DNA of 64,000 bases, from assembly GCA_017305835.1 (NCBI GenBank), contig JAFKJY010000042.1, positions 36,110 through 100,109 on the forward strand. Reading direction: 5' to 3'. Positions 1-64,000 of this stretch are shown here, one piece after another (the first letter of the stretch is position 1; every line of letters begins with the position of its first letter). The notes beneath the pieces were generated by a model. The model was not told the DNA's origin. It made no database searches and saw only the letters and a list, made by a program, of their open reading frames with translations. The translations under genes were made by a program, and so were the position numbers. Source of the stretch: Hyphomicrobiales bacterium (lineage in GTDB: Bacteria > Pseudomonadota > Alphaproteobacteria > Rhizobiales > Rhizobiaceae).

Positions 1-1242
1 GCTTCCAGCGGCGAGAACCTGACGCGCGGCATGAAGATGCTGGCCGAGGACATCCGCGCCGGCCATGGCGAGCTGAAGCTGCGCCAGTCCGACCAGTCGC
101 GCTTCGTCGTGGGCGAGAACCTCGCCACCACCCCCGGCAAGGTCGTCGCGCGCAGCCCGGTGGCGGAGATCCTCCAGTACGAGCCGGCGACCGAGACCGT
201 GCTCAAACGGCCGCTGCTGATCTGCCCGCCCTGGATCAACAAGTTCTACATCCTCGACCTGAATCCCGAAAAGTCCTTCATCCGCTGGGCCGTGGCGCAG
301 GGCCACACGGTCTTCGTCATCTCCTGGGTCAACCCTGACGAGCGGCACGGCCGCATGAGCTGGGAGGACTACATCCGCGAGGGGCTGGCCTTCGGCCTCG
401 ACACCGTGGAGGCCGCGACCGGCGAGCGCGAGGTCAACGCCGTCGGCTACTGCGTCGGCGGCACGCTGCTCGCCGCGGCCCTCGCCCTGATGGCCAGGAC
501 CGGCGACGACCGCATCCACTCCGCCACGCTGCTCACCACGCAGGTCGACTTCACCTATGCCGGCGACCTCAAGGTGTTCGTCGACGAGGACCAGATCTCC
601 GCGCTCGAGAAGGCGATGGGCGAGAAGGGTTATCTCGAAGGCACGCGCATGGCGACCGCCTTCAATATGCTGCGCTCGGGCGAGCTGATCTGGCCCTATT
701 TCGTCAACAACTACCTGCGCGGCAAGGAGCCGATGCCGTTCGACCTGCTCTACTGGAACTCCGATTCCACGCGCATGCCGGCGGCCAACCATTCCTACTA
801 CCTGCGCAACTGCTACCTGGAGAACAACCTCTCCTGCGGCCGCATGGAGCTTTCCGGCAGGAAGCTCTCGCTCGGCGACGTCAAGATCCCGGTCTACAAC
901 CTCGCCACCCGCGAGGACCACATCGCGCCGGCCCGCTCCGTCTTCGTCGGCTGCCGCTTCTTCGGCGGCGACGTCGAATATGTGGTGGCCGGCTCCGGCC
1001 ACATCGCCGGCGTGGTCAACCCGCCCGCCTCCGGCAAATACCAGCACTGGACCGACGGCAAGCCGGAGGGCGAGTTCGACGACTGGCTGAAGGGCGCGAA
1101 GGAGAACCCGGGCTCATGGTGGCCGCACTGGCAGGCCTGGATCGAAAGGCAGGAATCGAGCCGCGTCCCGGCCCGCAAGCCGGGCGGGAAGACCCCCGTG
1201 CTCGGCCCCGCGCCGGGGGACTACGTCAAGGTGCGTGTCTGA
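1..1242 (+). CDS. phaC: Class I poly(3-hydroxyalkanoate) synthase, 5' part outside window
   Basis: Frame open from base 1; [12 protein letters not shown], lipase box GYCVGG, DLLYWN, DHIAP and SGHIAG motifs. Confidence 0.93.
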
Positions 1243-1467
1243 AATGCGATAACCGCCAGAATTCGTCTGGACATAATTCGTGATAGGCTTGACAGTGTCC
1301 AAAGGGTGACAGGAGAGGGTTTCCCGCGCAATTTGCGCACTGATTTGGCGGCTCGCCGCCGGACGGTGCATTTCGCATGCGGCCAGCCGCGCAGTCGGCG
1401 GCCGCACCGTCGACCAGGAAGACCCGGCACGCCGGGCGCATGCGAAGACAAGCAGGGGACAGTCGAA

Positions 1468-2871
1468 TTGAGGCAGCAGGGCGCGTCGGCGAGAGTTTCG
1501 GGCCATCTGGCGCTCGCCGCCGTTTCGGCCGTGTTGCTGGCTTCCTGTTCGACGACCTCCGAGCCGATGCTGGCCGTCGCGCTGCAGCCGCCTGCGCCCT
1601 CGCTCGCCGCCGCCGGCCCAGCGGCCGCCACCACTGACCAGGCCGGGGCCGCGACGGGGACCGACGCGATCGCCGGCGCGCAGGCGACCACCGCCTATTC
1701 CTTCGTCGGCGACGGCGACCCGGTTCTGCCGCAGAAGGTCGCGGCCGTGCCGACTCCCGCCCCCGCCGCGATGCAGGTCGCCTATGCCGCCCCCGCGACG
1801 GGCGACAGGCTCACCCAATCGCAGATCGACGCCGTCATCGACAGCCGCGCCGGCCCTGCCGAGCCCGCCGCGCAGGCGGCGCAAGCCGACGCCCAGCCGG
1901 CGGCGGCGCCCGAGCCGGCCCCTGCCCCGCAGAAGAAGCGCGGCTTCTTCGCCTCGCTGTTCGGGACCGGCGAGCAGCCGGCCGCGACCAGGCCCGCCGT
2001 GGCGCCCGTCCGGCCGGCCCCGCAGCCGCAGCAGCAGGTCGCGAGCCTCGCCGCGCCAGCGACCGCGCCGGCGGCTCAGCCCGCCGCCCAGGCAGGTGCT
2101 GCCTCCGAACCCGCCGCGATCGCCGAGAAGATGGCGGCAGCGACGACCTTCATCGAAAATCGCCCGCCCGAGGCGGCCGCCGCGGCGAGCTTCGCCGAGC
2201 CGAAGAAGCGCGGTTTCTTCGCCTCGCTGTTCACCCCGGCCGAGGCCGCGCCGGCGCCGCAGCGCAGGATCGAGCCGCAGCCGCCGGTGCAGGCCGCCGC
2301 GACGCCGCTGGTCCAGCTCGCCTCGACCGGCCCCGTCTTGCAGCTCGGATCGAGCGAGCCGCGCTCGCTCGCCGCGTCCGGCGTGCTGCCGGGCGTGCGC
2401 ACCGACAACCTGTTCCAGATCACCCGCAAGTCCGGCACCGGCGACGACAGCGACATCGACCTGCACGAGGACGACGAGGTGGAGGTCGCCTCCGCCGCCG
2501 GCCTCGCGCGGCTGGCGCCCAACGGCCTGCTCAAGCAGACCGACCGCGTCGACGTGCAGTGCCTCAAGCCCTCGCTGCTGCGCGTCATCAAGACGGTCGA
2601 GGGCCATTACGGCCGCAAGGTCGTCGTCACCTCCGGCTATCGCAGCCCGCCGGCCAACCAGCGCGCCCGCGGCGCCCGCAATTCGCTGCACATGTACTGC
2701 GCCGCCGCCGACATCCAGGTCGAGGGTGTTTCCAAATGGGAGCTGGCGACCTATCTGAGGACCATGCCGGGCCGCGGCGGCGTCGGCACCTACTGCTACA
2801 CCAATTCGGTGCATGTCGACGTCGGCCCCGAGCGCGACTGGGACTGGCGCTGCCGCCGCCGCAAGAAGTAG
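1468..2871 (+). CDS. Lipoprotein with Ala/Pro-rich linker and C-terminal YcbK/peptidase M15 domain
   Basis: Lipobox LLASC after TTG at 1468 (start uncertain); SGYRS, SLHMYCAAADI and HVD Zn-peptidase motifs. Confidence 0.75.
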   Translation: MRQQGASARVSGHLALAAVSAVLLASCSTTSEPMLAVALQPPAPSLAAAGPAAATTDQAGAATGTDAIAGAQATTAYSFVGDGDPVLPQKVAAVPTPAPAAMQVAYAAPATGDRLTQSQIDAVIDSRAGPAEPAAQAAQADAQPAAAPEPAPAPQKKRGFFASLFGTGEQPAATRPAVAPVRPAPQPQQQVASLAAPATAPAAQPAAQAGAASEPAAIAEKMAAATTFIENRPPEAAAAASFAEPKKRGFFASLFTPAEAAPAPQRRIEPQPPVQAAATPLVQLASTGPVLQLGSSEPRSLAASGVLPGVRTDNLFQITRKSGTGDDSDIDLHEDDEVEVASAAGLARLAPNGLLKQTDRVDVQCLKPSLLRVIKTVEGHYGRKVVVTSGYRSPPANQRARGARNSLHMYCAAADIQVEGVSKWELATYLRTMPGRGGVGTYCYTNSVHVDVGPERDWDWRCRRRKK

Positions 2872-2906
2872 CCCCAAAAAAGTTGCGGTCGCCGATTTGG
2901 CGCGGG

Positions 2907-2934
2907 TTGCCGCCGCGGTCGAAGCTGATATAAG
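2907..2934 (+). promoter_or_regulatory. Putative sigma70 promoter of tRNA-Glu
   Basis: TTGCCG-N16-TATAAG ending 11 nt before the tRNA. Confidence 0.5.
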
Positions 2935-2945
2935 CGCCCCGTTCT

Positions 2946-3020
2946 GCGCCCATCGTCTATCGGTCAGGACGCCACCCTTTCACGGTGGAGAGAGGGGTTC
3001 GATTCCCCTTGGGCGTACCA
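2946..3020 (+). tRNA. tRNA-Glu(TTC)
   Basis: Acceptor GCGCCCA/TGGGCGT, anticodon arm CCACC-CTTTCAC-GGTGG, T-loop TTCGATT, encoded CCA. Confidence 0.97.
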
Positions 3021-3021
3021 T
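3004..3021 (+). repeat. attL core TCCCCTTGGGCGTACCAT
   Basis: Exact 18-bp copy at 48738-48755; corresponds to the tRNA 3' end. Confidence 0.92.
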
Positions 3022-3052
3022 TTCCCCAATGTTGTCAATTGCTTGCAGGACG

Positions 3053-3087
3053 GGTAGCCAAGGCGGTTAGCCAAGAGGGTCGCCAGG
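3053..3087 (+). repeat. Three short direct repeats, likely integrase arm-type sites
   Basis: GGTAGCCAAG, GTTAGCCAAG and GGTCGCCAGG spaced 12-13 bp; related GGTCGCCAGA at 48656-48665 near attR. Confidence 0.45.
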
Positions 3088-3100
3088 GCGATTCCACCGC

Positions 3101-3418
3101 CTATTCGTCGCGCCAGACCGGCCGACGGAGGTAGCGGATCGCGACCAGCCGCCGCACGGTCGTCTTCTGGCGATCCCCGGCCGAGACCGAGACCAGCTCC
3201 ACGTCGAGCGTCCGGTCCTTGCCGCAGCCGCTGCACTTCATCGCATAGACCACGTCGTCGACCTCGATATTGCCGAGCACGACACGCAAATCCCCGAGCT
3301 CGTAAAAATGCTCCCGCTTGCAATAGCGGCAGCGGATGCGCACGAGGCGGCCTGGCATCCGCTCGGCGTCGCCGAGCGTGTAGGAGTTCTTCCGCTTGGG
3401 CCAATATGGTTCCGGCAT
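3101..3418 (-). CDS. Small Zn-ribbon-like hypothetical protein
   Basis: CxxC...CxxC (CRYC, CSGC); ATG 3418 directly downstream of a LexA box. Confidence 0.6.
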   Translation of the reverse strand: MPEPYWPKRKNSYTLGDAERMPGRLVRIRCRYCKREHFYELGDLRVVLGNIEVDDVVYAMKCSGCGKDRTLDVELVSVSAGDRQKTTVRRLVAIRYLRRPVWRDE

Positions 3419-3423
3419 GACGA

Positions 3424-3438
3424 GAACAGAAAAGGAAC
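3424..3438. promoter_or_regulatory. Alphaproteobacterial LexA (SOS) box
   Basis: GAAC-AGAAAAG-GAAC (GAAC-N7-GAAC) in a divergent intergenic region, next to palindromic TTGACGCGTCAA at 3446-3457. Confidence 0.75.
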
Positions 3439-3494
3439 AAATTCCTTGACGCGTCAACCGGACGGTGGCTTATAGGGCCATCACGAAACGTCAC

Positions 3495-3731
3495 ATGGCA
3501 GCGGAAATGGGAACCGAGCCGCAACCGGCACAGGGCGGCGAAGGCGTGTCCGATCTCGACGCGGCCGCCGACGAGGCGATCGCGCTCTGCGGCGGCGACG
3601 CGCGCGCGGCCGTGAAGGCCCTCCTGGTCCTCAACGGCCACCTCGAGCGCGAGATCGCGATGGCGATGCCGGTGGTCTCGTACGGCTTCTCGCGCGGCTG
3701 GCACCACAGGAACCGGGAGCCTGAGGCATGA
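3495..3731 (+). CDS. Small hypothetical protein
   Basis: First of five overlapping + strand ORFs; start uncertain. Confidence 0.55.
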   Translation: MAAEMGTEPQPAQGGEGVSDLDAAADEAIALCGGDARAAVKALLVLNGHLEREIAMAMPVVSYGFSRGWHHRNREPEA

Positions 3732-4129
3732 CGGCGATCACGTCGCAAATGCGGCTCCGGGCGCGTCGCAGGATGCTGGCCGAGCACTATCCCCACCGGG
3801 TCGGCCTGCCAGAAACGTTCTGCACCTATGAGAACTTCACGGCGCTGAACGACTTCTGCCGGGAACGGTTCGGCGAATACCCGAAGACCGAGAGCATCTA
3901 TGGCGCGTGGGAGGGCTTCTCGGACGGGCAGGAGATGCGCCTGTACTGCTTTCCCACGCCCGAGCAGGCGGCCGAGTTCTGCGCCTACTTCGACGGCCTG
4001 CCATTCGATGAACGCTCTTGCAAAAAGAACGGGAAGGACCGCAGGATCTGGATACTGCCCGGCCTGCCGGCCCATCGCATCCAGCACGGGCCGCTGTCGG
4101 TGCCGAGATGGCTCAGGGAGAACCCATGA
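3728..4129 (+). CDS. Hypothetical protein
   Basis: 133 aa, ATGA overlaps with both neighbours. Confidence 0.65.
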   Translation: MTAITSQMRLRARRRMLAEHYPHRVGLPETFCTYENFTALNDFCRERFGEYPKTESIYGAWEGFSDGQEMRLYCFPTPEQAAEFCAYFDGLPFDERSCKKNGKDRRIWILPGLPAHRIQHGPLSVPRWLRENP

Positions 4130-4317
4130 GGCTGACACTGGACCTCTCCGAAAGCGTCGTCAGGGCGCTCAACGGCCTCGCGCAGTTCCGCAGGCTGACG
4201 CCCGAGGAGATCGCGGCCGAGCTGCTGCAGACTCACCTCGAAGCCGTCGGTGCGATCGGCGGCGACGTCGCCCGCCGGCCACCGCTGCGCATGGCCCGCC
4301 CCGAGGGCAACGCCTGA
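4126..4317 (+). CDS. Ribbon-helix-helix-like small protein
   Basis: MRLTLDLSESVVRALNGLA has the RHH beta-alpha pattern; coupled overlaps. Confidence 0.45.
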   Translation: MRLTLDLSESVVRALNGLAQFRRLTPEEIAAELLQTHLEAVGAIGGDVARRPPLRMARPEGNA

Positions 4318-4991
4318 TGTGCGGCCGCTTCACCCGCATCCATGCATGGCGAGACATCTGGCAGATGTATCGCATCGTCAACAGCGACCCCGGCCGCAAC
4401 ACGGAGGCGCGCTACAACATCGCGCCGACGCAAACGATCGACTTCGTCACCTCTGACGGCGCCGGCAATCACCGGCTGCACGAGGGGCGATGGGGGCTGG
4501 TGCCTCATTGGGCGAAGGAGATCGTCAAGGCGAGCACGATCAACGCGCGCGTCGAGACCGCCGACACGACTGCGATGTTCCGCGACGCGTGGCGCTCGCG
4601 GCGATGCCTGATTCCGGCGGACGGCTTCTACGAGTGGACGGTCAGCACCGAGGACGGCAAGAAAGACCCGTGGTTCATCCACCTGCCCGAGACGCGGCCG
4701 TTTTCATTCGCCGGCCTATGGGCGCACAACGACAAGCTCGGACTGGAAAGCTGCACCATCATCACCACCACGGCTGCCGAGCCGATGCGGAAGCTTCACG
4801 ATCGCCAGCCGGTCATCCTCGACCCGGCCGCCTATGACGCATGGCTCGACCCCGCGACCGCGTCGGAAAGCCTCAAGCCGCTGCTGGAGCGCGATCTGGA
4901 TGGACAACTGCAGTTCTACCGGGTGAGCCGAGCGGTGAACACGTACAAGACACAGGGCGGCGTCTGCATCGAGCCGATCAATCCAGCATGA
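4317..4991 (+). CDS. SOS response-associated peptidase (SRAP/YedK/HMCES family)
   Basis: MCGRF N-terminus, RYNIAPTQ, INARVET, CLIPADGFYEW, HDRQPVIL. Confidence 0.93.
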   Translation: MCGRFTRIHAWRDIWQMYRIVNSDPGRNTEARYNIAPTQTIDFVTSDGAGNHRLHEGRWGLVPHWAKEIVKASTINARVETADTTAMFRDAWRSRRCLIPADGFYEWTVSTEDGKKDPWFIHLPETRPFSFAGLWAHNDKLGLESCTIITTTAAEPMRKLHDRQPVILDPAAYDAWLDPATASESLKPLLERDLDGQLQFYRVSRAVNTYKTQGGVCIEPINPA

Positions 4992-5251
4992 CTGAAGAAG
5001 AACTTGAAGCTGCGTGGGCAGCCGCGCCGGTCGTCTACACGATGGAATCCGCTCCGACGCTCAACACGCCCATCCTCGCGCGCGACGCTGACGGCGATCT
5101 GGCGCTGATCCGGTGGCGCGTGCACCCGGATGTGGACGAGGAAATCGACGATCCGTACTGGGCACGGTTCGACACCGACGAGCTGTTCGACCCGGTAGCG
5201 TGGGTGCCGTCGCCTGTGACGATCGACGAGATACTGGTGCTGTACGGCTGA
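4988..5251 (+). CDS. Acidic hypothetical protein
   Basis: ATGA overlap with SRAP stop, 87 aa. Confidence 0.5.
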   Translation: MTEEELEAAWAAAPVVYTMESAPTLNTPILARDADGDLALIRWRVHPDVDEEIDDPYWARFDTDELFDPVAWVPSPVTIDEILVLYG

Positions 5252-5280
5252 TGCCGTGACGGAAACCATCGTTCGGTAGA

Positions 5281-5490
5281 TCAGCTCAGCAATCCTCGCT
5301 GCTTTAGGAGCGCCTCCAGCGCCCTGATGTCGTCGGCATAGGACGCGGCGTGCACGGGGAACCGTTCCTGCTGCTGCCTGAAGAAGGCGAGCCAGCGCGG
5401 TAGATCGGATGCGGGAAAGGACTGCGACCACGTTCCCTTCACCATCGTGATCATGTCGGTAGTCGAATCGATGGTGGCGGTCGTTTGCAT
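5281..5490 (-). CDS. Hypothetical protein
   Basis: 69 aa ORF with protein-like composition. Confidence 0.5.
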   Translation of the reverse strand: MQTTATIDSTTDMITMVKGTWSQSFPASDLPRWLAFFRQQQERFPVHAASYADDIRALEALLKQRGLLS

Positions 5491-5549
5491 GAGTTCGGTA
5501 TAGACCTTCGATCGCCAGAATGAAGGCAGCGCGCTCGGCGCTTAAACGC

Positions 5550-5580
5550 AAAAAGCCCCGCCGGCCGTAGCCAGCGGGGC
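5550..5580 (-). terminator. Intrinsic terminator at end of late/lysis operon
   Basis: Minus strand GCCCCGCTGG-N-CCGGCGGGGC stem followed by TTTTT. Confidence 0.75.
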
Positions 5581-5689
5581 GCGCAATGTGCGATGTGGTC
5601 GCGAAATCAGGCAGTCAGAGCCAGCCCGATCCAGATCCCGATCAGGACGTCCAGCACGAAGATCATGGCCGTAAGTGTCCTCGCGGACG

Positions 5690-6025
5690 TCATGGCCTCG
5701 TCCTCGACAGATGTTCTGCGATCTGCGTCAGGGCGATAAGGATGCCGGCAGCGGTCATGATGATCCACACCGACGTCTTCCCGAGCCATCCGAGCCGGCC
5801 GAGCAACCAGCTCATGCGCGTCCAGAGCTCCAGCAGCTTGAACCCGGCGGCGTACTTTTCCGGGTCCAGCTTGAGGAAGTCGTCCAGACGCTTGCGTTCT
5901 TCCGATTCCAGATGTCCGCACCATATCAGCGCCTCTCGCTGCTTGTGGTCCAAACGGTCTAGCCAGAGAATCGTTTCGTCGCTGAGATCGCGCAGGCGCA
6001 GCGGCACGGCCGGCTCATCGGTCAT
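5690..6025 (-). CDS. Membrane protein in lysis cassette (possible holin)
   Basis: C-terminal hydrophobic helix VWIIMTAAGILIAL; position after spanins. Confidence 0.4.
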   Translation of the reverse strand: MTDEPAVPLRLRDLSDETILWLDRLDHKQREALIWCGHLESEERKRLDDFLKLDPEKYAAGFKLLELWTRMSWLLGRLGWLGKTSVWIIMTAAGILIALTQIAEHLSRTRP

Positions 6026-6219
6026 TTCCAGCAGCCCTGCGCCTTGCCGAAGCGGTCGGTGGCGACGAGGTAGCGCGCGATCGTCTCCTCGCGCTGCACG
6101 AGGCTCGCGGGATCATTCGCCTTCGGCGGCTGCCGCCACCCCGCGCAGTTGCCCGCACTGGTCTGGCAGCCCGCCAAGGTCAAGGCAGATGCGATAGCGA
6201 TCCATGCCGTCCACTTCAT
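6022..6219 (-). CDS. o-spanin-like lipoprotein
   Basis: Signal peptide with lipobox LAGC; overlaps the i-spanin 3' end. Confidence 0.75.
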   Translation of the reverse strand: MKWTAWIAIASALTLAGCQTSAGNCAGWRQPPKANDPASLVQREETIARYLVATDRFGKAQGCWK

Positions 6220-6388
6220 GGTCGATCCCTTCCCGTTTCACGAATGCGTCGACATCGGCCTCCAGCCGCTCCACGGCGGCCTGCTGGCGCCCATCATGCT
6301 TGCCGATGAAGTAGAGCGGCCCGGCCGCCAGAAGCGCACCGGCGACTGCCCCTGCCCCGAGCTTGAGCCAGTCGAGGAGGCCAAGCAT
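6113..6388 (-). CDS. i-spanin-like protein
   Basis: N-terminal TM followed by helical periplasmic region with Cys; overlaps lipoprotein ORF. Confidence 0.65.
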   Translation of the reverse strand: MLGLLDWLKLGAGAVAGALLAAGPLYFIGKHDGRQQAAVERLEADVDAFVKREGIDHEVDGMDRYRICLDLGGLPDQCGQLRGVAAAAEGE

Positions 6389-6741
6389 CAGAACGCCTCC
6401 AGCGGCACGGTTCGACCGGCCAGCGCGTGCGTGCAGTCGCCAAGGAATTCGATCTGGCCGTCGCGCACGAACGAGTGGCAGACGGAGCACTTGAAGGGAG
6501 CCGGCTTGTCGAGCCGCGCTTCATAGGTGCACCAGCAGTCCTTGCCGTCCTGACCAGCGCAATAGTGCCCCGTCTTCACCAATACGGACGGCGAGAACGT
6601 TGGCCGGTCGTAGTCGTCGTTGAAGCCCCAGCGAGGACCAGGACCGTCGCCGACCTGCACCTGGTGCGCGCCGTCGCAGCCGGGACACCAGAAAAGCAGC
6701 CGGCCGCCCTCGGCCGTGCGAAGAACGCCGCGCGCAGCCAT
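6388..6741 (-). CDS. Cys-rich phage protein (DUF6527-like)
   Basis: FWCPGCDGAH, PTFSPSVL, CHSFVRDGQIEFLGDCTH pattern. Confidence 0.6.
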   Translation of the reverse strand: MAARGVLRTAEGGRLLFWCPGCDGAHQVQVGDGPGPRWGFNDDYDRPTFSPSVLVKTGHYCAGQDGKDCWCTYEARLDKPAPFKCSVCHSFVRDGQIEFLGDCTHALAGRTVPLEAF

Positions 6742-7553
6742 CACCGTCCCTCCACCGCCTGCCGGATGTCCTGCACGGCGCCGATGATCTGCCGGCGCAG
6801 CAGGACAATGAGCAGCAGGATGAGAACCGCGGCGCCGGCGATGATCGCGACCGTCTGCCAGTCCAGCCCGAACAGCCAGCCCGCTCCGACGCCGCCGCCG
6901 CCGACGACGCCGGTGACCTTCTGCCACCAGCTCGTCTTCTCCTTGACCTTGTCCTCGACCTTCGCCGGCACGACCGGCTTCTCGATCATCTCGACCGGCT
7001 GCCCAGCCTTGTGTCGCGCACGAACCTCCGCCAGCACGGCGCGCACCTGCACCGGCGTCACGGCCGCCCGCTGGCCGTCATAGGCGCCCTTGCCGCTCGG
7101 CAGCGGCAGGCTGGCCCATTCATGCGCGAGGTTGCTGAGCAGCGTGTCCTCGCTGAGCCGGCCGGCGAGGTACTTGTCGATGCCGCGCTGGCCGAGCAGG
7201 TAGCAGGCCATCTCGTCCTGGCAGTCCGCATCGAACAGTCGGGAGCCCGGATACCTGTCCGGCATCGCCTTGCGGATGTCGCGCATCGTCGTGCGGACGA
7301 TCTGGTAAAGCCCGACCGCCGACGAGTTGAGCCGGCTGTTGTCGGGATCCTTCAGCATCCGCGTCTGGAGCGCGTCGACTTGGTCGAGCGTCATCCCGAT
7401 GAGATTAACGGAGGTGCCCTTGCCCTTCGTCACCTTGCCGTCGAGCATGATGCCGTAGCCGAGTGTCTCATTGTAGCCGCGGCCGCGATCTGTACCCTCG
7501 CTCGTGCCGATCAGGCCGAGCATCGGGCGATAGACGTAGTATGGATCGGACAT
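6741..7553 (-). CDS. Endolysin (lambda-R/GH104-like lysozyme) with C-terminal hydrophobic segments
   Basis: IGTSEG, SSAVGLYQI, EWASLP motifs; AGGAG RBS 7 nt before ATG 7553. Confidence 0.85.
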   Translation of the reverse strand: MSDPYYVYRPMLGLIGTSEGTDRGRGYNETLGYGIMLDGKVTKGKGTSVNLIGMTLDQVDALQTRMLKDPDNSRLNSSAVGLYQIVRTTMRDIRKAMPDRYPGSRLFDADCQDEMACYLLGQRGIDKYLAGRLSEDTLLSNLAHEWASLPLPSGKGAYDGQRAAVTPVQVRAVLAEVRARHKAGQPVEMIEKPVVPAKVEDKVKEKTSWWQKVTGVVGGGGVGAGWLFGLDWQTVAIIAGAAVLILLLIVLLRRQIIGAVQDIRQAVEGR

Positions 7554-7935
7554 GAGCATGCTCCTACCGCTGTTGTTGGGCGGTCCTTTTGAATGTCTGT
7601 TCGGAAACGGGAGGGGCGTTGGATCAGGCGGAATAGGCAACTGACCCATCGAATATCGGCTATGGGCCGAAAGTTTTACTTGCTGCCTGGTTTTTGTGCA
7701 GTATTGTGCTTCCTGTCTCTTTCCGGAGAGACAGGGGCTTGGAAACCCTTTCAGGTGGCGGCCGGCCGGCCGTATATTGCCAACGCACCTTTCCGACTGC
7801 TGGTTGGAAAGGTGCGTTTTGCCGTGTTCGTCGGGGAGGCTGCCGCGCATGTGCAGGGCCTCCGCCTAAAGGCGTCAGCGGTCTTCCACCTGAAGGCTTT
7901 CCAACTCCCCGATCACGACCACGGGGGGAAGGGAA

Positions 7936-9186
7936 ATGTCCGGCTACGGCGTTCGCCTATTTAGGCCCACATCGTATCCGCGAGACGTCGCTGCCAAGAC
8001 AGACCTCAAGGCATGGGCGCTGGCGACTTCTGCGCTGCTTTTCCTGTTCATCGGGTTTGCGAAAGGAACGATCGATCTCCCCGTAGATGTCACCATTCTC
8101 GCTTGTCTGGTGCTCTGCCTGGCGTTGATCCCGTATTTCAGAACGGCAGCCTCCCCAACCTCACCTGTCACGCTGGCGCTTGCTGCGCTGATCATGTGGC
8201 TAGCCTTTCGGCTGCTGCCCGACTTCCCGGCATGGGGACTGCGGAAACTGGCCACGGTCGTTCTTTTCGGCGTCCCCGCGTTCATTGCGGGGATCGTCAT
8301 CGCCAAAGATGAGAGGCTGCGCGGGGCAACAATGCGTATTTTGGCCTATGCAGGGCTGCCTGCATCGGCTGCTGTCATCGCGGTTGCAGCGATGGGCAAC
8401 CCCTACGCATTTGCTGCGATCGGCTCTGGTGGCTATCAGTTGACGGGGATCTTCTTAGCGCTGTCGGCTGTGTCGGCAGCGGTCATCCGCCAACCCGTGC
8501 TCGTAGGCGTGGCGGCCCTTGGATGTGCCGTCACTGGTCACATATCCAGCGCTCTGTTCGGTCTCGTCGCGACAGTTCTCGTTTTCGCGAACAACCGGGA
8601 TTGGCACACTGCCGGTGGGGCCGCGATCGCGACCGGCTGCACGATCACGCTGTACACCCTTCTCGTTGCGCCGCCTCTCGTCTTCATGCGCCTGCTCTGG
8701 AAGTTTGGCGGTGTGCTGCTTGTCTGGATGAACCAGCCGGTTTCGCCGGAGGAGGCCGCATCCAGTCTGGGCACCACGCACCTGGGCGCAGGGCTGAACT
8801 CGTTGCTGGAAGCCATGCCGGAAGAATCTCAGGAGTATCTCGTGGATGTCGCTGCGGCAGACCGCCTCGGCTATTTCTCAGCGGCTTGGCATTCGTTCAT
8901 GAGCGCGCCGCTTGCCGGTCATGGCTACGGAGCCGTTGAGTATCTCGGAGCCAGCTATCCACACAATGCGATCCTTGAAATAGCCGCCGAAACAGGATGC
9001 GTCGGAGCAGCACTCGCCCTAGCGACCTTTGGCTGTGCCACCGTGGCCGCGGCGCGGAGTCGCAACGGTTTCGTCATTGGAGCCTGCACAGTCTTGATGC
9101 TGACCGCGATGGTCAGCGGCTATTTCGGCACTAGGCTCCTCCTATTCGCATTTGGTCTTGCTGCGGGAGCTCGCCATGATCGTTGA
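7936..9186 (+). CDS. O-antigen ligase/polymerase (Wzy_C-like) polytopic membrane protein, moron
   Basis: About 10 hydrophobic helices; RLGYFSAAW, PLAGHGYG, YPHNAILEIAAETG motif; antisense to late genes. Confidence 0.75.
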   Translation: MSGYGVRLFRPTSYPRDVAAKTDLKAWALATSALLFLFIGFAKGTIDLPVDVTILACLVLCLALIPYFRTAASPTSPVTLALAALIMWLAFRLLPDFPAWGLRKLATVVLFGVPAFIAGIVIAKDERLRGATMRILAYAGLPASAAVIAVAAMGNPYAFAAIGSGGYQLTGIFLALSAVSAAVIRQPVLVGVAALGCAVTGHISSALFGLVATVLVFANNRDWHTAGGAAIATGCTITLYTLLVAPPLVFMRLLWKFGGVLLVWMNQPVSPEEAASSLGTTHLGAGLNSLLEAMPEESQEYLVDVAAADRLGYFSAAWHSFMSAPLAGHGYGAVEYLGASYPHNAILEIAAETGCVGAALALATFGCATVAAARSRNGFVIGACTVLMLTAMVSGYFGTRLLLFAFGLAAGARHDR

Positions 9187-9667
9187 GTTCTGGCGCGCTG
9201 TCCGCGACTTGTGGGCGTTGGTTGCCATCGTCACTTTTGTCCCGTGCGTAGCGGCTGGTGCTTGGGCAGAAGCAACCGGCGAGGTATCCGTCGTCGACGT
9301 CTACTATCAGGTCTATCGCTTCTCGGCCGGGAAACCTGACATTTCCGGCCTAGAGCAAGTCGTTACGCATAGAGACCCGATGGATTTGCCCCGACGTCCG
9401 CTTGACGTCTTCACTGTGTCGTGGCCCGCCAACACGGTCAGCATCTGGACATCCTCAAATGCCAAGCTTGAACAATTCCGAGCGGGCATGCTGACATCCG
9501 GCGTGACCATTGAGAGAATCTATCCCCCGCGTCACATCCGCCATGTCGATGGAGGAGATCCTCTACCAGCGATGCTCGCGGTAATGCCGTTTGGTTTGAT
9601 TGCCGGATCTTTCGCCGCCTTTCTTGTCGCACGTCGAATCGACGGTCAGCGCAGCCCCGCCGAATAG
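9176..9667 (+). CDS. Two-TM protein, possibly Wzz/chain-length-regulator-like
   Basis: N-terminal TM after EFWRAVRDLW, C-terminal Pro then Gly-rich TM (PFGLIAGSFAAFL); overlaps wzy-like stop. Confidence 0.4.
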   Translation: MIVEFWRAVRDLWALVAIVTFVPCVAAGAWAEATGEVSVVDVYYQVYRFSAGKPDISGLEQVVTHRDPMDLPRRPLDVFTVSWPANTVSIWTSSNAKLEQFRAGMLTSGVTIERIYPPRHIRHVDGGDPLPAMLAVMPFGLIAGSFAAFLVARRIDGQRSPAE

Positions 9668-9674
9668 CATTCCG

Positions 9675-10292
9675 TCACCGAACCCGGCGCGCCTCGATTC
9701 GGCCGTAGAGGCTGACGGCGCCGCCGGAATAGACCGCCCGAGCCGTAAGGTAGACCGTTGTCGTTGAGGCAAGCGAGAAGCGGGTCCGTGGCCCCGGCAT
9801 GACCATACTGTTCACGCCAATCGCGAGCGTCCCTTGAAAGCGTGTGTATCGGCCGAGCGTCACGTCCAGAGTGCCCGAGGTCAGTGAGGCTCCGCCATCG
9901 AGGGTCGAAACCGTCGCGCCGGTGGTGGTGCCGACCATGCCGAGGACATTGGAAACGTCCCAGTCGCCGGCGGCCAGCGAGATCGAAGCAAGATTGTAGA
10001 CCGAATTGGAGCTCGCCGCCTGCGCGGACCCGATCGCTAATTCGGCGGCAATGTACTCACCTAGGCGACCGGATGAGGCGTTGTCGTTGGTCGCCGTCGT
10101 GGCGATCTGGGACGTCGCCAGCTCCGACAGCTTCGGGAAGTCGACATAGGCGTTCACAGCCGTGGCAACCGCGAAGCGGCTTTCGTCGGTGATGAGGTAC
10201 GGCTCGCCGGCGATCAGACCGTTTGCCGCCCTCTGGGCATCGAGGTTCGCGCGCGTGGCGCGCAGAACCTTGATCGGGTTGCCTCGCGCCAT
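9675..10292 (-). CDS. Tail fibre-associated protein
   Basis: N-terminus IKVLRATRAN...GEPYLITD resembles phage fibre/Mtd-type N-terminal domains; beta-rich C-terminus. Confidence 0.55.
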   Translation of the reverse strand: MARGNPIKVLRATRANLDAQRAANGLIAGEPYLITDESRFAVATAVNAYVDFPKLSELATSQIATTATNDNASSGRLGEYIAAELAIGSAQAASSNSVYNLASISLAAGDWDVSNVLGMVGTTTGATVSTLDGGASLTSGTLDVTLGRYTRFQGTLAIGVNSMVMPGPRTRFSLASTTTVYLTARAVYSGGAVSLYGRIEARRVR

Positions 10293-10294
10293 GG

Positions 10295-11557
10295 CTAGAA
10301 CGTGCCGCCGTCGATCGTCGCGGCCGCGATGGTCGCCACGACGTTGGCCGTCGTCGCGATCTGCGTCGTGTTGGTGCCGGCCGCGGCCGTCGGCGCCACC
10401 GGCGTGCCGTCGAGCGTCGGCGACGTCAGGGTCTTGTTCGTCAGCGTCTGCGCGCCGGTCAGCGTCACGGCGCCGTCGATGTTCGTCTGGATGATCGACC
10501 AGTTCGAGCCCACGGTGGCCTGGTTTCCGCTCGACGTCCCGTCGGTCAGGCAGAGCAGGATGTCGCCGGCCTCGACATTGACGCCGGAGCCGCCTCCGAT
10601 CTTGCCAGCCACGCTGACGCGATAGGTGTCGCCGGCATTCGCGGCCGGGTAGTTCGGGTTGGCCGAGCAATCGAGGACGCCCTTGAACACCATCGCGTCG
10701 TTGGCCGCGATCAACCCGTCGGCATAGGCCTTCACCGCCTTCTGCGTGGCGATCTTGCTGTCGCTGTTCGCCGACAGCGACGTGTCGGTGTCGATGACGC
10801 CGGAGGCGAAGTCGGCCACCTCGAGGTTCGATATCGCGTTGCCGGTGCCGTTGGCGTCGAACGTCTTGTTCGTCAGGGTCGCCGTCGACGAGGCTGTGAG
10901 GTAGGAGCCGGCCGCCTGGTAGAGGCTGTCGAAGTACGTCTTCAGTGTCGCCTTCAGGTTGGCGAAGGTCAGCTTCTTCAGGACGTTCGAGGCCGCGCTG
11001 TCGATCAGGCCGAACTCGTCGGCATCCACCGGCGTCGACTTCGATGTGGCGCCGTGCATTGTCGAACCGACATTGCCGGCGTCGGTGACGTCGGCGCTCG
11101 CCTCGATGCCGGAAAGCTTCGTCTTCTCAGTGGCCGTGAAGACCTTGTTCGTCGTACCGTCGACATGGTTGTCGGCGTCGAACGCGTCGGCCTCGACATT
11201 GTTCGGATCGTAGACCGACTTGAGCATGTCGCCGCCGCCGGCGCTCGACACGCTGTCGTCGACATACTTCTTGTTCGCCACCTCGTAGCTGGACGTGGGC
11301 GCGGTCGACGGCGTCACCGGGAAGTCGGAGAACGTCTTCACGCCAGCCACGGTCTGCGCGCTCGTCTTGTCGACGAAGGCGCCCTTGCCGCCGATCGGGA
11401 TGACCGACGTGGCATTGGCGCTGCCGTCGTCTCCCTTGCCGTAATAGAGCGTGTCGTCCTGCTCGTTATAGGCCGGCTCTGCCGACAGGAGCGAAGACGG
11501 CGCGCCTGCGGCTCCGCCGGCCGCGCGCCGCTTCATGCGGATCAAGTTGTTCGCCAT
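10295..11557 (-). CDS. Tail fibre protein
   Basis: IRMKRR...EPAYNEQDDTLYYG N-terminus, ANKKYVDD and TLTNKT repeats, ends IDGGTF. Confidence 0.7.
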   Translation of the reverse strand: MANNLIRMKRRAAGGAAGAPSSLLSAEPAYNEQDDTLYYGKGDDGSANATSVIPIGGKGAFVDKTSAQTVAGVKTFSDFPVTPSTAPTSSYEVANKKYVDDSVSSAGGGDMLKSVYDPNNVEADAFDADNHVDGTTNKVFTATEKTKLSGIEASADVTDAGNVGSTMHGATSKSTPVDADEFGLIDSAASNVLKKLTFANLKATLKTYFDSLYQAAGSYLTASSTATLTNKTFDANGTGNAISNLEVADFASGVIDTDTSLSANSDSKIATQKAVKAYADGLIAANDAMVFKGVLDCSANPNYPAANAGDTYRVSVAGKIGGGSGVNVEAGDILLCLTDGTSSGNQATVGSNWSIIQTNIDGAVTLTGAQTLTNKTLTSPTLDGTPVAPTAAAGTNTTQIATTANVVATIAAATIDGGTF

Positions 11558-11571
11558 GTCTGATCTCCAGG

Positions 11572-11799
11572 TTAGAAATTGCCGCCGTCGATGACGAAGC
11601 CGTTTTCGAGCGAGCCGGCCGGCCCCTGCGGTCCTTGGGGGCCCACCGGACCCTGCGGTCCCTGGACGCCGCGCACGCCCATGCCGCTCACCGACACCGA
11701 CGCGCCGCCGGTCGCCTCGACGACCGCGACCGAGCCGTTGTCGAGGTTTCTCACCTCGACGACGACCTGTCGGTTGATGACGCTGACGGACGCTGTCAC
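11572..11799 (-). CDS. Short collagen-like tail protein
   Basis: GVQGPQGPVGPQGPQGPAG repeat; ends IDGGNF; GTG start overlaps upstream stop. Confidence 0.6.
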   Translation of the reverse strand: MTASVSVINRQVVVEVRNLDNGSVAVVEATGGASVSVSGMGVRGVQGPQGPVGPQGPQGPAGSLENGFVIDGGNF

Positions 11800-12104
11800 T
11801 GCACGTTGATCCAGATCTTCGGCGTGACGCGGTTGTCGCCGGAATACTGCGCCTCGATGCGGAACCAGTTGACCCGGCCGGAACCGAGCTGGTCGGCCTG
11901 CGCTTCGGTGAGAGCGAGCCTCACCTGACCCTGTTCGGCGTCGGCCACCGTTATGGTCGCGGCCTGAAGAATGGCAGGATTGCACTCGCGCACCGAGACC
12001 GTTGCGCCTGTCAGGTCGAGCGGAGCCTCACCCGCAGGGCCTTCCCAGAAAATGCACTCCAGCGTGAGCGCCTGGCCGCGCTGCGTGATGACCGTGTCGC
12101 TCAT
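11796..12104 (-). CDS. Tail-associated protein (BppU-N-like)
   Basis: PLDLTGATV...DAEQGQVRLALT pattern; position in tail module. Confidence 0.5.
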   Translation of the reverse strand: MSDTVITQRGQALTLECIFWEGPAGEAPLDLTGATVSVRECNPAILQAATITVADAEQGQVRLALTEAQADQLGSGRVNWFRIEAQYSGDNRVTPKIWINVQ

Positions 12105-12112
12105 GGTGCGCT

Positions 12113-12580
12113 CTATCCGTTGTCGGACTTAGGCGCGACCTGGATGATGGCGGTCGTCGTCCTACCGACGACGAGCATCACGTCGCTGGGGTCGAGCACC
12201 TGGTTGGCGCTGCCATTGAGGTGCGCGTTGGTCCGGTCGATGGTGACTGCCGAAGAACCGATGTTCCTGAATTGGTAGGTCTTGTTGACCACCGCGTTGG
12301 AGAACGTGGAGATCGTCGCCGGAGACGCGTAGTCGAAGGTCACGACCTCGACGTTGGCAAGGTCGAGGCTCGTGCCCGAGGTCTTGGCGAGCACGCGCGG
12401 CGCGGGATAGGCAACGGCTGCGGCTACCTGATCGTCGACGTACTTCTTCGTCGCCGCGTGAAGGTCGACGGTGGGAGCACCGAACAGCGTCAGCGCGCCG
12501 GTCATCGTGCCGCCGGCCTTCTGTAGATAGCCGGCAAGCGAGCTGCCCAGCGACCAGAGGTTGAGACGTGGAATAGCCAT
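12113..12580 (-). CDS. Tail fibre-like protein
   Basis: LQKAGGTMTGALTL...AATKKYVDD fibre motif. Confidence 0.6.
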   Translation of the reverse strand: MAIPRLNLWSLGSSLAGYLQKAGGTMTGALTLFGAPTVDLHAATKKYVDDQVAAAVAYPAPRVLAKTSGTSLDLANVEVVTFDYASPATISTFSNAVVNKTYQFRNIGSSAVTIDRTNAHLNGSANQVLDPSDVMLVVGRTTTAIIQVAPKSDNG

Positions 12581-12591
12581 CTTATTGCCCT

Positions 12592-15039
12592 CTATGCCCA
12601 GGCGTCTCGGCCGTTGCCGGATGCGTCGGAATACTCAGTGCCCGCACCGCGGAAGTCGGAGGCGTAACTTACCGAAGCCGAGCCAGCGACGCGGAGACCG
12701 TAAGCAGGCGCGTAAGTGCCGGGATCAAGGACATTGCCCACGACGACCGCCCTCCCGCCGTAGTCGGAGGTCATGTAGATGCAGGCCGTGCCTGCCCCGC
12801 CCGCGGCGCTCATCCGGGAGAAGATGTTGCCGTTGAGCGCCAGCGTCCCCGAGCCCAATCCGACGACAATGCCGTAGCCGACCCAATTGGTGATGATGTT
12901 GTTCGCCACGATCGTCTGGTCCGCGTAGACGTTGACGTGGATGGGAACCGAAGCGGTGCTCGGCGTAGCATTGCCATAGCCGCGGATGACGTTGCCCGTC
13001 ACGACGAGCTGCCACGAAGTCCCGAGTGTGCCGCTGGCGCCGCCCTGAACCGTGATCCCGAGCGCAGGGGTCACGCCGGCCGAGGTGCCGTCGGGAAGCC
13101 TCGTATCGATGATGTTTTTCGCGATGATGTTCTGGTAACCGGCATAGCTCGCCGCTGAGCCTGAACTGTTGCCGGCCATGATGCCGTACTTGCAGGCATA
13201 GATCTTGCAGTTGACGAACGTCATCTGGTAGCCGCCGTGGAAGTCCAGCGCCTCCCAGATCTGCGGTCCGATGAACGTGGTGCCGTCCACGTTGCAGTCG
13301 ATCGGGAAGTGGTTGTTGGCGCGCGGTGTGCCGGCGTTTGGATCGCTGCTATAGCCGACCGTGTCGTGCGTGAGCGCGCAGCCATAGGCGTTGCTGCTTA
13401 TGCCGACGGCATCCAGCATGACGATCGAACCGCCGCGCATCCGGAACCGCTGTGGCGATTCCATCATCAGCCCGGCATAGGCGATGTCCCAGAGATGACA
13501 GTCCTCGAAGACGACGTCATCAGCCCACCGCGTCCACACGCCTTGTAGCCCGGCGCCGTGGATCTTGCAGCGATAAAAGCCCATCCCGACGGCACGGTCT
13601 GTGCGCGACGTGCCCTGCTGGCGGACGATGTCGTGCGCGTTGACCGCCGTACCTTTGCCGCCGCCTCCCGAGAGCTCGACTGCGACCCAGGTTACCCGAG
13701 CCGATTTGCCCACGGTGATTTGGGCGCCATCGTCATCCTTGTCGCTCGACAGATGGCCGCTCCAGACCGTGCAACCGGTATCGATCGTGAGCGTCGTGTA
13801 TTTGTAGGTCTTCGCCTCGAGGTAGATGACGACACCGGCGGCAATGTCGTCGAACATCGCCTGCAGCGCATCAGTGTCGTCGGTCGTACCGTCGCCCACG
13901 GCGCCGTAGTCGGACGGAACGACAAGACCGCCACGCGAGACCGCCGTTTCGAGGTCGGCAAGCACGTCCGCAAGAGTGTTCCCCTCGCCGTCGACGACCA
14001 TCGACGTGGTCGTGACGCCGAGCGGCACGATCTCAAAGACATCCCAGTCGATCGGCACGCCGTCGCCGACCGCCTCGCTGAACGACAAGGCGCCAGCTGA
14101 CAGCGTGTAGCCGCTCGTTATGCGGCGCCCGTCGATATAGATGTGGGTGTTGGCCGCTTCGGCCTCGTCCGGCAGCGTGAAGTCGGTCTCGACACCGTCG
14201 CTGACCGCGCTGCCGCTGTTGATCGTTCCGGCCACCTGGGTGGCGTCGACCCATCCCGTGCCGTTCCAGCGGCGCATGAGATCGGATGTAGTGTTCGTGT
14301 AGAGTTGGCCCGTTACCGGGCTTCCGCCCGCGGCGGCCGTCGCCGCAGCATCGTTGGCGAAGGCGCCGAGATAGAGATCCCGGATCGCGGCAAGAGCAGC
14401 CTCGGCGGCCGCCTGCACCGCGGCAGCATCGCCGTAGGTGAAGAAGCGGTAGGCGCCGTCCTCGTCGATCTGGACGAGCGCGGCCATGCCGGCAATGACG
14501 TAGTCCGCCGGGATCGGGTCGCCGATATTGGTGACGATGGCGCGCGGCGTCTCCCCATTGATGGCGAGCGTCATCGCCCCCGAGTTCGTCGCCGTGAAAT
14601 TGACCGAGACTAGCGCGCGGTAGGGCTCGGTCGCGAAGGTGGCGTCGACCGTCGCCTGCACCGCATTGGCGGTTCCGGTGCCGGTATTCAGCGCGTGGAT
14701 GATCGCCGCCGGCAGTCCCCCGACCCTTCTCCAGCCGGCAGGCGACGCCGACCAGATGAAGGTGCCCGTATTGGCGACGGTACCGCCGACGACCGGATCG
14801 GTGTGCGTGCCCGCGTCCGGGCCGTAGACCTGCGCCGGCTGGCCCGTATGCGCGCCCGTGATCGCCGACAGCCCCGACCACGTCACCTGGTCGATGCGCC
14901 CGACGACCGCGCCGTCGAGCGCCCGCTCCATCTCGGTCGACCAGACGACGGCCTCGCCATTGTCCACCTGCCGCGGATTGCCTGCTGCATCGCGGCCGGC
15001 AAAGACGTCCTTGCCCAGCTTCGTCAGGGGAAGCGTCAT
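12592..15039 (-). CDS. Tailspike with parallel beta-helix (pectate-lyase-like depolymerase) domain
   Basis: DYGAVGDGTTDDTDALQ cap motif followed by repeated N-x-I/G-N-x-I beta-helix rungs. Confidence 0.8.
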   Translation of the reverse strand: MTLPLTKLGKDVFAGRDAAGNPRQVDNGEAVVWSTEMERALDGAVVGRIDQVTWSGLSAITGAHTGQPAQVYGPDAGTHTDPVVGGTVANTGTFIWSASPAGWRRVGGLPAAIIHALNTGTGTANAVQATVDATFATEPYRALVSVNFTATNSGAMTLAINGETPRAIVTNIGDPIPADYVIAGMAALVQIDEDGAYRFFTYGDAAAVQAAAEAALAAIRDLYLGAFANDAAATAAAGGSPVTGQLYTNTTSDLMRRWNGTGWVDATQVAGTINSGSAVSDGVETDFTLPDEAEAANTHIYIDGRRITSGYTLSAGALSFSEAVGDGVPIDWDVFEIVPLGVTTTSMVVDGEGNTLADVLADLETAVSRGGLVVPSDYGAVGDGTTDDTDALQAMFDDIAAGVVIYLEAKTYKYTTLTIDTGCTVWSGHLSSDKDDDGAQITVGKSARVTWVAVELSGGGGKGTAVNAHDIVRQQGTSRTDRAVGMGFYRCKIHGAGLQGVWTRWADDVVFEDCHLWDIAYAGLMMESPQRFRMRGGSIVMLDAVGISSNAYGCALTHDTVGYSSDPNAGTPRANNHFPIDCNVDGTTFIGPQIWEALDFHGGYQMTFVNCKIYACKYGIMAGNSSGSAASYAGYQNIIAKNIIDTRLPDGTSAGVTPALGITVQGGASGTLGTSWQLVVTGNVIRGYGNATPSTASVPIHVNVYADQTIVANNIITNWVGYGIVVGLGSGTLALNGNIFSRMSAAGGAGTACIYMTSDYGGRAVVVGNVLDPGTYAPAYGLRVAGSASVSYASDFRGAGTEYSDASGNGRDAWA

Positions 15040-15079
15040 TCGAAGTGCTCCAGCGATGTCGATTGAAACTTGGTGCCGA

Positions 15080-17272
15080 TCAGGGATCTGGCGTGTGGAA
15101 TACGAACTCGTAGTCGTAGGCGGGACCGGCCGTCCCGTTCGAGCTGTAGGCGATGATCTGGTAGTTCACCGCCTCGCCCTCCACGTCGACGACGGGCGGA
15201 GACGGATCTTCCATCACGTAGGCGGTACCCGGTCGGGCATTCTGTTGGTCGACCTGCTCCCATGGGCCGTAGTCGCTGCCGCCGTCGATCCGATAGCGCC
15301 GCCTGAGCCGCATCTCCACGGCGCTGAGCGAGCCGATGGTGACGTCCGAAAACGTCCCGAGGCTGCCGAGGCTGCCGACCTCGGGAGCAGCAGGAGCGCC
15401 GTTGGCGAGCGCCAGCGTGATGTGGACGGTCGGCGACCAGTCCGAAGGGTTGTCGTCTGCATCGAAGGACTGCACGCGCAGGTCGGCCTGCGTGCCGGGT
15501 GTGCCAGCGGCCGCATAGGCGAAGTACGGCCCCCTCACCTCGTCCATCGAGGACCATGCGTTCGGATTGCCGGCCGTGTAGGTCCGGTAGATCGCCTGCT
15601 CTGCCGAGGATACGACGTCGACGCTGTAGGGGAAGCGAATCTCATAGGCGCCGGACGGATATCTCACCAGGATCGGCGTTCCGGCCATCGGCGTCGGCAC
15701 CTCGCTTTCGTAGACGATCTCCGGCACCTGCTCCGGCGCCGGCACTTCCATCGTCGCCGGGTTCCACGGCTGGCCGATCAGTTCGGCCGGCCAGACCGCA
15801 TAAGGTATCTCCACCTGACCGTTCGCGTCGTCGATCCGCGGCGGCGCCAGCTTGCACAGCGGGCTTTCGTCGAGGTCCGGAAACTCGATGTTGGCGTAGC
15901 TGCGCCCCCATGCCCACAGCCCGTCCCAGTTCGTCACCGTGCGGCCAGTATCGGCCCGCGCCAGCAGGAACTGTCGGCGAGCGAGGCGCTGCGCCTGGGA
16001 AGCCGACGGGCAGAACGGCAGCTTGATGTCCAGCAGCTTCTCGCCGTAGCGGTCGATCTCCGCGTCGACCCTCGCCCACGCCGCGCCGGTCAGGTCGATG
16101 TCGGCCATCTCGTAGTTGCGCTCGGCCGAGTAGTACTGCACGCGGCAGAGATTGGGCCGCTCCACCGCCTCCGGTCCGCTCTTCCAGTCCCACTCGCCCG
16201 CGTGAAGGACCGGCAGCGTGCCCTCGCTGGCCGGGCTGTCGTCGACGAGCCGGATCCTGATCTTGCCGTCGTCCGAGGTCTGAATCTCGGCGCCGACGCT
16301 GTCGAGCACCTGCTGCATCGTGTCGCCACGCAGAGATTCCGACAGCCAGACGCCCGAGCAGCGCGAGCGTGGCTCGGTGCCGCTCCGCGTGGCGACGAGG
16401 GCGTCCGCCTTGTCGGCTTCCGCCGCGATGTCGGTCCAGTCGAAGTCCGCGGCCGTCAGCTCCGGGTAGCGCATCATGATCCGCGCCGCGCACAGGATGC
16501 CGTTCTGCGACCACCTCCAAGTTGCGCGACTGGTCGGGCTCTGCGTCCCGTCGCGCGGGTCGTAGCAGGTGTCGTAGCGCCCGATGATCGCGACGTCCGG
16601 CTCGCCGCCCTGGAAGAGCTTGTTGAACTTGGCGATGCCGTCCTCGCTGTCGAGGCCCGGCGAGATGTAGCGCGCCAGCGTCTGTGCGATGCCGCGCACG
16701 CGGTGCGCCGGGGTCCACAGCGCCGGAAACTCGCTGATCAGATCCGGCCAGGCATTCTCGTCGTCGCTGCCGGCCTTGGTGAAGACGTGGATGAATGAAC
16801 CGCCGGTGTTGGCGTAGGGCGGCGACGAGACGCGTCCGTCGCCTTCCACGACGACCGTCCGCCCGCCGACGCGGTATTCCTCGATTGCGACCAGCGGTCC
16901 CCGCGCATGCGCGATAAGCCGGTAGCGGCTGTTCGTCTTCGTGTTGCCGAAGACCTTCAGCCCGCCCAGCAGGCAACGACCGATCGCATTGACCTCGGAT
17001 GCCTCCGTGCTCTCGAAAACGCTGCGATACTGCCCGGGATCAGCCACGCGCTGCTGCTGCCCACCGCCAAGCAACCCACTGCCGAGCAAGGAAACGCCGA
17101 CGCTGAGCGCGATGGATAGGCCGGTGTAGATGGCCGAGAACGAAAAGACGCTGCCGAGCGCACCCGAGAATAAGGTGTATGCAAGCGGCGTGATTACGAA
17201 ATCCGCCCGGGCGTGCGCCGTCATCGCCAGCAGCGACGCACCGCCGGCCAGGGCAATCTTGAACCACTTCAT
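15080..17272 (-). CDS. Tail tip / host-specificity (hub) protein
   Basis: 730 aa after minor tail genes; IGRYDTCYDPRD, WSQNGILCAA, RPNLCRVQY patterns. Confidence 0.7.
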   Translation of the reverse strand: MKWFKIALAGGASLLAMTAHARADFVITPLAYTLFSGALGSVFSFSAIYTGLSIALSVGVSLLGSGLLGGGQQQRVADPGQYRSVFESTEASEVNAIGRCLLGGLKVFGNTKTNSRYRLIAHARGPLVAIEEYRVGGRTVVVEGDGRVSSPPYANTGGSFIHVFTKAGSDDENAWPDLISEFPALWTPAHRVRGIAQTLARYISPGLDSEDGIAKFNKLFQGGEPDVAIIGRYDTCYDPRDGTQSPTSRATWRWSQNGILCAARIMMRYPELTAADFDWTDIAAEADKADALVATRSGTEPRSRCSGVWLSESLRGDTMQQVLDSVGAEIQTSDDGKIRIRLVDDSPASEGTLPVLHAGEWDWKSGPEAVERPNLCRVQYYSAERNYEMADIDLTGAAWARVDAEIDRYGEKLLDIKLPFCPSASQAQRLARRQFLLARADTGRTVTNWDGLWAWGRSYANIEFPDLDESPLCKLAPPRIDDANGQVEIPYAVWPAELIGQPWNPATMEVPAPEQVPEIVYESEVPTPMAGTPILVRYPSGAYEIRFPYSVDVVSSAEQAIYRTYTAGNPNAWSSMDEVRGPYFAYAAAGTPGTQADLRVQSFDADDNPSDWSPTVHITLALANGAPAAPEVGSLGSLGTFSDVTIGSLSAVEMRLRRRYRIDGGSDYGPWEQVDQQNARPGTAYVMEDPSPPVVDVEGEAVNYQIIAYSSNGTAGPAYDYEFVFHTPDP

Positions 17273-17673
17273 CACGAGAGCGCCCAGACCTTCTCGAACT
17301 GCCGCACCGGCCCGAACCAAGCGAAGCCGCCCTCGTCGCGCCTGATGGCGAGGATGCGGCCCCGCGCGAGGATGCCGCCGACCTGCCCGTAGAGCCGCGT
17401 GTCGACCACGGCGACGTCGCCGAGCTCCGGCTCGCCGAACCGCTCGACGATGCCCGTGCTTGCCAGGAAATGATCCCATGCCGCGACCAGGCTGCCGTGC
17501 GATGCCACGATCGCATGCGCCTCGTCCCTGCTGGCATAGGCGGGCAGCCGCACGTCATGTCCCAGCCGACGCGCCCACATGCACGGCGTGGCCGAGCAGT
17601 CCGACCGGCCCCATACCGGCGGCGCGGCGTTCTCCTCATCGAGGAAGGCGCGCAGTTTGGCCTTCAGGTCCAT
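17272..17673 (-). CDS. Tail assembly protein (DUF6950/NlpC-P60-like)
   Basis: VWGRSDC motif, GDVAVV; position before tail tip. Confidence 0.6.
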   Translation of the reverse strand: MDLKAKLRAFLDEENAAPPVWGRSDCSATPCMWARRLGHDVRLPAYASRDEAHAIVASHGSLVAAWDHFLASTGIVERFGEPELGDVAVVDTRLYGQVGGILARGRILAIRRDEGGFAWFGPVRQFEKVWALS

Positions 17674-18233
17674 ATCTCGTGCACCTTCTGACCGACGAAC
17701 TGCAGGCCCTTGTCGCCGGGGAAGCGCCGCATCTGGTCGGCATAGGTCCAGCGGCCGCCGAAAGGATAGTTCTGCGCGGCCCAGAAGCTCTCGATCGTGA
17801 GCCCGATATAGCGCTCCGAAACCCCGCGCCGGTGCAGCGACGGTGCGCTCATGCGGCCGGGGAACGGCGTCTTGAACATCAGCATGTCGCCGGTCTCGGG
17901 GTCGAACATACCCCATGAGAGCCTCGCGACCCGCCCCTCCAGCGCGCGGGCATCGGCCTTCACCGACCTGAAGAAGGCGACGTCGACGCCCCCGATGATG
18001 ATGTCCACCTTCGCAGCTTGCCCGAACCGCGGATCCTCGACGTCCGAGATGTGGACGAGCTGGCCGCCGACCGGATCGGTGACGCCGCGATAGTCCTGCC
18101 CGCCGATCGTGACGGTGCCGACGCCGTTGTGCAGCCAAGCCGGGCCGGACGGCAGGTCGAAATAGCCGAACCAGGCGCGCGCGATGTGCGGCCGTCGCAG
18201 GAACGCGCGGTCTCCGTCCGAGAAGGTCGCCAT
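17664..18233 (-). CDS. Minor tail protein
   Basis: Position; ends DKGLQFV...EIW like gpL-type tail proteins. Confidence 0.6.
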   Translation of the reverse strand: MATFSDGDRAFLRRPHIARAWFGYFDLPSGPAWLHNGVGTVTIGGQDYRGVTDPVGGQLVHISDVEDPRFGQAAKVDIIIGGVDVAFFRSVKADARALEGRVARLSWGMFDPETGDMLMFKTPFPGRMSAPSLHRRGVSERYIGLTIESFWAAQNYPFGGRWTYADQMRRFPGDKGLQFVGQKVHEIWT

Positions 18234-18294
18234 ATCGACTCGCCGCCGCTGAAATGTTTCGTTCCCGCTCAAACAACGGGGGGGGGGATGAACG

Positions 18295-18543
18295 ATGTCC
18301 GAGTTGCGATCGGTCGAAGCCTTCGAGCGCGCCTACCAGCGCGTCGCGCTACAGCACATGCTGGTGATGCTCGCCGAGTTCGGCATTCCGCCGGAACGTC
18401 TCGCTAGGTATTGCCTCGACATCGCAGAAATGATGCGATCCGCGCCAGCCAGCGACGAGGTACGACGGCACGCCGACCTGGTCGCCCGGCAGTACGAGGA
18501 CATGGCGAACATGATGCTGGGCGGTGGCCTTCTAGCTCGCTAG
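18295..18543 (+). CDS. Small antisense moron-like ORF
   Basis: 82 aa in gap between tail genes, G10 tract 7 nt upstream. Confidence 0.5.
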   Translation: MSELRSVEAFERAYQRVALQHMLVMLAEFGIPPERLARYCLDIAEMMRSAPASDEVRRHADLVARQYEDMANMMLGGGLLAR

Positions 18544-18614
18544 CCCAGAACACGGCCAGTTCCGCCGGCGTCAGCGACGCGACATAGGCGCTTCTTTCGT
18601 CGGGCGTCATGGTT

Positions 18615-19319
18615 TCAGTCTGCGAAATAGGCGCGGACGTCCGCGTCGAGGACTTCGACGAGCTGGACCGTCAGGCTCACGAAGGTCGCGTCCCGGTCGG
18701 CCTGCGCCCCGTTCTCGCCGAGCAGCCGCATCGCGAGCACCGGTTCGAGCGTCGCGAAGTCGTCGACCGAAACGGCGCGCCGCAGCGGCAGGTCGAGGCG
18801 GTAGAGGCCCGGCTCCAGCACTTCCGTCACCTCGTAGGCGCCGAAATGATCGACGAAGCCGACCCGGTCGCCGATGCCGAGCAGATGGCCCCAGAACACG
18901 TCTGCGAGGGCGATGATCGTGCTGCCCTTGGACGCCGTCGCCTGGACCGGCGCGAAGGTCGATCCGGCCTTCCACTCCTGTCCCGAGCTCCATGGGAGAC
19001 CGTTGTCCCAGGGCTGACCGTCCTTGAGCGACGGGACGCCGCGCAGGGCTGGCGCGAGTCCGTCCCAGTCGCAAAGCTTCACGCGCGTCGCGTTGGCGCC
19101 CCCGTGAAGGCCCTTCACCCAGCCGCGCACGCGCCGCGCCATCTGCCCGCGGATCGGCGGGAAGCCGAACTCCAGCGACACCATGCCGAAGGGCGAGGCG
19201 CTCGTCTGGACGAAGGCGCCGATCGATTCCGACTGCGCCGCGCCCACGGTGCGCGGCCCCGACAGCGGGCGCATCCGGTTCGCCCGCAATCCGAGCGGCC
19301 ACGAGAGAAGCCGGGCCAT
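18615..19319 (-). CDS. Distal tail (Dit-like) protein
   Basis: Directly after tape measure gene, 234 aa. Confidence 0.6.
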   Translation of the reverse strand: MARLLSWPLGLRANRMRPLSGPRTVGAAQSESIGAFVQTSASPFGMVSLEFGFPPIRGQMARRVRGWVKGLHGGANATRVKLCDWDGLAPALRGVPSLKDGQPWDNGLPWSSGQEWKAGSTFAPVQATASKGSTIIALADVFWGHLLGIGDRVGFVDHFGAYEVTEVLEPGLYRLDLPLRRAVSVDDFATLEPVLAMRLLGENGAQADRDATFVSLTVQLVEVLDADVRAYFAD

Positions 19320-21682
19320 CAGGCCGGCCTCGTGCGGCGCGTCTGCGTCGTCTGCATTGCACCCACCGCGATTTTCGGGATGTTGCGCCCGAGCTCCTGC
19401 ACCGACTGCTCGACCCGCCGCAACTGCGCCGCATCGGCGCCGGGTGCGTTGATCTGGATCGGCATGCTGATCGTCGTCTGCGAAGCGCTCCCACCACTCA
19501 TTGTGGCCGACGGCACGACCGGCCCGGTGATCCGATGGTTGGGGATGACCTTCGCACCGCGAGGCAGGTTGACGAGCTCGGGTCCGCGCTCCCCCACGAC
19601 CGCCAGGCCGCCCGGCGCATAGTTCGTGCCGCTCGCGAAGAACGGAATCCCCAGCCCGCTGAGAAAGGCGCCGATGAGCCCGCCGCCCCCTCCACCGCCG
19701 AATGGCCCCTTGCCGAGGAGGAGGGCCTGGGCAGCTACATCGACGAGGGTATTGAGGAAGTTGTCGAGTGCCTTGTTGCCGGTCTCGATCGCCGGGATGA
19801 GATCCGAGAACAGTCCGTAGATGGCATTTTCCCAGAAGGCGCGCTGGTCCTGTGCCTTGCGCAGTTGATCGGCCTGTCGCGCATAGGCCGACGACACCTC
19901 GTCGATCTGCCGCGCCTGGTCGGACGAGAGCTGCGCGTTCTGCCAGTCCTGCTCGCCCTTGCGCCGCGCTTCCTCGCGCACGTCCTTCAGCGCCTTTTGC
20001 TCGAGATCGAAGGCGATCTTTCGCTTCTGCTGCGCCTCATAGGACAGACCGAGCTGCGCGCGTTCCTCGGCCAGGGCGACCGTCCGCTGGCGGATGGCCT
20101 CGATATCTTCGAAAAAGCGATCGTCGGCCGTCCGGCGCGGCACCTTGGCGGCTGGGGTCTTCTTTGGCTTGTTCGGATCGATGCCGCTGTCGTTGTCGTA
20201 TCCGAATCGGCGCCACATGTTGAATTGTGCGCGGAACTCTTCCTGCGCGCGATCCATCGTGCCCTTGCCGCCGATCGCGTCACCCTTGGGCGCCACCTCC
20301 CTGGCGAGGGCGTCCATGCCGGCCAGCATGTTGCGGATGGCCTGCCCCTGCACGACGAGGTCCGCGATCCGATCCATGGCCACAGCGGCAGCATCACCGA
20401 TGGAAAGGATCGCGTTCTGCGCTTTCGACGTATCGGGATTGAGCGTCGACAGGTCGCTCAGGTGCTTGTCGAGCGCCTCAAGATGTTCTCGTCCCGACGC
20501 CGCCTCATCTATGATCTTGATGATTTCGTCGGCGACGGGCCTCAACCGGGCGGGATCGGTCGACACGATGCTCTCAAGCGTCTGCTGGAATGCATCGTAG
20601 TCTGGCTTACCCTGCTGGATTTCCGAACGCAGGCGCCGGATCGGATCGGCGAACGCAGCGAATCGCGCACTGACCGCACTGAGAGTGCGATCGCCGACGA
20701 GACCGAAGCGCTCCAGCAGACCGAAGCCGCTGATGCCGAAATCCGACAGAGAAGTCTGGATCGTCTTTTCCTGCGCCGCAATTGCCTCCCGCAGGACCGC
20801 GCGCGCCCGTCGCTCGGCCGCCTCGAGGGCGGCGATGCTGCGCCGGCTGTACTCATCCGCCCCGTCGCCGGCCAAGCCGTACGCCTTGCGCAGATCAGCG
20901 ATCGTACGCTGATGCTCCTTCAAGGCATCCTGCACGTCGGCGGAACCGCTCAGCACCGTCGAAGAGAGCTGAATCGCGGCCGCGGTCAACCCGACGACGC
21001 CTATCGTCACAAGCGAGACCGGATTGACGATCGACGAGAAGGCCGCGCCGAGCCCGGCAATGACGTGGCGGGAACTGCCCATCTCGTTGAGCACGGCGGA
21101 AAGCTGGGTGCCCTGCTGCAGGGCGATCTGCAGTGGCGACATGCCCATGGCTGAAGTCACGGCGACGTCCTGGAACTGCGCCGCGATGTTGGCCGTGTTG
21201 AAGGTCGAGCTTCCTCCGCGCCGCGCCGCGGCGGAATCGAGTACGGCATTGCGCTGCTTCAGGGCGGCGATGCTGGCGAGCGCAGCCTGCCGCTCGCGCT
21301 GGATCGCGGCCGTCATCTCGTCGGTCGAGATCGCTCCGAGCCGCTGAGCGGTCTGGATCTCGGTCACCGTCGCCTTGTAGCGCGCCACCACCGCGAAGAT
21401 CGGGTTGAAGCGGGCACGCATCCGCTCCAGTTCCTTGCCCTGATCAGCAAGCGCCCCGGTCCATTCCTTCGTTGCCGCGACGCCGACGCCGGTGATCTCG
21501 TTGATCCGCTTCTGGACGGTCGTGTCGATCGACTTGTCGATGCCTTTGCCGATGCGGGCGAACGACTTCTCGACGCCCGCGGCCGAGGTGCCGATATCCT
21601 TCTCCAGCCGCTTGATCGCGTTCATGATCTGCCGCGTGTCGGCGGAGATCGAGAGGACGAGCTCTTCCGTGTCGGATGCCAT
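19319..21682 (-). CDS. Tail tape measure protein
   Basis: 787 aa helical; NIAAQFQDVAV...QIALQQGTQL lambda/HK97-type motif; FASGT...VVGERGPEL C-terminus. Confidence 0.92.
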   Translation of the reverse strand: MASDTEELVLSISADTRQIMNAIKRLEKDIGTSAAGVEKSFARIGKGIDKSIDTTVQKRINEITGVGVAATKEWTGALADQGKELERMRARFNPIFAVVARYKATVTEIQTAQRLGAISTDEMTAAIQRERQAALASIAALKQRNAVLDSAAARRGGSSTFNTANIAAQFQDVAVTSAMGMSPLQIALQQGTQLSAVLNEMGSSRHVIAGLGAAFSSIVNPVSLVTIGVVGLTAAAIQLSSTVLSGSADVQDALKEHQRTIADLRKAYGLAGDGADEYSRRSIAALEAAERRARAVLREAIAAQEKTIQTSLSDFGISGFGLLERFGLVGDRTLSAVSARFAAFADPIRRLRSEIQQGKPDYDAFQQTLESIVSTDPARLRPVADEIIKIIDEAASGREHLEALDKHLSDLSTLNPDTSKAQNAILSIGDAAAVAMDRIADLVVQGQAIRNMLAGMDALAREVAPKGDAIGGKGTMDRAQEEFRAQFNMWRRFGYDNDSGIDPNKPKKTPAAKVPRRTADDRFFEDIEAIRQRTVALAEERAQLGLSYEAQQKRKIAFDLEQKALKDVREEARRKGEQDWQNAQLSSDQARQIDEVSSAYARQADQLRKAQDQRAFWENAIYGLFSDLIPAIETGNKALDNFLNTLVDVAAQALLLGKGPFGGGGGGGLIGAFLSGLGIPFFASGTNYAPGGLAVVGERGPELVNLPRGAKVIPNHRITGPVVPSATMSGGSASQTTISMPIQINAPGADAAQLRRVEQSVQELGRNIPKIAVGAMQTTQTRRTRPA

Positions 21683-21690
21683 CAGGTCAC

Positions 21691-21861
21691 CTAGCCATAC
21701 CGCGCCAGCAATTCCGCCATCTCATCGTCACTGGGCGCCTCGATCGCCTTTTCGCCGCCATGCATGGCGTTGAAGGCGTCGATGGCGATGACATATTCCG
21801 TCATCGTCGCCCGCCAGAACGTCTCCGGCGGCCACTGAAGCGCGCCGAACGCCCCTTTCAT
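21691..21861 (-). CDS. Tail assembly chaperone T part (reached by -1 frameshift as gpGT)
   Basis: WPPETFWRAT motif; frame is open upstream to the slippery site in the G gene. Confidence 0.7.
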   Translation of the reverse strand: MKGAFGALQWPPETFWRATMTEYVIAIDAFNAMHGGEKAIEAPSDDEMAELLARYG

Positions 21862-21887
21862 CCAGTCGGACCAGGGGAACGGTTTTT

Positions 21888-22232
21888 CTACGCCGCCGCC
21901 CCGGTCCCGGCGGCGTCCCCGTTTCCCTCTGCGTCCTGGAAGTGATGCGCCAGCGCCTTGTTGAAAGCGTCGGCGCAGGCACGGAAATCCTTCAGGGTCA
22001 GGGCTTTGACGGCCGCCTGCGCATCACCGCGCACCGACAGCAACGGCAGCGCCGTCGTCACCGCGGCGACTTCCACCCCCGACAGACGGGTGAACAGGTC
22101 CGCGAGCGACTTGCAGTCCAGCGCCGTCGAGACGGCGGCGAGCCTGCCCATCTCCGCAGCGATGACCAAGTCGACCTTGCCGACGCGCAGGGCGACTTCG
22201 CCCCGCGCGCCGTTGACGGGAAGCGCGCTCAT
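21888..22232 (-). CDS. Tail assembly chaperone G (GTA gp10-like)
   Basis: NGARGEVAL N-terminus; between tail tube and tape measure. Confidence 0.75.
   Translation of the reverse strand: MSALPVNGARGEVALRVGKVDLVIAAEMGRLAAVSTALDCKSLADLFTRLSGVEVAAVTTALPLLSVRGDAQAAVKALTLKDFRACADAFNKALAHHFQDAEGNGDAAGTGAAA
21921..21927 (-). other. -1 ribosomal frameshift heptamer G GGA AAC
   Basis: X XXY YYZ in frame (GAG GGA AAC); -1 frame reads through to the T ORF. Confidence 0.8.
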
Positions 22233-22927
22233 GCCGCGATCACGTCGGCGGTGCCGCCCGACGCAGCGGACGCGCTGCCGGACGTGTTGGTGGCGGTGAC
22301 GGCCACCGTGATCGTCGAGCCGATGTCGCCGACCACCGGCGTATAACTGTCGGTCGTCGCGCCGGAGATGTTGGAACCGTCCTTCTTCCACTGGAAGGTG
22401 AAGACGGGATTGCCGGTCCACACCCCGGGGAAGGCCTTCAGAGCCTGGCCGACCTGCGCGATGCCGGCGATCGACGGCAGCAGCGAATTGACCGGCGTCA
22501 CGGCCTCGGCGGTGAAGGTGAGCGGACCCGCGGCGGAGAAGGTCGCGGAGAACTCCATGTTGCCTTCCATCTCGCCGGAGAACTCGAAGTCCGAGACCAT
22601 CCACGAGCCGGCATAGGTGCCTTCGCCGGGTACGACCACCTGTGCGTTGAACACGGTGGCGCCGCGGACGTGACCCATCAGCGTCGCCTGTGTCGTGCCG
22701 CTGACGAAAGCGCCGGAGCCGGAGAAGGTCCGGTTGACGATGCCGGGCTCGGCCGTCTTCTGCACCGCCTGGCCGGGGTTGTTGCAGTCGGGCACCGTCG
22801 TATCGACTTCGTTGGCCGACAGGTTGAACGAGCGCGTCTTCAGCCCGCACAGGTTCGAAAAGCTCTCGGGGGAGCCGCCGTCGCCGATCTTGATCAGCAG
22901 AAGGCGGCCGGTCTGCTGACCAGCCAT
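22229..22927 (-). CDS. Major tail tube protein (TP901-1 family) with C-terminal Ig-like domain
   Basis: GRLLLIKIGDG, GLKTRSFN motifs; C-terminal PSIAG...VGQ...FQWKKDG Ig-like segment. Confidence 0.88.
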   Translation of the reverse strand: MAGQQTGRLLLIKIGDGGSPESFSNLCGLKTRSFNLSANEVDTTVPDCNNPGQAVQKTAEPGIVNRTFSGSGAFVSGTTQATLMGHVRGATVFNAQVVVPGEGTYAGSWMVSDFEFSGEMEGNMEFSATFSAAGPLTFTAEAVTPVNSLLPSIAGIAQVGQALKAFPGVWTGNPVFTFQWKKDGSNISGATTDSYTPVVGDIGSTITVAVTATNTSGSASAASGGTADVIAA

Positions 22928-22973
22928 GTCAGTTCTCCTTGGTGGAAGCCTTGCCGAAGGGCAGTTGCGGCGG

Positions 22974-23387
22974 TCAGGCGGCGGCCTGAATGATGGCGAC
23001 GAACTCGACCACGCCATGGCCGGTGAGATCGTCGGCGTCGTAGAAGATGCGTTCGCCGCGGTGGTCGAGCGTCACGAGCTGATTGCCGGGAAGCGTCAGA
23101 GGATAGTCATGCAGGGCGCGGCCGACCTCGTATGCGATGCTGCGCGCGTCCTGCAAAGGGTCCATCCCGCCGCGCGTCCATACATGGACGTTGAGGGTGA
23201 TTTCCTCGCCGGTGACGCAGGTGGCGTCGTCGCGGATGCCGAACGTGTCGAAGTTCGCGATGTGCGGATAGTCGGCCTTCTCGGGGGCGCGATACCAGAC
23301 GCGATCGCCGACGAGCGCGGCAACGTTCCCGGCCGACAGCAGCCTGTCGCGGGTGCACAGAACCAGATCTCTCGACGGTGCGCCCAT
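22974..23387 (-). CDS. Tail terminator (DUF3168-like)
   Basis: LVGDRVWY.AP...YP, HVWTR, HGVVEF pattern. Confidence 0.75.
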   Translation of the reverse strand: MGAPSRDLVLCTRDRLLSAGNVAALVGDRVWYRAPEKADYPHIANFDTFGIRDDATCVTGEEITLNVHVWTRGGMDPLQDARSIAYEVGRALHDYPLTLPGNQLVTLDHRGERIFYDADDLTGHGVVEFVAIIQAAA

Positions 23388-23894
23388 CTACTTGCCCATC
23401 GCCTTGCGGACGGCCTTGTTGACGGCGGCGGCCATCTTGCGGCGCGCCGTCTTCTGGTAGGCGCGCCAGGTCGGAAAGATGTGCGGCTTCGCGTCGGCCC
23501 CGGGATGCCGCACCGACTTCACCGAAACGACCTTGCCGTCGCGCCCGGTGAAAGTGAGCGGCCGGCCGTGTTTCGCCTTGATGACATGGGCACTCGTGCC
23601 AAATTCGAGGAAGCGCCAGTACCAGGCGGCGAACACGCCTGTCGCGTTCCTGTCCTTCGTCGGCCGCGCCGCAAGAACCTGCTGGCCGCCGGGCAAATCG
23701 GCCAGCCGCTCGGCCGAAATGCTGCGGCGGTATTCGCCGGTCGGGCCGATCGGCGCGCGCGCGGCGATCCTGCTCGCCGCCTCCTGCGCCACCTCGAGCT
23801 GCGCCGCAGCGAGGTTTTTCTCCGCGTCCGGCACGAGATGGTTGAGCCTGCGCATGACGGCCTCGCGGCCGAGCATCTTCGCCTTGATGGCCAT
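23388..23894 (-). CDS. HK97 gp10-like neck protein
   Basis: AP..TGEYRRSI, YWRFLEFGT, HPG..AKPHIFP. Confidence 0.8.
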   Translation of the reverse strand: MAIKAKMLGREAVMRRLNHLVPDAEKNLAAAQLEVAQEAASRIAARAPIGPTGEYRRSISAERLADLPGGQQVLAARPTKDRNATGVFAAWYWRFLEFGTSAHVIKAKHGRPLTFTGRDGKVVSVKSVRHPGADAKPHIFPTWRAYQKTARRKMAAAVNKAVRKAMGK

Positions 23895-23896
23895 GG

Positions 23897-24253
23897 CTAT
23901 GCCGCCACCCCGCGCTCGCACAGAAGCGAGATCCACATGCGGTCCGTCTCCTGCGTCACGTCGCGCACGTTGAACACGGTGCCGTCGCGCGCGTCGACAA
24001 GCCGCCATTCCGGCGTGATCTGCCGCGTCTGCGATGACGCGCGCACGGTGATGACCTGTGTATGTCTGCCTTGCAGCCGGCCAGCCATGACGTCCTCGCC
24101 GCCGCGGAGATGCCGATAGGCGGCGCGCACCGAGAACTGCGTCGCCCAACCGCCGGCGCCGGGCACGGGATGCCCGAGTTCGTCGACGCCGGAGATGAGC
24201 TTCTGGCAATCGACCTTGTAGTAGAGGTCGCCCGCGCCGATCTGCCGTGCCAT
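23897..24253 (-). CDS. Head closure / head-tail adaptor (SPP1 gp16-like)
   Basis: DELG..., ITVR, WRL...FNVRDV pattern and position. Confidence 0.75.
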   Translation of the reverse strand: MARQIGAGDLYYKVDCQKLISGVDELGHPVPGAGGWATQFSVRAAYRHLRGGEDVMAGRLQGRHTQVITVRASSQTRQITPEWRLVDARDGTVFNVRDVTQETDRMWISLLCERGVAA

Positions 24254-24804
24254 CACACGCCTACCCTGCGATACGGCGCGACCAGCGCATCGACGGCCAT
24301 CGGCACGGTCGCGAGATCGCCAGCCGCAGCCGCCTCGCGGTTCGCATACCAGTGCGCGACAAGCATGAGGATCGCCGTGGTGATGGCGACCGGCACGACG
24401 CTGAATCCAGCCTTGTAGGTCACGCTCGCGGAGCGGGACGAAGGCCACGACTTCAGTTCGAGAACCGACCGGCCGCCCGCATCGGTTCGCAGAAGATAGT
24501 CGTCCGGATCCATCGTCTGCTCACTGCCATAGGCGTCAAAATAGTCGACACTGACGATCTCGATCACCGGGCCTAGCGGCAGCGGCATGCACCGCGCCAG
24601 TGCGTCGAAATCCTGCCGCCATGCCTGCTCCACCAGGCATCGCCCGAGTACGCCGGTCCACCCATCGAGATGATCGACAGCAGCGTTGATCAACGACGAG
24701 ATCAGCACGTCGTCATCATCATGATCGACGCGTAGATGTAGCTTCGCCAAATCGAGCGAAACGGGAAGTTCCTCAGGCGGGGTGATGAGCACGGGTGCGA
24801 GCAT
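24253..24804 (-). CDS. Head-tail connector (gp6-like)
   Basis: PVSLDLAKLHLRVD, AILMLVAHWYANRE. Confidence 0.88.
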   Translation of the reverse strand: MLAPVLITPPEELPVSLDLAKLHLRVDHDDDDVLISSLINAAVDHLDGWTGVLGRCLVEQAWRQDFDALARCMPLPLGPVIEIVSVDYFDAYGSEQTMDPDDYLLRTDAGGRSVLELKSWPSSRSASVTYKAGFSVVPVAITTAILMLVAHWYANREAAAAGDLATVPMAVDALVAPYRRVGV

Positions 24805-24855
24805 GACGACCTCGACCGGAAGGGAGGGACGGCGCGGACGCCGTCCCGATGGTCA

Positions 24856-25242
24856 TCAGGCGACGGGCGCGAGCGACGGGCTGCCCTTGATGACGACGGC
24901 GCCGGCGACGATGCTGGTGCCGCTCGTCTTGGTGATGACGGCGCGAATGTAGCGCTTGTTGCCGACATAGCCGACCTTGTAGGCACTGGTCGCCGCGAGC
25001 TCGGCGGGAAGCGAGCCGAGCAGATCCTTCGCGTCGACGTTGCCGAAGTCGCCGTCGGTCGTGGTGTCGCTCTCCTGGACGCTCACGACATACTTGCCCG
25101 ACGAGGTGATGGCCCCGGTGTTGACGACGATTGCCGCGCTGTCGAAGCCCTGCAGGTCGACGGCCGTACCCTTCGTCGTCGCCGAATAGTCGACGGGCGC
25201 GAGCGTCTGCGCGACGCCGATGCTGGATGCGAGATCACGCAT
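24856..25242 (-). CDS. Capsid-associated (decoration-like) protein
   Basis: 128 aa beta-rich ORF right after MCP with RBS. Confidence 0.5.
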   Translation of the reverse strand: MRDLASSIGVAQTLAPVDYSATTKGTAVDLQGFDSAAIVVNTGAITSSGKYVVSVQESDTTTDGDFGNVDAKDLLGSLPAELAATSAYKVGYVGNKRYIRAVITKTSGTSIVAGAVVIKGSPSLAPVA

Positions 25243-25309
25243 GTGCGTGTCCTTTCGTGGATCGAGAAATCATGGGGAGGCGGGGCGGCCGGAGCCGCCC
25301 GCGCCGAGA

Positions 25310-26728
25310 TCAGCTCGTCGCGATCTTCAGCAGCTTCAGCGCCTCGAAGTTCTGAACTCCGCCGCCGACGCGCTTCGTGGTGTAGAAGTGCACGTAGGGC
25401 TTGTTGGTGAACGGGTCGCGAAGCACCCGCACCCCCATGCGGTCGACGATCAGATAGCCGCGCTGGAAGTCCCCGAACGCGATCGGGAACTTGCCGGCGC
25501 CGATGTCCGGCATGTTGTCGTCGTCCGTGATCGGATAGCCCAGCAGCGTTGCCGGCTGGCCCACCTGGATGGAGGGCTGCCACAGGTACAGCTCCTCGGT
25601 CTTCGACTTCAGCTTGCGGATGACGGCCTGCGACTTGCGGTTCATCAGGAACCGGCCACCCTGGCGATAGCCCTGCTTGATCGCATAGACCAGGTCGGTC
25701 AGGGCGTCGGCGCCGTTGTGCGTGCTGTCCGTGAGCGCGGCCGCCACGCCCGAAGCGATGTAGCCCAGCTTACCCCACGCATAGGACGCATCGGCAACCG
25801 TGTCGTAGGACAGCAGGCCACGCGGCTTGTTCACGCCATCGCCGCCGATGTACGCCGCACCTTCCATCTCGGCGAAGGTGATGGACACCTCGTCGGCGAG
25901 CCACTGTTCGATGCTCACGCGGGAGTCGTCGAGCAGCGTCTGTGTCGCCGCCGGATTGGCATAGAGCTCCATCGCCGGGAACGACAGTTCGACGAGTTGC
26001 GGCGTGCCGGTCTCGGGACGCGCCTGGCGTTCGCCCACCCAGCCGCCGACCGCCCCGCCCTGGTTGACGAGCTTCTTGTACGTTCCGGCCGAGATCGACA
26101 TGACGCGCGAGATCGAACGCATGGCCGACACGGTACCGAGAACCCTGTCGATCGTGCTCTCCATCTGGTCGGGCACGACATAGCCGCCGTCCGGATCGCT
26201 GTCGGTACGGAGCGCCGCCTTGACCTCGAGTTCCCGCAGTCCGTTCTCGGCGCCCTTGCGGAAGAACCGGTTGAAGGCCGTTGCGTGCTCCCGCTTCTCG
26301 GCCGACAGGGGCTTGTCATCGCCGCCGCCGCCCACCTTCACGGCCGCGAGGGCGGCGTTCACCTCGTCGAGGGCAGTCTGGAGCTTGGTGATCTCGGAAT
26401 TGATCCGGTCGACCTTTTCGGTCTGCACCACGTCTGCGAATTTGGCCTCGATCCCCTTCAGTTCGGCCTCGCGTTCCGACTTGAAGTCCTCGAAGGTCTT
26501 CTGGAGCTCGGCGAGGATCTTCGCGGCGTTGGAGCTGTCGGCACGCACGCCGACAAGGCCCCGGGCGCGCGTGTTGAGCGGAAGCATCAGGCCCATCGCC
26601 GTCACCAGGTCGACATGGTTGCCGAGCAGCGACAGGACGGGCATGTGGTCGATCGGCGCCGCGCTGGCAAGCGACACGCCGCAGAGGAACATCGCCGCCA
26701 GGGCGACGCAGTAGGTCGCGATCTTCAT
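25310..26728 (-). CDS. HK97-fold major capsid protein
   Basis: DGGYVVP, AYIGGDGVNKPRGLL, IAFGDF, RDPFTNKPYVHFYTTKRVGGGV; AGGA RBS 8 nt before ATG 26728. Confidence 0.95.
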   Translation of the reverse strand: MKIATYCVALAAMFLCGVSLASAAPIDHMPVLSLLGNHVDLVTAMGLMLPLNTRARGLVGVRADSSNAAKILAELQKTFEDFKSEREAELKGIEAKFADVVQTEKVDRINSEITKLQTALDEVNAALAAVKVGGGGDDKPLSAEKREHATAFNRFFRKGAENGLRELEVKAALRTDSDPDGGYVVPDQMESTIDRVLGTVSAMRSISRVMSISAGTYKKLVNQGGAVGGWVGERQARPETGTPQLVELSFPAMELYANPAATQTLLDDSRVSIEQWLADEVSITFAEMEGAAYIGGDGVNKPRGLLSYDTVADASYAWGKLGYIASGVAAALTDSTHNGADALTDLVYAIKQGYRQGGRFLMNRKSQAVIRKLKSKTEELYLWQPSIQVGQPATLLGYPITDDDNMPDIGAGKFPIAFGDFQRGYLIVDRMGVRVLRDPFTNKPYVHFYTTKRVGGGVQNFEALKLLKIATS

Positions 26729-26733
26729 CGCTG

Positions 26734-27600
26734 TCATCCTTTCATGGAATTGATGAGCTGCCGGATGGCAGTCACGTCGATGCCTGCATCACGCGCGGCG
26801 GGATTGCGGCTTGCATCGCGCGGGGCCGCGGAAACGCCCATCTCCATCAGGAGTTCGGAGCGCTTGTCTCGGGTGAAGCCGGCACGGGCGAGTGCGGCCT
26901 CGGTTTGCCGGCGCGCCATCAGCGCGCGATCGGCAGTGTTCTCGGGGTCTGCGGACGGGCTTTCGATTCCGTCGTCGACGACATCGGCAAACCCCTTGGA
27001 CACCGCTTCCGTCGGCCCCATGAAGGTCTCGGCGTCCATCAGCTTTTCGATCTCGGCACGCTTGGTGCCGGACCGGGCTTCGTAGATGTCGGCGATGGCT
27101 GCATCGAACCCGTCGAAGAGATCGGCCGCATCGCGCATGTCGTGCCGGTTGCCGATCACGACGCCCCACGCATTGTGGACCATCATGAACGTGCCGAGCC
27201 CCATGCGGATCTCGTCGCCGGCCATGGCGATGATCGAAGCGGCCGACGCCGCCCATCCCATCACCTCGACCGTCACCCTGGCCGGATGCCCCCGCAACAG
27301 GTTGTAGATCGCGATGCCCTCGAACATATCGCCGCCGGGCGAATTGATCTTCACCGTCACGTCGCGATTTCCGATCGAACGCAGCGCCGCCGAAATCCGC
27401 TTCGCCGTCACGCCGCCGCCCGTCCACCAATCCTCGCCGATCACCTCGAACATGGTGATGGTGGTGTCGTCGTTCTCCGCGGCGGCGCGAGGGGTCTCGG
27501 CCCACTTCGCGAGCACGTCGCTCGGGGCGTCCCACTGAAAGTTCTGCGGGCGCTGGAAGGTCTTCGCCTCAGGCAGCTTTCGCAGACTCATTGCCTTCAT
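26734..27600 (-). CDS. ClpP-like (S14) prohead protease
   Basis: INSPGGD, AASAASII, MMVHN, ETFMGPTEAV. Confidence 0.92.
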   Translation of the reverse strand: MKAMSLRKLPEAKTFQRPQNFQWDAPSDVLAKWAETPRAAAENDDTTITMFEVIGEDWWTGGGVTAKRISAALRSIGNRDVTVKINSPGGDMFEGIAIYNLLRGHPARVTVEVMGWAASAASIIAMAGDEIRMGLGTFMMVHNAWGVVIGNRHDMRDAADLFDGFDAAIADIYEARSGTKRAEIEKLMDAETFMGPTEAVSKGFADVVDDGIESPSADPENTADRALMARRQTEAALARAGFTRDKRSELLMEMGVSAAPRDASRNPAARDAGIDVTAIRQLINSMKG

Positions 27601-28840
27601 CCTTCTTGTCGGGCTCGACGTTGATCATCGGGTTTTCGTAGACGTCGCCGCCTTCGACCGGGTTCATGTCCTCGAGCGCGCGCACGTCGTTGGCGGACAG
27701 CACCTTCATCTGGCGGCCGCGCATGTAGGCTTCCCACCTGGTCTTGATGTCGCCCTTCACGAGCGAGGCCCGGTTGAAGCGCGCATAGATGTCCGGCTCG
27801 GCGGGGTCGATCAGGTCGCGACCTACCGTCTCTTCCCATGTGGTCAGATCGTCTTCGGCGCTGAAGGTGACGAACCCCTGCGTCTGCGAATCGATGCCGC
27901 TGCCCCAGCTCGTCGACTTCTCGGTGTCGCCGATCATGTGCGGCGGGACGCCAAAGAACATGGCGACGTCGGAACGGGAGAACTTGCGGCTCTCGATCCA
28001 CTGCGCATCCTCCGCCGTCATGGCGAGAGGTGAGGTGGACATTCCCTCTTCCAGGATGAGAGCCTTGCCCTCGCTCTCGCCTCCGGAGCGATAGTCGTCG
28101 AGGCTGGACTTCAGGAACTCCAGTCCCTCCTTGCCCAGCTTGCCGGGATGCGTGAGTACGACGCTGACACGCGCGCCATTCTTGAAGACCGTCGCGCCAT
28201 GATCCTCCATGGCCAGCGACAGGCCGATCGTCTCCCGCGCATAGGTGATTACGGAGACACCATGGACGCCGTCGAGCGACAAGCCCACGAGATGAAACAT
28301 CTCGGATTGGGGAAGAGTGACGCGCCGGCCGTCCCTGCGGGTGTACGTGTATTCGAGGCCGAGATCGTCGCGCTGCTTGCATTCCACCCGGTCGGGATGG
28401 AGCGGGATCAACTCCTTCACCATCCCTCTGGACCGCACGATCATCGCATAGGCATTGCCGCGCAGCAGCAAATGCGCCGTCAGCATCCTCTTGAATTGCG
28501 AAGGCGTCTGCCACCGATTCGGGCGCCGGCGGAAGATCACCCAAAGCGGGTGATTGGATGCATCCTCGCGCGTGCGATCATCGACGCGACGCTTGATATG
28601 CAAAGGCATGTTGGCGACAACGCCGGAACGGATGCGCACGCACGCATAGACGGCCGCCACCCGCATTGCTCGGTCGGGCGTTACCGCGATGCCTGCCGAC
28701 GTCGCTGCGCCCGTGCGAAGCGCATCTTCCAGTTCCTGCGGCGTGGTAATCAACACGCCGCCACCGATCGACTGGCTGGCCGCGCGCGGCTCCGGGGTCC
28801 GGGAAGCGCCGCCCCCGAAGATGCGAGACCACAGGCTCAT
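27569..28840 (-). CDS. HK97-family portal protein
   Basis: AVYACV, PNRWQT, LLRGNAY, FGVPPHMIG. Confidence 0.95.
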   Translation of the reverse strand: MSLWSRIFGGGASRTPEPRAASQSIGGGVLITTPQELEDALRTGAATSAGIAVTPDRAMRVAAVYACVRIRSGVVANMPLHIKRRVDDRTREDASNHPLWVIFRRRPNRWQTPSQFKRMLTAHLLLRGNAYAMIVRSRGMVKELIPLHPDRVECKQRDDLGLEYTYTRRDGRRVTLPQSEMFHLVGLSLDGVHGVSVITYARETIGLSLAMEDHGATVFKNGARVSVVLTHPGKLGKEGLEFLKSSLDDYRSGGESEGKALILEEGMSTSPLAMTAEDAQWIESRKFSRSDVAMFFGVPPHMIGDTEKSTSWGSGIDSQTQGFVTFSAEDDLTTWEETVGRDLIDPAEPDIYARFNRASLVKGDIKTRWEAYMRGRQMKVLSANDVRALEDMNPVEGGDVYENPMINVEPDKKDEGNESAKAA

Positions 28841-28850
28841 GGGATTCCCT

Positions 28851-30551
28851 TCAGGCGACCAGGAAACCGCGCTCGCGGTAGACGGAATTTCCGTAGGCTT
28901 CCGGATTCCAGCTCATCAGGATCGCGGCGCAAAGCATGGCGATCACCGGGTCGATTTTGGCGCGGCCGGCGGCCTGCTTGGTCGCCATGTTGCCGTTTCC
29001 CTTGACCTCGATCTTCACGTTGCCGACCGACCAGGCCATCAGGGCCGACCCGTCGTGACTGAGCGTGTCGTCCGACAGCTTGTGTTCGAGGCCCCACAGC
29101 GCCGGCGAGAGCGCCGGACCCTGGCGAAGGCGGTGCAGCATGGCGCCGTCGATTTGACGAAGCGCCAGCGCGTCGACGAAGGCAGCGATGTTGTTCGGAT
29201 CGAAGCCGACCGCGTTCTTATCGGGCAGCAGGCCGGCATCGCGGACCTTCGCGGCGATCTCCGCGATGCGGGCGACATATTCGCTCACCTCGCAGAAAGT
29301 CAGCGAGCCCTCGGCTTCGAAGTCCCGCAGGCGCGAGGCGATCTCCTTGCGGACCTCGAGCACCTTCGGGTGGGCGAAGGCATGGCACCAGACCAGCCAG
29401 CGCCGCGTCACCTTCTCCCGGCCAATGACGCAGGCGCCGAACAGGTCGTCCAGGCCACCGCCGTCGGCGCCGACCACGGCGACCTCCGACCGCGCGATGA
29501 GCTCTTCCAGCGTCAGCGTCTCGTCGGCACGGAGATCCCAGAAGTCGGCCCCGCGCCAGCCGTCATCACCGAGGCCGACGCCGATCTCGATGTTGAGGTG
29601 CTGGCTGGCCCATATCTGCTCGGCTTCCGGCGTCGCCCGGCCGTTGTTCTCGTAGTCCGCGACGAGCCGCTGCGGATCGATCGACCGATTGATGTTCGGC
29701 AGCAGGATGTGCCAGTTCCTCTGGTCGCGCCAGAAGGCCTGATCCTTCTGGAAACTGGCCGGAAACTCGTAGAGCACCGGCAGCAGGATCGGCGCGCTGC
29801 CGCCCCTGCCGTCGCGGATGGCGCGGGCTTTTTGCAGCTCGGTCTTCCAGATGCCGGCCGGCGGCTCGTCCGACTGGGTGGTGATCATCAGCACCTGTCC
29901 GCCCTGCTTGGTGATGCCGCCGCCGCGGATCTGTTGCATGACGGCGGCCGCCTTCGCCTTCTTCCCGAGCTCGTGCAGCTCATCGATGATGGTGAGGACG
30001 GGAATCTCGCCCGTGACGATCGAGGTGTCGAAGGTCTTGACGTCCAGACGCGTGCCGGTCTTGCGGCGGGTGATGCACTTCAGATGGTCCTGCACCTTGA
30101 AGATCGCGTCGAGCGTTGCGTCGAGACGGATCATTCCCTGCGCCTGGTCGAAGCAGCGCTCCGAGATGTTCTGGCTCGGCGCCACGATCAGCATCTGGCG
30201 GTTCGGCGCCTCCTCCATGAACAGCGCCGTCAAACCGAGCGCGGCGACGTAGGTCGTCTTCGAGTTCTTCTTCGGCACCATGCACAGCAGTTCGACGACG
30301 AGACGCTGCTTCGTCTCGGGATCCTCGCTCGCCAGGAATGCGACGAGGATGTCACGGAACCATTCGCCACATGCTTCCGCGAGAGGCGGGTTGCCGGGAA
30401 CGTCCGGAAGCCGCAGCCGGTTGAAGAACGCCAGCGCCTTCGCTGCCCGGTCGGCGTTGAGCGGAACCTCCGCCATGGGCATCTGGCCGCGCTGCAGCCG
30501 GTCCCACCAGTCCGGACATGCGAACCGCGGCAGCACCTCAGTGGCGGGCAT
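28851..30551 (-). CDS. Terminase large subunit
   Basis: Walker A VPKKNSKT, Walker B IIDELHE, nuclease DGGGLDD and KIDPVIA. Confidence 0.93.
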   Translation of the reverse strand: MPATEVLPRFACPDWWDRLQRGQMPMAEVPLNADRAAKALAFFNRLRLPDVPGNPPLAEACGEWFRDILVAFLASEDPETKQRLVVELLCMVPKKNSKTTYVAALGLTALFMEEAPNRQMLIVAPSQNISERCFDQAQGMIRLDATLDAIFKVQDHLKCITRRKTGTRLDVKTFDTSIVTGEIPVLTIIDELHELGKKAKAAAVMQQIRGGGITKQGGQVLMITTQSDEPPAGIWKTELQKARAIRDGRGGSAPILLPVLYEFPASFQKDQAFWRDQRNWHILLPNINRSIDPQRLVADYENNGRATPEAEQIWASQHLNIEIGVGLGDDGWRGADFWDLRADETLTLEELIARSEVAVVGADGGGLDDLFGACVIGREKVTRRWLVWCHAFAHPKVLEVRKEIASRLRDFEAEGSLTFCEVSEYVARIAEIAAKVRDAGLLPDKNAVGFDPNNIAAFVDALALRQIDGAMLHRLRQGPALSPALWGLEHKLSDDTLSHDGSALMAWSVGNVKIEVKGNGNMATKQAAGRAKIDPVIAMLCAAILMSWNPEAYGNSVYRERGFLVA

Positions 30552-31014
30552 TGTTCGCCGCTTCGCTTTCCAGTTCGGCCATCAGGTCCGCGTCGGCGGC
30601 AAGAGCGCGCTTCTCGTCGATCGCCTTCTTGCCCGGCCGGTCCGGTGCGGGCTCCGACCGATTGGCCCCCAATTTCCGCTCGATCTCCATCCGATCGCTA
30701 CGGTCGATCAGCGCGCCGAGCTCCCGCAGGGCCGTGATGTTGCCGGCGTTCGCCTGCTCCATCGCGATCTCTACGCGGCGCGCATCCAGCCGGTCGCGCA
30801 TCGCATCGCGAGCCTTCAGCTCGGCTCTAAAATACCGCTTCAGCGTTGCCGGCGAGACGCCGATCGCATTGGCGACGCGCGGGTTCGCCCATCCGAGCGC
30901 CAGCAAGAGCTTGACCTTGTTGCGATCCTTCTCCGTCGGCTCGAACGGCGGCCGCCCCCGCGCTCCGAAACCCTCGCGAACCGGATGGCCGAAGAGGTCA
31001 AAATTCGGTTCCAC
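30538..31014 (-). CDS. Terminase small subunit
   Basis: GRPPFEPT plus HTH (VANAIGVSPATLKRYF); overlaps terL start. Confidence 0.8.
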   Translation of the reverse strand: MEPNFDLFGHPVREGFGARGRPPFEPTEKDRNKVKLLLALGWANPRVANAIGVSPATLKRYFRAELKARDAMRDRLDARRVEIAMEQANAGNITALRELGALIDRSDRMEIERKLGANRSEPAPDRPGKKAIDEKRALAADADLMAELESEAANNARH

Positions 31015-31095
31015 GAGAAAAAAATCTCCACATGAGGGGGACGCGGGTCTAGGGACCGATGGGGTTCCAGACTTTCGACCGCCCCCCTTCCCCGC
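31015..31095 (-). other. Probable cos region
   Basis: Between HNH and terS; minus strand GGGGGGCGGTCGAAAGTCT...AGATTTTTTT as typically seen at HK97-like cos sites; cut point not identified. Confidence 0.45.
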
Positions 31096-31119
31096 CTCAG
31101 CGGTCGAGGTCCGCGCCGG

Positions 31120-31440
31120 TCACCACCAGACGCCGCGCGTCTGGATCGACGCTCGCTCGTCGGCCTGCTTCACGCGGTCGTGGCAATCCTTGCAGAGGCA
31201 CTGCAGGTTGGTCTCGTCCCAGAACAGACGTTCGTCACCACGGTGCGGCGCGACGTGATCAGCTACCAGCCGCGACGTGTCCGCCTCGATCCGTTTGCAC
31301 ATGCGGCAGGTGAACAGGTCACGCACCAGCACCCGCCACCGCAGCGCCTGCCATCGCGCCGTCTTGTACCAGGCGCGCCATGGCTGCGCGCCATCGCGCC
31401 GCCGGGATCGCTCCCGCTCATCACCGTGTCGATTGGGCAT
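31120..31440 (-). CDS. HNH endonuclease (terminase-associated, gp74-like)
   Basis: CRMC, VADHVAPHRGD..LFWD..NLQCLCKDCH. Confidence 0.9.
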   Translation of the reverse strand: MPNRHGDERERSRRRDGAQPWRAWYKTARWQALRWRVLVRDLFTCRMCKRIEADTSRLVADHVAPHRGDERLFWDETNLQCLCKDCHDRVKQADERASIQTRGVWW

Positions 31441-31582
31441 GGCTTCCGCACTGGCCCTGAATCGATCGCCATGATCGCCATCGTCAGGGCTGGGCCGGGA
31501 GGGGTCGCTGTCGCCGTGGCGATGGCCCGCTGTTCGGGGGCAATGCGCCCCGCGGTCCCCGGTCGTCCATGGGCCGGATTCG

Positions 31583-32236
31583 CTACTCCGCTTTCTCCAG
31601 ATGCGCAAGCTTCACGTCGACCACCAACTCGCGCCCGAACAGCCAGGTCATCACGCGCGCCGTCCGACCCTTGCCGTAGCCCTCCAGCACGCCTCGGAAA
31701 TCGGCATAGGGGCCGACCCCAATCCGCACCGCCATACCGACCGCCAGCCCGGTCGGCGTGCTCCTCTCGTCGAAGGCGCCGGCCTGCGCCAACTCCATGA
31801 AACCATTCATCTCCCGGTCGCCGATCGGATAGGGCCTTCCGCCCGCGCCGATCAGCGCGGCCACGTCTCTGACCCGTAGCAGTCCGGCGAAGGCGTCATC
31901 GGAGGGCACAAGATTGACGAAGACGAGATGGCGAAGCACGGGCCTGTGGACAACCTTGCGCGAGGGCGCATTGAAGCGACGCTTCACCTGCACCTGCTTC
32001 ACCGGCACCACCGCATCTACCCGCGAATCGGTCAGCCGGGCGCAGAGATCAATCTCGCTCGCCTGCGCCACCCGCAGCGCAAACCAGTGCCGCCTGCCCT
32101 CGACATTCGTGGATGCGGCGGCCAGCAGCCGCGCATCCACCTGCCGCTCGGCAAGCGTCCTGTCGCTCGCCGCCACCGCCCGCGTCAGGTCGATCGCGTC
32201 GGCCGCCGCGACCTGCCTCCTGTCCACCGCCATCAT
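31583..32236 (-). CDS. NusG-family antiterminator (NGN + KOW)
   Basis: HWFALRV NGN start, GMAVRIGVGPYADFRG KOW motif; occupies the Q position. Confidence 0.85.
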   Translation of the reverse strand: MMAVDRRQVAAADAIDLTRAVAASDRTLAERQVDARLLAAASTNVEGRRHWFALRVAQASEIDLCARLTDSRVDAVVPVKQVQVKRRFNAPSRKVVHRPVLRHLVFVNLVPSDDAFAGLLRVRDVAALIGAGGRPYPIGDREMNGFMELAQAGAFDERSTPTGLAVGMAVRIGVGPYADFRGVLEGYGKGRTARVMTWLFGRELVVDVKLAHLEKAE

Positions 32237-33339
32237 TCCGCCGCCTCTCTCGTCTCGCCGCCCTCGCGCAGCGCCGCCTCGAACACGCCCAGCCCGTCCG
32301 GCCCGCCGGCCGGGAAGTACACCACGCGCTGCTCGCCGGGATCGGGCACCCATGGCCAGCCCTGCCGTTCGAACGCGGCGCGCCACGCCTCGAACCCGGG
32401 CGACGCGACCGGCACCGGCTCCATCGTTGCCCGCAGCGCATGCCAACGCTCGCCGAAGCGGTGCCCGCGACCCAGCCGCGCCATGCGGTAGAGCTGGTCG
32501 ACATGCTCGGGATGCGCGCCGATGAGCAACGTGCCGACGACGAAGGCGCCCCACACTGGCCCGAAGGGCGGCGCATAGTCCCGGTCGGGCTCAGTCCTGA
32601 CCGCAGGTGGCGGAAGCTTCTCCCAGCGCTTCTCCGCGAGATACACGCCGAAGGTGCAGATCACGGTACGGCCGCCTACCTTGGCGCTGGCGAGATAGTC
32701 GCCCATCCGCTCGGCCGCCGTCTCGCGCTCCTGCGGCGCCAGCGACAGCGCCGCCGCGAAGGCCTTCGGCCCGCTGTCGGTCACGTAGGTCGGCCAGGAC
32801 GGATGCGTCCGCTTCAGCCAGCGCTCGACGGCCTTCTGGTCTTCTTCCCGCGCACGCGCTCTCTCTCCCCGTTCCGAGTCGGTCGTTCTGATAGGGTCGT
32901 TCTTAGGTGCCGGTCCAGGACCGGCAGGGGGTGCCGGCTCTGGATCGGCAGGGGGTGCCGATATATCGGCAGGGGGTGCCGGCCTGTCGGCAGGGGTCCC
33001 GGCGCCCCGATCGCCTCCCAGATCAGCGTCGCGGACGGCCGCCGGATCGGCGTGACGAGGGTCGAGGATGACGCGATAGACATGCGGACTGTCGCGGCCG
33101 TTGATCTCCTCCTGCACGTAGCGCTCGAGATACCCGGCCGTCACCAGCCGCTCGATCGCGTCGTACACGGTGGATCGCGCGCAGCCCATCTCCTCGGCCA
33201 TCTTGACCTGGCTTTTCCGGCACCAGCCCAGATCGTCGGTATGGCGCCCGAGCACGCACAGAACCTGCAAGTCGCGCGGCTTCAGCGCCGGGTCGGTCGC
33301 CGCGCGCGCCGGAATGATGGAGAGACGAGGTCCGCTCAA
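32233..33339 (-). CDS. Replication initiator with N-terminal winged HTH
   Basis: SQVKMAEEMGCARSTVYDAIERL HTH; TTG start with GGAGG RBS overlapping upstream stop; internal iterons. Confidence 0.75.
   Translation of the reverse strand: MSGPRLSIIPARAATDPALKPRDLQVLCVLGRHTDDLGWCRKSQVKMAEEMGCARSTVYDAIERLVTAGYLERYVQEEINGRDSPHVYRVILDPRHADPAAVRDADLGGDRGAGTPADRPAPPADISAPPADPEPAPPAGPGPAPKNDPIRTTDSERGERARAREEDQKAVERWLKRTHPSWPTYVTDSGPKAFAAALSLAPQERETAAERMGDYLASAKVGGRTVICTFGVYLAEKRWEKLPPPAVRTEPDRDYAPPFGPVWGAFVVGTLLIGAHPEHVDQLYRMARLGRGHRFGERWHALRATMEPVPVASPGFEAWRAAFERQGWPWVPDPGEQRVVYFPAGGPDGLGVFEAALREGGETREAAE
32922..33000. repeat. Iteron-like direct repeats (putative phage ori)
   Basis: CGGCAGGGGGTGCCG exact at 32922, 32946, 32967, partial at 32988 (24/21/21 spacing). 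Confidence 0.65.
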
Positions 33340-33857
33340 AGAAGCCTCCCCTGACCGTCCTTCGGGGGCTTCGGCGCATGTATCAGCCGAGATGGCCGTC
33401 TCTCGTTCGGCAACATCCATCTCGCCGGCGGGATCGGCGCATTGGTCTGGCGACACGGAAGCAGAGATCGCCAATCGAAGAAGCCGAGCCGGCCACCTAC
33501 AGCAATGAATTCCACTGCCCGCGGGTCCGCGATCACGAGTCCAACCGGCCCGAAGAACCATGGGCTTGTCGGATGGAACGTCACTACGTCGACGATCGTC
33601 GCGACGCCGATAATACCTCCGCGCTGCAGGTCAGCCGGAGCTGGGCAGGAGAAGCCGAGTTCGGCACACAGCTCCGCGCAATCTACGTATTCCTGCCGCG
33701 TCATACCGGTCGAAGCGTGGATGCAGAACTCGCCGCGGAAGCTGAGACCCGGATTGCCACGGCGCCACGCTCTGTTCTCGACGTCCTTCCATCCCGAGGC
33801 GAGGCAGAAAGCCCACGGCTGCCGGACCGAAAGAGCCAGATTTGGAAGTTCGCTCAT
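33336..33857 (-). CDS. ASCH-domain protein
   Basis: ALSVRQPWA....GWKDVENR, GGIIG motifs. Confidence 0.85.
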   Translation of the reverse strand: MSELPNLALSVRQPWAFCLASGWKDVENRAWRRGNPGLSFRGEFCIHASTGMTRQEYVDCAELCAELGFSCPAPADLQRGGIIGVATIVDVVTFHPTSPWFFGPVGLVIADPRAVEFIAVGGRLGFFDWRSLLPCRQTNAPIPPARWMLPNERRPSRLIHAPKPPKDGQGRLL

Positions 33858-34440
33858 CGCCCTGCCCTCCGCCATGCGTCGTATTCGTCTCTGATCTGCC
33901 GCCAGGCTGCGGCCGCACGGCCGCCGTCGTTGAGCTCGCGCCGGCTGGTCACGCCGAGCAGGCTGCGCACACCTTCTGTGCCACCCGCTCCTCGGTCAGC
34001 GGCCGTTCCAGCCCGTGCCGCTCTTCGAGGAACACCCGGAAGGCCGGCTCGGCGCATTTCATGGCGCACTCGGCAGCATAGTCTTTCGTCTCGCCCGCCC
34101 CGCCCGAAGGGCGAGGCTGCGACCGCAGCCCGTCGGTCGTCCGACGCCCGGCCGGAGCGGCAGGCCGCGCAGCGGCCAGTGCGCCGCGTGAGGCAAAGGC
34201 CCTCATCGCCCTGTCGACGAGGCCGAGCAGGAAGCGCATGTCGGCCGGCGCCGAGACGACGAAGGCGATCTCGTCGTCGGTCGCGCCGGCATCGAACCGG
34301 GCCACCGGCAGCAGCTCGCCCATCGGCCCGCGCGCCTCAACGAAGCATCCGTCGCCGTCATAGGCGCGCGTCCACTCGCCGGGCGCGATCGCCGCGACAC
34401 GATCGCGGATATGTGCGAGCCGCGCACCTTCGCTCATCAT
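33854..34440 (-). pseudogene. Phage protein split by apparent 2-nt (GT) duplication
   Basis: Removing 2 nt at 33968-33972 joins ...ERVAQKV to RSLLGVTSRRELND into one 194-aa ORF. Confidence 0.5.
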
Positions 34441-34508
34441 GGCCGGCTCCGCTCGCAACCCGGCGCCGCCGTCTGCGTTACTCCGGCCAGTCCAGTCGCG
34501 AGTGCGCC

Positions 34509-34820
34509 ATGCGTTTCGATCCTCCCGTCCGCATCGCCACCGGCAAGGCCGGCAATGTCATCAGGGCGGTGACCGACGCCGAGCAGGCGGCCCGCCTGCT
34601 GCTCGACGAGAACTGGCCCGCCGAGCAGATGGCGCGCAGGCAGGTCGCCGCCCGCAAGGCCGTGCTGGCGGCGCTGGAGCGGGCACAGGATCCCGTGCGC
34701 GCCGAGCGCGCCCGCAAGGCCTTCGCGGCGGCCGCCGACGAGGCCGGCGTGCTGATGTCCGAGCGGCCGGCCTCGATCGCATCGCCGGGGTTCAAGGCGC
34801 CGAAGCGGCGGAAGCGTTGA
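34509..34820 (+). CDS. DUF982-like protein
   Basis: FDPPVRI...AARLLL..WP...ARKAFAAAADEAGVL pattern; antisense to early operon. Confidence 0.7.
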   Translation: MRFDPPVRIATGKAGNVIRAVTDAEQAARLLLDENWPAEQMARRQVAARKAVLAALERAQDPVRAERARKAFAAAADEAGVLMSERPASIASPGFKAPKRRKR

Positions 34821-34822
34821 CC

Positions 34823-35332
34823 TCATGCCGCCACCCATTCCGGGCGGCATTCGAGGATGTGCAGGCCCTTTTTCGTGATGCCCGCGAAGCGCCAGCCGGC
34901 TTGGTAGAAGCAGTATCCCCAGACCGCATAGAGGCGAGCGCGCGGCCCCTTCACCATCGTTGGCCTGACCAGGCGAGCATCGACGAACGTGAACAGCCGC
35001 TCGCCGGGGAAGCGTCGCCACGCCAGTTCCATCGCGCCGGATAGTTGCGCACTGGCGAGCGCTCCGCCCTCGCGCCTGAAGACGCAGCACTCCACCCCGA
35101 TCTGACCATCACGCCGCCGCCGTTCTTTGCGCCAGCCGCAAAGCGACAACGCGTCGGATGACAGCAGAAGCAGCTTGAAGCCGGGGCCGATGAACAGCTT
35201 CGTGCCGCGGCGTCGCCGGCGGGCGAGGCTCTTCATGGCGGTATAATGGCGCTCGAAGATCGCGCGCGCCGTGTCGTTGCCGTCGCGCACCTCGATCCAG
35301 CCGTCGCCGATGAGGAAGGGCTGGACGTTCAT
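34823..35332 (-). CDS. Phage protein, possibly Mom-like/GNAT-fold DNA modifier
   Basis: FERHY, CCVFRREG, LFTFVD, GYCFYQAGW; similarity to Mom is remote recall only. Confidence 0.35.
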   Translation of the reverse strand: MNVQPFLIGDGWIEVRDGNDTARAIFERHYTAMKSLARRRRRGTKLFIGPGFKLLLLSSDALSLCGWRKERRRRDGQIGVECCVFRREGGALASAQLSGAMELAWRRFPGERLFTFVDARLVRPTMVKGPRARLYAVWGYCFYQAGWRFAGITKKGLHILECRPEWVAA

Positions 35333-35592
35333 GGCCGCCCTCCCCGCATCACCCGCGCAAGCTTCGCCGCGGCGCGATCGAGGTCCCGACGCCAGCGGAT
35401 TTCGTCTGGACCGTAGCGGGCTGCCTCCAGCCGGTCGCTGGCGTGCGCCACGGCTCGACAGGCTTCCATGATGCGGGCGTCCCGCGCCACCACAGGCCGG
35501 TTGAGCAGCACGGCCTTCTCGGCCGCGCGCTTCTCGATCACCGGGCGCAACGCCTCGGCGATCGCGTCCGTCGTCTGCGTGTCGTGGTCCAT
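35329..35592 (-). CDS. Hypothetical protein
   Basis: Coupled overlaps within early-right operon. Confidence 0.55.
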   Translation of the reverse strand: MDHDTQTTDAIAEALRPVIEKRAAEKAVLLNRPVVARDARIMEACRAVAHASDRLEAARYGPDEIRWRRDLDRAAAKLARVMRGGRP

Positions 35593-35876
35593 CACCGCCC
35601 ACCGTCCCGCGCGACCTTGCGCAGGGCGCGCCGCGCGATGCCGAGCTCGAACACGCTGCGCGGCGGCAGTTCTCCCTCGGGCGAACGCACCGCGTGCAGC
35701 GCAGCCAGCCGCGCTGTGACGTACCAGTGGCCGGCCCGGTCGGCGCGCAGTGCCTCCACCAGCGCCGGACCGTCGGAGAGCAGCACGGAATCCGGCAGCG
35801 TCAGCACCAGCCGCGCCCGCGCGACCTCGTCGCCGGCTGCCTCGACCTTCTCGACCATGGGCGAGCGCGCCGTCAC
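35592..35876 (-). CDS. Hypothetical protein
   Basis: Coupled overlaps, 94 aa. Confidence 0.5.
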   Translation of the reverse strand: MTARSPMVEKVEAAGDEVARARLVLTLPDSVLLSDGPALVEALRADRAGHWYVTARLAALHAVRSPEGELPPRSVFELGIARRALRKVARDGGR

Positions 35877-36169
35877 CGCGCCGCCCCTGTTTCACGGGAA
35901 GCCACCAGTGTAACCATATGTTCGCGAATGGCTTTCAGGCTCGTTTGCCTGTGTTTCCCGCGCTCGACGAAGGCGTATGGATCGAGCCCCGCCATCTCGC
36001 ACAGGAGCAGGTAGTTGCCGGCCGAGAGCGCCTTGCCGTTGACCGCCCGCGACAGCATCGCCCGGTCGGTCTGCGACCATTTCTGCTCGGCCTGCCGCAG
36101 CGAATAGCCGAGCTCGTCGAGGCGGCTTTGGAACGCATCCGCGAAGGCGTCGAAGCGCACCTCAGCCAT
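35873..36169 (-). CDS. XRE-like HTH protein
   Basis: YSLRQAEQKW..DRAMLSRAVNGK. Confidence 0.6.
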   Translation of the reverse strand: MAEVRFDAFADAFQSRLDELGYSLRQAEQKWSQTDRAMLSRAVNGKALSAGNYLLLCEMAGLDPYAFVERGKHRQTSLKAIREHMVTLVASRETGAAR

Positions 36170-36437
36170 GGCGCGCCTCGTCGAGCAGCCGCTCCAGCTC
36201 GATCCGCAGCGCCTCCATCTGCCGGTCGGTGTCGGCGGCCGCCGACGCCGCCGGGATGACGGCCGGAACCAACGGCTTCGGCCGGCGCAGGAGGCGCAGC
36301 AGGAAGAAGCCGAAGGAGGTGATGGGATCGGCCGCAGGCCGTGGCGCCGACCGGCGCCCGGCCGACGTATCGCCCGCCCCCGTGGAGGCCAGCGCCAGAG
36401 GCGCGGTGCGGCCGTGAACGACAAGACGATCACTCAT
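36162..36437 (-). CDS. Hypothetical protein
   Basis: 91 aa in co-oriented overlapping series. Confidence 0.45.
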   Translation of the reverse strand: MSDRLVVHGRTAPLALASTGAGDTSAGRRSAPRPAADPITSFGFFLLRLLRRPKPLVPAVIPAASAAADTDRQMEALRIELERLLDEARHG

Positions 36438-36565
36438 TCAGCGCACGCGGCGCAGTAGTAGCGCCCCCCCCCTACGGGCCCAGCCGAATAGCCGCGCCAT
36501 GATGGAGCGGCGGCGCCAGTCGCCGTGAAAGCAGATCTGCGTCGGGCAGCGGTAGCAGGTGAGCG

Positions 36566-36937
36566 TCATGCCGGCGCGCCCCCCTTGTCTCCGCGCTCAA
36601 CCTGGAATCCGCCGCAGAAATCGGCGGCGGCATCGAAGACCGCGCGCAGAACATCGTTCTTGCGAATGTTTCGCGCATCGCTCCAGTCGATCGGCAGCGC
36701 CGCCAGCACGCGGATGAAATTGAGGGCATCCGTCTCGCTGTAGAATGCGAGATAGCTGCCGAGGCGCATGCCCGTCGGAACATGCGTGATGGACCAGCAT
36801 TCGCGTCCGTCCGCGATCTCTTCTCCGAGAGCGGGATGGGTCGCCAGGCAGCCCAGGCGCGCGCCGGGAACCATGATGACCCCGGTTGCGGCGATCGTGC
36901 GAATGTCTTCGTAGACGACGACGGTGATCGAGTTCAT
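36566..36937 (-). CDS. Hypothetical protein
   Basis: 123 aa, ATGA overlaps. Confidence 0.55.
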   Translation of the reverse strand: MNSITVVVYEDIRTIAATGVIMVPGARLGCLATHPALGEEIADGRECWSITHVPTGMRLGSYLAFYSETDALNFIRVLAALPIDWSDARNIRKNDVLRAVFDAAADFCGGFQVERGDKGGAPA

Positions 36938-37149
36938 GCGCTCCCCCGTTCGGGCGCGCGGGAACGATCCGCGTTCCGCATCTGCCGAAGCGCGATCGTC
37001 AGCGCGCTGTGCGCTTCGTCGTCGAGGGCGCCGGTTGCGACGACCACGTTGGCGAACGTCAGAACCAGCACGGCCAGCGCATGTTTCGGTTCGTCAGGCA
37101 GCATGTCGATGATGGCATCTGACAGAAACTTGTTCTCGGCAGGGGTCAT
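36934..37149 (-). CDS. Hypothetical protein
   Basis: 71 aa, ATGA overlaps. Confidence 0.5.
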   Translation of the reverse strand: MTPAENKFLSDAIIDMLPDEPKHALAVLVLTFANVVVATGALDDEAHSALTIALRQMRNADRSRAPERGSA

Positions 37150-38378
37150 GCCGGCACCGCCTTTCCGGCATTTCCGCGCTTCCGAGCCGGGGGCCTCGCA
37201 GACGCCTTCTCGGCCTCGAACCCCCATACGTCCCAGCCTGCCCGCGGCGCGCGCGCGAACAGTTCGATCTTGGCGATGCCGGGATAGAGCCGCTCGATCT
37301 GTTCGGCGAACCAGTCGGGCTTGGCCGAGTGCGGACCCTTGCGCTCGCGGTGCACCGTCTCCGGTTGCGTGCCGGGCAGCGGAGCGACGGCATCGCCGCG
37401 CCGGCCGATCAGCAGCAGCTCGTGCCGGTCGCGGCCCCAATAGCCGGTGCCGGCGACCTCCTTGTCCCAGATCCAGTGGTGCACATAGGTGAAGCCCCAC
37501 GCCTGCAGCGTGCGCAGCCCGTCGAGCAGCATCGGGTTGGTCGCCCACAGGAACAGAACCGCGTCGCGCGCAGCCACCCCGCCGAGCTCGGCCAGCAGGC
37601 CGGCGATCTGCTCGGTCTCCATGGTGGGGTAGTGGTTCTCGGCGCTCTTCTCGCGGCCGGTCGCCTCTTCGCGCACGATGAAACGCCAAGGCGGATCGGC
37701 ATAGACGACGGGATAGATCCGCTCGACCTTGCCCGGAGCGGCAGACCGCCCGCGTTCCGCGACCATCTCCATATGCGCCAGACGGACCGTGTGGCGCGCG
37801 CGCTGGCGCGCCTCGCGGATCGCCTTCGCGCGCGCCACGATGTCCCGTTCCTCACGCCGCAGCACTTCGATCTGCGCTTCATGTTCGAGTTCGGACAGCG
37901 CCTCTCCGGCGTGCACGGAAACGCGCCCCTCGCGGATCGCCTCGACGAGTTCCGCCGCGCCGTGCTCGTGGATGCGCCTGGCGGCTGCCACCGCGCGCTC
38001 CGAGATCGACAGTCGTCGCGCGGCCTCGCGGGTCTGCAGATTTGCAGGCCCTGCCGTGTGCTGGTTGAGGCCGCGATCCCAATCGACGATGCGTGCCGCC
38101 ACCATCGCCCGCTGGCTTTCCGTCAGGTGGCGCCGGTGCAGGTTCTTCGACAGCACGAAGCCGAGCGGATCGTCGCCGTCATAGTCGACGAAGTGCGGCT
38201 CGATCTCGGCGAACCGGCAGGCGGCGAGCCGATTGCGCCCGTCGAGGATCATGTCCTCGTGGAGCACGATCGGATCGCGCTGGCCGTATGTGCAGATGTC
38301 GTCGGCCAGTTCCGCGGTCTCCTTGTCGGAGAGCATCGGAAACAGTTCTGCCAGGGGATGGGGGCGAAGATCGTCCAT
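37146..38378 (-). CDS. ParB-like N-terminus fused to MT-A70 family N6-adenine methyltransferase
   Basis: HPLAELFP...ILDGRNR ParB part; YADPPW, LFLWAT, GTGYW, HSAKP, KIELFAR MT-A70 part. Confidence 0.88.
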   Translation of the reverse strand: MDDLRPHPLAELFPMLSDKETAELADDICTYGQRDPIVLHEDMILDGRNRLAACRFAEIEPHFVDYDGDDPLGFVLSKNLHRRHLTESQRAMVAARIVDWDRGLNQHTAGPANLQTREAARRLSISERAVAAARRIHEHGAAELVEAIREGRVSVHAGEALSELEHEAQIEVLRREERDIVARAKAIREARQRARHTVRLAHMEMVAERGRSAAPGKVERIYPVVYADPPWRFIVREEATGREKSAENHYPTMETEQIAGLLAELGGVAARDAVLFLWATNPMLLDGLRTLQAWGFTYVHHWIWDKEVAGTGYWGRDRHELLLIGRRGDAVAPLPGTQPETVHRERKGPHSAKPDWFAEQIERLYPGIAKIELFARAPRAGWDVWGFEAEKASARPPARKRGNAGKAVPA

Positions 38379-38385
38379 CCAGTCC

Positions 38386-38913
38386 TCACCCGTTCGCCGC
38401 CAGCCAGGCGCCGACCTCGTCGGAGGAAGCGCCGAGTGCCGCGGCAATCGCGCCAGCGTCCGCGCCGCCGGCGCGCATGCGCGCGATCAGCCGACGCTCG
38501 TCGGCCTCGAAATGCGGGATCTCGACATCGGCCGAAGGCCGCAAGGGCGACCGCCCGTCGCGCGTCGTCGCGCGCCCCGCCGGAGCGACAGGAGGCGAAG
38601 CCTCCGGTACGTCGCGCGAGGCATAATCCTCTTCCACGAGAGCCCCGACGATCTCGTCGAGCAGATCCTCGTTCCACCACCTCGCCTTGCGGGCGTTGTT
38701 GAGGTGCGCCGAGGCGGCGGCCGGCGAGATGAAGGCGCAGCAGCGCGACAGCCCGGCCTTGCGCGCCTGCGGCCACGCCTCCGTCAGCGCGGCATAGGCG
38801 AGCACGCGGCTGCGTCCGCCCGGCACGCCGGACGCGATCGACAGCGGATCGTCGCCGTGGAACCGCGCGGCCATGACGATGGCCGTGGCTATTCTGTCGG
38901 CCGAGGGGAACAT
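38386..38913 (-). CDS. Hypothetical protein
   Basis: 175 aa between cII and methylase, C-terminal HTH-like segment. Confidence 0.55.
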   Translation of the reverse strand: MFPSADRIATAIVMAARFHGDDPLSIASGVPGGRSRVLAYAALTEAWPQARKAGLSRCCAFISPAAASAHLNNARKARWWNEDLLDEIVGALVEEDYASRDVPEASPPVAPAGRATTRDGRSPLRPSADVEIPHFEADERRLIARMRAGGADAGAIAAALGASSDEVGAWLAANG

Positions 38914-39395
38914 CAGGCCTGCCCCTCGCGCATGACGACCTTGAGGCCACCTTCCGCGCGGCCGGCTGCAGCCGAGCGCTTGCCCTTCACGAGCGCGCGT
39001 TCGAGCCGCTCCATGACGCGACTGAGGTCTGTCAATTCGTTCGGAGTCAGCTTGCCGTCGGCTACCGCCGCACCAAAGACGCCTCCGAGTTGCCCGGAGA
39101 CGACGAGCACCTCCGCCATCGCGGTCATAACGCAGGTCTCGCCTTCGGTGACAGGATCGGACAGCATGCGTCCGTCAATCGCGGCGAGAGCCGCCGTAAC
39201 CACCGGCACCCGGCACTTCTTCTGCAGCGCGATCACCGCAGGCCATGGCATCAGCGTCGGATTCCCGACGTCTGCCCAACGGCCGATCGTGCTGCGCCCG
39301 TACGGCACGATCACCTTGCAGTCGTCGATGCCGCCGCAAAGCCTGACGAGCTCGTTCTGAGCATGCTTGATCATCATGTGCTCGTCGGGGGACAT
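38913..39395 (-). CDS. CII-like regulatory protein
   Basis: LVRLCGGI...STIGRWAD, DGKLTPNE pattern; position after cro. Confidence 0.65.
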   Translation of the reverse strand: MSPDEHMMIKHAQNELVRLCGGIDDCKVIVPYGRSTIGRWADVGNPTLMPWPAVIALQKKCRVPVVTAALAAIDGRMLSDPVTEGETCVMTAMAEVLVVSGQLGGVFGAAVADGKLTPNELTDLSRVMERLERALVKGKRSAAAGRAEGGLKVVMREGQA

Positions 39396-39590
39396 CTCGG
39401 CCTCGCATGCGCGCGCGATCCCGTGGCGGGACAAACACGCGAAAAATCCCCTAGTGGGACGCAACGGATCGATTCACAGTGCGGGCATGGAAACCCGCGG
39501 ACACATCAGCCGGTCACGGCGGCGCGTGAGGCATCGGCAGGAGGCCCAAGGGCGCCTCCTGCCGACCCGGCTCGCTCTCACAGGTGTGGG

Positions 39591-39665
39591 TGGTTGCGGG
39601 GGCGGGATTCGAACCCGCGACCTCTTTGCTTTGAGGCTGGCGAGCTGCCGCTGCTCTACCCCGGC
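39591..39665 (-). pseudogene. Degenerate tRNA-fMet-like element
   Basis: Intact D-arm, T-arm GCGGG-TTCGAAT-CCCGC and CCCCGCAACCA end; anticodon stem unpaired, loop CTCAAAG. Confidence 0.75.
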
Positions 39666-39782
39666 AGTGATTATTCAGATCGGCCAATCGCTGCAGGCCG
39701 ACGACGGTTTCGCAATAGTGCGCGGCCGCGCGCTCGACGGCCTGCGCGACGCTGCAGCCGTGATGCGCCGCGATCAGGCGCA

Positions 39783-39828
39783 GAAAAAGCGCTGCGCCGG
39801 AGGCGCGGTGCGAATCGGCCTCCGGCGC
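39783..39828 (-). terminator. Terminator-like hairpin between cro and cII
   Basis: 11-bp stem GCGCCGGAGGC/GCCTCCGGCGC then TTTTT 5 nt later on minus strand. Confidence 0.45.
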
Positions 39829-39932
39829 GCCGCCCGCGTCCTTCGTGAGCCCCAGGTCGCGGGCGGGGATGGGGTCGGCAGGGCACGCGAGACTCGGCCC
39901 TGCCCGCCCGCGGCCGGAAGGCGGAGCCGCGG

Positions 39933-39981
39933 GAAAGGAAAAGGTCGCCCCGCCGACGCACAGACTTTGCAGCGGGGCGAC
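39933..39981 (-). terminator. Terminator-like hairpin just after cro
   Basis: 10-bp stem GTCGCCCCGC/GCGGGGCGAC followed by CTTTTCCTTT. Confidence 0.45.
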
Positions 39982-40049
39982 AGTCCGGGCGGGAACGCCC
40001 CGGGAGGAATCGATGGGCATCTTGCCCCACGGAGAAACGGCCATGGCGA

Positions 40050-40283
40050 TCATTCGGCCGGCTCCGGCTGGGACAACACAGGAGCAGCGACCGCGGCTGC
40101 AAGCGCCTCTAGCGTAACTCCAGCTATTCCCCTGCCGTCGGCTGACCGCACCATCGAAAGCCAGTATTCCGAAGGAACCGACGAACGGCGGCGCATGGCT
40201 TTCGCTGTCCCGTACTCGACGCCGATGTCGGCGGCGAAGTCCGCGAGTGTCGGCCAGAGGTTGATCAGGTCCGAATGCGTCAT
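40050..40283 (-). CDS. Cro-like regulator
   Basis: LINLWPTLADFAADIGVEYGTAKAMRRR HTH; divergent from cI. Confidence 0.8.
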   Translation of the reverse strand: MTHSDLINLWPTLADFAADIGVEYGTAKAMRRRSSVPSEYWLSMVRSADGRGIAGVTLEALAAAVAAPVLSQPEPAE

Positions 40284-40290
40284 TAGGCGA

Positions 40291-40367
40291 AAGGTACAAA
40301 TCATACCTCAATCTGTCAAGCACGCAGGATATGATTTGTATCCTTGCCGCCGGGTATCTTTTGTACC
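40291..40367. promoter_or_regulatory. OR-type switch: PR promoter and three operators
   Basis: Minus strand TTGACA-N17-TACCTT; GRTA-N7-TAYC operators at 40293-40307, 40328-40342, 40353-40367. Confidence 0.85.
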
Positions 40368-40814
40368 ATGGCCAACGATCTAGAGAAATTTGACAAGCAA
40401 GAGCGCGCGAGCCGGCTGAAGCAGGCGAGGATGCGCGCTGGCATTTCGGGACCAAAGGGAGTGTATGACGCCTCTGGAGGCGCCATCGACATCAACCTCT
40501 ACAAAGGTCATGAATCGGGCCGGAATGCTTTTTCGGTAAGCGAAGGTCGGCGCTATGCCGATCTGTTCGGTGTGCCTCTCACTTGGCTCTACCTCGGCAT
40601 CGGCAGACCGGAGGACGTCGGACTGCCCGGCGCTTCAAAAGAGCTGCGGCAGGCCTTTGCGAAAGTGATCGACGCCCCTCAAGGCGTACAGGATCAGGTC
40701 ATCAGTTTCATAAGGTTCGCGGTTGGCCAGGCTCAGGAGCCTTCGCAATCACCACAAGACCAACACCGTGATCAACATGAACGCGCCAATCGCCACCGTG
40801 CAATAGCGCCATAG
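40368..40814 (+). CDS. CI-like XRE repressor without S24 peptidase domain
   Basis: RLKQARMRAG...HESGRN...YADLFGVPLTWLYLG; only 148 aa. Confidence 0.8.
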   Translation: MANDLEKFDKQERASRLKQARMRAGISGPKGVYDASGGAIDINLYKGHESGRNAFSVSEGRRYADLFGVPLTWLYLGIGRPEDVGLPGASKELRQAFAKVIDAPQGVQDQVISFIRFAVGQAQEPSQSPQDQHRDQHERANRHRAIAP

Positions 40815-40956
40815 CGACGGCAATCTCTGCCGTCTTCCGTTTGACAACGATCTTCGGGTCCATGGGCGGGGCAGCTCCGGCCGCCTCTCTTAGCTCAGCG
40901 ATGATCTCGTCGTTGCGAGTTGCGAACCTTTGCCGGAGCTGGTGCCTGATCGCCAT
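40708..40956 (-). CDS. Small LexA-controlled protein convergent with cI (candidate antirepressor)
   Basis: 82 aa, GGAGG RBS, LexA box ~50 bp upstream. Confidence 0.55.
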   Translation of the reverse strand: MAIRHQLRQRFATRNDEIIAELREAAGAAPPMDPKIVVKRKTAEIAVAMALLHGGDWRVHVDHGVGLVVIAKAPEPGQPRTL

Positions 40957-41002
40957 GTCGCCCTCCATCTCCCTAGGAACACCGTCCTAGCCGCAGAGTC
41001 AA

Positions 41003-41017
41003 GAACATACGCGGAAC
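41003..41017. promoter_or_regulatory. LexA (SOS) box
   Basis: GAAC-ATACGCG-GAAC, adjacent to a minus-strand TTGACT. Confidence 0.75.
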
Positions 41018-41051
41018 GCCTAGGGTTGATTCGTGCCCTCCCCGCCATTGG

Positions 41052-41103
41052 GGTATGATCCGTATCTTTTTCGCTTGCATAGATCGGGTACGTAATGTAC
41101 CTC
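41052..41103 (+). promoter_or_regulatory. OL-type region: PL promoter with two operators
   Basis: TTGCAT(41075)-N17-TACCTC; operators GGTATGATCCGTATC (41052-41066) and GGTACGTAATGTACC (41087-41101). Confidence 0.8.
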
Positions 41104-41133
41104 TCCATTCGCACAACGCGACTGGAGGCCATA

Positions 41134-41727
41134 GTGTCAGCTCTCGACATCAACGACCTTGTCCGGGTCGAGATCACCATCTGGGTGGCGGGCAAGCCCG
41201 TCGATCCTGCGCACGAGCTTGCGGCCGACGCCTGCGACCGCGAGTTGACGCTCAACCTCGGCGCCGACGAGCCGGACAGTCTCGTCTCCACCCTGACGGA
41301 AATCGCCGAAGCGGCGGAGCACCATCGGCTCTACGGCTGGTTGGCGCAGGAGATGGCCAATTTCCCTGCCGGCGCCGGCGAGATCGTCGCGGTCGAGGAT
41401 CACGCCCTGACATGGGCGCGCAAGCTGGCAAAGGATTTCTACGGCCTCGAACTGGACGACACCGATTTCCCGCCCGCGTTCCGGTCCCTCAGCCAGGCTT
41501 CCGCCGGATGGATGCCTGCCTTGCTCGAAGTCGTGCGTTCGCATCTGCCGCAAGGCGATGGAGATCGTCGCCGAGCTTCACGGCCTGCACCGGATCAAGC
41601 GTCAGCCACAGCTCCTGATGTGGTCCAAGCAGAACGTCGGCCTCGCCCGTCACATAGTCCAGCCGCAGACGGGGCCAGCCCTCGGCCGAAAGCTCGGCGG
41701 CGTAAGACGCCAGGAGGGGACGCGTGA
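41134..41727 (+). CDS. First gene of early-left operon, hypothetical
   Basis: GTG with GGAGG RBS downstream of PL. Confidence 0.6.
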   Translation: MSALDINDLVRVEITIWVAGKPVDPAHELAADACDRELTLNLGADEPDSLVSTLTEIAEAAEHHRLYGWLAQEMANFPAGAGEIVAVEDHALTWARKLAKDFYGLELDDTDFPPAFRSLSQASAGWMPALLEVVRSHLPQGDGDRRRASRPAPDQASATAPDVVQAERRPRPSHSPAADGASPRPKARRRKTPGGDA

Positions 41728-41930
41728 TGCGAGTTCCCGCGTCAGTCTTCCCGGCCCCATCTCGCTTCATCGGAATAGCTCCTCGTTGGGTTCAAGCTGC
41801 GAGGGGTTACCGGCGGCGGATGCTTTCTCCATCCGTCGCCGACTTCTTCCCCAAACCTACACCTGTTCTTGCGCGCCATACAACAAATGCCGCGACCGCA
41901 CAGGTCTTTGCACAGGAGAACTTGCGATGA
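41724..41930 (+). CDS. Hypothetical protein
   Basis: Overlapping chain in early-left operon. Confidence 0.4.
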   Translation: MMRVPASVFPAPSRFIGIAPRWVQAARGYRRRMLSPSVADFFPKPTPVLARHTTNAATAQVFAQENLR

Positions 41931-42214
41931 TCCGCTACACCACCGCAGGGCTGCGCGTCCTGCCGCGCTCGGGCGAGGACGGCCGCTCCTCGATCGTCGA
42001 TCGCCTTGCCGAGACGATGCGCGAGATGGCCTTTGCCGGGCAGAACGCCACGGTCGAGAGCCTGTCGGCCCGCTGCCACCTCACCCCCGACGAGATCCGC
42101 GCCTTCGGCCCGGAAGCCGCCGACCTCGCCCGCGCCCGCTCGGTCCGCGCGCTCCGCGACGACCTCCCCCGCATCCGCGTCCCCGCCGGCTCGCGCCACC
42201 ACGAGGCGGCGTGA
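41927..42214 (+). CDS. Hypothetical protein
   Basis: AGGAG RBS, ATGA overlap. Confidence 0.6.
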   Translation: MIRYTTAGLRVLPRSGEDGRSSIVDRLAETMREMAFAGQNATVESLSARCHLTPDEIRAFGPEAADLARARSVRALRDDLPRIRVPAGSRHHEAA

Positions 42215-42215
42215 C

Positions 42216-42464
42216 ATGGGCGATCTGCGCATCGAGAATCCGGCGACCACGGACCAGTTCGTGGCGCTGATGGAGGCGGCCGACGTCAAGTTGCCGCTGG
42301 CCCTGCATGATGGGGACCTTGGCGTCGTCGTCGACGCGGAGGGACGCGATGTTCTCACCGTCGACGTCAACGGTGGGCGACCCGACGAGGCGGTCGAACA
42401 GATCGCGGGATGGATCGTGCTCGCCGTGAACACCTGCGGCGGCTTCCGGGCGGAACGCGCATGA
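42216..42464 (+). CDS. Hypothetical protein
   Basis: 82 aa, coupled. Confidence 0.55.
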   Translation: MGDLRIENPATTDQFVALMEAADVKLPLALHDGDLGVVVDAEGRDVLTVDVNGGRPDEAVEQIAGWIVLAVNTCGGFRAERA

Positions 42465-42664
42465 GCCCCGCCCCGATCATCCTCGAAGGCTTTTCGCGAG
42501 CGGCGGAAGCGCGCCGCGCCCGGGTCTCGGCGGACCTGACCGGGCGCGGCGCCTCCATCCTGCTGTGGCTGGCCGTCTCCCTGTCCCTCGGCGGCGCGAC
42601 CATGCTTCTGGTCGACCGCCTCTGCACCATGGAGGCCGCCGCGCGGATCGCGGCGGGTGTGTGA
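42461..42664 (+). CDS. Small membrane protein
   Basis: One TM (ILLWLAVSLSLGGATMLLV). Confidence 0.5.
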   Translation: MSPAPIILEGFSRAAEARRARVSADLTGRGASILLWLAVSLSLGGATMLLVDRLCTMEAAARIAAGV

Positions 42665-42810
42665 TGGCCTCCTTCCCGCCCCCGCCCGACTACGCCGATC
42701 CCGAGCCGCTGCCGGCCCGCCCGTCCGACCGCTTCCTGACGGTCGTCGTCATCCTCTGCGCATCGATCGGTTTCTTCGCCGGCGCGCTGTTCATGGCGGT
42801 GATCGCATGA
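42664..42810 (+). CDS. Small membrane protein
   Basis: One TM (FLTVVVILCASIGFFAGALFMAVI). Confidence 0.5.
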   Translation: MASFPPPPDYADPEPLPARPSDRFLTVVVILCASIGFFAGALFMAVIA

Positions 42811-43109
42811 GCAAGGCACGCGCGCCCTTCGATCCCGGCGATCCCTTCGACGCGATGGCCGAGAGCATACGCCGCCAAGTCTGCGACATCGCGCTCGGGA
42901 TGCTCAATGTCGGCGTCTATCGCGACCTGCCGCCCGGTCGCCAGCTCGAATGCCTGATGGCCGGCCTGCTGACCGGCACGATCGGCGTCCTCTTCGCCCA
43001 GATCGATCGCGCCCACACGGTCGAGGGCCGCGACGAGTTCATGCGCGCCATCGCCGACTACCTCCCGCTCGCGCGCCAGAACGCCGAGGAGATCATCTAC
43101 AATGGCTGA
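42807..43109 (+). CDS. Hypothetical protein
   Basis: 100 aa, coupled. Confidence 0.55.
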   Translation: MSKARAPFDPGDPFDAMAESIRRQVCDIALGMLNVGVYRDLPPGRQLECLMAGLLTGTIGVLFAQIDRAHTVEGRDEFMRAIADYLPLARQNAEEIIYNG

Positions 43110-43338
43110 GTTCTCCGAGCTTTCAGGCCGTTGGGCCGCAGATCTCGGCAATGCGATCTCCGACGCGATCCACGCAGCGCTGTTGCGTGGAATGGAAACG
43201 GACGAGGCAGCCTGCATCGCGGTCTCCGTGGCGGCCGACTATGCCCGCGCCGAATATGGCGACGCATATCTGCAAGACTTGGCAAAGGTCGTCGTCATGC
43301 GAGCCGGCCGACCGATGCCGGAGGATGCGTCGACATGA
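43102..43338 (+). CDS. Hypothetical protein
   Basis: 78 aa, coupled. Confidence 0.55.
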   Translation: MAEFSELSGRWAADLGNAISDAIHAALLRGMETDEAACIAVSVAADYARAEYGDAYLQDLAKVVVMRAGRPMPEDAST

Positions 43339-43616
43339 CCGTCGCCCGCCACGAGGGCCGATTGCAGCTCTGCTGCGACGGCTGCCCCGCGTCCTTCCCC
43401 GAGACCTACGAGGCCGAGGACTTCGCCACGATGATCGCCGACGCCAGGGCGGCGGGCTGGCGCATCGTCAAGCGCCAGTTGCCGGCCGAGCCGGACACGA
43501 GGGGCCTGTTCGGCCGCGCGCCCCGCATCGCCGGGCCGCGCCGCAAGCCCGAGCCCTACAGCCACACCTGCCCGGCCTGCCTCGCGCCCGCCGAGCCGCA
43601 CGGATCGCTGCTGTGA
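43335..43616 (+). CDS. Zn-finger-like hypothetical protein
   Basis: CCDGC ... HTCPAC. Confidence 0.55.
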   Translation: MTVARHEGRLQLCCDGCPASFPETYEAEDFATMIADARAAGWRIVKRQLPAEPDTRGLFGRAPRIAGPRRKPEPYSHTCPACLAPAEPHGSLL

Positions 43617-43643
43617 CCACCCGTCCCAACAAGGAGAACTGCC

Positions 43644-44510
43644 ATGCAGACTGACATCGTCCGGCCGCAGGCCGGCCTGCCGATCTTCCGCGCCGAGGGG
43701 CGCGACCGGCTCTTCCTCCGCGCCGGCGCGCAGATTGCCGGTGCGGACAGCCGCGCCGACGCCGAAACCGAGATCGCCCTGCCCGAGTTCGCCGCCGGCA
43801 CGGACTATCTCATTCGCAGCGATGCCGGCGCTCTCGTCGTCGCGCCGGCCGGCGCGGACCTGGCCGACGCGATCGGCGGCTTCCATTTCGCGCCGGGCGA
43901 CAACGCGTCCGCCCGCGCCGGCGGCGACGACGCGCCGGCGATCAACCCGTTCTCGATCTGGGACGCCGGCTTCCGCCCGGCCTGCGATCCGCGCGGCATG
44001 GCGCTGGTCGACCTGCCCGACGGCCGACGTCTCTGGGTCGACATCTACCTGCTCGGCACGGACCATCTGGCGCAGGGCACCAGCCGTCACGGCGCGACGA
44101 TCGCCGACGGCCACAGGAACAAGCCGAAGAAGCCGGACGGCAGCCGCCACGACGGCCTCGATTTCCTGACGGCCGTCGACATCTATGCCGGCCACGGCAA
44201 GCGGCTGCTCACCTATGACGAGTTCCGTGCCGCCGCCTTCGGCGTGACGGAGAAGAGCTCGGCCGACGACAAGCCGGAGACCGCCGGCCTCGACGCGGCA
44301 CGCACCAGCCGGTTCGGCCTGATGCAGGCGACTGGCAATCTCTGGGTCTGGGGAACCGACGGCGACCCCGACGATCCGCGCCCCTCGCTCTTCGGCGGCT
44401 CGTGGCTCAGCGGTCAGTACGCGGGCTCGCGCTACGCGGACCTCGACAGCTGGCCGGACTACTCCGTCGAGGGCTTCTCCGCGCGGGGCTGCCGTGACCA
44501 TGAATCCTGA
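43644..44510 (+). CDS. DGR target 1: Mtd-like C-type-lectin-fold protein
   Basis: AGTDY, GGFHFAPG, INPFSIWD.GFRP, DPRGM, WVDIYLLG, HGKRL, GNLWVWG, FGGSW, ARGCRDH motifs as recalled for BPP-1 Mtd; VR at C-terminus. Confidence 0.92.
   Translation: MQTDIVRPQAGLPIFRAEGRDRLFLRAGAQIAGADSRADAETEIALPEFAAGTDYLIRSDAGALVVAPAGADLADAIGGFHFAPGDNASARAGGDDAPAINPFSIWDAGFRPACDPRGMALVDLPDGRRLWVDIYLLGTDHLAQGTSRHGATIADGHRNKPKKPDGSRHDGLDFLTAVDIYAGHGKRLLTYDEFRAAAFGVTEKSSADDKPETAGLDAARTSRFGLMQATGNLWVWGTDGDPDDPRPSLFGGSWLSGQYAGSRYADLDSWPDYSVEGFSARGCRDHES
44377..44498 (+). repeat. DGR variable repeat VR1
   Basis: 122-bp match to TR with 13 mismatches, all at TR adenines. Confidence 0.97.
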
Positions 44511-44514
44511 CACC

Positions 44515-44534
44515 GCCGGCGCGAAAGCGCCGGC
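44515..44534 (+). promoter_or_regulatory. DGR target-recognition hairpin after VR1
   Basis: GCCGGCGC-GAAA-GCGCCGGC (8-bp stem, 4-nt loop). Confidence 0.9.
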
Positions 44535-44565
44535 CACCCTTCCCACACCAACCAGGAGGCCGTCC

Positions 44566-45471
44566 ATGGACGCCACAGTCAAGCAGACCCGTATCGATCG
44601 CGCCATCGCCGACGCGCCGATCTTCATCGTCACCGGCCGCGCGCGAATAGCCCTGCGCGCCGGAACCGTCATCCACCGGGACGGATTGCCGATCGCGCTG
44701 GACGGTGACCTGCCCATCTCGATCGACCTGGCCGACCTCGCGCCCGGAACGGACTTCGCCGTGCTGATCGAGGACGGCGCCGCCCGCGCGGTGCCGTGCC
44801 CCGGCGCCATCCCCGAAGGTGCGATCGGCGGCTTCCACTATGCCCCGAGCGGCAACGCAGAGGCCCGCGCCGGCGGCGACGGCCAGCCGGCCATCAACCC
44901 GTTCTCCTGCTGGGATATCGGCTTCCGCCCCGGCTGCGATCCGCGCGGCATGACGCTCGTCATGGTCGGCGGGCACCGCCTCTGGGTCGACATCTACCTG
45001 CTCGGCACGGACCATTTGGCGCAGGGCACCAGCCGCTGCGGCGCGGCGATCGCCGACGGCCGCGACCTGCCGCAGCGCGTCGACGGCAAGGGCGCCTGTC
45101 GCAAGCTCGACCATGCGACGGCGGTCGAGATCTACGCACATCACGGCAAGCGGCTGCTCGGCGCCGAGGAGTTCTTCGCCGCGGCCTTCGGCGTCGCCGA
45201 GCGGAAGTCGCTGGACGACGAGCCGTCGATCGCCGGTGCGCTGGACGGCAGGGGCGAGCGTTTCGTCAGCGCCCGCGGGCTGCACGGCGCCACCGGCACC
45301 ATGTGGCAGTGGGGCACCGACGGCGACCCCGACGAACCGCGCCCCTCGATCTTCGGCGGCTCGTGGATCGACGGTCAGGACGCGGGCTCGCGCTACGCGT
45401 ACCTCGTCGGCTGGCCGGACAACTCCGTCGGGAGCCTCTCCGCGCGGGGCTGCCGTGACCATGAATCCTGA
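44566..45471 (+). CDS. DGR target 2: Mtd-like C-type-lectin-fold protein
   Basis: AGGAGG RBS; same Mtd motifs as target 1; VR at C-terminus. Confidence 0.92.
   Translation: MDATVKQTRIDRAIADAPIFIVTGRARIALRAGTVIHRDGLPIALDGDLPISIDLADLAPGTDFAVLIEDGAARAVPCPGAIPEGAIGGFHYAPSGNAEARAGGDGQPAINPFSCWDIGFRPGCDPRGMTLVMVGGHRLWVDIYLLGTDHLAQGTSRCGAAIADGRDLPQRVDGKGACRKLDHATAVEIYAHHGKRLLGAEEFFAAAFGVAERKSLDDEPSIAGALDGRGERFVSARGLHGATGTMWQWGTDGDPDEPRPSIFGGSWIDGQDAGSRYAYLVGWPDNSVGSLSARGCRDHES
45338..45459 (+). repeat. DGR variable repeat VR2
   Basis: 122-bp match to TR with 12 mismatches, all at TR adenines. Confidence 0.97.
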
Positions 45472-45475
45472 TGCC

Positions 45476-45495
45476 GCCGGCGCGAAAGCGCCGGC
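45476..45495 (+). promoter_or_regulatory. DGR target-recognition hairpin after VR2
   Basis: Identical GCCGGCGC-GAAA-GCGCCGGC. Confidence 0.9.
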
Positions 45496-45515
45496 CGCCT
45501 GAACGGGGCCGACCG

Positions 45516-45881
45516 ATGATCAGGGACAATCCGGCCAGCACGACGGGGCTGGCGATCATGGAGAGATACGAGGCCGCGATGGCCTATCTCTATCCGATCG
45601 TCCAGCGCTTTCCGCGCCGCCACGGCAAGCTGCGCGACGCGCTGCTGGACACGATGATCGCTGAGGTCGGCCTCATCTATCACGCGGCGAAGTCGCGGCA
45701 GGCCTCGCGCCTGCACGCGGCCGACGCCAATCTAGCGACGCTGCGTTTCTGGTTGCGCTTCGCGGCCGATCCCTCGCTCAAGATCCTCTCGCCTGCCCAG
45801 CACAGGGCCGCCCTGCGGCTCCTGGCCGAGGTCGGCGCGATGCTCGGCGTCTGGATCGCCTCCACGAAGGGCAACGGGTGA
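45516..45881 (+). CDS. avd: DGR accessory variability determinant (four-helix bundle)
   Basis: ERYE...YLYP...PRRHG, ADANLATLRFWLRF, EVGAMLGVWI; position between VR and TR. Confidence 0.93.
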   Translation: MIRDNPASTTGLAIMERYEAAMAYLYPIVQRFPRRHGKLRDALLDTMIAEVGLIYHAAKSRQASRLHAADANLATLRFWLRFAADPSLKILSPAQHRAALRLLAEVGAMLGVWIASTKGNG

Positions 45882-45896
45882 ACGGGGATAGGATGG

Positions 45897-46018
45897 CGCG
45901 CCCATCGATCTTCGGCGGCTCGTGGATCAACGGTCAGAACGCGGGCTCGCGCTACGCGAACCTCGACAACTGGCCGGACAACTCCAACGAGAACATCTCC
46001 GCGCGGGGCTGCCGTGAC
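45897..46018 (+). ncRNA. DGR template repeat TR
   Basis: 24 adenines, 7 in-frame AAC codons; 3' end diverges (GACCCATTT) from the VR IMH (CATGAATCCTGA). Confidence 0.96.
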
Positions 46019-46306
46019 GACCCATTTCCGGCGCGGCGGCGGCCACGGCCCCGCCGGCTCGCTTCCCGCGCCCGTCCAGGGCGCATGGGTGGTCAGCCCG
46101 GACATCCGGCTTCGGCGAACACATTGCAGGGTCCGGCAGAGCGGGGAGTAGCCCCTTGCGCATGCGAGAGGTCGAAAACCGCGGCCGGCGTTTCATCTGC
46201 CTCACGCGCCGCACCGTGGCCGCAAGCGGCCACTGGCGCTCCGGCCGGGCGCGCAACGATGCGCGGCCGCCGGTCGGCGTCTCGGCCTTCGGCCGGAGGA
46301 TGCATC
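46019..46306 (+). ncRNA. TR-RT spacer, probable structured 3' part of the DGR RNA
   Basis: 288 nt between TR and RT with hairpins such as GTGGCCG-CAAG-CGGCCAC (46216-46233). Confidence 0.6.
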
Positions 46307-47308
46307 ATGGCCAAGAAGTACCGCAACCTGATCGGCCGTATCGTGGCCGACGACAACATGCTGGCCGCCTACCGGCGCACGGCTGCCGGCCGGCGTCTCT
46401 CGACCGGCTACCTTGAGTTCAAGGAATTCTCGCCGCTCAACCTCGATCGGCTGGCGGCCGACATGGCGAGCGGCGCCTATCGGCCGGGCGCGCAGCGCGA
46501 GTTCATGATCTACGACCCGAAGCTCCGGCTGATCTCGGCGCTTCCCTTCCGCGACAGGGTCGCGCAACATGCGGTCTGCCGCGTCATCGAGCCGATCTTC
46601 GATGCGACGCTGTTGCCACGCAGCTTTGCATGCCGGAAGGGCAAGGGCACGCATGCCGGCGTCGTCGCGCTGCAGGCCGAATTGCGGCGCCTGACGCGCG
46701 ACGGCGCGTCGCTCTATGCGCTGAAGACGGACTTCTCCCGCTACTTCGCCTCGATCGAGCGGCCGGTGCTCTGGCGCATGATCGAGGCCAAGATTTCCTG
46801 CCGCGCGACGCTGCGCGTCATCGAGGCGATGGTTCCGCGCGAGGGCATCGGCCTGCCGATCGGCAACCTCACCTCGCAGATCCTCGCCAACGTCTATTCC
46901 GGCGCCGTCGATCGTCACCTGCAGCAGGGCCTCGGCGAGCGCTGCTGGTATCGCTACATGGACGATCTCGTCGTGCTCGGCCGGTCGGTCGCGCATCTGC
47001 GCGCCGTCCGCGACGAGATCGAGCGGCTGGCCCGCGAAGAGCTCGGCCTCCGCTTCTCGAAATGGTCGGTCCAACCGATCAGCCGCGGCGTCAATTTCCT
47101 CGGCTACCGCATCTGGCCCCGCCACAAGCTGCTGCGCCGTGACAGCGTCGCCCGCGCCAGGCGCAAGATCGCCCGCTACCGCGCCGCCGGCGACACGGCC
47201 CGCCTGGAGCAATTCCTGTCTGCGTGGACAGGCCATGCGTCGTGGGCCGACACGCGCAACCTGCTGGCGAGCCTCGGCGTCGGAGGTCGCGATGGCGCTG
47301 CATCCTGA
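46307..47308 (+). CDS. DGR reverse transcriptase (BPP-1 Brt-like)
   Basis: 333 aa; FRDRVAQHA, ACRKGKGTHAG, KTDFSRYFASI, GLPIGNLTSQ, RYMDD, VNFLGYRI; GGAGG RBS. Confidence 0.96.
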   Translation: MAKKYRNLIGRIVADDNMLAAYRRTAAGRRLSTGYLEFKEFSPLNLDRLAADMASGAYRPGAQREFMIYDPKLRLISALPFRDRVAQHAVCRVIEPIFDATLLPRSFACRKGKGTHAGVVALQAELRRLTRDGASLYALKTDFSRYFASIERPVLWRMIEAKISCRATLRVIEAMVPREGIGLPIGNLTSQILANVYSGAVDRHLQQGLGERCWYRYMDDLVVLGRSVAHLRAVRDEIERLAREELGLRFSKWSVQPISRGVNFLGYRIWPRHKLLRRDSVARARRKIARYRAAGDTARLEQFLSAWTGHASWADTRNLLASLGVGGRDGAAS

Positions 47309-47546
47309 CGGTCTCGCCTACCCGCCGCGCGGCATGTCGCGCGAGGAGGCGGCGCGCTATATCGGCGTCGGCACGACTAAGTTCGACCAGCTCGTCGCCG
47401 ACCGCCGCATGCCGCGCCCGAAGCAGATCGACGGGCGTGTGGTCTGGGACAGGGTCGCGCTCGACGCCTGCTTCGCGGAACTGCCGAGCGAGGCCAGCGT
47501 CAATCGCATCGACGAGTTGCTTGCAAGAGCCGGCCAGCGGAAATAG
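47292..47546 (+). CDS. Excisionase-like (AlpA/MerR-type HTH) protein
   Basis: PRGMSREEAARYIGVGTTKFDQLV...PKQIDGRVVWDR; directly before integrase. Confidence 0.85.
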   Translation: MALHPDGLAYPPRGMSREEAARYIGVGTTKFDQLVADRRMPRPKQIDGRVVWDRVALDACFAELPSEASVNRIDELLARAGQRK

Positions 47547-47555
47547 CGTCCGGCC

Positions 47556-48668
47556 ATGGACGATTATCCCGGCCTCGGCTCCTACCTCGACCGTCACGGC
47601 ACGCGCCGCTGGCGCTATCGCCACAGAGGCAGGACGGTGTCCTTGCCCTGCGGGCCCGGCGAACCCGGCTTCGACGAGGCCTATCAGGCGGCTGTCGAGG
47701 GACGCCCCATCCGCAAGGCCGAGATCACGGTCCATCCTCACGCCGCCGCCCCTCGGTCTCTGGCGGCAGCCTGGAGGCTGGTGCGCCAGTCGGCCGAATG
47801 GCAGGTGCTGGACGATCTGACCAGGGCGAACACCACGCGCGTCGCCGAGCGTTTCCTGCTGTCGCCGGTGATCGAGGGCGAGCCTGATCTCTGGAGCGAC
47901 ATGCCGGTCGCAGACGTCAAGCGGCGGCACATCAAGAAGATCCTCGCCGATCGTGCGGCGACGCCACACGCCGCCAAGAACCTACTGACGCTCATCCGCA
48001 AGCTGATCCTCGCGGCCCTCGACGAGGAGTGGATCGAGGCTGACCCGACCTACCGGGTGAAATGGCGGCCGGCCTACGTCGGATTCCGCGCATGGACGGC
48101 CGACGAGATGGCTGCATTCGAGGCGCGCTGGGCAGTCGGCTCGACCCCGAGGCTCGTCTATGCCCTGGCCCTCTGGCTGGGAAACAGGCGTTCCGACCTG
48201 GTGCGGCTCCGGTGGGACCAGCTGGTCGAGCGAAAGCTTCTCATCGACGGCAAGATCGAGACGCTGCGCGGCTTCCAGATCGTGCAGAAGAAGACGGGCA
48301 AGGTTCTGTTCGTGCCGGAAACCCCGATGCTGGCGGAGGCTCTGGCGGCGACAGTGCGGCGAGGCGAGACAGTCGTCGTGACGGCCTATGGGGAGCCGTT
48401 CACCGCCAAGTCGATTACCGGACGCATGGCCGACTGGACGCACTCGGCCGGCCTGCCGAAGGGCTGCACGCTGCACGGTTTACGCAAGACGCTGGGCAAG
48501 CTCCTGGCCGAGGGCGGCGCATCTACCCGCCAGCTCATGGACGTACTCGGCCACGACGACATGGAGCACGCGGAACTCTACTCGCGCGAAGCGAACCAGG
48601 TCCTCCTCGCCGCCGCCGGCATGGAGCGCGTTGTCACGCTCGTCGGCAAGCGTAAGGTCGCCAGATGA
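47556..48668 (+). CDS. Prophage tyrosine integrase
   Basis: GNRRSDL, HGLRKT, LGH, LYS catalytic residues; 70 bp from attR. Confidence 0.93.
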   Translation: MDDYPGLGSYLDRHGTRRWRYRHRGRTVSLPCGPGEPGFDEAYQAAVEGRPIRKAEITVHPHAAAPRSLAAAWRLVRQSAEWQVLDDLTRANTTRVAERFLLSPVIEGEPDLWSDMPVADVKRRHIKKILADRAATPHAAKNLLTLIRKLILAALDEEWIEADPTYRVKWRPAYVGFRAWTADEMAAFEARWAVGSTPRLVYALALWLGNRRSDLVRLRWDQLVERKLLIDGKIETLRGFQIVQKKTGKVLFVPETPMLAEALAATVRRGETVVVTAYGEPFTAKSITGRMADWTHSAGLPKGCTLHGLRKTLGKLLAEGGASTRQLMDVLGHDDMEHAELYSREANQVLLAAAGMERVVTLVGKRKVAR

Positions 48669-48737
48669 GCGGAAGGAAGCGGGAACGTCGCATGGCGAAC
48701 TTTTCGCCAAAAGATTGATTTTAAAAGCTTCCGGCAG

Positions 48738-48755
48738 TCCCCTTGGGCGTACCAT
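48738..48755 (+). repeat. attR core
   Basis: Exact 18-bp copy of 3004-3021. Confidence 0.92.
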
Positions 48756-48847
48756 CCCCTTCAACGACATGGCCGACCGGCGCCGACGTTAAGCATACGT
48801 GCCCATGCCCTGTTGCGGCACGAGGCGCCGGACCGTAGTCCTCGGCC

Positions 48848-49072
48848 ATGCGTCGCGTGCAACTGTTCCTTGCAGCAAGCCTCGGCTGCTTCATCCTCGC
48901 GGGCGTCATGCTGGTGAGCCCCCATGCCGTCCCGGGTGCGCGCATGGCCGAATGCACGAAGATGCTCGAGGGCTACGACAAAGCCGGCTCCACTCCGCGG
49001 CGGGGCACTCCCGAACGCCAGCGCTACGTCGACTGCTACTACGTCGTTTGCGGCATCCGGCTCGACGGCTAG
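48848..49072 (+). CDS. Small secreted/membrane protein
   Basis: Hydrophobic N-terminus, three Cys in C-terminal part. Confidence 0.45.
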   Translation: MRRVQLFLAASLGCFILAGVMLVSPHAVPGARMAECTKMLEGYDKAGSTPRRGTPERQRYVDCYYVVCGIRLDG

Positions 49073-49136
49073 CCGCGGACGGGAACATTCGCCCGGCCCG
49101 GCCATTCCACTCCCACGCGAACCAATTTCACGGGAG

Positions 49137-49334
49137 ATGAACATGCCAAGCACGAACAGGCGCGAATCCGGCGCCCGCAAGCTGGCGCCGGCGAAGGCGC
49201 CCGATCCGGCGGACGATTTCTCGCAGGACGCCGCGGCCAACAAGCCGCCGAGGTCGGGCATGGGCAATTCCCGGCCGCTCGACGAGACGTCGGAAAAGAC
49301 GCGCCAGTCCGACGGACGGTCCGACCACCGCTAG
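49137..49334 (+). CDS. Small hydrophilic protein
   Basis: GGGAG RBS, 65 aa. Confidence 0.4.
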   Translation: MNMPSTNRRESGARKLAPAKAPDPADDFSQDAAANKPPRSGMGNSRPLDETSEKTRQSDGRSDHR

Positions 49335-49460
49335 GGCCGTTCGCCGGAAGCGGAGCTGCGGCGCCCCGCGATGCGGGGAGCATCGCGCACAGACATCCTC
49401 GGTTGACGCCGGCCCGATACGCTGCCAGTGCGTTCGGTGCGGTCATCGCGAGGAAGCATC

Positions 49461-49856
49461 ATGGAACAATATTATCCCGTCGCCGTCGTCACGCTGCTCT
49501 GCGCGCTGATGATCTTCGGCATGGCGCTCATGGTGGCGCGGACGCATTCCAGGACGGGCATCCTCGCCCCGGCCATGACCGGGCATCCGTCACTCGAGCG
49601 CGCGATCCGGGCGCATTCCAACACACTGGAATGGCTCCCCATCTTCCTGCCCTCGATGTGGCTTTTCGCCATCTACTGGAGCCCGGCATGGGCGGCCGCC
49701 TTCGGCCTGCTGTGGATGGTCGGGCGCATCGCCTATTTCGCCGGCTACGTCACCGAGCCGATGAAGCGCTATCCGGGCTTCTTCATCCAGGCGGTGGCGA
49801 CCTTCGCGCTGCTGCTCGGCGCGCTCGGCCGCATCCTCTGGCTCTGGCTCGCCTGA
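49461..49856 (+). CDS. MAPEG family membrane protein
   Basis: ERAIRAHSNTLE, GRIAYFAGY motifs. Confidence 0.88.
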   Translation: MEQYYPVAVVTLLCALMIFGMALMVARTHSRTGILAPAMTGHPSLERAIRAHSNTLEWLPIFLPSMWLFAIYWSPAWAAAFGLLWMVGRIAYFAGYVTEPMKRYPGFFIQAVATFALLLGALGRILWLWLA

Positions 49857-50006
49857 GCCTCGCCGCGGCTGCATGCCGCGCCTGCAAAGCGCGCCCGTGC
49901 CAACGGTTTCGAGCCTCTGGCACAATCTCCGCCACCGCGGCGCGCTAACCTCGCGGCACGGCATCGCCGCCGGCAGCGCGCGGCGACGCGGAAACAGGAT
50001 GAACCA

Positions 50007-51224
50007 GTGACGGACCGCTCCTCGCAGACGCCCGGCCCCTCCGGCCGCACCTACCTCGCCATCCCCGGCCCCTCGGTCGTGCCCGACCGCGTGCTTTCGG
50101 CCATGCACCGGCCCTCGCCCAACATCTATGCGGGCGAGCTGGTCGACATGATGCCCGCCATGGTCGCCGACCTGAAGCGTGTCGCGCTGTGCTCCGGCCA
50201 TGTCGCTATCTACATCGCCAACGGCCACGGCGCGTGGGAAGCTTCGATCGCCAACATGTTCTCGCGCGGCGACCGCGCGCTGGTGGCGGCGACCGGCCGG
50301 TTCGGCCTGGGCTGGGCCGACGCCGCGGCCCGGATGGGCGTCGACGTCGAGGTGCTCGACTTCGGCAGGAGCGCGCCGGCCGAGCCCGCCCGCATCGCCG
50401 AGGCGCTCGACGCCGACCGCGATCGGCGCATTCGCGCCGTGCTCGTCACCCATGTCGACACCGCCTCCGGCGTGCGCAACGACGTCGCCGCCATCCGCGC
50501 CGCCATCGACGCGGCCGGCCATCCGGCGCTGCTCGCCGTCGACGCCATCGCCTCGCTCGGCTGCGACGAGATGCGGATGGACGAATGGGGCATCGACGTG
50601 CTGGTCGGGGCCAGCCAGAAAGGGCTGATGCTGCCGCCCGGCCTGTCCTTCGTCTGGCTGTCGGACAAGGCGCTGGAGGCCTCGCGCACGGCCGGCCTCG
50701 CCACGCCCTACTGGGACTGGAAGCCGCGCACGGCGGCGGCCGAGTTCTACCAGCTCTTCGGCGGCACCGCCCCGACGCACCACCTCTACGGCCTGCGCAC
50801 CGCCCTCGACATGATCGCCGAGGAGGGACTGGAGCAGGTCTGGGCGCGCCACCGGCGCCTCGCCCGCGCGGTGTGGGCCGCCTTCGACGCCTGGGGCGTC
50901 GAAGGCCATCCGATCGGGCTCAACGTGCGCGACCCCGCCCATCGCGGCCATTCGGTCACCGCCGCGCGCATCGGCGACGGCGGCGGCGGGCGGCTGCGCA
51001 GATGGCTGGAGACGGAGGCCGGCGTGACGCTCGGCATCGGGCTGGGCATGGCGCTGCCGACGGAGCCGGCCTACCAGGACTTCCTGCGGGTCGCGCATAT
51101 GGGCCACGTCAACGCGCACATGACGCTGGGCGTGCTGGCCACGATGGATGCCGGCATGCGGGCGCTCGCCATCCCCCACGGCGAAGGCGCGCTCGCCGCC
51201 GCGGCCGACGCGCTGGCCGGCTGA
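50007..51224 (+). CDS. Class V PLP aminotransferase (serine/alanine-glyoxylate type)
   Basis: IPGPS, THVDTASG, VDAIASLG, GASQKGL, RVAHMG. Confidence 0.92.
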   Translation: MTDRSSQTPGPSGRTYLAIPGPSVVPDRVLSAMHRPSPNIYAGELVDMMPAMVADLKRVALCSGHVAIYIANGHGAWEASIANMFSRGDRALVAATGRFGLGWADAAARMGVDVEVLDFGRSAPAEPARIAEALDADRDRRIRAVLVTHVDTASGVRNDVAAIRAAIDAAGHPALLAVDAIASLGCDEMRMDEWGIDVLVGASQKGLMLPPGLSFVWLSDKALEASRTAGLATPYWDWKPRTAAAEFYQLFGGTAPTHHLYGLRTALDMIAEEGLEQVWARHRRLARAVWAAFDAWGVEGHPIGLNVRDPAHRGHSVTAARIGDGGGGRLRRWLETEAGVTLGIGLGMALPTEPAYQDFLRVAHMGHVNAHMTLGVLATMDAGMRALAIPHGEGALAAAADALAG

Positions 51225-51242
51225 ACGCCGCGTCGCGCGGCT

Positions 51243-52706
51243 TCAGAAATAGGTCTCGATGCGGTCGCCGATCGTCGGCCCCTGCCGCCTGCCCTCGGCC
51301 AGCAGCTTGTCGCGGAGCTGGCGGTAGCCGAGGTCGCCCCTGAACAGGAAGATGCGCCCGCAATGGGCGAGGTCCCTCCGGTGGCTGATCACCTGCTTCG
51401 GCCGCACGGCGTCCGGAACCAGGGCGACCGCCCCGATCGACAGGCACGCGCCCGTCGCGTCGCTGCCGATCGCGGCTTCCAGCTCCCGCTTCAGAGCGGG
51501 AAGGTCGACGGTGGGATGGGTGATCGCGTTGCGCGGAACCCACAGATCGCGCCAGCCATTGCCGAAATTGGGCACGGCGAGGCTGCACCCGAAGGCCAGG
51601 ACGAGGGCCGCGACGGCCTCGGCAGGACCCGCCTCTCCCCGCCGCAGGCGAAACGCCGCGACGATCAGCAGGCCCGACCAGACCACCAGCCACGGGATGC
51701 CGTAATAGGAGTGGAACAGGCCGATACCGTCCTGGACGGCGAGAAGCTGCGCGACGACGAGCGGCAGGATCAGCGCCGGGTAGACGAGGTAGCGCCACGA
51801 GATGGCGCCCAGCACCGCCACGGCCGCGACCGTCAGGTCGATCTTGACGTCCTGCACCAGCCCGCCGAGCCGGACGCCCAGCCACGGCCACGACAGGTGG
51901 TCCCAGCCATGGCCGGAGAAGGTGTTCTGGAAGGTCGGATAGAGGAAGAAGAAGTGCTCCTTGATCCAGAACAGGACGACCGAGACCAGGCCGGCCGCAA
52001 CGGCCCAAGGCAGCTCCGGCGCGCGCAGTGCCGTGCGCCAGTCGAGCGGGGAGCGCATGCGCAGCAGCGCGGCGCCGGCCAGATACAGCGCGACGAAGAA
52101 GCCGGCGTCCTCGCGCACCGTCAGCGCGAGCGCCAGCGGCAGCGCGGCGAGCCGCGGCCGGCCGGCCAGCAGCAGCGCGCCGCCGCCGACGCAGAGCGCC
52201 ATCGTCGCGATCTCGAAATGCGGATAGCTGGCGATGCGCCAGATGAAGTTGCTCCCCGTCGCGATCAGCAGCGCCACGGCCGCGAGCGTGAGCGCGATCC
52301 AGCCCCGGCCGGCGGTCGCCACCGTCAGGTAGAGCGCCAGCGCCAGCAGGCCGAACATCAGCCCCTCGTGCAGCGCGAGGATGCCGAACGGGTCGAACCC
52401 TGTGGCTCGGAGCGGCATGCCGAACAGCGCCAGATAGGGCGCGATGTGCATGTTGTAGTAGCTGAAATCGACGATGCTCTGCGGGTTGGGCAGCGCAAGG
52501 TCGGCCGACCACATCAGGAATGCGAACCAGCCGCTGTCGAGCAGGTAGCCGCCGTTCGAGAAGTGGACGAGGACGAAGCGCCAGTTGAGGAAGGCGAAGG
52601 CCGCGATCAGCAGGCCGGCAAGGATATGGAATGCGATCCGAGCCTGCATCGGCGGCGAGGAGGTCCGCCCGGCCGGCGTCGCGCCGGTCGCACCCTGATA
52701 GTCCAT
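51243..52706 (-). CDS. Polytopic membrane protein (GT-C/DUF2079-like)
   Basis: LDSGWF, PHFEI, LTVREDAG motifs and many TM helices. Confidence 0.5.
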   Translation of the reverse strand: MDYQGATGATPAGRTSSPPMQARIAFHILAGLLIAAFAFLNWRFVLVHFSNGGYLLDSGWFAFLMWSADLALPNPQSIVDFSYYNMHIAPYLALFGMPLRATGFDPFGILALHEGLMFGLLALALYLTVATAGRGWIALTLAAVALLIATGSNFIWRIASYPHFEIATMALCVGGGALLLAGRPRLAALPLALALTVREDAGFFVALYLAGAALLRMRSPLDWRTALRAPELPWAVAAGLVSVVLFWIKEHFFFLYPTFQNTFSGHGWDHLSWPWLGVRLGGLVQDVKIDLTVAAVAVLGAISWRYLVYPALILPLVVAQLLAVQDGIGLFHSYYGIPWLVVWSGLLIVAAFRLRRGEAGPAEAVAALVLAFGCSLAVPNFGNGWRDLWVPRNAITHPTVDLPALKRELEAAIGSDATGACLSIGAVALVPDAVRPKQVISHRRDLAHCGRIFLFRGDLGYRQLRDKLLAEGRRQGPTIGDRIETYF

Positions 52707-52800
52707 CCGCCGGCTTCCCGCTCCGCCTCGCTGCCCGGCACTCTCGCGAGCCGGCGACGGCTTGGCAAGGTTTGTATCGCCGGCTCGCCGCCGCCGCGCC

Positions 52801-54210
52801 TCAGCGCGTGCCCGAGATGTCGCTCTGCCTGAAGTTCCGCCCGCGCGGCGCCGGCGGCGGCGAGGAGTTCTGGATGGCGCCGGCGGCGCCGAGGCCGAGC
52901 GCCAGCCCTTCGAGCACCGATCCGAGGATCTCGACGCCGTCATTGCCGGAGCGCCGGGAGACCTGCGGCTCGCGATAGGGTCCTCCGTCGGCGAGGCTGT
53001 AGCCGTATTCGTGGCCGCAGGTCATGCAGCATCCCTGGCAGCCGTCGACCCAGCCGAGCCCGACGCCCCAGATCTGGCTGTTGTTGTTCTTGCGCGCCGC
53101 GCCGTAGCAGATCTTTTCGCCCGGCTGGCATTCCAGCGCGAATTCCCGCTTCTCGCCGGAGCTCATCACCCAGTGCCGGTTGTTACCCGGCCATCCGAAA
53201 TTCTTTCGGTTGCTGGAATAGAACGCCACGCCGATGTCGAACCTGTCCTTGTTGTTGATGCGCACGATGAGCTGCGTACGCCGCCGCTCCTTGGCCGCTG
53301 CGGCCGCCCGCGCCTCCTCCTGGCGCTGCCGGTAGCCGTCGTCCCGGCTTCCGTATTCGGCCGCGACGCGCTGCTCGTCCGCCCACTCGCTGAGCTCGTC
53401 GCCTTTGGCGAAGCGGTAGCAGTCGGCCGCGCCCTTCTCGTCGCAGGCCTTCTGGATGACTTCCCAGGCGGAGGCTTCCGACTTGTGGCCCCATGCCTGC
53501 TGGCACCACGCCTCGCCGTCGATGATGTAGGCCCCCATCGCCTTGGCGTTGGGCCGGGCTCCGTAGAGACGCTTGTTCCAGCCGTTGCTGCAGGCGTCGT
53601 AGAGGCGCTGGGCGTCGCTCGTCGCGCGCGTCCCCGCGCGCGGCAGCATCATCCGGTAGCTCACGTCGATGTCGTCCTTGGACGTGTCGTACTGGCCGAC
53701 GTCGCCCTTCTTGAACGAGGCGTAGAAGCCTTCCAGCCAGTCGTGCTTGACGGAGCTCGGATATTCGATCGTGAAGAGGATGAAGCGGTCGCAGCAGGTC
53801 GTCATCGCGTAGCTGAGCCGCGTGTACCCGTTGCCCCGGTCGGTCCAGCGGATGAAGGCGGCCCGGTCGTATTTCTCCTTCAACGCGATCTCGAACTCGA
53901 GGTCGTCGCGGAAATGGCCGTCGACGCGGCCGTAGGTGGGGTAGGTCTCGATCTCCTCGAGCAGCTTGGCGCCCGCATCGTCCGGAAAATCCCCGAGCCA
54001 ACGCCAACTGAACTCGATCACCGTCTCGCCGTCGGAGAAATAGACCTGCGCCTCGTCGCGGTCGACATATGCGAACCGGCTCGGAAACTCGAACTTGAGC
54101 ACGAGATTGTCGAAATGCATCGTGCGTTCCTGCGCGCCGGCGACGCCGCCGGCCAGCAGGAGCGCGAGCACCGCGCAGAACACCCGGACCATCGTCCTCC
54201 CCCACGCCAT
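52801..54210 (-). CDS. Secreted multidomain Cys-containing protein
   Basis: Signal peptide ending AGA-Q; Cys-rich C-terminal domains. Confidence 0.6.
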
Positions 54211-54350
54211 ACGTTCCCCAACGGAATGGGGCCATGAATCCGGCGCCGAATCAATAGGCGCGGCCGCCCGCCCCTTGCGGCAGGCCGCGCGCGGTGCCAC
54301 ATGGGCCGCGAGGGGTTTTCGCGCGGGCCCTGTCGGGCTAAGGAACCGGA

Positions 54351-55181
54351 ATGATGATCACCTATGTCGACGCCGACGTCGCGCCGGCCCGCAACACCGG
54401 CCAGATCAGGCTCTACGGGGCCGAGGCCTTCGAGGGCATGCGCAAGGCCTGCAACCTGACCGCGCGCGCGCTCGACGAGCTCGCCGCGATGGTCCGGCCC
54501 GGCGTCGCGACCGACGAGATCGACCGCTTCGTCTTCGAGTTCGGCATGGACCACGGCGCGCTGCCGGCCACGCTCAACTATCGCGGCTACACCAAGTCGT
54601 CCTGCACCTCGATCAACCACGTCGTCTGCCACGGCATCCCCGACGCCAAGCCGCTGCGCGAGGGCGACATCGTCAATGTCGACGTCACCTACATCCTCGA
54701 CGGCTGGCACGGCGATTCCAGCCGCATGTACCCGGTCGGCCAGATCAAGCGGGCCGCCGAGCGGCTGCTCGAGGTGACGCACGAATCCCTGATGCTCGGC
54801 GTCGCGGCGGTGCGGCCCGGCGCCCGCACCGGCGCCATCGGCCACGCCATCCAGGCCTTCGCGGAGGCCCAGCGCTGCTCCGTCGTGCGCGACTTCTGCG
54901 GCCACGGCGTCGGCCGCCTGTTCCACGACGCGCCGAACATCCTGCACTACGGCAACCCGCACGAGGGCATCGAGATGCGGCCCGGCATGATCTTCACCAT
55001 CGAGCCGATGATCAATCTCGGCCGGCCGCACGTGAAGGTGCTCTCCGACGGCTGGACGGCGGTGACGCGCGACCGCTCTCTGTCGGCCCAGTACGAGCAC
55101 ACGGTGGGCGTCACCGAGACCGGCTGCGAGGTCTTCACCCTGTCGCCGGCGGGCCTCGACCGGCCCGGCCTTCCGTCCTAA
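54351..55181 (+). CDS. map: Methionine aminopeptidase type I
   Basis: [43 protein letters not shown]. Confidence 0.97.
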
Positions 55182-55207
55182 TCTTCGCCTCCACGGGGAG
55201 GCGCGAG

Positions 55208-55825
55208 ATGGCGGACACGGGCGACGAGGACGAGCGCGGCTTCTTCTCCGAGCGTCCCCTGCCCTCGTCCGCGCGGCCCGCGCCCGCCGACAAGCCGCAT
55301 TATCTCGGCCACCGCCAGCGCCTGCGCGACCGTTTCCGCGAGCAGGGCGCGGCGGCGCTGGCCGACTACGAGCTGCTGGAGCTGCTGCTCTTCCGCGCCA
55401 TCCCGCGCGCCGACACCAAGGCGCCCGCCAAGGCTCTGCTCAAGCGGTTCGGCTCGTTCTCGGAGGTGCTCGGCGCGCCGGACCACCTGCTGCGCGAGGT
55501 GCCGGGCGTCGGCGAGGCGGCAGCGCTCGACCTCAAGGTGGTCGCCGCCGCCGCCAGCCGCATGCTGCGGACCGAGCTCGCCGGCCGCCAGGTGCTCGGC
55601 TCGTGGTCGCAGGTCATCGACTATTGCCGCGCCGCCATGGCCTTCGAGCCGCGCGAGCAGTTCCGCATTCTCTTCCTCGACAAGAAGAACCAGTTGATCG
55701 CCGACGAGGTGCAGCAGGAAGGCACCGTCGACCACACGCCCGTCTACCCGCGCGAGATCGTGCGCCGCGCGCTGGAGCTTTCGGCGAGCGCGCTGATCCT
55801 CGTCCACAACCACCCCACTCATTGA
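55208..55825 (+). pseudogene. radC: RadC/JAB-domain gene truncated at HNHP by island insertion
   Basis: [28 protein letters not shown] then TH-stop instead of SGDPxPSxxD. Confidence 0.9.
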
Positions 55826-56015
55826 GGATGATCACGAACGATCCCGCTCAATCACGTTGAAACACTAGGGATTTTGGCACTTTTCTGCGTTGCGTAGTGG
55901 GGGCGGTTATGGCAAATTGGGGGCTGTAAAAGGGGTAGAAAACGGCCTCCCGATCCCACCTAGCGATCCCCGTTTCTCCCTGACCGATCCCAGCTGCGGA
56001 ACAGGAGGAAACACC

Positions 56016-57257
56016 ATGCCTGCCCTGACCGACACCACGATCCGCCACGCGCTCAAGCGGGTCGAGACGAGCCAGAAACAGGAAAACCTCGCCGACGGCG
56101 AAGGGCGCGGCACCGGCCGCCTCCTTCTCGTCCTGAAGCCCATGCCCAAGCGCGTCACCGCCGACTGGATGGCCCAGCAGTGGCGGGACGGCAAACGCAC
56201 CAAGAAGAAGATCGGCTCCTATCCCTCGATGTCGCTCGCCCAGGCGCGCGAGATCTTCAAGCGCGATTTTGCCGACGTGATCCAGAAGGGCCGGAGCATC
56301 AAGATCGCTACCGACACCCGCCCCGGCACCGTCGCCGATCTGTTCGAGGGCTATGTCGCCGCTCTCAAGGAAGCCGGGAAGCCCTCCTGGAAGGAGACCG
56401 AAAAGGGCCTCAACAAGATCGCCGACACACTGGGGCGCAACCGTCTCGCCCGCGAAGTCGAAGCCGAAGAAGTCATCGAGCTGATCCGCCCGATCTACGA
56501 GCGGGGCGCGAAGTCGATGGCCGACCATGTGCGCTCCTATCTCCATGCCGCCTTTAGCTGGGGCATGAAGTCCGACAACGACTATCGGCAGCAGTCCCCC
56601 CGTCGCTTCCGCATCCCCTTCAACCCGGCGTCGGGTATCCCGACCGAGCCCAAGGTGAAGGGCACGCGCTGGCTCGACGAGGACGAGTTCGTCCGGCTCT
56701 ACCGCTGGCTCGAATGCCCCGACACGCCAGTCCATCCGCCCTATACCCGCGCGGTCAGGCTCATCATGCTGACCGGACAGCGGGTGCAGGAGATCGCCGG
56801 CCTTCACATCGATCAGTGGGATGCCAAGGAGAAGATCATCGACTGGTCCAGGACCAAGAACGAACAGCCCCATGCCGTTCCGGTGCCCTCGCTTGCGGCG
56901 GAGTTGCTCGCCTCCATCAACGTCAACGAATACGGCTGGTTTTTCCCATCGGCCCAAGATCCGTCGAAGCCCGTCAGCCACGGCACGCTTTACTCGTTCA
57001 TGTGGCGTCAGCGGGACCGCGGCGTCATCCCCTATGTGACGAATCGCGACCTGCGCCGGACCTTCAAGACGCTGGCCGGCAAGGCGGGCGTTCCGAAGGA
57101 AATCCGCGACCGGCTGCAAAACCACGCCTTACAGGACGTCAGTTCCAAGCACTACGACCGCTGGAACTACATGGTCGAGAAGCGGGCCGGAATGGCGAAA
57201 TGGGATAAATTTGTCCGGACGATGCTTGAGAAGAAGCACCTGAAGGCAGCCGCGTGA
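56016..57257 (+). CDS. Tyrosine integrase with N-terminal arm-binding domain
   Basis: AGGAGG RBS; TGQRVQEI, RDLRRT, LQNH, HYD. Confidence 0.9.
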   Translation: MPALTDTTIRHALKRVETSQKQENLADGEGRGTGRLLLVLKPMPKRVTADWMAQQWRDGKRTKKKIGSYPSMSLAQAREIFKRDFADVIQKGRSIKIATDTRPGTVADLFEGYVAALKEAGKPSWKETEKGLNKIADTLGRNRLAREVEAEEVIELIRPIYERGAKSMADHVRSYLHAAFSWGMKSDNDYRQQSPRRFRIPFNPASGIPTEPKVKGTRWLDEDEFVRLYRWLECPDTPVHPPYTRAVRLIMLTGQRVQEIAGLHIDQWDAKEKIIDWSRTKNEQPHAVPVPSLAAELLASINVNEYGWFFPSAQDPSKPVSHGTLYSFMWRQRDRGVIPYVTNRDLRRTFKTLAGKAGVPKEIRDRLQNHALQDVSSKHYDRWNYMVEKRAGMAKWDKFVRTMLEKKHLKAAA

Positions 57258-57315
57258 TCTCAGACCGCTCAAGCCTCTCAGTAACCGCGCGAAGGTCATG
57301 CCAAGCTTTTGACGG

Positions 57316-58059
57316 TCAGCCGCCGGCAACCCCTTGGCTGCTTAATCTACGGAGGTTGCCATCAAGCTGGCGCTGCACCGTGTCGATGGGTTCTGACCAA
57401 ATCTTCGATAGCGCTTCTACCGCTCGGTTTGCATCCCACGGCCATGCCGCTCGCCCATCAACCTGTGCGAAAGGGCCATCCGTCTCGGTAAGGATTCGGT
57501 CCCGTGGCATCTTGGCCGCCAGTGCCCTCCCCTTGTCACCGGCCAACATGGCCGGGCCAACGCTGAACCAGCACCCCAAATCGACCGCGCGCGCAAGCTC
57601 CCTTTGTGTTCCCGAAAACCAGTGAAGGATCGCTATGCCAGCACTGGGCTCCGTCACCAGCGCGTCAAGAACCTGCGTGGATGCGCGACGGCTATGAATA
57701 CTCATGACGCGGCCCCCGACGCGAGCACAAAGACTGAGCACACGCGTGAAGACATGCTCTTGGTCCAGCCAATATCGCCGGTATTCTGGACCACCATCGA
57801 GGCCAATTTCGCCAACATACCGAACCTGCGGTAACAGGCGCTCAAACAGCGGAAGCTCGCCTTTACGTTCATGCGCGATTTGCGGATGCAGTCCGAGCGC
57901 TGTTCTAATACGCGGCGCATCCTTTGTCAGCGCCGCCGTTCCGGACCACGCTGACGGTGTTGTCGTGACAGAAAGAACATAGAGATCGCGAACGACGCAC
58001 TCGCGCGCTACGGTGTGTGGATCAGGATAAAGGTCTAGGTGCGCGTGGAAATCGATCAT
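57316..58059 (-). CDS. qatD: QatD TatD-family nuclease
   Basis: DFHAHLD, LGLHP, GEIGLDG, SIHSRR, LHWFSG, ETDGP; last gene of qat operon. Confidence 0.9.
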   Translation of the reverse strand: MIDFHAHLDLYPDPHTVARECVVRDLYVLSVTTTPSAWSGTAALTKDAPRIRTALGLHPQIAHERKGELPLFERLLPQVRYVGEIGLDGGPEYRRYWLDQEHVFTRVLSLCARVGGRVMSIHSRRASTQVLDALVTEPSAGIAILHWFSGTQRELARAVDLGCWFSVGPAMLAGDKGRALAAKMPRDRILTETDGPFAQVDGRAAWPWDANRAVEALSKIWSEPIDTVQRQLDGNLRRLSSQGVAGG

Positions 58060-59333
58060 TTGACGCCGTAAGCCTGATGAAGCGCGCGAAGCTCTTCAAG
58101 ACCGCGCTCAAGCATACCGACAAGAGCCGGTCGATCAGCGATGAACGGGGACGCCAACGCATGACCGAGCCACGCCTCAATGCCATCTGCCTTGATGGCC
58201 GCAAGCGCGATCGCGACTGAGCGCACGTCGTCGAACCCCGAGTGATCTGCATCATCCTTTCCGATCGGTTCGTAGACGTAATCTGTCGTATCTTGGCTGG
58301 CGTCCCACGCGAGGAACGCCGCCCGTCGGACCTGACACGGAACGCATCGCCCGCATTGACGATAGTTGAACCGTTGGAATCGACCACAGCTCGTCGAACG
58401 TGCAGCCTCGGCGCCAAGCAAATTCTGGTCGGCGCACGCTTGGAGCATTTCGCCCTTGGTCTTCGTGGCATAAGGGTTGGTGATCTTGACACGGAGACCA
58501 GCCGCATCCAGCACCTTTTGCAGACGAGCCAGGAATTCCGGATGTGCCGTGCGAGTGCTGAGGCTTCCGAGCCGCCCGCCAGTCAGAGGCGGGTTAATGG
58601 CGATGAAGCCGTTCTCGCACACGAAGAGTGGCACCTCCGCGACCTCCCGATAGGCTTTGAGGGCCGTGGCAGCGATCACGCCAAAAGTGATGAAAACAAG
58701 CGACCTCGCCCGTTGCGAGGCTTCTTGCACACCCGGCGTATGTGCATTGTGGTTTAGTTGCAGGTGTCCGAGACCGCCCCCGATCTTTGCGGCAAAGTCG
58801 ACCTGCTTGTCCGCGTCGCCTCGAACTGTCTGGCTGATTGCGAATGGCTTGTGGCCCGCCGCGGTTAGGTCAATCGCTCCGATCAAACTGTCTAGCCCGC
58901 CGGACAGAAGTACCACACAGCTCTCAGGCGGCCGGACTGGTTCACGAGGCGGCGTGGGCAGCATCCCACCCTCGTGAAATCGCAGGGTCCAGCGGTCGGT
59001 CGTGAGGAATGCGAGCGCTTCGGCCAAGGCCCGGGCCTGCCCGTTCCAGAACGGCGCGTCCGCCACGGCAATGTCGAGTTCGATCTCTCGTGTCCACCCG
59101 TCCGGGCTCTTGTCGCGCAAGACTGCGAAATCTGCAGTCACGACACTCAGCGCGATCGATAACAAGTCCCAGGCCCGCGGGGCCGGGTCAAATCGTCGGC
59201 GTTGGATCTCGGATCTCGCCGCATCGCCAGCGCTTCCTTGTCCTTCGGCCCGCGGCTGGCCGTAAAGGACCACGCGCATGATACCTTCACCGCCGGGCAG
59301 ATCCGCGCCGTCTGGACCGCAGGCCAGCCTCAT
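58056..59333 (-). CDS. qatC: QatC QueC-like protein
   Basis: LLSGGLDS, QRARSLVF, ENGFIAIN, STRTAHP, TKGEM, CGRCVPCQVRR. Confidence 0.92.
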   Translation of the reverse strand: MRLACGPDGADLPGGEGIMRVVLYGQPRAEGQGSAGDAARSEIQRRRFDPAPRAWDLLSIALSVVTADFAVLRDKSPDGWTREIELDIAVADAPFWNGQARALAEALAFLTTDRWTLRFHEGGMLPTPPREPVRPPESCVVLLSGGLDSLIGAIDLTAAGHKPFAISQTVRGDADKQVDFAAKIGGGLGHLQLNHNAHTPGVQEASQRARSLVFITFGVIAATALKAYREVAEVPLFVCENGFIAINPPLTGGRLGSLSTRTAHPEFLARLQKVLDAAGLRVKITNPYATKTKGEMLQACADQNLLGAEAARSTSCGRFQRFNYRQCGRCVPCQVRRAAFLAWDASQDTTDYVYEPIGKDDADHSGFDDVRSVAIALAAIKADGIEAWLGHALASPFIADRPALVGMLERGLEELRALHQAYGVK

Positions 59334-60178
59334 TCCGCGTATCCTTCAAACACCTCAAATGTCTCCCTCAGAGCATCCCTAACAACCTGACTGATGCGAC
59401 CACTGGTGAGGCTGCGTCCGGCATCGCGCAGCTTGCGGAATGCCGCTGCCACGCTCTGCTTCACATAGTCCCGCACTTCCTTGAGCCGAGACAGAGCTGT
59501 CACCGCACTCGGCGCCTTCTCAACGATGGTCTTGCCGACATCGAGTTCAAAGCGACGGAAGACGTCGATTGCCGTGAAACGCTCGATGGCGAAGGCGCGC
59601 TGCTCAGGGTCGAGATTTAGCAGATCCGCATCTGGGAACCGGGTAAGAAGCTCGGTCAAGGCATCCCGAATTGCCGCGCGCTCAGCTTCTGCGTCCTGCG
59701 TCCCGTCGACCGGCCGAACCGCCTCCACAACGGCGTTCATAACTTCCTGCACATTGCGGCCGGCGAGGAGTGCCGGATCAAGCGGGCTGCCTGGCTCGGC
59801 CGGCTGTCCCGCTGCAACCCGCGCCAGCGCTCCGCCAAGCGCACCGGCGGTTGCCGCCGTACCTCCGAAGCGCCGAGTCGCTGTTGCCGATCCGCCATAG
59901 CCGGTCCGGACGTAGTGACCCATGCTGCGCCGCATGTCCCCACCATCGCCTGATTTTGCGAACTCGCCTAGCGCACGACGCGCACCGCGGAAGCGGGCTG
60001 GTGGGGCAAGTGGTGCGGGCGCCGGCGGCACCTGGGGGGCCGCAACACCGTCATCGGCTGGAGCGTCCCCGCCTTCCGCCCCATTGCCAGACGCCTCTCC
60101 CGTGGGCGGGTCCGGGGTCCAGGGTGGCACCATCGAGACGCCGCTGCCCGGGCCTCCACTAGATTGTGACGTTCCCAT
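59330..60178 (-). CDS. qatB: QatB
   Basis: MGTSQSSGGP...VPPW N-terminus; between KAP NTPase and QueC-like gene. Confidence 0.88.
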   Translation of the reverse strand: MGTSQSSGGPGSGVSMVPPWTPDPPTGEASGNGAEGGDAPADDGVAAPQVPPAPAPLAPPARFRGARRALGEFAKSGDGGDMRRSMGHYVRTGYGGSATATRRFGGTAATAGALGGALARVAAGQPAEPGSPLDPALLAGRNVQEVMNAVVEAVRPVDGTQDAEAERAAIRDALTELLTRFPDADLLNLDPEQRAFAIERFTAIDVFRRFELDVGKTIVEKAPSAVTALSRLKEVRDYVKQSVAAAFRKLRDAGRSLTSGRISQVVRDALRETFEVFEGYAE

Positions 60179-62027
60179 TTTCCCTCTGCCTCTTGATCGC
60201 CGCCTTAACCGGTCTGGACACCTGCCCCCGATCCCAGTTGTCGAAGACCCCCTTCGACCATGGCTGGTCCCCGATCTTCGGTACGATATTCGCCTGGATC
60301 TGCGCGGCCGGACGCTCGCCCAAGAAGGCGGCAAGCCTCGCACCCTGCGGCGGGTCGGCGTCGGCCACGACAAGGCAGGCTTCCAGAACTGCTGGTACGC
60401 CCCATTCCTGCTCCTGCCGCGCACGATCCAGAAGCCGGTCCATGATCACGGTGGTTTCGGTCCGAGGCACCCGCAGAAGTCGGTCTTTCAGACTCGATGC
60501 CATCTCCGGATGTTGCAAGAGCGCCGTCAAAAGCTCGGCTGCCTCCGAGGAAAGGCGGTCCTCGGGCGTGATCAGCGGCGCATGTTCACGGCTCACATAC
60601 AGGGCTCCCCGCAGGTCCGTATCAGCGAGTGTCGGCGGCAGCGTCAGCCACTCCGCGAAAAAGGGCTCATCAAAAGGTGCTGCCAGAGCTTGTTCCTGCC
60701 CCGCGATCGCCTTCTCTTCCCATTCGGCGAGGAAGACAGGCTTGCCGGTGTCGCTTGCGCTCACCTGTGCCATCAATTCGGCAAATGCCTTCGCGTTGCC
60801 GAGCCGCTCGAACAACAGCAGCTTGGCCAAGACCGCCTCATCGACGCCGACGCCCTGCGCGTTGGAGATCGTCATGCGGATAGCAAGCGCATTGAGGAAT
60901 CGTTTGATCAGGCGTGGATTGCCCAGAATGCCCGACGCTGTCGTCATGAGCGGGGCCAAGCGGTCCGCAGTATCGAAGCGGCCGATCAACTCGGCAGGCA
61001 AGGAACCGTGTAGCGACTGCACAAACGCGCGGTCGACGCGCTTGCCTGCCCAAGTCTGTCGTAATTGGGCGACAACTCCGCTACGGATCTTCTCCTTTAC
61101 ATCATCCGCAAGGTCGCTGTTCTCGACGAACAAGAGCATCATGTAGGCGCGCACTTCCTGGGTGCCCAAGGGCGGCACACGGATTGGCACCTGAATCAGC
61201 TTGTCGAAGTAGTTTGTGACGAGAAGATCATCGGGGACACCCTCAAAGTGCCGTCGAACGGCATGTTTGATCATGTCATTGTCGGCGGCGATCACGAAGG
61301 CGGTGTTCTTCAGGAACAGGAACAGCCGGATCGCCTCAAGCGTCGAGATCGTCGTTTCGGGCAGGCATCGATCGAGATCGTCGATCAGCACCACCAGCGT
61401 GACGCCGAGTTCCTCAAGCGTTTCCTCGAAGTTGTCCCGGAGCGCCTGAATTTCCTTGGGCGGCGATGTTTCCTCCTTTGGATTAAGCAATCCGCTCGCC
61501 GTCTCGGCGACCTCACCTGCCTTGCCCTTCGCCTCCTCGATCAGTTCGCCATCGATGCCGCCTGACAAGAAGCGCTTGCCCAACCCCCCTACCTCGCCGA
61601 GCAATCCGGTGGGCGCCAGGCCGAGCGACATCGCCGCCGCCGAGCCTGCAACAAGCTTGGCGACCCGCAGCCAGCTCACGCGCTTTACCAGTGCCTTGGC
61701 CTTATCGACCGCTTTACCACGCGCCTTGGCCTCGTGCTCAAGCTTGGTTGCGATCACATCCATGAGCGCGGCGCGCGCATCGTCGTAGCCCTGATAAAGC
61801 CAGGCATTGAACTCGACGAACACAAATTCCCGCTCGCCTTCCTTGCGGGGCCGCGCAGCCAGCGACGCCTGAGTGAGCTTGATCAGCGAGGATTTACCGA
61901 TGCCCCAAGCCCCGGACACACCAATAGAGATCGGCCGTCCTCGCGCCTGAACGATGATCTCCGCCACCGTGTCTGCTACGCCCGAGAAATTCAGGAAGTC
62001 CCGTTCAGTCTCATTGTCGGGCCACAT
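60159..62027 (-). CDS. qatA: QatA KAP-family P-loop NTPase
   Basis: MWPDNET, GAWGIGKS, FNAWLYQG, IDDLDRC, YFDKLIQVP, NPRLIKRFLN. Confidence 0.92.
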   Translation of the reverse strand: MWPDNETERDFLNFSGVADTVAEIIVQARGRPISIGVSGAWGIGKSSLIKLTQASLAARPRKEGEREFVFVEFNAWLYQGYDDARAALMDVIATKLEHEAKARGKAVDKAKALVKRVSWLRVAKLVAGSAAAMSLGLAPTGLLGEVGGLGKRFLSGGIDGELIEEAKGKAGEVAETASGLLNPKEETSPPKEIQALRDNFEETLEELGVTLVVLIDDLDRCLPETTISTLEAIRLFLFLKNTAFVIAADNDMIKHAVRRHFEGVPDDLLVTNYFDKLIQVPIRVPPLGTQEVRAYMMLLFVENSDLADDVKEKIRSGVVAQLRQTWAGKRVDRAFVQSLHGSLPAELIGRFDTADRLAPLMTTASGILGNPRLIKRFLNALAIRMTISNAQGVGVDEAVLAKLLLFERLGNAKAFAELMAQVSASDTGKPVFLAEWEEKAIAGQEQALAAPFDEPFFAEWLTLPPTLADTDLRGALYVSREHAPLITPEDRLSSEAAELLTALLQHPEMASSLKDRLLRVPRTETTVIMDRLLDRARQEQEWGVPAVLEACLVVADADPPQGARLAAFLGERPAAQIQANIVPKIGDQPWSKGVFDNWDRGQVSRPVKAAIKRQRENGNVTI

Positions 62028-62154
62028 CGGTTCAGGTTAATCCTCTGCTCGCGCCGAATCGCGCAACTATTTTGTCCGTTTACTTAAAGTTAGACAGGAA
62101 TTGCTTCCAAAGCGAGCGTTGCTGACTTGGCCCCCAGGTTTTGTCCAATGCCTG

Positions 62155-63057
62155 CTACACTCGCTCGGAGAACCGTTCATAGGCCGTAATCCTGGAAGGT
62201 TTCAGGTCAACGTCGCGCTGATAGATTTCCTTCTTCAGAAAGGCCAGTTCTGCTTCTCTCTGTTCATCCGCAACATCGATGTACCAGGCACGGGGGCGGC
62301 CGTTCTCCTCTCCGTTCCAACGATACCCCCGCGACTTGAGCTGATCCTTGAACTCGAAGGGCGAGCCTTCGGCCCAGATACGCCATGTCGGCAGGCGAGC
62401 ACGCGCGAGCAGGTGGGCAAGTGCGTTGACGCCGGACTTCGGAAGTGCGCGCGACAGCACCTCCACCGCCGCCAAACAGTCATTCGCTGCTCGATGCCGA
62501 TCATAGAAGAAACCGCAACCCACTGCGAGATATGCGAGCTTGGTGCCCTCGAACCCCTCCGCAGCCCAGTCGATCTCCGACATCGAGCAGGCCCAGGGCT
62601 TGAACGAAAACAATGGGCAGAAGCGCTCAAGAAACCTGCGATCAAAAGCAGCGTTGTGGGCTATGACGACAGCGGCGGAAAGCGCGAATTGCGTAACCTC
62701 CTCCTGATCGATCCTTTGGCCAGCCACCATCGCATCGGTTATACCTGTCAGCGTGGTTATCGTGGGCGGTATGGGGGCCACTGGCTCTCGAAGTCGATCA
62801 AAAGGTTCCCCGACATCTACGATGATGCCATCGAGAGAATACCGGAATGGCACCATGGCAAGCTCGATGATCTCGTCCTTCGACGGATCGAGACCAGTCG
62901 TTTCCACGTCCACGAACAGCCCGAGGCGGGTATCCTGTTCGGGAATCGCCGTCACCGGCGCCCGTGGCTGCAGGCGACGGAGAACACGGTAGTCCTGGCT
63001 TGCCTCCAGGAGAGCTGCCGCCGCCTCCAGCGCTGCTGCATCAGGCTGGCCCATCAT
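62155..63057 (-). CDS. DEDDh 3'-5' exonuclease (DnaQ-like)
   Basis: FVDVETTG, AHNAAFD, HRAANDC. Confidence 0.9.
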   Translation of the reverse strand: MMGQPDAAALEAAAALLEASQDYRVLRRLQPRAPVTAIPEQDTRLGLFVDVETTGLDPSKDEIIELAMVPFRYSLDGIIVDVGEPFDRLREPVAPIPPTITTLTGITDAMVAGQRIDQEEVTQFALSAAVVIAHNAAFDRRFLERFCPLFSFKPWACSMSEIDWAAEGFEGTKLAYLAVGCGFFYDRHRAANDCLAAVEVLSRALPKSGVNALAHLLARARLPTWRIWAEGSPFEFKDQLKSRGYRWNGEENGRPRAWYIDVADEQREAELAFLKKEIYQRDVDLKPSRITAYERFSERV

Positions 63058-64000
63058 GCTGTGGCCGTATCGGGGGGGCCGGCTGGAGCGGACGGCGCGA
63101 TCCTGACCAGGGCCGCCCGGCCCTCCTCGTGGAACCAGAGTTCCCCGATTTTTGCGTCATCGCTTTTCGGAAGCGGTTTTGCCTCCCTTACCTTGAAGGT
63201 GGTCGGGAGGTTCACCGATGTCCCGAAGACGAGCGCGTGCTGCTTCGGCAACGACGGCAAACGCTTCAGAACCGCTTCGGAAATGAATGGCGTCATCTGC
63301 CGGATCTGCGAAAGGTCATCCGGGTTCTGTATGCGATGGATAACGAAGTTCGAGCATTGCGAGAGCACGGTTTTCGAGAGTTCGCTTGGTCTCTGCGAGG
63401 CGACCAACAGGAAAAGCCCGTATTTTCGTCCCTCTTTGGCGATGCGTTCATAGATCTTGCTGGCATCGATTGCATATCGGGAGGTTGCTTCGGAAATATA
63501 TCGGTGCGCCTCTTCGAGAAGCAGATGCACTGGAAAGCGATTCCGCGGATCGGCTTGCCGCAGCAATCTGAACGCCATCCGCGCGAGCACGGATGCCACC
63601 AGCTCGACGACTTCATCCTCGACCGCATTCATATCGACGATGATGATCTGATCCCGCTTGAGCCAGTTCCTTCCATTGCGCTCAAGGCCCAGGAGTTTTT
63701 CCAGAAACCTGTCGCGGGACAGTTCGACCTGTCCGCCCGCGGCATTGTGGCGAAGAAATTCGTATTCGGGTCGCTCCTCCAGGGATTTGAAGCGCGTCAG
63801 CATCTGCGAGCAATAGTCTCGAATCTGCCTGTTCCCGTGTGCCTCCTCGTAAAGTATCGCCAGGTCGAGCGCCTCGCCCAATGCCGCAAAGTCGAACGGC
63901 AGATTGGAATAGGCTGGCAGCTTCAGCCCGTCTATAATGAACCCGCCACCGCTTGCGTCACCGAGCAGGTATTTCGTCAGACCATCTGGATCGGCCATCT
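63054..64000 (-). CDS. HerA/DUF87-like ATPase, N-terminus outside window
   Basis: LLLEEAHRY, IAKEGRKYG, SQRPSELS.TVLSQC. Confidence 0.88.
   Translation of the reverse strand, partial: MADPDGLTKYLLGDASGGGFIIDGLKLPAYSNLPFDFAALGEALDLAILYEEAHGNRQIRDYCSQMLTRFKSLEERPEYEFLRHNAAGGQVELSRDRFLEKLLGLERNGRNWLKRDQIIIVDMNAVEDEVVELVASVLARMAFRLLRQADPRNRFPVHLLLEEAHRYISEATSRYAIDASKIYERIAKEGRKYGLFLLVASQRPSELSKTVLSQCSNFVIHRIQNPDDLSQIRQMTPFISEAVLKRLPSLPKQHALVFGTSVNLPTTFKVREAKPLPKSDDAKIGELWFHEEGRAALVRIAPSAPAGPPDTATA

Follow-up and report, generated by a model that had tools for sequence, protein, structure and literature searches.

The locus at 40368-41017 of the DNA analysed here (the window, a stretch of 64,000 nucleotides) raises the question of how a prophage whose repressor appears not to be cleavable could be induced by DNA damage. 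To our knowledge, DNA-damage sensing by temperate phages of Rhizobiales is essentially uncharacterised. The window has a GC content of 66%, stems from an assembly of metagenome type and belongs to a host genome of 5.3 Mb. An 18-nt direct repeat (TCCCCTTGGGCGTACCAT) was found at 3004-3021, the 3' end of a tRNA-Glu gene, and at 48738-48755, just past the integrase gene; the two copies are the ends of a prophage of about 45.7 kb. The public sequencing runs listed as containing the stretch were all of bioreactor or wastewater DNA, with no RNA run among them.

The cI-type gene lies at 40368-40814 on the plus strand and encodes a protein of 148 aa, composed of an XRE-type HTH, a linker, a two-helix hairpin and a tail. 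Family searches returned a weak match to Pfam HTH_19 and matches to phrog_2328 ('transcriptional repressor', 9.7e-5) and phrog_4 ('transcriptional repressor'). An AF2 model was built from 51 homologues with a mean pLDDT of 82.5; it places the HTH at residues 4-76, followed by the linker, a C-terminal hairpin of two helices at 91-122 and a tail at 123-148 predicted with low confidence or as disordered. The PDB fold matches of the model were XRE HTH proteins (BldD, restriction-modification C proteins, SinR, SPC32H Rep and Stl) with TM values of up to 0.88 by target, those to SinR and SPC32H Rep being weak. Peptidase_S24 (PF00717) was absent from the window; genome-wide it occurred in 2 places only, the host lexA and one further gene, both on other contigs. 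With family and fold matches confined to the HTH and no S24 peptidase in the window, CI is predicted to be non-cleavable in the lambda sense, and the original prediction of a 148-aa CI lacking an S24 domain was confirmed.

The surroundings of cI are those of an immunity region. The 15-bp palindrome GGTA-N7-TACC occurs in perfect form three times in 64 kb (at 40293, 40353 and 41087), each time within one of the two intergenic regions that border cI and the 82-aa gene convergent with it; with at most one mismatch allowed, 16 matches were counted in the 64-kb window against 3.8 expected. An OR-like cluster at 40293-40367, between cI and the cro-like gene, comprises the palindromes at 40293-40307 and 40353-40367 and a degenerate copy, GATA-N7-TATC, at 40328-40342. 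The OL-like operators span 41052-41101, with one copy at 41052-41066 (one mismatch) and one at 41087-41101 (perfect). This pair brackets TTGCAT at 41075-41080, the candidate -35 hexamer of a rightward early operon on the plus strand, which starts with the GTG at 41134, five bases after a GGAGG at 41124-41128; the frame plot backs the gene. On the other side of cI, on the minus strand and thus in the direction of the 82-aa gene, are the gene in the cro position (40050-40304, 84 aa, no family match) and a CII-like activator (38913-39464) with a weak Pfam match to Phage_CP76 (6e-4) and a match to the CII-like phrog_101 (2.6e-14). A ParB-MT-A70 methylase gene likewise lies to the left of cI on the minus strand. 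CI is identified as the immunity repressor because the palindromes are confined to the flanks of the gene pair and because the cro-position and CII-like genes diverge from cI. It combines an XRE HTH with palindromic operators of its own at divergent early promoters, as is characteristic of an XRE/CI-type repressor. Both cI and the 82-aa gene sit inside an immunity region bounded by CI-type operators.

The 82-aa gene occupies 40708-40956 on the minus strand and overlaps the 3' end of cI by 107 nt. A Shine-Dalgarno sequence, GGAGG, was read at 40962-40966 on the same strand, 5 nt before the ATG at 40956, and this start agrees with the starts of the homologues (MAI...). A start at ATG 40968, which would give 86 aa, was rejected, the homologues beginning with MAI and the Shine-Dalgarno sequence preceding 40956. 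In the GC frame plot the frame of cI gives way to that of the 82-aa gene near 40740-40800. Close homologues numbered 18 (70-84 aa), and a profile search for the family returned 135 representative clusters. The protein matches phrog_32610 of PHROGs v4, a family annotated as of unknown function, with E = 1.3e-13 over residues 12-72, and the profile was matched by 64 of 65 family members. The invariant core of the protein is MALLHGG.W, of which M49, H53, G54, G55 and W57 are nearly invariant in the wider family.

Selection on this frame was examined in 73 distinct nucleotide sequences. Codon position 3 has an entropy of about 1.1-2.0 bits, far above that of the other two positions, over the entire gene, the part overlapped by cI included. 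Within the overlap the wobble position of the 82-aa gene is the second codon position of cI; since its entropy stays high there, the 82-aa gene is the selected frame and the tail of CI largely a passenger. Such a status fits both the predicted disorder of the tail and a subgroup of repressors that ends before it. The differences between the 82-aa gene and a relic copy in a related genome (L005) are synonymous. The convergent gene that had been proposed to overlap the end of cI is thus real and under purifying selection.

The protein itself offered few clues to function. An AF2 model (pLDDT 80) consists of a helix, a second helix and a beta hairpin. Foldseek found no PDB fold match at E <= 0.001, Ant included; the neighbours in BFVD were uncharacterised phage proteins only, and those in the ESM Atlas hypothetical proteins only. 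No Pfam family was assigned, the scan of 65 members giving two stray matches of a single member each (CBM_35 and HTH_ParB). Similarity to known antirepressors (Tum/DinI-like, Gifsy GfoA-like, P22/SPC32H Ant) was found neither by sequence nor by fold.

The alphaproteobacterial LexA box of the original prediction, a perfect GAAC-N7-GAAC, proved exact at 41003-41017 (GAACATACGCGGAAC; GTTCCGCGTATGTTC in the sense of the 82-aa gene, on the minus strand), 47-61 nt before the ATG. A single box proves nothing by itself, since 2 perfect boxes were counted in the window against 1.67 expected from shuffling, and 84 in the genome. The host itself makes use of such boxes: upstream of its lexA is GAACAAGACTGGAAC, a box of the same type, and the boxes of the host uvrA, ssb and a comM-like gene begin with GAACA, as does that in the window. 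Directly adjoining the box is the hexamer TTGACT (41002-40997), which with a 17-nt spacer and TTCCTA (40979-40974) makes up a candidate promoter of the 82-aa gene at 40974-41002 on the minus strand. A generic sigma-70 scan of 39900-41300 called no promoter and the candidate -10, TTCCTA, is a poor sigma-70 match; the promoter is proposed only from its conservation.

Related loci, 83 in all and 74 of them distinct, were drawn from 20 named genomes and 54 IMG/VR contigs as well as from public contigs and phage records. The named genomes were of Aminobacter, Pseudaminobacter, Tianweitania, Aquamicrobium, Mesorhizobium, Agrobacterium and Shinella; further ones were MAGs labelled only Rhizobiales, Rhizobiaceae, Bradyrhizobiaceae or Proteobacteria, and one Castellaniella MAG gave a partial match. 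With the protein alone as query, 400 genomes of the order yielded one true match (L005) and otherwise noise. Each of the 74 distinct loci has an ORF of 90 aa or longer that converges on the homologue of the 82-aa gene and runs over the latter's 3' end, by 17-177 nt and in most cases by 80-107 nt. Nearly all of these ORFs resemble HTH repressors; in L026 and L047, choosing the longest ORF had led to an artefact in the wrong frame, and a closer look at L026 revealed its repressor. The HTH domains of the adjacent repressors fall into 21 clusters at 50% identity. The order of the 82-aa gene, cI and the cro/CII-like side is the same in every annotated related locus, and the loci are mosaic, with differing flanking genes. 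L109 and L110, which are more distant members, keep the layout, and so does an isolated Rhizobium phage, RHph_N3_2 (EVB98_045/046), which has no box.

A perfect GTTC-N7-GTTC box was present within 220 nt upstream of the gene in 39 of the 74 loci, in the sense orientation every time and with 25 different N7 spacers. In at least seven further loci the box precedes an extra first gene of about 82 aa in a two-gene operon; a perfect box is absent in about a third of the loci. The upstream sequence (16.2 kb) held 39 perfect boxes, as against 17 in the other 242 kb of the same loci, and the upstream density is given as about 70-fold over the rest of the loci. The box either adjoins a conserved TTGAC(T/A) hexamer or overlaps a conserved TTCCTAT element (for example GTTCCTATTGTGTTC), and both placements are classic positions for a repressor. 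Anchoring on a TTGAC no more than 130 nt upstream gave 32 distinct loci, and most of these, though not all, show the arrangement TTGAC(T/A)-N17-TTCCTAT. In the relic L005 the gene has two frameshifts and no repressor accompanies it, and the perfect box is still present. It is this comparison across related loci, and not the single box, that makes LexA control of the 82-aa gene very likely; the control that had been proposed is thereby strongly supported, by a box in 39 of 74 loci with many spacers.

Because the overlap with a gene for a non-cleavable repressor is conserved inside a region bounded by operators, the 82-aa gene can with fair confidence be assigned to the lysis-lysogeny switch, as far as comparison of sequences allows. 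The best explanation of its role, which we hold with somewhat more belief than doubt and by analogy with known phages, is that the LexA-gated protein is an antirepressor of CI, antisense transcription probably reinforcing its action. In the undamaged cell the host LexA, bound to the box adjoining TTGACT, would silence the 82-aa gene, and the HTH repressor without an autoprotease would hold lysogeny. DNA damage would lead to RecA-stimulated cleavage of LexA and so free the promoter that faces the 3' end of cI. The 82-aa protein (phrog_32610) would then serve as the induction factor, an antirepressor that inactivates CI, and the same transcript would run antisense into cI, probably reinforcing the switch. 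Contact with CI may be made through a part common to otherwise heteroimmune repressors, the two-helix hairpin near the C-terminus and the tail being the candidates. Once CI has left the OR-like and OL-like operators, the cro/cII operon would be opened, as would the rightward early operon with the DGR. Within this explanation we infer the binding of LexA, the target of the protein and the order of events. The link of the switch to the DGR would run via the CI operators only; if the switch works in this way, DGR expression in the CI-controlled early operon would be timed by it.

The original prediction was supported in part, the step from LexA-controlled gene to antirepressor being inferred. The non-cleavable CI, the real convergent gene and the very likely LexA control speak for an SOS antirepressor switch, and the lack of homology to antirepressors and of co-variation with CI speaks against it. 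With HTH domains in 21 clusters and hairpins and tails that are related, a direct antirepressor would have to act through the shared C-terminal part. Median pairwise identity was 57% for the 82-aa protein as against 25% for the N-terminal domain of CI and 28% for its C-terminal hairpin, and 82-aa proteins that are 75-79% identical pair with CI hairpins of different type. Co-variation of the 82-aa protein with the type of the CI hairpin was thus not seen among the related loci, and with no such sign of co-evolution a conserved host target fits as well. Mimicry of the CI hairpin after the manner of SinI was tried as a mode of contact and rejected, the profile-profile probability from hhalign being 0.3%.

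The nearest precedents are enterobacterial. Gifsy phages and coliphage 186 both pair a repressor that is not cleavable with an antirepressor under LexA control (PMC3121763). The antirepressors GfoA, GftA and GfhA of Salmonella Gifsy-1, -2 and -3 are under LexA control (Lemire et al. 2011, PMC3121763) and act on repressors of differing immunity; cleavage of LexA leads to synthesis of the antirepressor and this to release of the repressor, which is itself not cleaved (PMC3121763). The present locus resembles Gifsy in its short, predictedly non-cleavable repressor and in a small gene behind a LexA box. It differs in that the Gifsy antirepressor lies in a dinI-antirepressor-irsA operon away from the immunity region, whereas here the gene is tail-to-tail with cI, and in that the 82-aa protein has no similarity of sequence or fold to the Gifsy antirepressors.

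Coliphage 186 likewise combines a CI that is not cleavable with a CP76-family CII (a weak match here) and a LexA-repressed antirepressor gene, the counterpart of which is predicted in the present case. Tum of 186 is a protein of 146 aa with a DinI-like half, encoded at the far end of the genome, and the switch promoters of 186 are face-to-face. Here, in contrast, the protein has 82 aa and no match to DinI or Tum, its gene lies within the immunity region, and cI diverges from cro. The LexA-repressed unit of 186 is p95-tum (Shearwin et al. 1998, as cited in PMC9437464).

In SPC32H, as in our CI, the repressor is of XRE type, and it is inactivated by an antirepressor; Rep is also a weak fold match of the CI model. 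The Rep-Ant structures are PDB 5d4z and 5d50 (Kim & Ryu 2013, as cited in PMC9437464). For the model of the 82-aa protein, however, no PDB chain was returned at E <= 0.001, Ant included. SinR of Bacillus subtilis (SinR/SinI, PDB 1b0n) likewise has an N-terminal XRE HTH and a short helical C-terminal part; the latter is an oligomerisation hook and the target of the small antagonist SinI, and SinR is a weak fold match of CI. SinI, however, mimics the SinR hook, whereas profile-profile comparison found no resemblance between the 82-aa family and the C-terminal part of CI, and the Sin system is not known to be under LexA control. As in lambda, cI lies between two operator clusters for leftward and rightward early operons, with an extra gene between cI and the OL-like operators. 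The lambda order OL/PL - rex - cI - OR/PR - cro is paralleled here by OL-like operators, the extra gene, cI, OR-like operators and cro. Unlike the present CI, that of lambda has an S24 domain and senses RecA, and here the extra gene is convergent, overlaps cI and has a LexA-boxed promoter of its own.

The principle of a LexA-controlled antirepressor for a non-cleavable repressor is therefore already known from enterobacterial phages, and the present case extends it. What is new is an unnamed protein family and the strict tail-to-tail overlap, as opposed to the spatially separate modules of Gifsy and 186. A search of the literature found nothing on the phrog_32610 family or on LexA-controlled antirepressors in phages of Rhizobiales, and phrog_32610 here gains a first functional hypothesis. 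The module offers a concrete and testable answer for a group of phages that comprises no fewer than 74 distinct loci and 135 protein clusters, together with one Rhizobium phage isolate. Hosts of Rhizobiales phages include Mesorhizobium, Aminobacter, Shinella, Agrobacterium and Rhizobium.

An improbable but live rival, or co-mechanism, is that the RNA and not the protein acts. A LexA-gated transcript would run through the 82-aa gene, antisense over all of cI and on into the cro/cII operon. Collision and antisense pairing would lower cI, Cro and early transcripts would be supplied from a promoter independent of CI, and the protein would be accessory. The arrangement lends itself to this: the 82-aa gene points the same way as the cro-like gene and the CII-like gene, cI lies antisense between it and these two, the order is constant in the annotated loci and the convergent overlap is kept in 74 of 74. 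A scan of the minus strand of the window, from the 82-aa gene to the cro-like gene, turned up no terminator-like site; among 72 loci, a terminator was seen there in just 23, and a weak one at that. The rival, whose antisense transcription into cI already figured as an alternative in the original prediction, is strengthened by the direction shared with the cro-like operon and by the lack of a predicted terminator; the scan, however, is crude, and Rho-dependent termination is invisible to it. A terminator-like hairpin on the plus strand at 40816-40834, 2 nt past the stop codon of cI and inside the 82-aa coding sequence, is not a conserved feature, occurring in only 26 of 72 loci. Against a role for the RNA only stand the strong purifying selection on the protein and the residues invariant across 135 clusters, neither of which such a role needs, and the varying length of the overlap (17-177 nt).

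Protein and RNA may also act together. We offer, tentatively and as something on the doubtful side, a single LexA-gated transcript with three outputs, namely the induction protein, antisense RNA or collision against cI, and read-through into the cro/lytic operon. If this were true, cI would be nested antisense in an SOS-driven lytic unit that bypasses the operators held by CI, and the disordered tail of CI would be a by-product encoded opposite the MALLHGG.W core. The layout would then be one conserved in more than 70 Rhizobiales phages of many immunity specificities. The overlap and the direction shared with the lytic operon would make the locus a good system in which to separate antirepression by the protein from antisense and read-through effects.

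A further alternative, in our estimation unlikely, is that the 82-aa protein is an SOS-induced phage cargo directed at a conserved host component (the RecA/LexA circuit, cell division or a protease) and that CI is inactivated otherwise. It would explain why conservation is so much higher in the protein than in CI and why no co-variation with the hairpin type is seen. Among distant members of the family are some with twin-arginine-like signal peptides and some in which the core occurs in tandem; the signal peptides suggest that the core domain is not dedicated to binding a repressor. The Gifsy antirepressors, too, are located in a separate module (PMC3121763). For a cargo directed at the host, however, nothing would account for an overlap with the repressor gene that persists in all 74 loci, mosaic as they are.

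The best candidate for the inactivator of CI under the cargo explanation would be a product of a second LexA-boxed operon at the att end, inside the prophage. A second perfect box at 3424-3438 adjoins TTGACG-N17-TTATAG upstream of genes for proteins of 88 aa (3465-3731) and 133 aa (3728-4129) and for an SRAP protein (4323-4991; PF02586, 3.5e-63). The 88-aa protein has 82 homologues, all unnamed, and the 133-aa protein is likewise unnamed. This operon is absent from the original prediction. In position and make-up (small genes and SRAP) it is the unit of the prophage that is Gifsy-like, and irsA of Gifsy, we presume, is possibly an SRAP gene as well. Nothing, however, ties the unit to CI. Both perfect boxes of the window sit on promoters, which argues that the boxes are functional. 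That the box of the 82-aa gene is a chance match, leaving the gene outside LexA control, is hardly credible: the 2 boxes against 1.67 expected, an N7 spacer (ATACGCG) more GC-rich than those of the host SOS genes and the third or so of related loci that have no perfect box would agree with it, but the GTTC repeats are kept in 39 of 74 loci across 25 spacers, always in the sense orientation and at fixed promoter positions, and the sole relic copy in a related genome (L005) carries a perfect box as well.

The 18-nt direct repeat TCCCCTTGGGCGTACCAT was found at window positions 3004-3021, at the 3' end of a tRNA-Glu gene (2946-3020), and again at 48738-48755, beyond the integrase gene. The two copies are probably the attL and attR of a prophage of approximately 45.7 kb. 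Just within the prophage, beside the tRNA-Glu att site, lies a unit (3424-4991) in which the second perfect LexA box of the window (GAACAGAAAAGGAAC) adjoins TTGACG-N17-TTATAG, upstream of three genes; two of these encode proteins of 88 and 133 aa, and the third an SRAP protein (PF02586, 3.5e-63). The product of the 88-aa gene has 82 homologues, all unnamed and many from Mesorhizobium. The unit resembles a Gifsy-like SOS operon.

The small gene (40708-40956, minus strand) is convergent with cI and overlaps its 3' end. On the strand opposite the codons for the small protein's invariant MALLHGGDW core, and exactly antisense to them, runs the coding sequence of the cI tail (...ANRHRAIAP; residues ~125-148, window 40741-40814). 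Most of the related repressors share a tail of the DQSxPAxRRxxxPS type; it is predicted to be disordered, and is absent from one subgroup (L093-L105). The cI tail looks like a passenger frame within a dual-coding stretch.

An AGGAA-N3-5-(G)TTCCTAT-type inverted repeat spans the candidate -10 element ahead of the small gene, both in the window (40974-40996) and in related loci (L027-L090). This repeat is kept among loci whose repressors have unrelated HTH domains, some of them free of a LexA box. In four loci that lack a LexA box (L024, L028, L057 and L063), the region upstream of the small gene carries a CCTGA-AGGTAC(A/T)TG-TCAGG-type palindrome, located ~20-30 nt ahead of the TTGACT element. 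At these loci the palindrome may be the operator of a different regulator standing in for LexA.

In many loci (L026, at 3738-3983, L041, L045, L048, L052, L053, L055, L079, L095 and L103) the small gene is the second of a two-gene operon, and the LexA box is located upstream of the first gene. The latter encodes ~82 aa with the motif M..YVVQSF... ...KLI.A.G..PEEV..M, and gave no match in Pfam or PHROG. A relic of the small gene was identified in a genome from the host's own family (L005, G385:C101, 742-1064). This copy carries two frameshifts that compensate each other, and no repressor adjoins it; 75 nt upstream it retains a perfect LexA box (GTTCCTGTTTAGTTC).

The module was also present in two records under Synechococcus phage names (OM868082.1, 11678-12053, which is locus L032, and PP438429.1), with a small protein 71% identical to that of the window and a LexA box of the alphaproteobacterial type. 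The small gene is unannotated in both, a CDS having been called on the opposite strand instead. The true host of these phages may be an alphaproteobacterium in the culture.

Among distant members of the HGG.W family, to which the small protein belongs, twin-arginine-like signal peptides were observed in P0053, P0055, P0077, P0123, P0142 and P0145, and some members (P0047, P0053 and P0055) carry the core in two tandem copies; the ~40-aa core domain is therefore also present in apparently exported proteins.

Follow-up and report, generated by a model that had tools for sequence, protein, structure and literature searches.

Phage DGRs are usually read as tropism switches that act on tail fibres. 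Does this reading also hold for a DGR that is placed among early genes, between a repressor gene and the xis and int genes? Such a cassette lies in a prophage on a 64,000-nucleotide stretch of DNA from a Hyphomicrobiales bacterium (contig JAFKJY010000042.1), which we refer to as the window. Our analysis suggests that its pair of hypervariable binding proteins may be something other than typical tail-fibre tips.

Prophage layout and the DGR cassette

The prophage comprises 45.7 kb and is bordered by att repeats at 3004 and 48738, in tRNA-Glu. Its borders and the virion gene nearest to the DGR are as follows:

3004-3021: attL, 18-bp core TCCCCTTGGGCGTACCAT, 3′ end of tRNA-Glu (2946-3020)
28851-30551, minus strand: TerL
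48738-48755: attR, repeat copy of the 18-bp attL core

As the initial annotation had proposed, all recognisable virion genes are located on the minus strand, opposite to the cassette. The nearest one (TerL) is at least 12 kb away, and the tail genes are at least 20 kb away, with the major tail gene ending at 23017. The phage's own tail genes include a beta-helix spike, a fibre (10295-11557) and a J-like protein. A full DGR occupies the plus strand between the cI and xis/int genes:

43644-44510, plus strand: DGR target 1, 288 aa, Mtd-like beta-sandwich and C-type lectin
44377-44498: VR1, in target 1; hairpin at 44515-44534
44566-45471, plus strand: DGR target 2, 301 aa, paralogue of target 1
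45338-45459: VR2, in target 2; hairpin at 45476-45495
45516-45881, plus strand: bAvd accessory protein, 121 aa (PF22296, E 3.5e-26)
45897-46018, plus strand: TR, 122 nt with 24 adenines
46307-47308, plus strand: DGR reverse transcriptase (RT), 333 aa (PF00078, E 9.1e-17)

The cassette is a complete BPP-1-type DGR. The gene order given earlier (target 1, target 2, avd, TR, RT, xis, int) stands, although target 2 starts at 44566, the previously assigned position 44494 being an upstream GTG. To call the locus an undescribed system was an overstatement, since every part is a known DGR part. Over the 122-nt TR, all 13 differences to VR1 and all 12 differences to VR2 fall on TR adenines, and 23 of the 24 adenines occupy codon position 1 or 2 of the targets. 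The 3′ segment of the VRs is identical to TR up to 46018 and diverges thereafter; the first base past the repeat (46019) is G in TR and C in both VRs. Each VR is followed on its 3′ side by an 8-bp GC stem with a GAAA loop.

In Logan contigs from four bioreactor DNA runs of two studies, sampled in 2016 and 2020, neither VR1 nor VR2 varies. Since contigs drop rare variants, this constancy is uninformative about such variants, and it fits silence in the lysogen only weakly.

Repressor switch and leftward arm

The DGR is embedded in an arm that begins at a repressor switch and ends with the integrase gene:

40050-40304, minus strand: cro-like gene, 84 aa, opening the rightward (minus-strand) early arm
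40293-40367: three operators (40293, 40328, 40353), 15-bp palindromes GGTAY-N5-RTAYC between cro and cI
40368-40814, plus strand: CI-like HTH repressor, 148 aa (phrog_2328, transcriptional repressor)
40708-40968, minus strand: orf86, small gene (phrog_32610)
41052-41066 and 41087-41101: two operators just upstream of the first leftward gene, flanking and overlapping weak promoter-like hexamers
41134-41727, plus strand: e1, first leftward gene, GTG start with GGAGG 7 nt upstream
41489-41770, minus strand: m2, 93 aa, antisense to the 3′ part of e1
41927-43616, plus strand: e2-e8, seven tightly coupled genes of 95, 82, 67, 48, 100, 78 and 93 aa
47292-47546, plus strand: xis (excisionase-like), start overlapping the RT stop by 17 nt
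47556-48668, plus strand: int, tyrosine integrase (PF00589)

The motif GRTA-N7-TAYC occurs at seven sites in the window, where 0.24 are expected, and none of 100 shuffled sequences reaches seven. Five of these sites cluster at 40293, 40328, 40353, 41052 and 41087. The claim that the same operator motif occurs at the cro/cI switch and at the start of the leftward arm is thus confirmed, and control of the arm by these operators is statistically supported at the sequence level. The CI-like protein lacks a peptidase domain, and a terminator-like hairpin follows cI at 40816-40834. The cro-like gene has a 56% identical homologue at the same position in the related locus L011. As for the proposed PL-like promoter, TTGCAT-N17-TACCTC is indeed present at 41075-41103, but represents a weak sigma-70 match that failed a consensus scan. 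A LexA-like box (GAAC-N7-GAAC, 41003-41017, upstream of orf86) was discarded as not significant, with two such boxes found and 1.67 expected.

The picture of a fully co-oriented, tightly overlapping chain had to be revised. Both orf86 and m2 are encoded on the minus strand, the latter sitting between the operator/promoter region with its weak promoter match and the tight array at 41927-48668. Within that array, the junctions from e2 to target 1 measure +1, -4, -1, -4, -8, -4 and +27 nt. Tight packing was therefore correctly described for this part of the arm, but target 1/target 2 and target 2/avd are separated by gaps of 55 and 44 nt, which hold the DGR hairpins.

Frames of the small genes were set by codon-position GC and peptide mapping. 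For m2, a 64% identical homologue exists in the related locus L003, and the substitutions between the two, 13, 6 and 26 at codon positions 1, 2 and 3, fit the minus-strand frame. An antisense ORF at 41137-41553 was rejected in favour of e1, because a homologue was found for e1 only and the short alignment agrees with the plus-strand frame. The e1 call is slightly uncertain, as a simple gene caller and the public gene call favoured the minus-strand ORF. Pfam and PHROGs searches with e1-e8, m2 and cro returned nothing usable. No function can be named for any of e2-e8, although e8 carries a CxxC...CxxC pattern.

Just upstream of 43644, the 27-nt gap before target 1 contains neither a promoter-like site nor a structure. 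No CI operator was found in the 156-nt gap at 41771-41926, and an unregulated promoter may be located there or inside the upstream genes; one promoter-like site, at chance level, occurs at 42211-42239. A comparison of the upstream region of the packaging genes with the cassette, in search of a late-promoter motif, revealed no common words of 11 nt or more. RNA runs holding the window targets or the cassette of L108, the one relative queried, were not found. We consequently call the arm early and repressor-controlled on the basis of its gene order and operators.

Target architecture and related loci

The targets are 38 and 35% identical to Mtd, an established virion receptor-binding protein, over residues ~49-377, which comprise its beta-sandwich and lectin domains. 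Their beta-sandwiches score 29.2 and 26.6 bits with PF21916 (mtd_2nd), against a cut-off of 24.6. Mtd structures are the top solved matches and the sole relatives with a solved structure, residues 65-377 of PDB 1YU4 aligning with an E value of 3.6e-45. The homology to the beta-sandwich and C-type-lectin domains of Mtd, which extends over the full length of the targets, points to a receptor-binding type of protein. Both targets and all aligned relatives begin with the beta-sandwich and lack Mtd residues 1 to ~52. The missing part includes the N-terminal beta-prism (residues 1-48), the presumed fibre-attachment domain of Mtd (PMC10743442). One lectin-domain insertion of Mtd is also missing from the targets. 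By inspection, their N-termini show neither a signal peptide nor a membrane segment. An AlphaFold2 model of target 1 from an 11-row alignment reached a mean pLDDT of 49.5, which is too low for interpretation. We also considered a split adhesin, in which tail proteins carry Mtd_N-like starts, and rejected it: neither the fibre (10295-11557) nor its neighbours gave a Pfam match, and BLAST aligned Mtd with the fibre at only E 1.5.

The family comprises 418 matches in one viral collection, from which 96 loci were examined. A target homologue is present in all 96 and the whole cassette in 84. An upstream gene is co-oriented with the cassette in 87 of 91 loci, at a median gap of 33 nt, and co-oriented DNA-metabolism or integrase genes occur in 76 loci. 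Confirmed neighbours are DUF5131, DnaN, DUF2303, Toprim, methylases, primase, 5-hmdU kinase and integrase; no constant partner gene stands beside the cassette across the relatives. In the 96 loci the cassette is not adjoined by tail genes, the one exception being the partial locus L052, where alone it abuts virion genes. The early placement is kept in ~100 loci of related Rhizobiales-type temperate phages with two genome architectures. Homologues of xis precede int in L005 and L008. In the second architecture, however, int is found on the other side, with the cassette placed between helicase/methylase and primase genes. Accordingly, the placement of the DGR in the early arm rather than the tail module, as originally noted, is a conserved trait, whereas its adjacency to xis/int is incidental and the constant surrounding is the early DNA-metabolism cluster. 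The operator motif of the window gives single matches at most in the relatives, as expected for different immunities.

Six full prophages, the window phage and five others, share only terS, terL, portal, the targets, Avd and RT. None of the five others has a homologue of the spike or fibre of the window. No distal tail protein is common to all six at the level of BLAST, which a short docking motif, or docking on the conserved HK97-type head, would escape; a J-like central fibre is common to four of them.

Roles of the targets and comparison with known systems

Taken as an even chance, our preferred explanation is that a BPP-1-type DGR travels with the early module and that its targets act off the virion or as generic decorations of the particle. 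CI would hold the leftward arm silent in the lysogen, and derepression or infection would lead to its early transcription. RT, Avd and TR RNA would then be present during phage DNA replication, so that adenine-mutagenised cDNA could overwrite VR1 and VR2 before packaging. Both targets would be made early as free trimeric binding proteins of the Mtd fold, acting inside the infected cell, after lysis, or as such decorations. Early synthesis leaves later assembly onto particles possible. The lack of the beta-prism and the pairing of the early modules with unrelated tail modules suggest that target function is independent of docking to a particular tail fibre. An intracellular role is further favoured by the absence of a common distal tail protein and by the phage's own spike, fibre and J-like protein. 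The intracellular role put forward in the initial annotation is plausible but unproven. As far as we know, the phage DGR targets that have been examined by experiment are all proteins of the virion surface, which counts against an off-virion role. A narrower proposal sees the anchor-less Mtd-fold proteins as a conserved class of early-expressed non-virion binders, free lectin-fold trimers with a binding face that the DGR rewrites. They would be directed, within the infected cell or at lysis, against fast-varying partners such as host defence proteins, envelope components or competing phages, and would not serve adsorption; this proposal is unlikely in our estimate.

Tropism switching, which we regard as somewhat unlikely, would make the Mtd paralogues tail-tip or side-fibre receptor-binding proteins with an unrecognised virion contact, and the early site a position where a mobile cassette is tolerated, without further functional meaning. 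In its favour are the 35-38% identity that the targets share with Mtd over both domains, the restriction of solved relatives to Mtd, and the J-like central fibre in four of the six prophages; early-made proteins also stay available for assembly. In published surveys, most viral DGR targets are annotated as tail proteins (PMC8144416). On the other hand, the presumed fibre-attaching beta-prism (PMC10743442) is missing in every family member, the cassette is beside tail genes in none of the 96 loci (partial L052 excepted), the cassette-sharing prophages have largely unrelated tail modules, and the fibre of the window has no Mtd_N-like domain.

Cellular DGRs reportedly diversify cytoplasmic lectin-fold sensors, and together with the operator-free gap at 41771-41926 and the promoter-like site at 42211-42239 this could argue for a moron-like cassette that the lysogen transcribes from an internal constitutive promoter, its variable proteins serving the host or excluding other phages; yet this is highly unlikely, as the targets lack a signal peptide or membrane segment, both VRs were unchanged between 2016 and 2020 at the contig level, and the cassette is translationally packed with genes that are typical of lytic early expression in the relatives (clamp, primase, methylases).

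Across the family, the cassettes closest to the BPP-1 prototype are transmitted together with the early DNA-metabolism module, lack the presumed fibre-docking domain in their targets and are combined with unrelated tails. If the targets are off the virion, phages would have at their disposal an antibody-like binder that can evolve, for use in conflicts inside the cell or after lysis, and the annotation of viral DGR targets in metagenomes would change. If they are on the virion, an early operon can supply receptor-binding proteins whose docking is independent of tail type. Either way, a direct test is feasible in cultured lysogens, namely Mesorhizobium sp. B2-3-4, Shinella pollutisoli KCTC 52677, Rhizobium sp. 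SYY.PMSO and Agrobacterium sp. GD03872.

Among known systems, the BPP-1 cassette (mtd-avd-TR-brt) is the closest relative and agrees with the window cassette in its four parts and their order. The window RT is 54.5% identical to Brt over 317 residues (E 1e-116) and Avd 44% identical, and in both systems the VR is located at the target's 3′ end, departs from TR at adenines only and precedes a GC hairpin whose loop measures 4 nt. However, the BPP-1 cassette closes the late structural operon, after the tail-fibre gene bbp9 and before the lysis genes, and is on the strand opposite to cI-xis-int, whereas the window cassette is inside the cI-xis-int arm. BPP-1 has a single target, whereas the window has two in tandem, both without a beta-prism, and apart from the DGR parts the window contains no homologues of BPP-1 genes.

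The lambda PL operon is similar in layout: a second group of operators with the switch motif lies past the repressor gene (three sites at the switch, two on the left in the window), and the co-oriented arm ends in xis-int-att. In contrast to lambda, the window has no recognisable N-like antiterminator or recombination gene, and two minus-strand genes are interposed.

The gut-phage DGR targets nd4_tgt2 and nd12_tgt2 (DUF6273), ~230-300 aa in length and often found in two-target cassettes, likewise carry a C-terminal VR on a lectin fold without a beta-prism (PMC10743442). They also lack the beta-sandwich and any detectable Mtd similarity and belong to gut Firmicutes phages (PMC10743442), whereas the window targets are clear Mtd homologues from Alphaproteobacteria-type prophages. 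Homology across sandwich and lectin, with 33-36% identity to the window targets, is found in gp20 of Marinomonas phage P12026 and mtd of the Synechococcus phages S-CBS1 and S-CBS3. These homologues from isolated siphophages, however, are encoded in late structural operons and have N-terminal extensions: P12026 gp20 (494 aa) follows a tail-fibre gene, and S-CBS3 mtd (386 aa) follows the major head gene.

The DGR cassette and its prophage

The DGR and its position in the window are established. Two targets, bAvd, TR and RT are followed by an excisionase-like gene and the integrase:

43644-44510, plus strand, target 1
44566-45471, plus strand, target 2
45516-45881, plus strand, bAvd
45897-46018, plus strand, TR
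46307-47308, plus strand, RT
47292-47546, plus strand, excisionase-like gene
47556-48668, plus strand, integrase

Of the 24 adenines in TR, 23 correspond to first or second codon positions in the targets. Relative to TR, the variable repeat of target 1 (VR1) carries 13 changes and that of target 2 (VR2) 12, every one at a TR adenine, and an identical 8-bp GC stem with a GAAA loop follows both VR1 (44515-44534) and VR2 (45476-45495). The long ORF 45878-47308 was rejected as the RT, because it takes in TR and homology to Brt, the RT of Bordetella phage BPP-1, begins only near 46307, where the RT start was placed.

Two observations concern variants of this cassette. Runs X1 and X3 also contain another contig of lower depth that covers the TR end and spacer (45961-46112) with 13 differences and 3 indels; it probably represents a related cassette coexisting in the same bioreactor community. 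Contig L022, public MAG sequence of this element, has at 11695-12813 a 559-bp tandem duplication in the order VR2-avd-exact VR2 copy-avd-TR; neither the window nor the three further public contigs L023-L025 have it. Either repeats misled the assembly, or VR2 and TR have recombined.

The prophage measures 45.7 kb. It is bounded by an 18-bp direct repeat, TCCCCTTGGGCGTACCAT, with one copy at the 3' end of tRNA-Glu (3004-3021) and the other at 48738-48755, 70 nt downstream of the integrase gene. As the initial annotation had stated for the virion genes, every recognisable one is located on the strand opposite the cassette; the cII-like and cro-like genes are found at the head of the same minus-strand arm:

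40050-40304, minus strand, cro-like gene
38913-39464, minus strand, cII-like gene
31608-28851, minus strand, HNH, terS and terL
27569-28840, minus strand, portal
26734-27600, minus strand, protease
25310-26737, minus strand, HK97-type capsid
22229-23017, minus strand, major tail protein
19319-21682, minus strand, tape measure
18615-19319, minus strand, distal tail protein (Dit)
17664-18272, minus strand, tail protein (hub)
15080-17479, minus strand, J-like protein
12592-15039, minus strand, beta-helix spike
10295-11557, minus strand, fibre
6741-7850, minus strand, lysin

Between the lysin and fibre genes lie plus-strand genes (7936-9667), one with a sub-threshold match to Wzy_C (O-antigen polymerase/ligase; E 1.8e-5, 25 bits against a cut-off of 31.7). 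The appearance is that of a serotype-conversion moron, a hint that the receptor is surface polysaccharide.

Operators and the leftward arm

The motif GRTA-N7-TAYC occurs at 7 sites in 64 kb, against 0.24 expected. Operators at 40293, 40328 and 40353 fill the 63-nt cro/cI interval, and those at 41052 and 41087 lie just upstream of e1, the first leftward gene, which starts with GTG at 41134, 7 nt after a GGAGG. Thus, the operators proposed for the switch and the leftward promoter are in place, but the hexamers of that PL-like promoter are weak and failed a consensus scan. A terminator-like hairpin directly follows cI. From the operators and the gene order we infer repressor control and early timing of the arm.

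Within 40353-40370 the third switch operator stops one base short of the cI start codon, so that little or no leader may be left to the cI message, as in lambda PRM. The CI-like repressor (40368-40814) has only 148 aa and is devoid of a peptidase domain. Convergent with cI and overlapping its 3' end is an 86-aa gene (orf86, phrog_32610). Since a GAAC-N7-GAAC box (41003-41017) is located upstream, orf86 is a possible SOS-controlled antirepressor; the count of such boxes alone is not significant (2 found, 1.67 expected).

The co-oriented, tight chain described initially is tight only from e2 (41927) onwards, and two minus-strand genes are interposed before it:

40708-40968, minus strand, orf86
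41489-41770, minus strand, 93-aa gene, antisense to the 3' part of e1, which it overlaps

The 93-aa gene has a 64% identical homologue in the related locus L003; over 184 aligned bases, its first, second and third codon positions show 13, 6 and 26 differences. It is convergent with e1 (plus strand, 197 aa) within 41134-41770, with an antisense overlap of about 240 nt; the pair, kept together in L003 (7127-7682), sits between the operator region and the remainder of the arm. No operator was found in the 156-nt gap behind the 93-aa gene (41771-41926). From e2 to target 1 the junctions measure +1, -4, -1, -4, -8, -4 and +27 nt, and the final 27-nt gap holds a ribosome-binding site only; scanning it revealed no promoter-like site and no stable structure. 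The gene preceding target 1, e8 (43335-43616), encodes a 93-aa CxxC...CxxC protein with a weak TRASH-like Pfam hint (E 0.0011). In relatives it is found either just upstream of the first target or just after the RT, and is possibly an optional accessory factor.

Related loci

A scan of species genomes yielded 20 loci (Mesorhizobium, Rhizobium, Shinella, Agrobacterium, Rhodopseudomonas, Rhizomicrobium and others), and from 418 viral-contig hits the best 78 distinct loci were kept; all were annotated with gene calls made for this analysis and a reference panel. In this set, which includes some near-duplicates, 96 loci have a target homologue and 84 the whole cassette, with two targets per cassette in 45 cases, one in 41 and three in 1. 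A co-oriented gene lies upstream of the cassette in 87 of 91 cases (median gap 33 nt), and co-oriented DNA-metabolism or integrase genes were found at 76 loci. Confirmed neighbours are DUF5131 (Gp37/Gp68), DnaN clamp, DUF2303, Toprim, ParB-like and D5-like proteins, methyltransferases, primase, 5-hmdU DNA kinase, AAA ATPase and integrases. No gene is a fixed companion of the cassette; again with the best 78 viral loci, the commonest are DUF5131 (27/98) and the e8-type CxxC protein (17/98).

Two architectures occur. In type A, to which the window belongs, int closes the arm, which is divergent from cII and the replication genes. In type B, int and cI are on the far side; the cassette is flanked by helicase or methylase genes and by primase genes, with HNH-terS-terL encoded on its own strand at least 4.5 kb downstream (L090, L109, L084, L111). 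Therefore, the constant feature is the early DNA-metabolism cluster rather than a position beside xis and int.

Four loci (L013, 9923-10873; L073; L072; L046) harbour an extra target copy 3-5 kb from the cassette; its neighbours are again co-oriented early genes, and thus even distant targets do not leave the early module. Among the 20 species-genome and best 78 viral loci, L052 (2312-3178, 9964-13176) is the only one examined with a target homologue convergent with a virion gene, here the gene of an endolysin-domain internal virion protein (phrog_342). This homologue (383 aa) has a longer N-terminus and no Avd or RT nearby; the arrangement may be BPP-1-like.

On the family tree first- and second-position targets cluster, and no shuffle of the labels, out of 500, reached so low a number of changes; in part of the family, then, the pair represents an old paralogy that has been maintained.

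For five relatives the remaining prophage sequence was fetched, giving six prophages with the window. In the four relatives with a consistently placed terL match on the same contig, terL is encoded on the opposite strand 17-26 kb upstream, an arrangement shared with the window. TerS, terL, portal, targets, Avd and RT are common to all six prophages and a J-like protein to four, and the window's spike and fibre have no homologue in any of the five relatives' prophages.

Role of the targets and comparison with BPP-1

The evidence on the targets' role pulls in opposite directions. Their homology to Mtd, the BPP-1 target, speaks for a receptor-binding type of protein, and surveys describe viral DGR targets as mostly tail proteins (PMC8144416). 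However, the window targets and all aligned relatives begin at the Mtd beta-sandwich and lack the N-terminal beta-prism, which is taken as the part attaching the Mtd trimer to the fibre (PMC10743442). This loss, the invariable early-module position, the pairing with unrelated tails and the fact that the phage already has a complete complement of spike, fibre and J-like proteins argue against their being ordinary tail-fibre tips. We give roughly even chances to tail-independent, early-made binders, acting off the virion or as generic decoration, and consider conventional tail docking less likely. A lysogen-expressed function is improbable. VR1 and VR2 are unchanged between contigs from 2016 and 2020 samples, which is compatible, if weakly, with silence in the lysogen.

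All components of the system are already known, and for small anchor-less DGR targets there is a published precedent in gut phages (PMC10743442). We found no description in the literature of the early-module placement of the cassette. Its nearest characterised relative is the prototype BPP-1 cassette: the RT is 54.5% identical to Brt, Avd 44% to its namesake, and the targets 38% and 35% to Mtd residues 49-377, with Mtd crystal structures as their only solved-structure matches. BPP-1 genes outside the cassette have no homologue in the window. In BPP-1, the cassette immediately follows the tail-fibre gene bbp9 and closes the late structural operon, and the cI-to-int arm runs on the opposite strand, whereas in the window the cassette lies inside the cI-to-int arm.

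Follow-up and report, generated by a model that had tools for sequence, protein, structure and literature searches.

A probable complete BPP-1-type diversity-generating retroelement with two target genes in a tailed prophage of a Rhizobiales bacterium

Introduction

The diversity-generating retroelement (DGR) of Bordetella phage BPP-1, a short-tailed phage, has been dissected experimentally. Its cassette contains one target gene, encoding Mtd, and is located after the tail-fibre gene bbp9 and before the lysis genes. The N-terminal beta-prism of Mtd is thought to dock the protein on the tail fibre (PMC10743442). Homing in BPP-1 needs a hairpin with a GC stem of 7-10 bp and a 4-nt GRNA loop, 4-34 bp downstream (PMC3240598), and the reverse transcriptases (RTs) of DGRs share the signature [I/V/L]GxxxSQ and YxDD (PMC7826257). 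In the catalogue of Wu et al. 2018 (PMC5758913), cassettes with two targets make up 13% of DGRs and a CLec-type VR in an Mtd domain is found in 3% of targets; the Mtd-type targets were described as near Bordetella Mtd in size.

In this study, a stretch of 64,000 nt (the window) was analysed, and we estimate with a probability of about 0.88 that it contains a complete BPP-1-type DGR, carried by a tailed prophage of approximately 45.7 kb in the tRNA-Glu gene of a Rhizobiales bacterium.

Results

The host DNA belongs to a wastewater Rhizobiales bacterium. The prophage is bounded by an 18-bp exact direct repeat, TCCCCTTGGGCGTACCAT, present as attR (48738..48755) and as its partner attL (3004-3021), the latter at the 3' terminus of the tRNA-Glu gene (2946-3020). 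Its genes include those for terminase, portal, protease, capsid, tape measure, tail fibres (10295-11557, 12592-15039 and 15080-17479), lysin, repressor, Xis and integrase. Both this phage and BPP-1 are temperate and integrated at a tRNA; in contrast to BPP-1, the present phage resides in an alphaproteobacterial host and encodes a tape-measure protein, which points to a long tail. The DGR RT was found in none of 60 related genomes, indicating that the prophage is strain-specific. Each of the 11 congeners has the left flank and tRNA-Glu in conserved form; a joined-flank search found the right flank adjacent in none of these 11, and an empty attachment site was not demonstrated.

The DGR cassette occupies the xis/int end of the prophage, between the repressor and xis-int. 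Unlike that of BPP-1, it follows small ORFs on the repressor side and is followed by a Xis/AlpA-like HTH gene (47292..47546; PHROG 25900, E 2e-15; PHROG 66 excisionase, E 2.8e-6), the start of which overlaps the RT stop by 17 nt, and by the tyrosine integrase gene of the prophage (47556..48668; Pfam Phage_integrase, E 5.7e-14). These two genes and every cassette feature described below are on the + strand. A promoter and terminator scan gave signals at chance level. The order of target, avd, TR, spacer RNA and RT is common to both phages, with two tandem targets here against the single one of BPP-1, and the cassettes show 66-67% similarity by blastn. The sequence-only reading had recognised the BPP-1 layout, which is borne out by the homology of Mtd, Avd/Bbp7, bRT, the Phage_DGR RNA and the GC-stem/GAAA hairpin; at the protein level, identity to BPP-1 is 55% for RT, 45% for Avd and 35-38% for the targets.

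Target gene 1 (T1, 43644..44510) encodes 288 aa and target gene 2 (T2, 44566..45471) encodes 301 aa, preceded by the ribosome-binding sites AAGGAG and AGGAGG, respectively. The two proteins are paralogues with 59% aa identity, and both match Pfam mtd_2nd (PF21916) above the cut-off and PHROG 11262, a tail protein family (E 5.5e-72 for T1 and 3.6e-67 for T2). T1 matched PDB Mtd 1yu4 with an E value of 3.6e-45, its residues 13-286 corresponding to Mtd 65-377, and T2 aligned by blastp to Mtd 54-377 with 35% identity. The identity of 35-38% extends across the beta-sandwich and the C-terminal lectin domain of the Mtd family, both of which are present in both targets (aligned to Mtd 53-377). An AF2 model of T1 (pLDDT 90.4) was matched by Foldseek to 1yu0 with a TMq of 0.86, and the next matches were FGE folds. 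Both targets lack Mtd residues 1-52, the N-terminal beta-prism present in BPP-1: their alignments start at Mtd residues 53/54, and their matches to the PHROG 11262 profile begin no earlier than position 73-83.

The accessory variability determinant gene avd (45516..45881; possible alternative start at 45549) encodes 121 aa, which scored 110.5 bits against NCBIfam NF033474 DivGenRetAVD (equivalog cut-off 80) and matched Pfam bAvd (E 2.4e-26) and PDB Bbp7 4dwl (E 6e-27). The spacer RNA (46056..46189), located 3' of TR and between TR and RT, matched Rfam Phage_DGR (RF03022) over model positions 1-127 of 127 with 62.4 bits (gathering score 50). The RT gene (46307..47308; 333 aa, Pfam RVT_1) matched PDB bRT 8ub7 with an E value of 1.9e-114 over residues 1-321. 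The enzyme carries the DGR-clade signature as IGNLTSQ and YMDD, and keeps R74 and I181, the latter in IGNLTSQ. As had been read from the sequence, the frames of Avd and the YMDD RT are both unbroken.

TR (45897..46018) is 122 nt in length, with 24 adenines and seven AAC codons. Ungapped comparison gave 13 mismatches to VR1 (44377..44498) and 12 to VR2 (45338..45459), the same counts and peptide readings as first reported. Each of the 25 mismatches is at an adenine of TR (A>G 13, A>T 7, A>C 5); realignment detected none at the 196 non-A sites (2 x 98) of the two VRs. The hypergeometric probability of this restriction to A is 2.3e-11 for VR1, 2.1e-10 for VR2 and 4.7e-21 jointly. That one TR had written both VRs was likewise proposed from the sequence, and the comparison agrees: both genes equal TR at all 98 non-A repeat positions, whereas upstream of the repeat they are merely 48-93% identical in 60-nt blocks, which identifies a single TR as the source of both. 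The repeats thus record a flow of information from TR to VR in recent evolution. The genome contains only these two VRs and a single RT of DGR type. Contigs from ten public metagenome runs contain TR, VR1 and VR2 in exactly the same sequence; therefore, the repeats are not an assembly artefact.

The homology ends exactly at 46018 in TR, 44498 in VR1 and 45459 in VR2. Both VRs finish in the GC-rich GCGCGGGGCTGCCGTGAC, which is IMH-like by sequence, and then diverge from TR. A target-recognition hairpin/cruciform, GCCGGCGC GAAA GCGCCGGC, follows VR1 after 16 nt (44515..44534), and an identical one follows VR2 at the same distance (45476..45495). The first has an 8-bp stem, a GAAA loop and a DNA fold of -12.7 kcal/mol. 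A GC-rich VR end followed by a GC stem with GAAA loop is also found in BPP-1, the hairpin of which (CGGGGCC GAAA GGCCCCG) is alike in design, and both hairpins here have the GC stem, GRNA loop and spacing described for homing (PMC3240598).

The codons of TR and of the BPP-1 TR align one to one, and AAC occupies homologous sites in the two; adenine mutagenesis of the present TR cannot yield any stop codon. Among 61 family members, the AAC-coded positions have the highest entropy (3.0-3.5 bits) and lie between invariant scaffold residues. Judging from these entropy peaks, the Mtd homology across the lectin domain and the AF2 fold, VR is predicted to encode the solvent-exposed, ligand-binding face of a C-terminal C-type-lectin fold. 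Sixteen codons per target are randomisable, giving approximately 4.5e13 possible peptides each on a fixed scaffold.

Related cassettes were found in Mesorhizobium, Shinella, Rhizobium, Nitrobacter, Afipia, Hyphomicrobium and IMG/VR contigs. This alphaproteobacterial clade has RTs 65-78% identical to the present one, short Mtd-homologue targets, and avd and TR arranged alike. The nearest RT is just 78% identical, and the VR alleles here are unique. Metagenome contigs of IMG/VR and JGI were scanned four times for TR with each adenine set to N, in a long version and in a shorter one also allowing T/C at 45934; there were 0 matches, and hence no identical TR. Over 59 non-redundant relatives, A sites account for 895 of the 986 mismatches between TR and VR. 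At least two VRs are present in 24 of the 59: two in 23 relatives (19 of them tandem) and three in one. T1 and T2 are the positional orthologues of the upstream and RT-proximal copies in these relatives, which form separate clades across genera; the target duplication is therefore old. The cassettes of relatives adjoin repressor, xis/int or ParB-methylase/terminase genes, and in some of them xis-int directly follows RT.

Discussion

By homology with the BPP-1 system, TR and the downstream spacer would be transcribed, and the RT-Avd complex would prime on the spacer RNA and make cDNA of TR, with misincorporation solely opposite adenines. This cDNA would then replace the last 122 bp of either tandem Mtd-like gene, each target being marked by its GC-rich 3' end and 8-bp/GAAA hairpin. 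In each protein, 16 codons on the ligand-binding face of the C-type lectin would be randomised and the scaffold kept constant. By analogy, the most likely role is to vary the receptor specificity of the phage through two differentiated receptor-binding paralogues. Since the cassette sits between the repressor and xis-int rather than after the tail-fibre genes, incorporation of the targets into the virion is unproven.

The Mtd-type multi-target DGRs of Wu et al. 2018 are likewise phage-associated, with two targets and a CLec-type VR in an Mtd domain. In contrast to them, the targets here and in the whole alphaproteobacterial clade have about 290-300 aa. We tentatively raise the idea that the prophage clade of Rhizobiaceae and Phyllobacteriaceae is a distinct DGR subtype, in which one TR rewrites two side-by-side short Mtd paralogues of ancient duplication and conserved position, both without the beta-prism, whose operon is separate from the tail module and runs into xis-int; we think this rather doubtful. 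If it were true, the phage would have either two receptor specificities that evolve independently or a heteromeric tip for binding, and diversification and expression would be tied to the lysogeny/excision switch and not to late structural gene expression.

It is also conceivable, albeit unlikely, that the DGR is real and the short Mtd-like proteins are not receptor-binding proteins of the tail tip, but might act on a variable ligand in the lysogen or in early infection. The missing 52 N-terminal residues are consistent with this, as is a gene position unlike that of BPP-1, in a repressor-side operon adjoining xis/int, with no terminator-like site on the + strand between 40834 and int (in a scan at chance level). 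The cassettes of relatives, moreover, never lie beside homologues of the tail-fibre genes of this prophage. A split anchor, i.e., Mtd_N-like starts in the tail ORFs, was considered and rejected at the sequence level: Pfam detected no Mtd_N-like domain in these ORFs at E<=0.1, and permissive blastp and tblastn searches with Mtd 1-75 gave no significant match in six frames of the whole window. On the other side stand the Mtd identity over both domains, the annotation of the PHROG as tail protein, and N-termini of T1 and T2 without an obvious signal peptide by eye. After excision, the cassette would lie near attP, with the lysis and tail genes across attP; the BPP-1 arrangement is similar, its DGR lying approximately 1.8 kb from attP. 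Targets throughout the clade are typically short, so another mode of docking probably exists. We regard a receptor-binding role as the more likely.

Past activity of the DGR is well supported by the absence of non-A differences and by two comparisons with relatives. In a relative of about 94% identity from other sludge metagenomes, TR position 45934 has C in place of T, as does the corresponding position in each of its two VRs, and the remaining VR differences are all at A sites. The comparison of VRs in relatives, which had been suggested along with the initial reading, showed in addition that TR is identical among the sister contigs L082, L085 and L093, with the differences in their two VRs confined to A sites.

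It is reasonable but unproven that the element may still be active. An improbable alternative is that it wrote both VRs once and no longer homes, for instance through an undetected regulatory or host-factor defect, with the VRs now fixed alleles. In Logan contigs from the ten runs (at least three studies, 2016-2020), VR1 and VR2 each showed exactly one allele, identical to the window, over about four years; these runs were read as assembled contigs, which drop rare variants, and near-clonality is to be expected of a lysogen population. Extra VR "variant" pieces in the runs proved to be TR or the other VR aligned to the query, or else to come from a related element. No RNA runs that could show expression were found among public runs, which also fits a silenced element. 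Against silencing, the open frames are all intact, the catalytic and adenine-mutagenesis residues are conserved, and neither the spacer RNA nor either hairpin is disrupted. Decay would build up non-A differences, whereas the 2 x 98 sites have no non-A substitution and the flanking paralogous sequence diverges by 7-50%. Finally, the proposal that no retroelement acted and that the three repeats are plain paralogous sequence, point-mutated or homogenised by gene conversion, has nothing for it except that three similar repeats exist, and is refuted by the mismatch spectrum, as such processes cannot restrict 25 of 25 differences to the A's of one copy (P ~5e-21), here the non-coding copy that adjoins RT and Avd.

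In sum, the element leaves knowledge of how DGRs work unchanged, and two-target DGRs were already documented (PMC5758913); it adds a clean, fully intact example of the BPP-1 type, found in a prophage of an environmental alphaproteobacterium. In prophages of Rhizobiales, the cassette with two targets that are short Mtd homologues is a design that recurs and was established long ago. Members of this clade form a natural set for comparing how a single TR serves two targets that have differentiated from each other, by what means Mtd-like proteins dock when the beta-prism is missing, and whether DGR expression is tied to the lysogeny module.

Adenine-only mutagenesis and organization of the cassette

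The element in the window is a BPP-1-type diversity-generating retroelement (DGR) and a member of a large clade found in alphaproteobacterial prophages. The observation made in the sequence-only reading was confirmed, and its interpretation as a DGR is supported. In an ungapped comparison, the template repeat (TR, 45897-46018) differed at 13 positions from the variable repeat of target 1 (VR1, 44377-44498) and at 12 from that of target 2 (VR2, 45338-45459), exactly as had been counted. The claimed adenine-only spectrum also held: 25/25 mismatches lie at TR adenines (13 A>G, 7 A>T, 5 A>C), and the non-A positions are unchanged in both VR1 (0/98) and VR2 (0/98). Given 24 A in the 122 nt of the TR, mismatches confined to A would arise by chance with P = 2.3e-11 for VR1 and 2.1e-10 for VR2. 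Of the A sites, eight differ in both VRs, five in VR1 only, four in VR2 only, and seven in neither. Adenines occupy codon position 1 or 2 in 23/24 cases, seven codons are AAC, and no stop codon can be obtained by A changes; the computed repertoire per target is 15^7 x 4^9, or ~4.5e13 peptides. The peptides quoted earlier for the TR and VRs were read correctly. Genome-wide searches found neither a further VR nor a second DGR-type reverse transcriptase (RT).

The cassette runs target 1, target 2, avd, TR, structured spacer, RT. Target 1 (43644-44510, +) and target 2 (44566-45471, +) both match Pfam 'Mtd second domain' and PHROG 11262 'tail protein'. Their blastp identities to BPP-1 Mtd, residues 53-377, are 38% and 35%, respectively, and target 1 matches solved Mtd structures at E 3.6e-45. 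An AlphaFold2 target model with 61 family members as input (pLDDT 90.4, pTM 0.91) superposes on Mtd 1yu0 (TMq 0.86), and the next matches are formylglycine-generating-enzyme (C-type-lectin-like) folds. Avd (45516-45881, +) scores 110.5 bits on the NCBIfam equivalog NF033474 (cut-off 80) and matches Bbp7 (4dwl). The RT (46307-47308, +) is 55% identical to the cryo-EM bRT chain 8ub7 (E 1.9e-114) and keeps YMDD, the DGR signature IGNLTSQ (I181), and R74; R74 and I181 are two RT residues shown to promote adenine mutagenesis (PMC7826257). Between the TR and the RT, 46056-46189 is a full-length match to the Rfam family Phage_DGR (RF03022), above the gathering score. Both VRs end 3' in the GC-rich GCGCGGGGCTGCCGTGAC, with divergence from the TR starting beyond it. 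A hairpin, GCCGGCGC-GAAA-GCGCCGGC, lies 16 nt past the end of VR1 (44515-44534) and of VR2 (45476-45495). Guo et al. (PMC3240598) showed that homing depends on a GC stem of 7-10 bp that carries a GRNA loop and lies 4-34 bp past the VR; the BPP-1 hairpin, CGGGGCC-GAAA-GGCCCCG, has the same place after its VR. The two TRs align codon for codon, and the cassettes of BPP-1, BMP-1, and BIP-1 show 66-67% blastn similarity to that of the window. The proposed BPP-1 layout is thus borne out by Mtd-like targets, Avd, RT, Phage_DGR RNA, and hairpins.

Prophage context and distribution

An 18-bp direct repeat, TCCCCTTGGGCGTACCAT, at 3004-3021 (3' end of tRNA-Glu) and 48738-48755 (70 bp downstream of the integrase gene) encloses ~45.7 kb. 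The bracketed genes encode large terminase, portal, protease, HK97-type capsid, tape measure, three tail fibre/spike proteins, a lysin-like protein, a repressor, a Xis/AlpA-like HTH protein, and a tyrosine integrase. The minus strand carries the structural genes. The DGR is encoded on the plus strand, where it lies downstream of the repressor gene and of several small ORFs of unknown function and leads straight into xis and int. The xis-like gene (ATG 47292, GGAGG RBS) overlaps the RT 3' end by 17 nt (47292-47308), and int starts 10 nt past the xis stop. A scan of the + strand from 40834 to int, which performed at chance level, gave no terminator-like site. The same RT-xis-int succession is seen in three related loci (L014, L015, L077). 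In BPP-1, by contrast, the cassette comes after the tail-fibre gene bbp9, with the lysis genes and attP beyond it.

Several neighbouring features were also observed. An 815-aa tail spike (12592-15039, -) has a right-handed beta-helix with pectate-lyase/endosialidase-N-like segments, which suggests a polysaccharide-degrading receptor-binding protein besides the Mtd-like proteins. A 416-aa multi-pass membrane protein (7936-9186, +) has a below-threshold Wzy_C/O-antigen ligase match (E 1.8e-5, 25 bits vs cut-off 31.7); its gene lies in a lower-GC stretch (0.61), opposite in strand to the neighbouring lysis/tail genes, and is possibly a lysogenic-conversion moron. The early region contains a degenerate tRNA-like element (39595-39665, -), whose Rfam tRNA match of 33.1 bits barely exceeds the gathering score and which ARAGORN did not call. 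A ParB-like/DNA methyltransferase fusion (37146-38447, -; PHROG 21315, E 4e-169) is the window protein most common near relatives' cassettes (26 loci).

The RT search revealed 53 loci in species-representative genomes and >330 in IMG/VR. With the best 80 of the latter included, the closest RTs are from Mesorhizobium, other Rhizobiaceae/Phyllobacteriaceae, Nitrobacteraceae, Hyphomicrobium, and Paracoccus. Among 59 non-redundant relatives (RT >=65% identical, sufficient upstream sequence), 28 have one VR, 23 two (19 in tandem), one three, and seven none detected; pooled TR-VR mismatches are at A in 895/986 cases, and targets are short, normally ~290-300 aa. Two-target cassettes are frequent in this clade; a published DGR survey counts 13% of elements with two targets and gives a 3% share for targets of the Mtd type (PMC5758913). 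Some relatives carry a non-tandem second VR-bearing target, downstream of the RT or 2.4-6 kb upstream (L103, at 11611-11742; L080, L097, L120, L029). One Hyphomicrobium MAG locus (L028, 4221-7022) has one TR and three tandem Mtd-like targets, the RT-proximal two identical over residues 1-244 (non-VR), with 10 and 9 VR mismatches to the TR.

Three mildly unusual features are common to the clade: the Mtd beta-prism is missing from both targets, the paralogue pair is conserved in position, and the cassette adjoins xis-int outside the tail module. Together they define a reading of the clade as a distinct DGR subtype, which we consider unlikely. A beta-prism supplied by a separate tail ORF is unsupported at the sequence level, because no Mtd N-terminal domain was found anywhere in the window.

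Homing activity

Sequence comparison supplies four arguments for recent homing. First, the claim that a single TR writes two paralogues is upheld by zero non-A TR/VR differences, although the genes upstream of the VRs are just 48-93% identical (60-nt blocks). Second, a ~94% identical relative from other sludge metagenomes carries T->C at TR 45934 and at the matching site of both VRs, with the remaining VR differences from the window at A sites only; this non-A change thus passed from the TR into each of the two targets once the lineages had separated. Third, in the related loci L082, L085, and L093 (93-95% identical overall), whose VRs were compared as had been proposed, the TR is identical and both VRs differ at A sites only. 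Fourth, family column entropy peaks (3.0-3.5 bits) exactly at AAC-coded positions, amid invariant scaffold residues.

Ten bioreactor/wastewater metagenome runs (2016-2020, >=3 studies) contained window VR1, VR2, and TR exactly and no other allele. The result establishes no more than stability of the dominant alleles, because rare variants are lost in assembled contigs and some of the runs may duplicate others; it counts against present activity, or is at least not in its favour. In two public bioreactor/wastewater runs (X1, X3), a second contig over the TR 3' end and spacer (45961-46112; depth 3.6-4.4x vs ~10x) differs by 13 substitutions and 3 indels whose positions are not limited to A; a related but distinct DGR co-occurs in the same bioreactor community.

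Age of the target duplication

When target residues 1-244, which exclude the VR, were used for a maximum-likelihood tree, target 1 grouped with upstream copies in a supported clade (7/8 rows; 98/80). Target 2 joined a supported clade consisting solely of RT-proximal copies (7/7; 95/95), which come from Mesorhizobium, Shinella, Rhizobium, and viral contigs. This placement shows that the duplication is old and that both paralogues have kept their positions while one TR writes their VRs.

Follow-up and report, generated by a model that had tools for sequence, protein, structure and literature searches.

Short Mtd homologues lacking the N-terminal prism domain as targets of a diversity-generating retroelement in an alphaproteobacterial prophage

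The window analysed here, a 64,000-nucleotide stretch of a contig from a Hyphomicrobiales bacterium, contains a diversity-generating retroelement (DGR) with two tandem target genes, T1 and T2, whose products are short relatives of Mtd, the major tropism determinant of Bordetella phage BPP-1 (Table 1). The siphovirus-type prophage bounded by the attL and attR repeats is about 45.7 kb long, is integrated in tRNA-Glu and contains the DGR. The cassette is embedded in a string of plus-strand genes extending from the repressor side to xis and int. T1 and T2 are antisense to the late operon of head and tail genes, and some 32 kb separate the cassette from the distal fibre genes. The same phage encodes a J-like fibre, a beta-helix spike and three additional fibre proteins. 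Homologues of the excisionase-like ORF adjoin integrases in related loci, and the 93-aa ORF with paired CxxC motifs accompanies some related cassettes but not all, and is not an established part of the cassette.

Table 1. Features of the DGR cassette and its flanks (window coordinates)
Feature	Position	Strand	Remarks
93-aa CxxC...CxxC (zinc-ribbon-like) ORF	43335..43616	+	directly 5' of T1
T1, first DGR target, 288 aa	43644..44510	+	beta-sandwich and trimmed C-type lectin, without Mtd_N
VR1, 122 nt	44377..44498	+	13 differences from TR, every one at a TR adenine
T2, second DGR target, 301 aa	44566..45471	+	anciently diverged T1 paralogue
VR2, 122 nt	45338..45459	+	12 differences from TR, every one at a TR adenine
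Avd accessory protein	45471..45881	+	PF22296 bAvd, E 3.5e-26; NCBIfam NF033474, 109.9 bits (cut-off 80)
Template repeat (TR)	45897..46018	+	23 adenines correspond to variable codon positions
DGR reverse transcriptase (RT)	46307..47308	+	PF00078, E 3.7e-17; 68-78% identity with RTs of related cassettes
Excisionase-like ORF	47292..47546	+	overlaps end of RT gene
Tyrosine integrase (PF00589)	47556..48668	+	final gene of the same-strand string
attR, 18-bp repeat TCCCCTTGGGCGTACCAT	48738..48755		partner attL 3004-3021, 3' end of tRNA-Glu

The variable repeats span the final ~40 codons of T1 and T2, similarity between TR and VR ends past position 122, and both target frames are intact. The last ~40 residues of both proteins are rewritten from a single TR through the adjacent Avd and RT, and the restriction of the VR changes to adenines shows the two genes to be in use. 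VR1 and VR2 each have an unchanged sequence in contigs from four sequencing runs, although Logan contigs drop rare variants. The genome is a metagenome-assembled genome (MAG) from a bioreactor whose runs are DNA only, and the runs marked 'RNA?' that match an Agrobacterium relative yield contigs of 26-34 kb and behave like DNA.

The lengths and start sites given for the two targets in the first-pass annotation hold, as do the strong ribosome-binding sites reported there, with AAGGAG lying 7-12 nt 5' of the T1 ATG and AGGAGG preceding the T2 start. An in-frame TGA nine codons 5' of the T1 start blocks any extension, and an alternative GTG start for T2 at 44494 would add only 24 low-complexity residues and overlaps the 3' flank of VR1, so there is no space for an N-terminal domain in either frame. 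A hydrophobic N-terminus is absent from both proteins (maximum Kyte-Doolittle mean over a 15-residue window in the first 50 residues, 0.69 for T1 and 1.08 for T2), which bears out the claim that they carry no signal peptide. It is hardly credible that the shortness of T1 and T2 reflects mis-called starts or 5'-truncated pseudogenes. The DNA is rich in GC and the maximal ORFs of some relatives run 50-130 codons further upstream, as such an artefact or decay would allow; however, these extensions are Arg-rich, non-conserved and overlap the preceding gene, and candidate N-terminal extensions in the maximal ORFs and gene calls of relatives proved to be overprinted frames rich in Arg, or the result of merging with an upstream methylase, ParB or MazG gene. 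Moreover, the 120 nearest homologues among those listed are all short (most 280-330 aa) and share a common start position, the stop codon 5' of T1 leaves no upstream reading, and the adenine-only VR changes are those of genes in use. This explanation is refuted for practical purposes.

Searches of PDB sequences with phmmer matched T1 residues 13-286 to Mtd 65-377 and T2 residues 10-299 to Mtd 57-377, with E values between 2e-46 and 4e-43 across both targets. The relationship amounts to 38% identity over about 275 residues, and only 9-12 residues precede the Mtd module in either protein. When aligned to BPP-1 Mtd (381 aa) by MAFFT, neither T1 nor T2 has a counterpart of Mtd residues 6-51. Pfam searches agree with this picture: PF21916 (mtd_2nd) was the only family matched by T1 (29.2 bits against a cut-off of 24.6) and by T2 (26.9 bits against the same cut-off), and PF18454 (Mtd_N) matched neither at E values up to 0.1, whereas Mtd itself, used as a positive control, matched PF18454 at residues 5-41 (E 1.3e-16) and PF21916 at residues 66-169. 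The AlphaFold2 model of T2 (pLDDT 88, pTM 0.88) shows disorder confined to residues 1-3, a first strand at residues 8-11 and a sandwich domain with pLDDT 93-97. Foldseek aligned this model to Mtd structure 1yu3 with an E value of 2.7e-27 (TMq 0.86, TMt 0.70) and to 1yu0-1yu4 with TMq 0.84-0.86, while its match to TaqVP was marginal (E 0.25). The T1 model is weaker (pLDDT 69), and Mtd was again its unique match (TMq 0.70-0.72). T1 and T2 are true Mtd relatives without the first ~50-residue domain; the anchorless architecture of sandwich plus C-type lectin proposed in the first-pass annotation is right for both, as the alignment, Pfam and the T2 model all indicate.

The N-terminal prism is not the only segment missing. 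Mtd residues 286-293, 313-317 and 322-334 likewise have no counterpart in the alignment of either target, and the last of these stretches takes in two beta2-beta3 loop residues, Tyr322 and Tyr333. In the Mtd trimer, this long loop, with the two tyrosines, braces the binding site of the neighbouring protomer (PMC2408619). Because the loop is largely deleted, homotrimerisation of T1 and T2 is, to judge from the alignment, not assured. In the literature examined, moreover, the anchor role of Mtd_N in BPP-1 is itself presumed only (PMC10743442).

Mtd is a homotrimer at the tips of the tail fibres. [quoted passage not shown] Beyond the segments lost from the proteins, two differences concern the locus: BPP-1 has one target rather than two tandem paralogues, and its mtd gene lies directly 3' of the fibre gene bbp9, whereas the present cassette has early and integration genes as neighbours and occupies the other strand from the tail genes. 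Variable C-type lectins without a recognisable virion anchor also include TvpA of Treponema denticola, TaqVP of Thermus aquaticus (PDB 5VF4) and the targets nd4_tgt2 and nd12_tgt2; unlike all of these, T1 and T2 retain the Mtd sandwich and are close sequence relatives of Mtd, and, unlike the cellular TvpA and TaqVP, they are phage-borne. For nd4_tgt2 and nd12_tgt2, which come from gut phages, the absence of both the Mtd sandwich and the prism is stated explicitly (PMC10743442; PMC6328139). The same combination of sandwich and C-type lectin occurs at the C-terminus of fibre-fused Mtd modules, such as the tail protein of Marinomonas phage P12026, the Mtd proteins of Synechococcus phages S-CBS1 and S-CBS3 and most representatives of clusters at 50% identity, but there 70 to more than 700 residues precede it at the N-terminus, and none of ten such extensions tested contained Mtd_N.

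The short alphaproteobacterial proteins form a clade (support 100/99). First-position and second-position paralogues fall into separate, well-supported clades, which implies non-redundant roles. T1 and T2 are paralogues of long standing whose order is fixed. Their short form, correctly described in the first-pass annotation, is not specific to this locus and characterises a large clade in rhizobial prophages as a whole. Each relative found lies in a prophage or viral contig, cultured Rhizobium, Mesorhizobium and Shinella lysogens harbour the cassette, and no published account of the short clade or of rhizobial DGR prophages was found in the literature searched. Across about 117 loci, related cassettes consist of one to three targets, Avd, TR and RT and sit among early or integration genes, with neighbours encoding CII, ParB/MT-A70 methylase, sliding clamp, SSB, C5 methylase, HNH, DUF5131 and integrase. 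Homologues of the tail genes of this phage were found within 10 kb of the target in none of 78 viral and none of 39 genome loci, as judged by tblastn with the fast-diverging tail proteins of one phage. By comparison, structural neighbours are present in BPP-1 and in the loci L034, L036, L037 and L038, and members of the BPP-1-like clade are located behind head or tail genes. In the wider family, 0 to more than 700 residues precede the module, and in 84 of the best 150 cluster representatives the part ahead of it exceeds 150 residues, the module usually forming the C-terminus of long fibre-like proteins. Mtd_N is not conserved across the wider family. The L037 relative, although it has no N-terminal extension, belongs to a tail module, in which a J-like fibre gene and a 113-aa fibre-like ORF precede it. 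A tail context therefore does not require Mtd_N, and the absence of this domain does not mean that docking is absent.

An anchor supplied by a separate gene was also considered. PF18454 searches across the whole genome gave a best E value of 0.74, on a different contig, and Pfam searches at E values up to 10 detected no Mtd_N in any of the distal tail proteins or in the ORFs upstream of T1. Clustering of ORFs at 39 and then at 109 related loci recovered only Avd and RT as near-universal and no conserved adaptor gene. An arrangement in which two tail proteins of this prophage, a 420-aa fibre (10295-11557) and a 205-aa protein (9675-10292), provide the anchor in trans, as the adaptor of T1 and T2, is improbable. 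Both proteins begin, by eye, with a pattern resembling I-x-x-R...GE...D, and the first ~60 residues of the 205-aa protein recur, at 78-89% identity, in fibres with different C-termini, as is typical of an anchoring module. However, neither protein matches PF18454 at E values up to 10 or gives a BLASTP hit to Mtd residues 1-60, each possesses its own complete C-terminal domain, and they are not conserved, with a partial hit in one of ten other cassette-bearing prophages. The Mtd_N-like starts of these tail proteins were accordingly set aside as a visual pattern only, the family search having identified an ordinary modular fibre.

Two readings of function deserve closer weighing. The one that we tentatively prefer, with confidence somewhat short of even, casts T1 and T2 as accessory receptor-binding proteins whose attachment to the virion does not involve Mtd_N. 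They would be made in the cytoplasm when the early-left gene string is transcribed, at induction or infection, would persist to tail assembly and would then act as diversifiable accessory receptor-binding proteins. Docking onto a tail or fibre protein would proceed via the sandwich apex or the short N-terminal strand instead of the Mtd_N prism, and the two paralogues would supply two independently variable specificities. Consistent with such a role are the homology to a protein of proven receptor-binding function, which extends over the full length and takes in the purely structural sandwich, the adenine-only TR/VR differences in two intact frames, the strong ribosome-binding sites, the restriction of all relatives found to prophages or viral contigs and the separation of the paralogue clades. 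The lack of an export signal fits virion assembly in the cytoplasm, and the Mtd module elsewhere usually terminates long fibre-like proteins, with the extension-less L037 relative still found in a tail module. Weighing against virion docking are the want of tail-gene neighbours at the 78 viral and 39 genome loci and the antisense orientation of T1 and T2 to the late operon. In addition, the ten cassette-bearing prophages, compared over 40 kb upstream, have heterogeneous structural modules that do not share the distal fibre genes of this phage, the related loci revealed no adaptor linked to the cassette, and the phage already possesses the J-like fibre, the spike and the other fibre proteins mentioned above.

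Several of these observations suit the other reading better, namely that T1 and T2 stay outside the virion as soluble binders and make up a self-contained lectin module that temperate phages diversify by a DGR and express with early or integrase-side genes; we regard this as possible, if doubtful. They would be active either within the induced or lysogenic cell or once lysis has released them, and might bind proteins of competing phages or of host defence, or coat cell surfaces and debris. The early-gene neighbourhood is consistent in 117 loci without tail neighbours, as opposed to the BPP-1-like members behind head and tail genes, the cassette occurs in prophages with differing structural modules and no conserved partner, and the proteins have shed Mtd_N as well as most of the beta2-beta3 loop; furthermore, anchorless stand-alone DGR variable proteins are known (PMC6328139; PMC10743442). 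On the other hand, a non-structural Mtd homologue is without precedent, T1 and T2 have neither an effector domain nor an export signal, such that extracellular ligands would be reachable only after lysis, and the sandwich, a structural domain in Mtd, is conserved across the clade. The argument from gene context also depends on tblastn with the fast-diverging tail proteins of one phage. The broader proposition that the entire short alphaproteobacterial clade is a portable, soluble, DGR-diversified 'antibody-like' lectin module that is never a virion component, placed by temperate phages among early or integrase-side genes and serving intracellularly or following lysis, for example in superinfection exclusion, counter-defence or cell-surface conditioning, is rather unlikely.

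To our knowledge, Mtd is the only phage DGR target with an experimentally demonstrated function, and, by analogy, its homologues are routinely labelled tropism determinants. The large and coherent clade described here, with 876 hits at E ≤ 1e-5 and examined at more than 100 prophage or viral loci, has lost both the presumed anchor domain and the trimer-bracing loop, and its self-contained cassette travels among genes of DNA metabolism and integration instead of tail genes. If proteins of the T1/T2 type reach the virion, as virion docking would have it, Mtd-type receptor binders would have a second way of docking; otherwise, phage DGRs would also diversify non-structural binders, and phage-borne DGR targets would call for reinterpretation.

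[quoted passage not shown] Every difference between TR and the variable repeats of the targets (VR1 in T1, VR2 in T2) is accounted for by TR adenines, and both targets are therefore rewritten by the element; past position 122, the TR and VR sequences part ways. An assembly break lies within VR2 (45369/45370) in runs X5 and X6, where VR2 variants in the sample could be the cause, and the sequence is contiguous in X1 and X9; VR1 and VR2 are otherwise identical in four runs from 2016-2020. Directly 5' of T1 and in the same frame, separated by only a TGA and nine codons, is a CxxC...CxxC ORF with no match in Pfam or NCBIfam, whose homologues flank related cassettes at about 14 loci, lying immediately 5' of the first target or else 3' of RT.

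Features of the prophage and its DGR
Feature	Position	Strand	Remarks
tRNA-Glu	2946-3020		sole ARAGORN tRNA call in the window
18-bp direct repeat TCCCCTTGGGCGTACCAT	3004-3021; 48738-48755		3' end of tRNA-Glu; just past integrase
Fibre protein	9675-10292	-	205 aa
Fibre protein	10295-11557	-	
Fibre protein	12113-12580	-	
Beta-helix spike	12592-15039	-	
J-like fibre	15080-17479	-	
Major tail protein, tape measure, distal tail protein	within ~31-9.7 kb	-	
Large ORF taken as large terminase	28851-30551	-	position; tblastn matches beside portal/head homologues in related loci
CII-like gene	38913-39464	-	marks switch region
Repressor	40344-40814	+	marks switch region
Terminator-like hairpin	40816-40834		immediately 3' of repressor
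GAAC-N7-GAAC box	41003-41017		alphaproteobacterial LexA-site form
CxxC...CxxC ORF	43335-43616	+	93 aa
T1, first DGR target	43644-44510	+	288 aa
VR1	44377-44498	+	13 differences from TR
T2, second DGR target	44566-45471	+	301 aa
VR2	45338-45459	+	12 differences from TR
Avd	45471-45881	+	PF22296; NF033474 above cut-off
TR	45897-46018	+	
DGR reverse transcriptase	46307-47308	+	PF00078
Excisionase-like ORF	between RT and integrase	+	
Tyrosine integrase	47556-48668	+	

The first-pass annotation had inferred both targets to be sandwich-plus-C-type-lectin modules devoid of the N-terminal domain of Mtd (381 aa), and direct comparison bears this out. Mtd is the sole phmmer match of T1 and T2 among all PDB sequences, with T1 13-286 corresponding to Mtd 65-377 and T2 10-299 to Mtd 57-377 (E 2e-46 to 4e-43), and alignment with the BPP-1 gene product leaves Mtd residues 6-51 without a counterpart in either. 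Pfam finds only the second-domain sandwich (mtd_2nd, PF21916) in T1 and T2 and no N-terminal beta-prism (Mtd_N, PF18454), whereas Mtd itself, as a positive control, yields Mtd_N at 5-41 (E 1.3e-16) and mtd_2nd at 66-169. The in-frame TGA nine codons 5' of the T1 start, and the sole earlier T2 start, which adds 24 Pro/Ala/Thr-rich residues overlapping the VR1 flank, mean that neither frame can conceal a domain. The lengths and strong ribosome-binding sites initially reported also hold, and neither N-terminus is hydrophobic. In the AlphaFold2 model of T2 (114 homologues; pLDDT 88, pTM 0.88), the first sandwich strand spans residues 8-11, and Foldseek fits almost the whole model to Mtd (E 2.7e-27, TMq 0.86, TMt 0.70); Mtd is again the unique match for T1, modelled from a shallower alignment with its VR-encoded part poorly resolved. 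Beyond what the first-pass annotation had noted, Mtd residues 286-293, 313-317 and 322-334 are likewise missing from both targets, the last gap removing most of the beta2-beta3 loop, including Tyr322 and Tyr333, which in the Mtd trimer extend into the binding site of the adjacent protomer (PMC2408619); trimerisation of T1 and T2 is therefore not to be assumed. T1 and T2 are least alike in the sandwich (47% identity), closer in the lectin domain (66%) and closest in the VR-encoded part (75%).

Shortness is shared by a whole clade and does not set this locus apart. At E <= 1e-5 the homologues of T1 number 876, with named hosts in Mesorhizobium, Rhizobium, Agrobacterium, Shinella, Bradyrhizobium and Rhizomicrobium, and every one of the 120 listed is short, mostly 280-330 aa, with mtd_2nd at most as domain content; of the two longer entries among them, P0082 is fused to a MazG-like gene by its gene call, and P0080 is extended at its C-terminus, not its N-terminus. 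The 50%-identity representatives were searched exhaustively, and in the best 150 the residues ahead of the T1-equivalent start numbered at most 25 in 29 proteins, 26-70 in 12, 71-150 in 19 and more than 150 in 84; ten long relatives searched against Pfam contained mtd_2nd, and Mtd_N in none. Where near relatives look longer, the cause is an Arg-rich overprinted frame or a gene call fused with an upstream methylase, ParB or MazG gene. In a maximum-likelihood tree the short clade, 53 rows that are almost all alphaproteobacterial, is separated from the BPP-1-like clade at 100/99 support. In Rhizobiaceae, the paralogues of the first position and those of the second each form a well-supported clade of their own, indicating that the tandem arrangement is ancient and has been kept. 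No short form occurs among isolated phages of the phage collection, where the BPP-1 group is nearest (38% identity), and all BFVD matches are longer proteins. Mtd-like targets have been reported as 12 of 372 targets, "similar in size" to Mtd (Wu et al., PMC5758913), and in prophages (n=5; Benler et al., PMC6199706), neither study mentioning N-terminal domain loss or a non-tail location; gut-phage targets without both sandwich and prism have been described (PMC10743442), and our literature search found no paper on this short clade. An additional short Mtd-like gene lies 2-6 kb from the cassette in L017, L089/L090, L096, L097 and L138, as a remote target or orphan copy.

The two copies of the direct repeat are probably attL and attR, bounding a prophage of about 45.7 kb; the tRNA-like element at 39591-39665 draws no ARAGORN call and therefore does not qualify as a canonical tRNA gene. 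The minus strand carries the packaging, head and tail genes, reading from about 31 kb down to 9.7 kb. Between the repressor hairpin and the integrase, terminator prediction gives nothing on the plus strand, which places the targets within the same-strand string that starts at about 41.1 kb and ends with int. This putative operon sits in the lambdoid early-left position, antisense to the late genes even when circularised. The LexA-type box lies in the divergent region ahead of the string.

Related cassettes, each with one to three short targets in tandem together with Avd, TR and RT, were examined at 39 loci from genomes and 78 from IMG/VR. With the proteins of this window as tblastn queries over 10 kb each side, so that detection leans on likeness to one phage, early markers (CII, ParB-methylase, repressor and similar) were found in 22/39 genome and 49/78 viral loci, integrase or excisionase in 4/39 and 8/78, terminase, portal or head genes, lying 5-6 kb downstream on the same strand, in 2/39 and 4/78, and tail genes in 0/39 and 0/78. 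Clustering all ORFs up to 3.5 kb from the cassette without preselection, with families checked against Pfam, recovered the small zinc-ribbon protein (15 loci), MT-A70 methylase (14), DUF7220 and sliding clamp (12 each), two integrase families (10 and 7), C5 methylase (10), ASCH (9) and SSB (5). DUF5131 (phage Gp37/Gp68-type) occurs in 29 loci, mostly 3' of RT (e.g. L122:14215-15354, L013:14215-15354), and is absent from the window, where xis and int stand instead. Public gene calls fusing T1 relatives to an upstream DNA methylase, ParB-like or MazG-like gene (P0141, P0123, P0082) are probably merges and an independent sign of an early-gene neighbourhood. Members of the BPP-1-like clade have structural genes 5' on the same strand, namely the fibre gene bbp9 upstream of mtd in BPP-1, a tail fibre gene in L034, major head and major tail genes in L036, a J-like fibre in L037 and a major head gene in L038; this marks the early-region location as derived in the short clade.

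The architecture and the clade are direct observations; how T1 and T2 work is an inference. That their short N-termini reflect a start-site artefact or gene decay is highly improbable, with reading frames that leave no room for a lost domain. The earlier suggestion was of soluble binders or subunits needing a separate adaptor, and no adaptor emerged. Mtd_N was found neither in the 5.3-Mb genome (best E 0.74, on another contig) nor in the tail fibres and small ORFs 5' of T1, and BLASTP of Mtd 1-60 against the fibre proteins at 10295-11557 and 9675-10292 was empty. These two proteins are modular: in the 205-aa protein, an ordinary modular fibre, the N-terminal ~60 residues are found again, at 78-89% identity, on proteins that end differently, in some cases in Phage_depo_C, and the C-terminal ~145 residues on many proteins of differing length. 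Across 40 kb 5' of the cassette in ten genomes, the Dit, tail-protein and J-like set of this phage was present in three; in others, what was shared came down to distant terminase or portal genes or next to nothing, and its distal fibre genes were absent save one partial match; no partner gene emerged from tblastn, a negative that is weak for fast-evolving fibres. A split adhesin, with the phage's own fibres as adaptors, is thus set against these searches and appears unlikely.

The main rival, that T1 and T2 are soluble binders and stay outside the virion altogether, is a real possibility, favoured by the uniform early-gene context across loci, the heterogeneous tail modules of cassette carriers and the loss of both prism and bracing loop; functions beyond those considered here take a small share of the probability. 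An informative counter-example is L037, an Opitutales phage whose Mtd-like target (10004-10984) has no N-terminal extension yet lies inside the tail module, directly 3' of a 113-aa fibre-like ORF (9630-9971) that itself follows the J-like fibre. The pair may represent a natural adaptor-plus-tip arrangement, and it makes docking without Mtd_N plausible. Mtd is located at fibre ends (PMC2408619, PMC5758913), and the anchor role of Mtd_N is itself only "presumed" (PMC10743442). Because T1 and T2 are homologous over their full length to a proven receptor binder, keep its structural sandwich, belong to a group carried strictly by phages and have a precedent in L037, we tentatively favour the reading that T1 and T2 would be accessory receptor-binding proteins, docking by a route other than Mtd_N.
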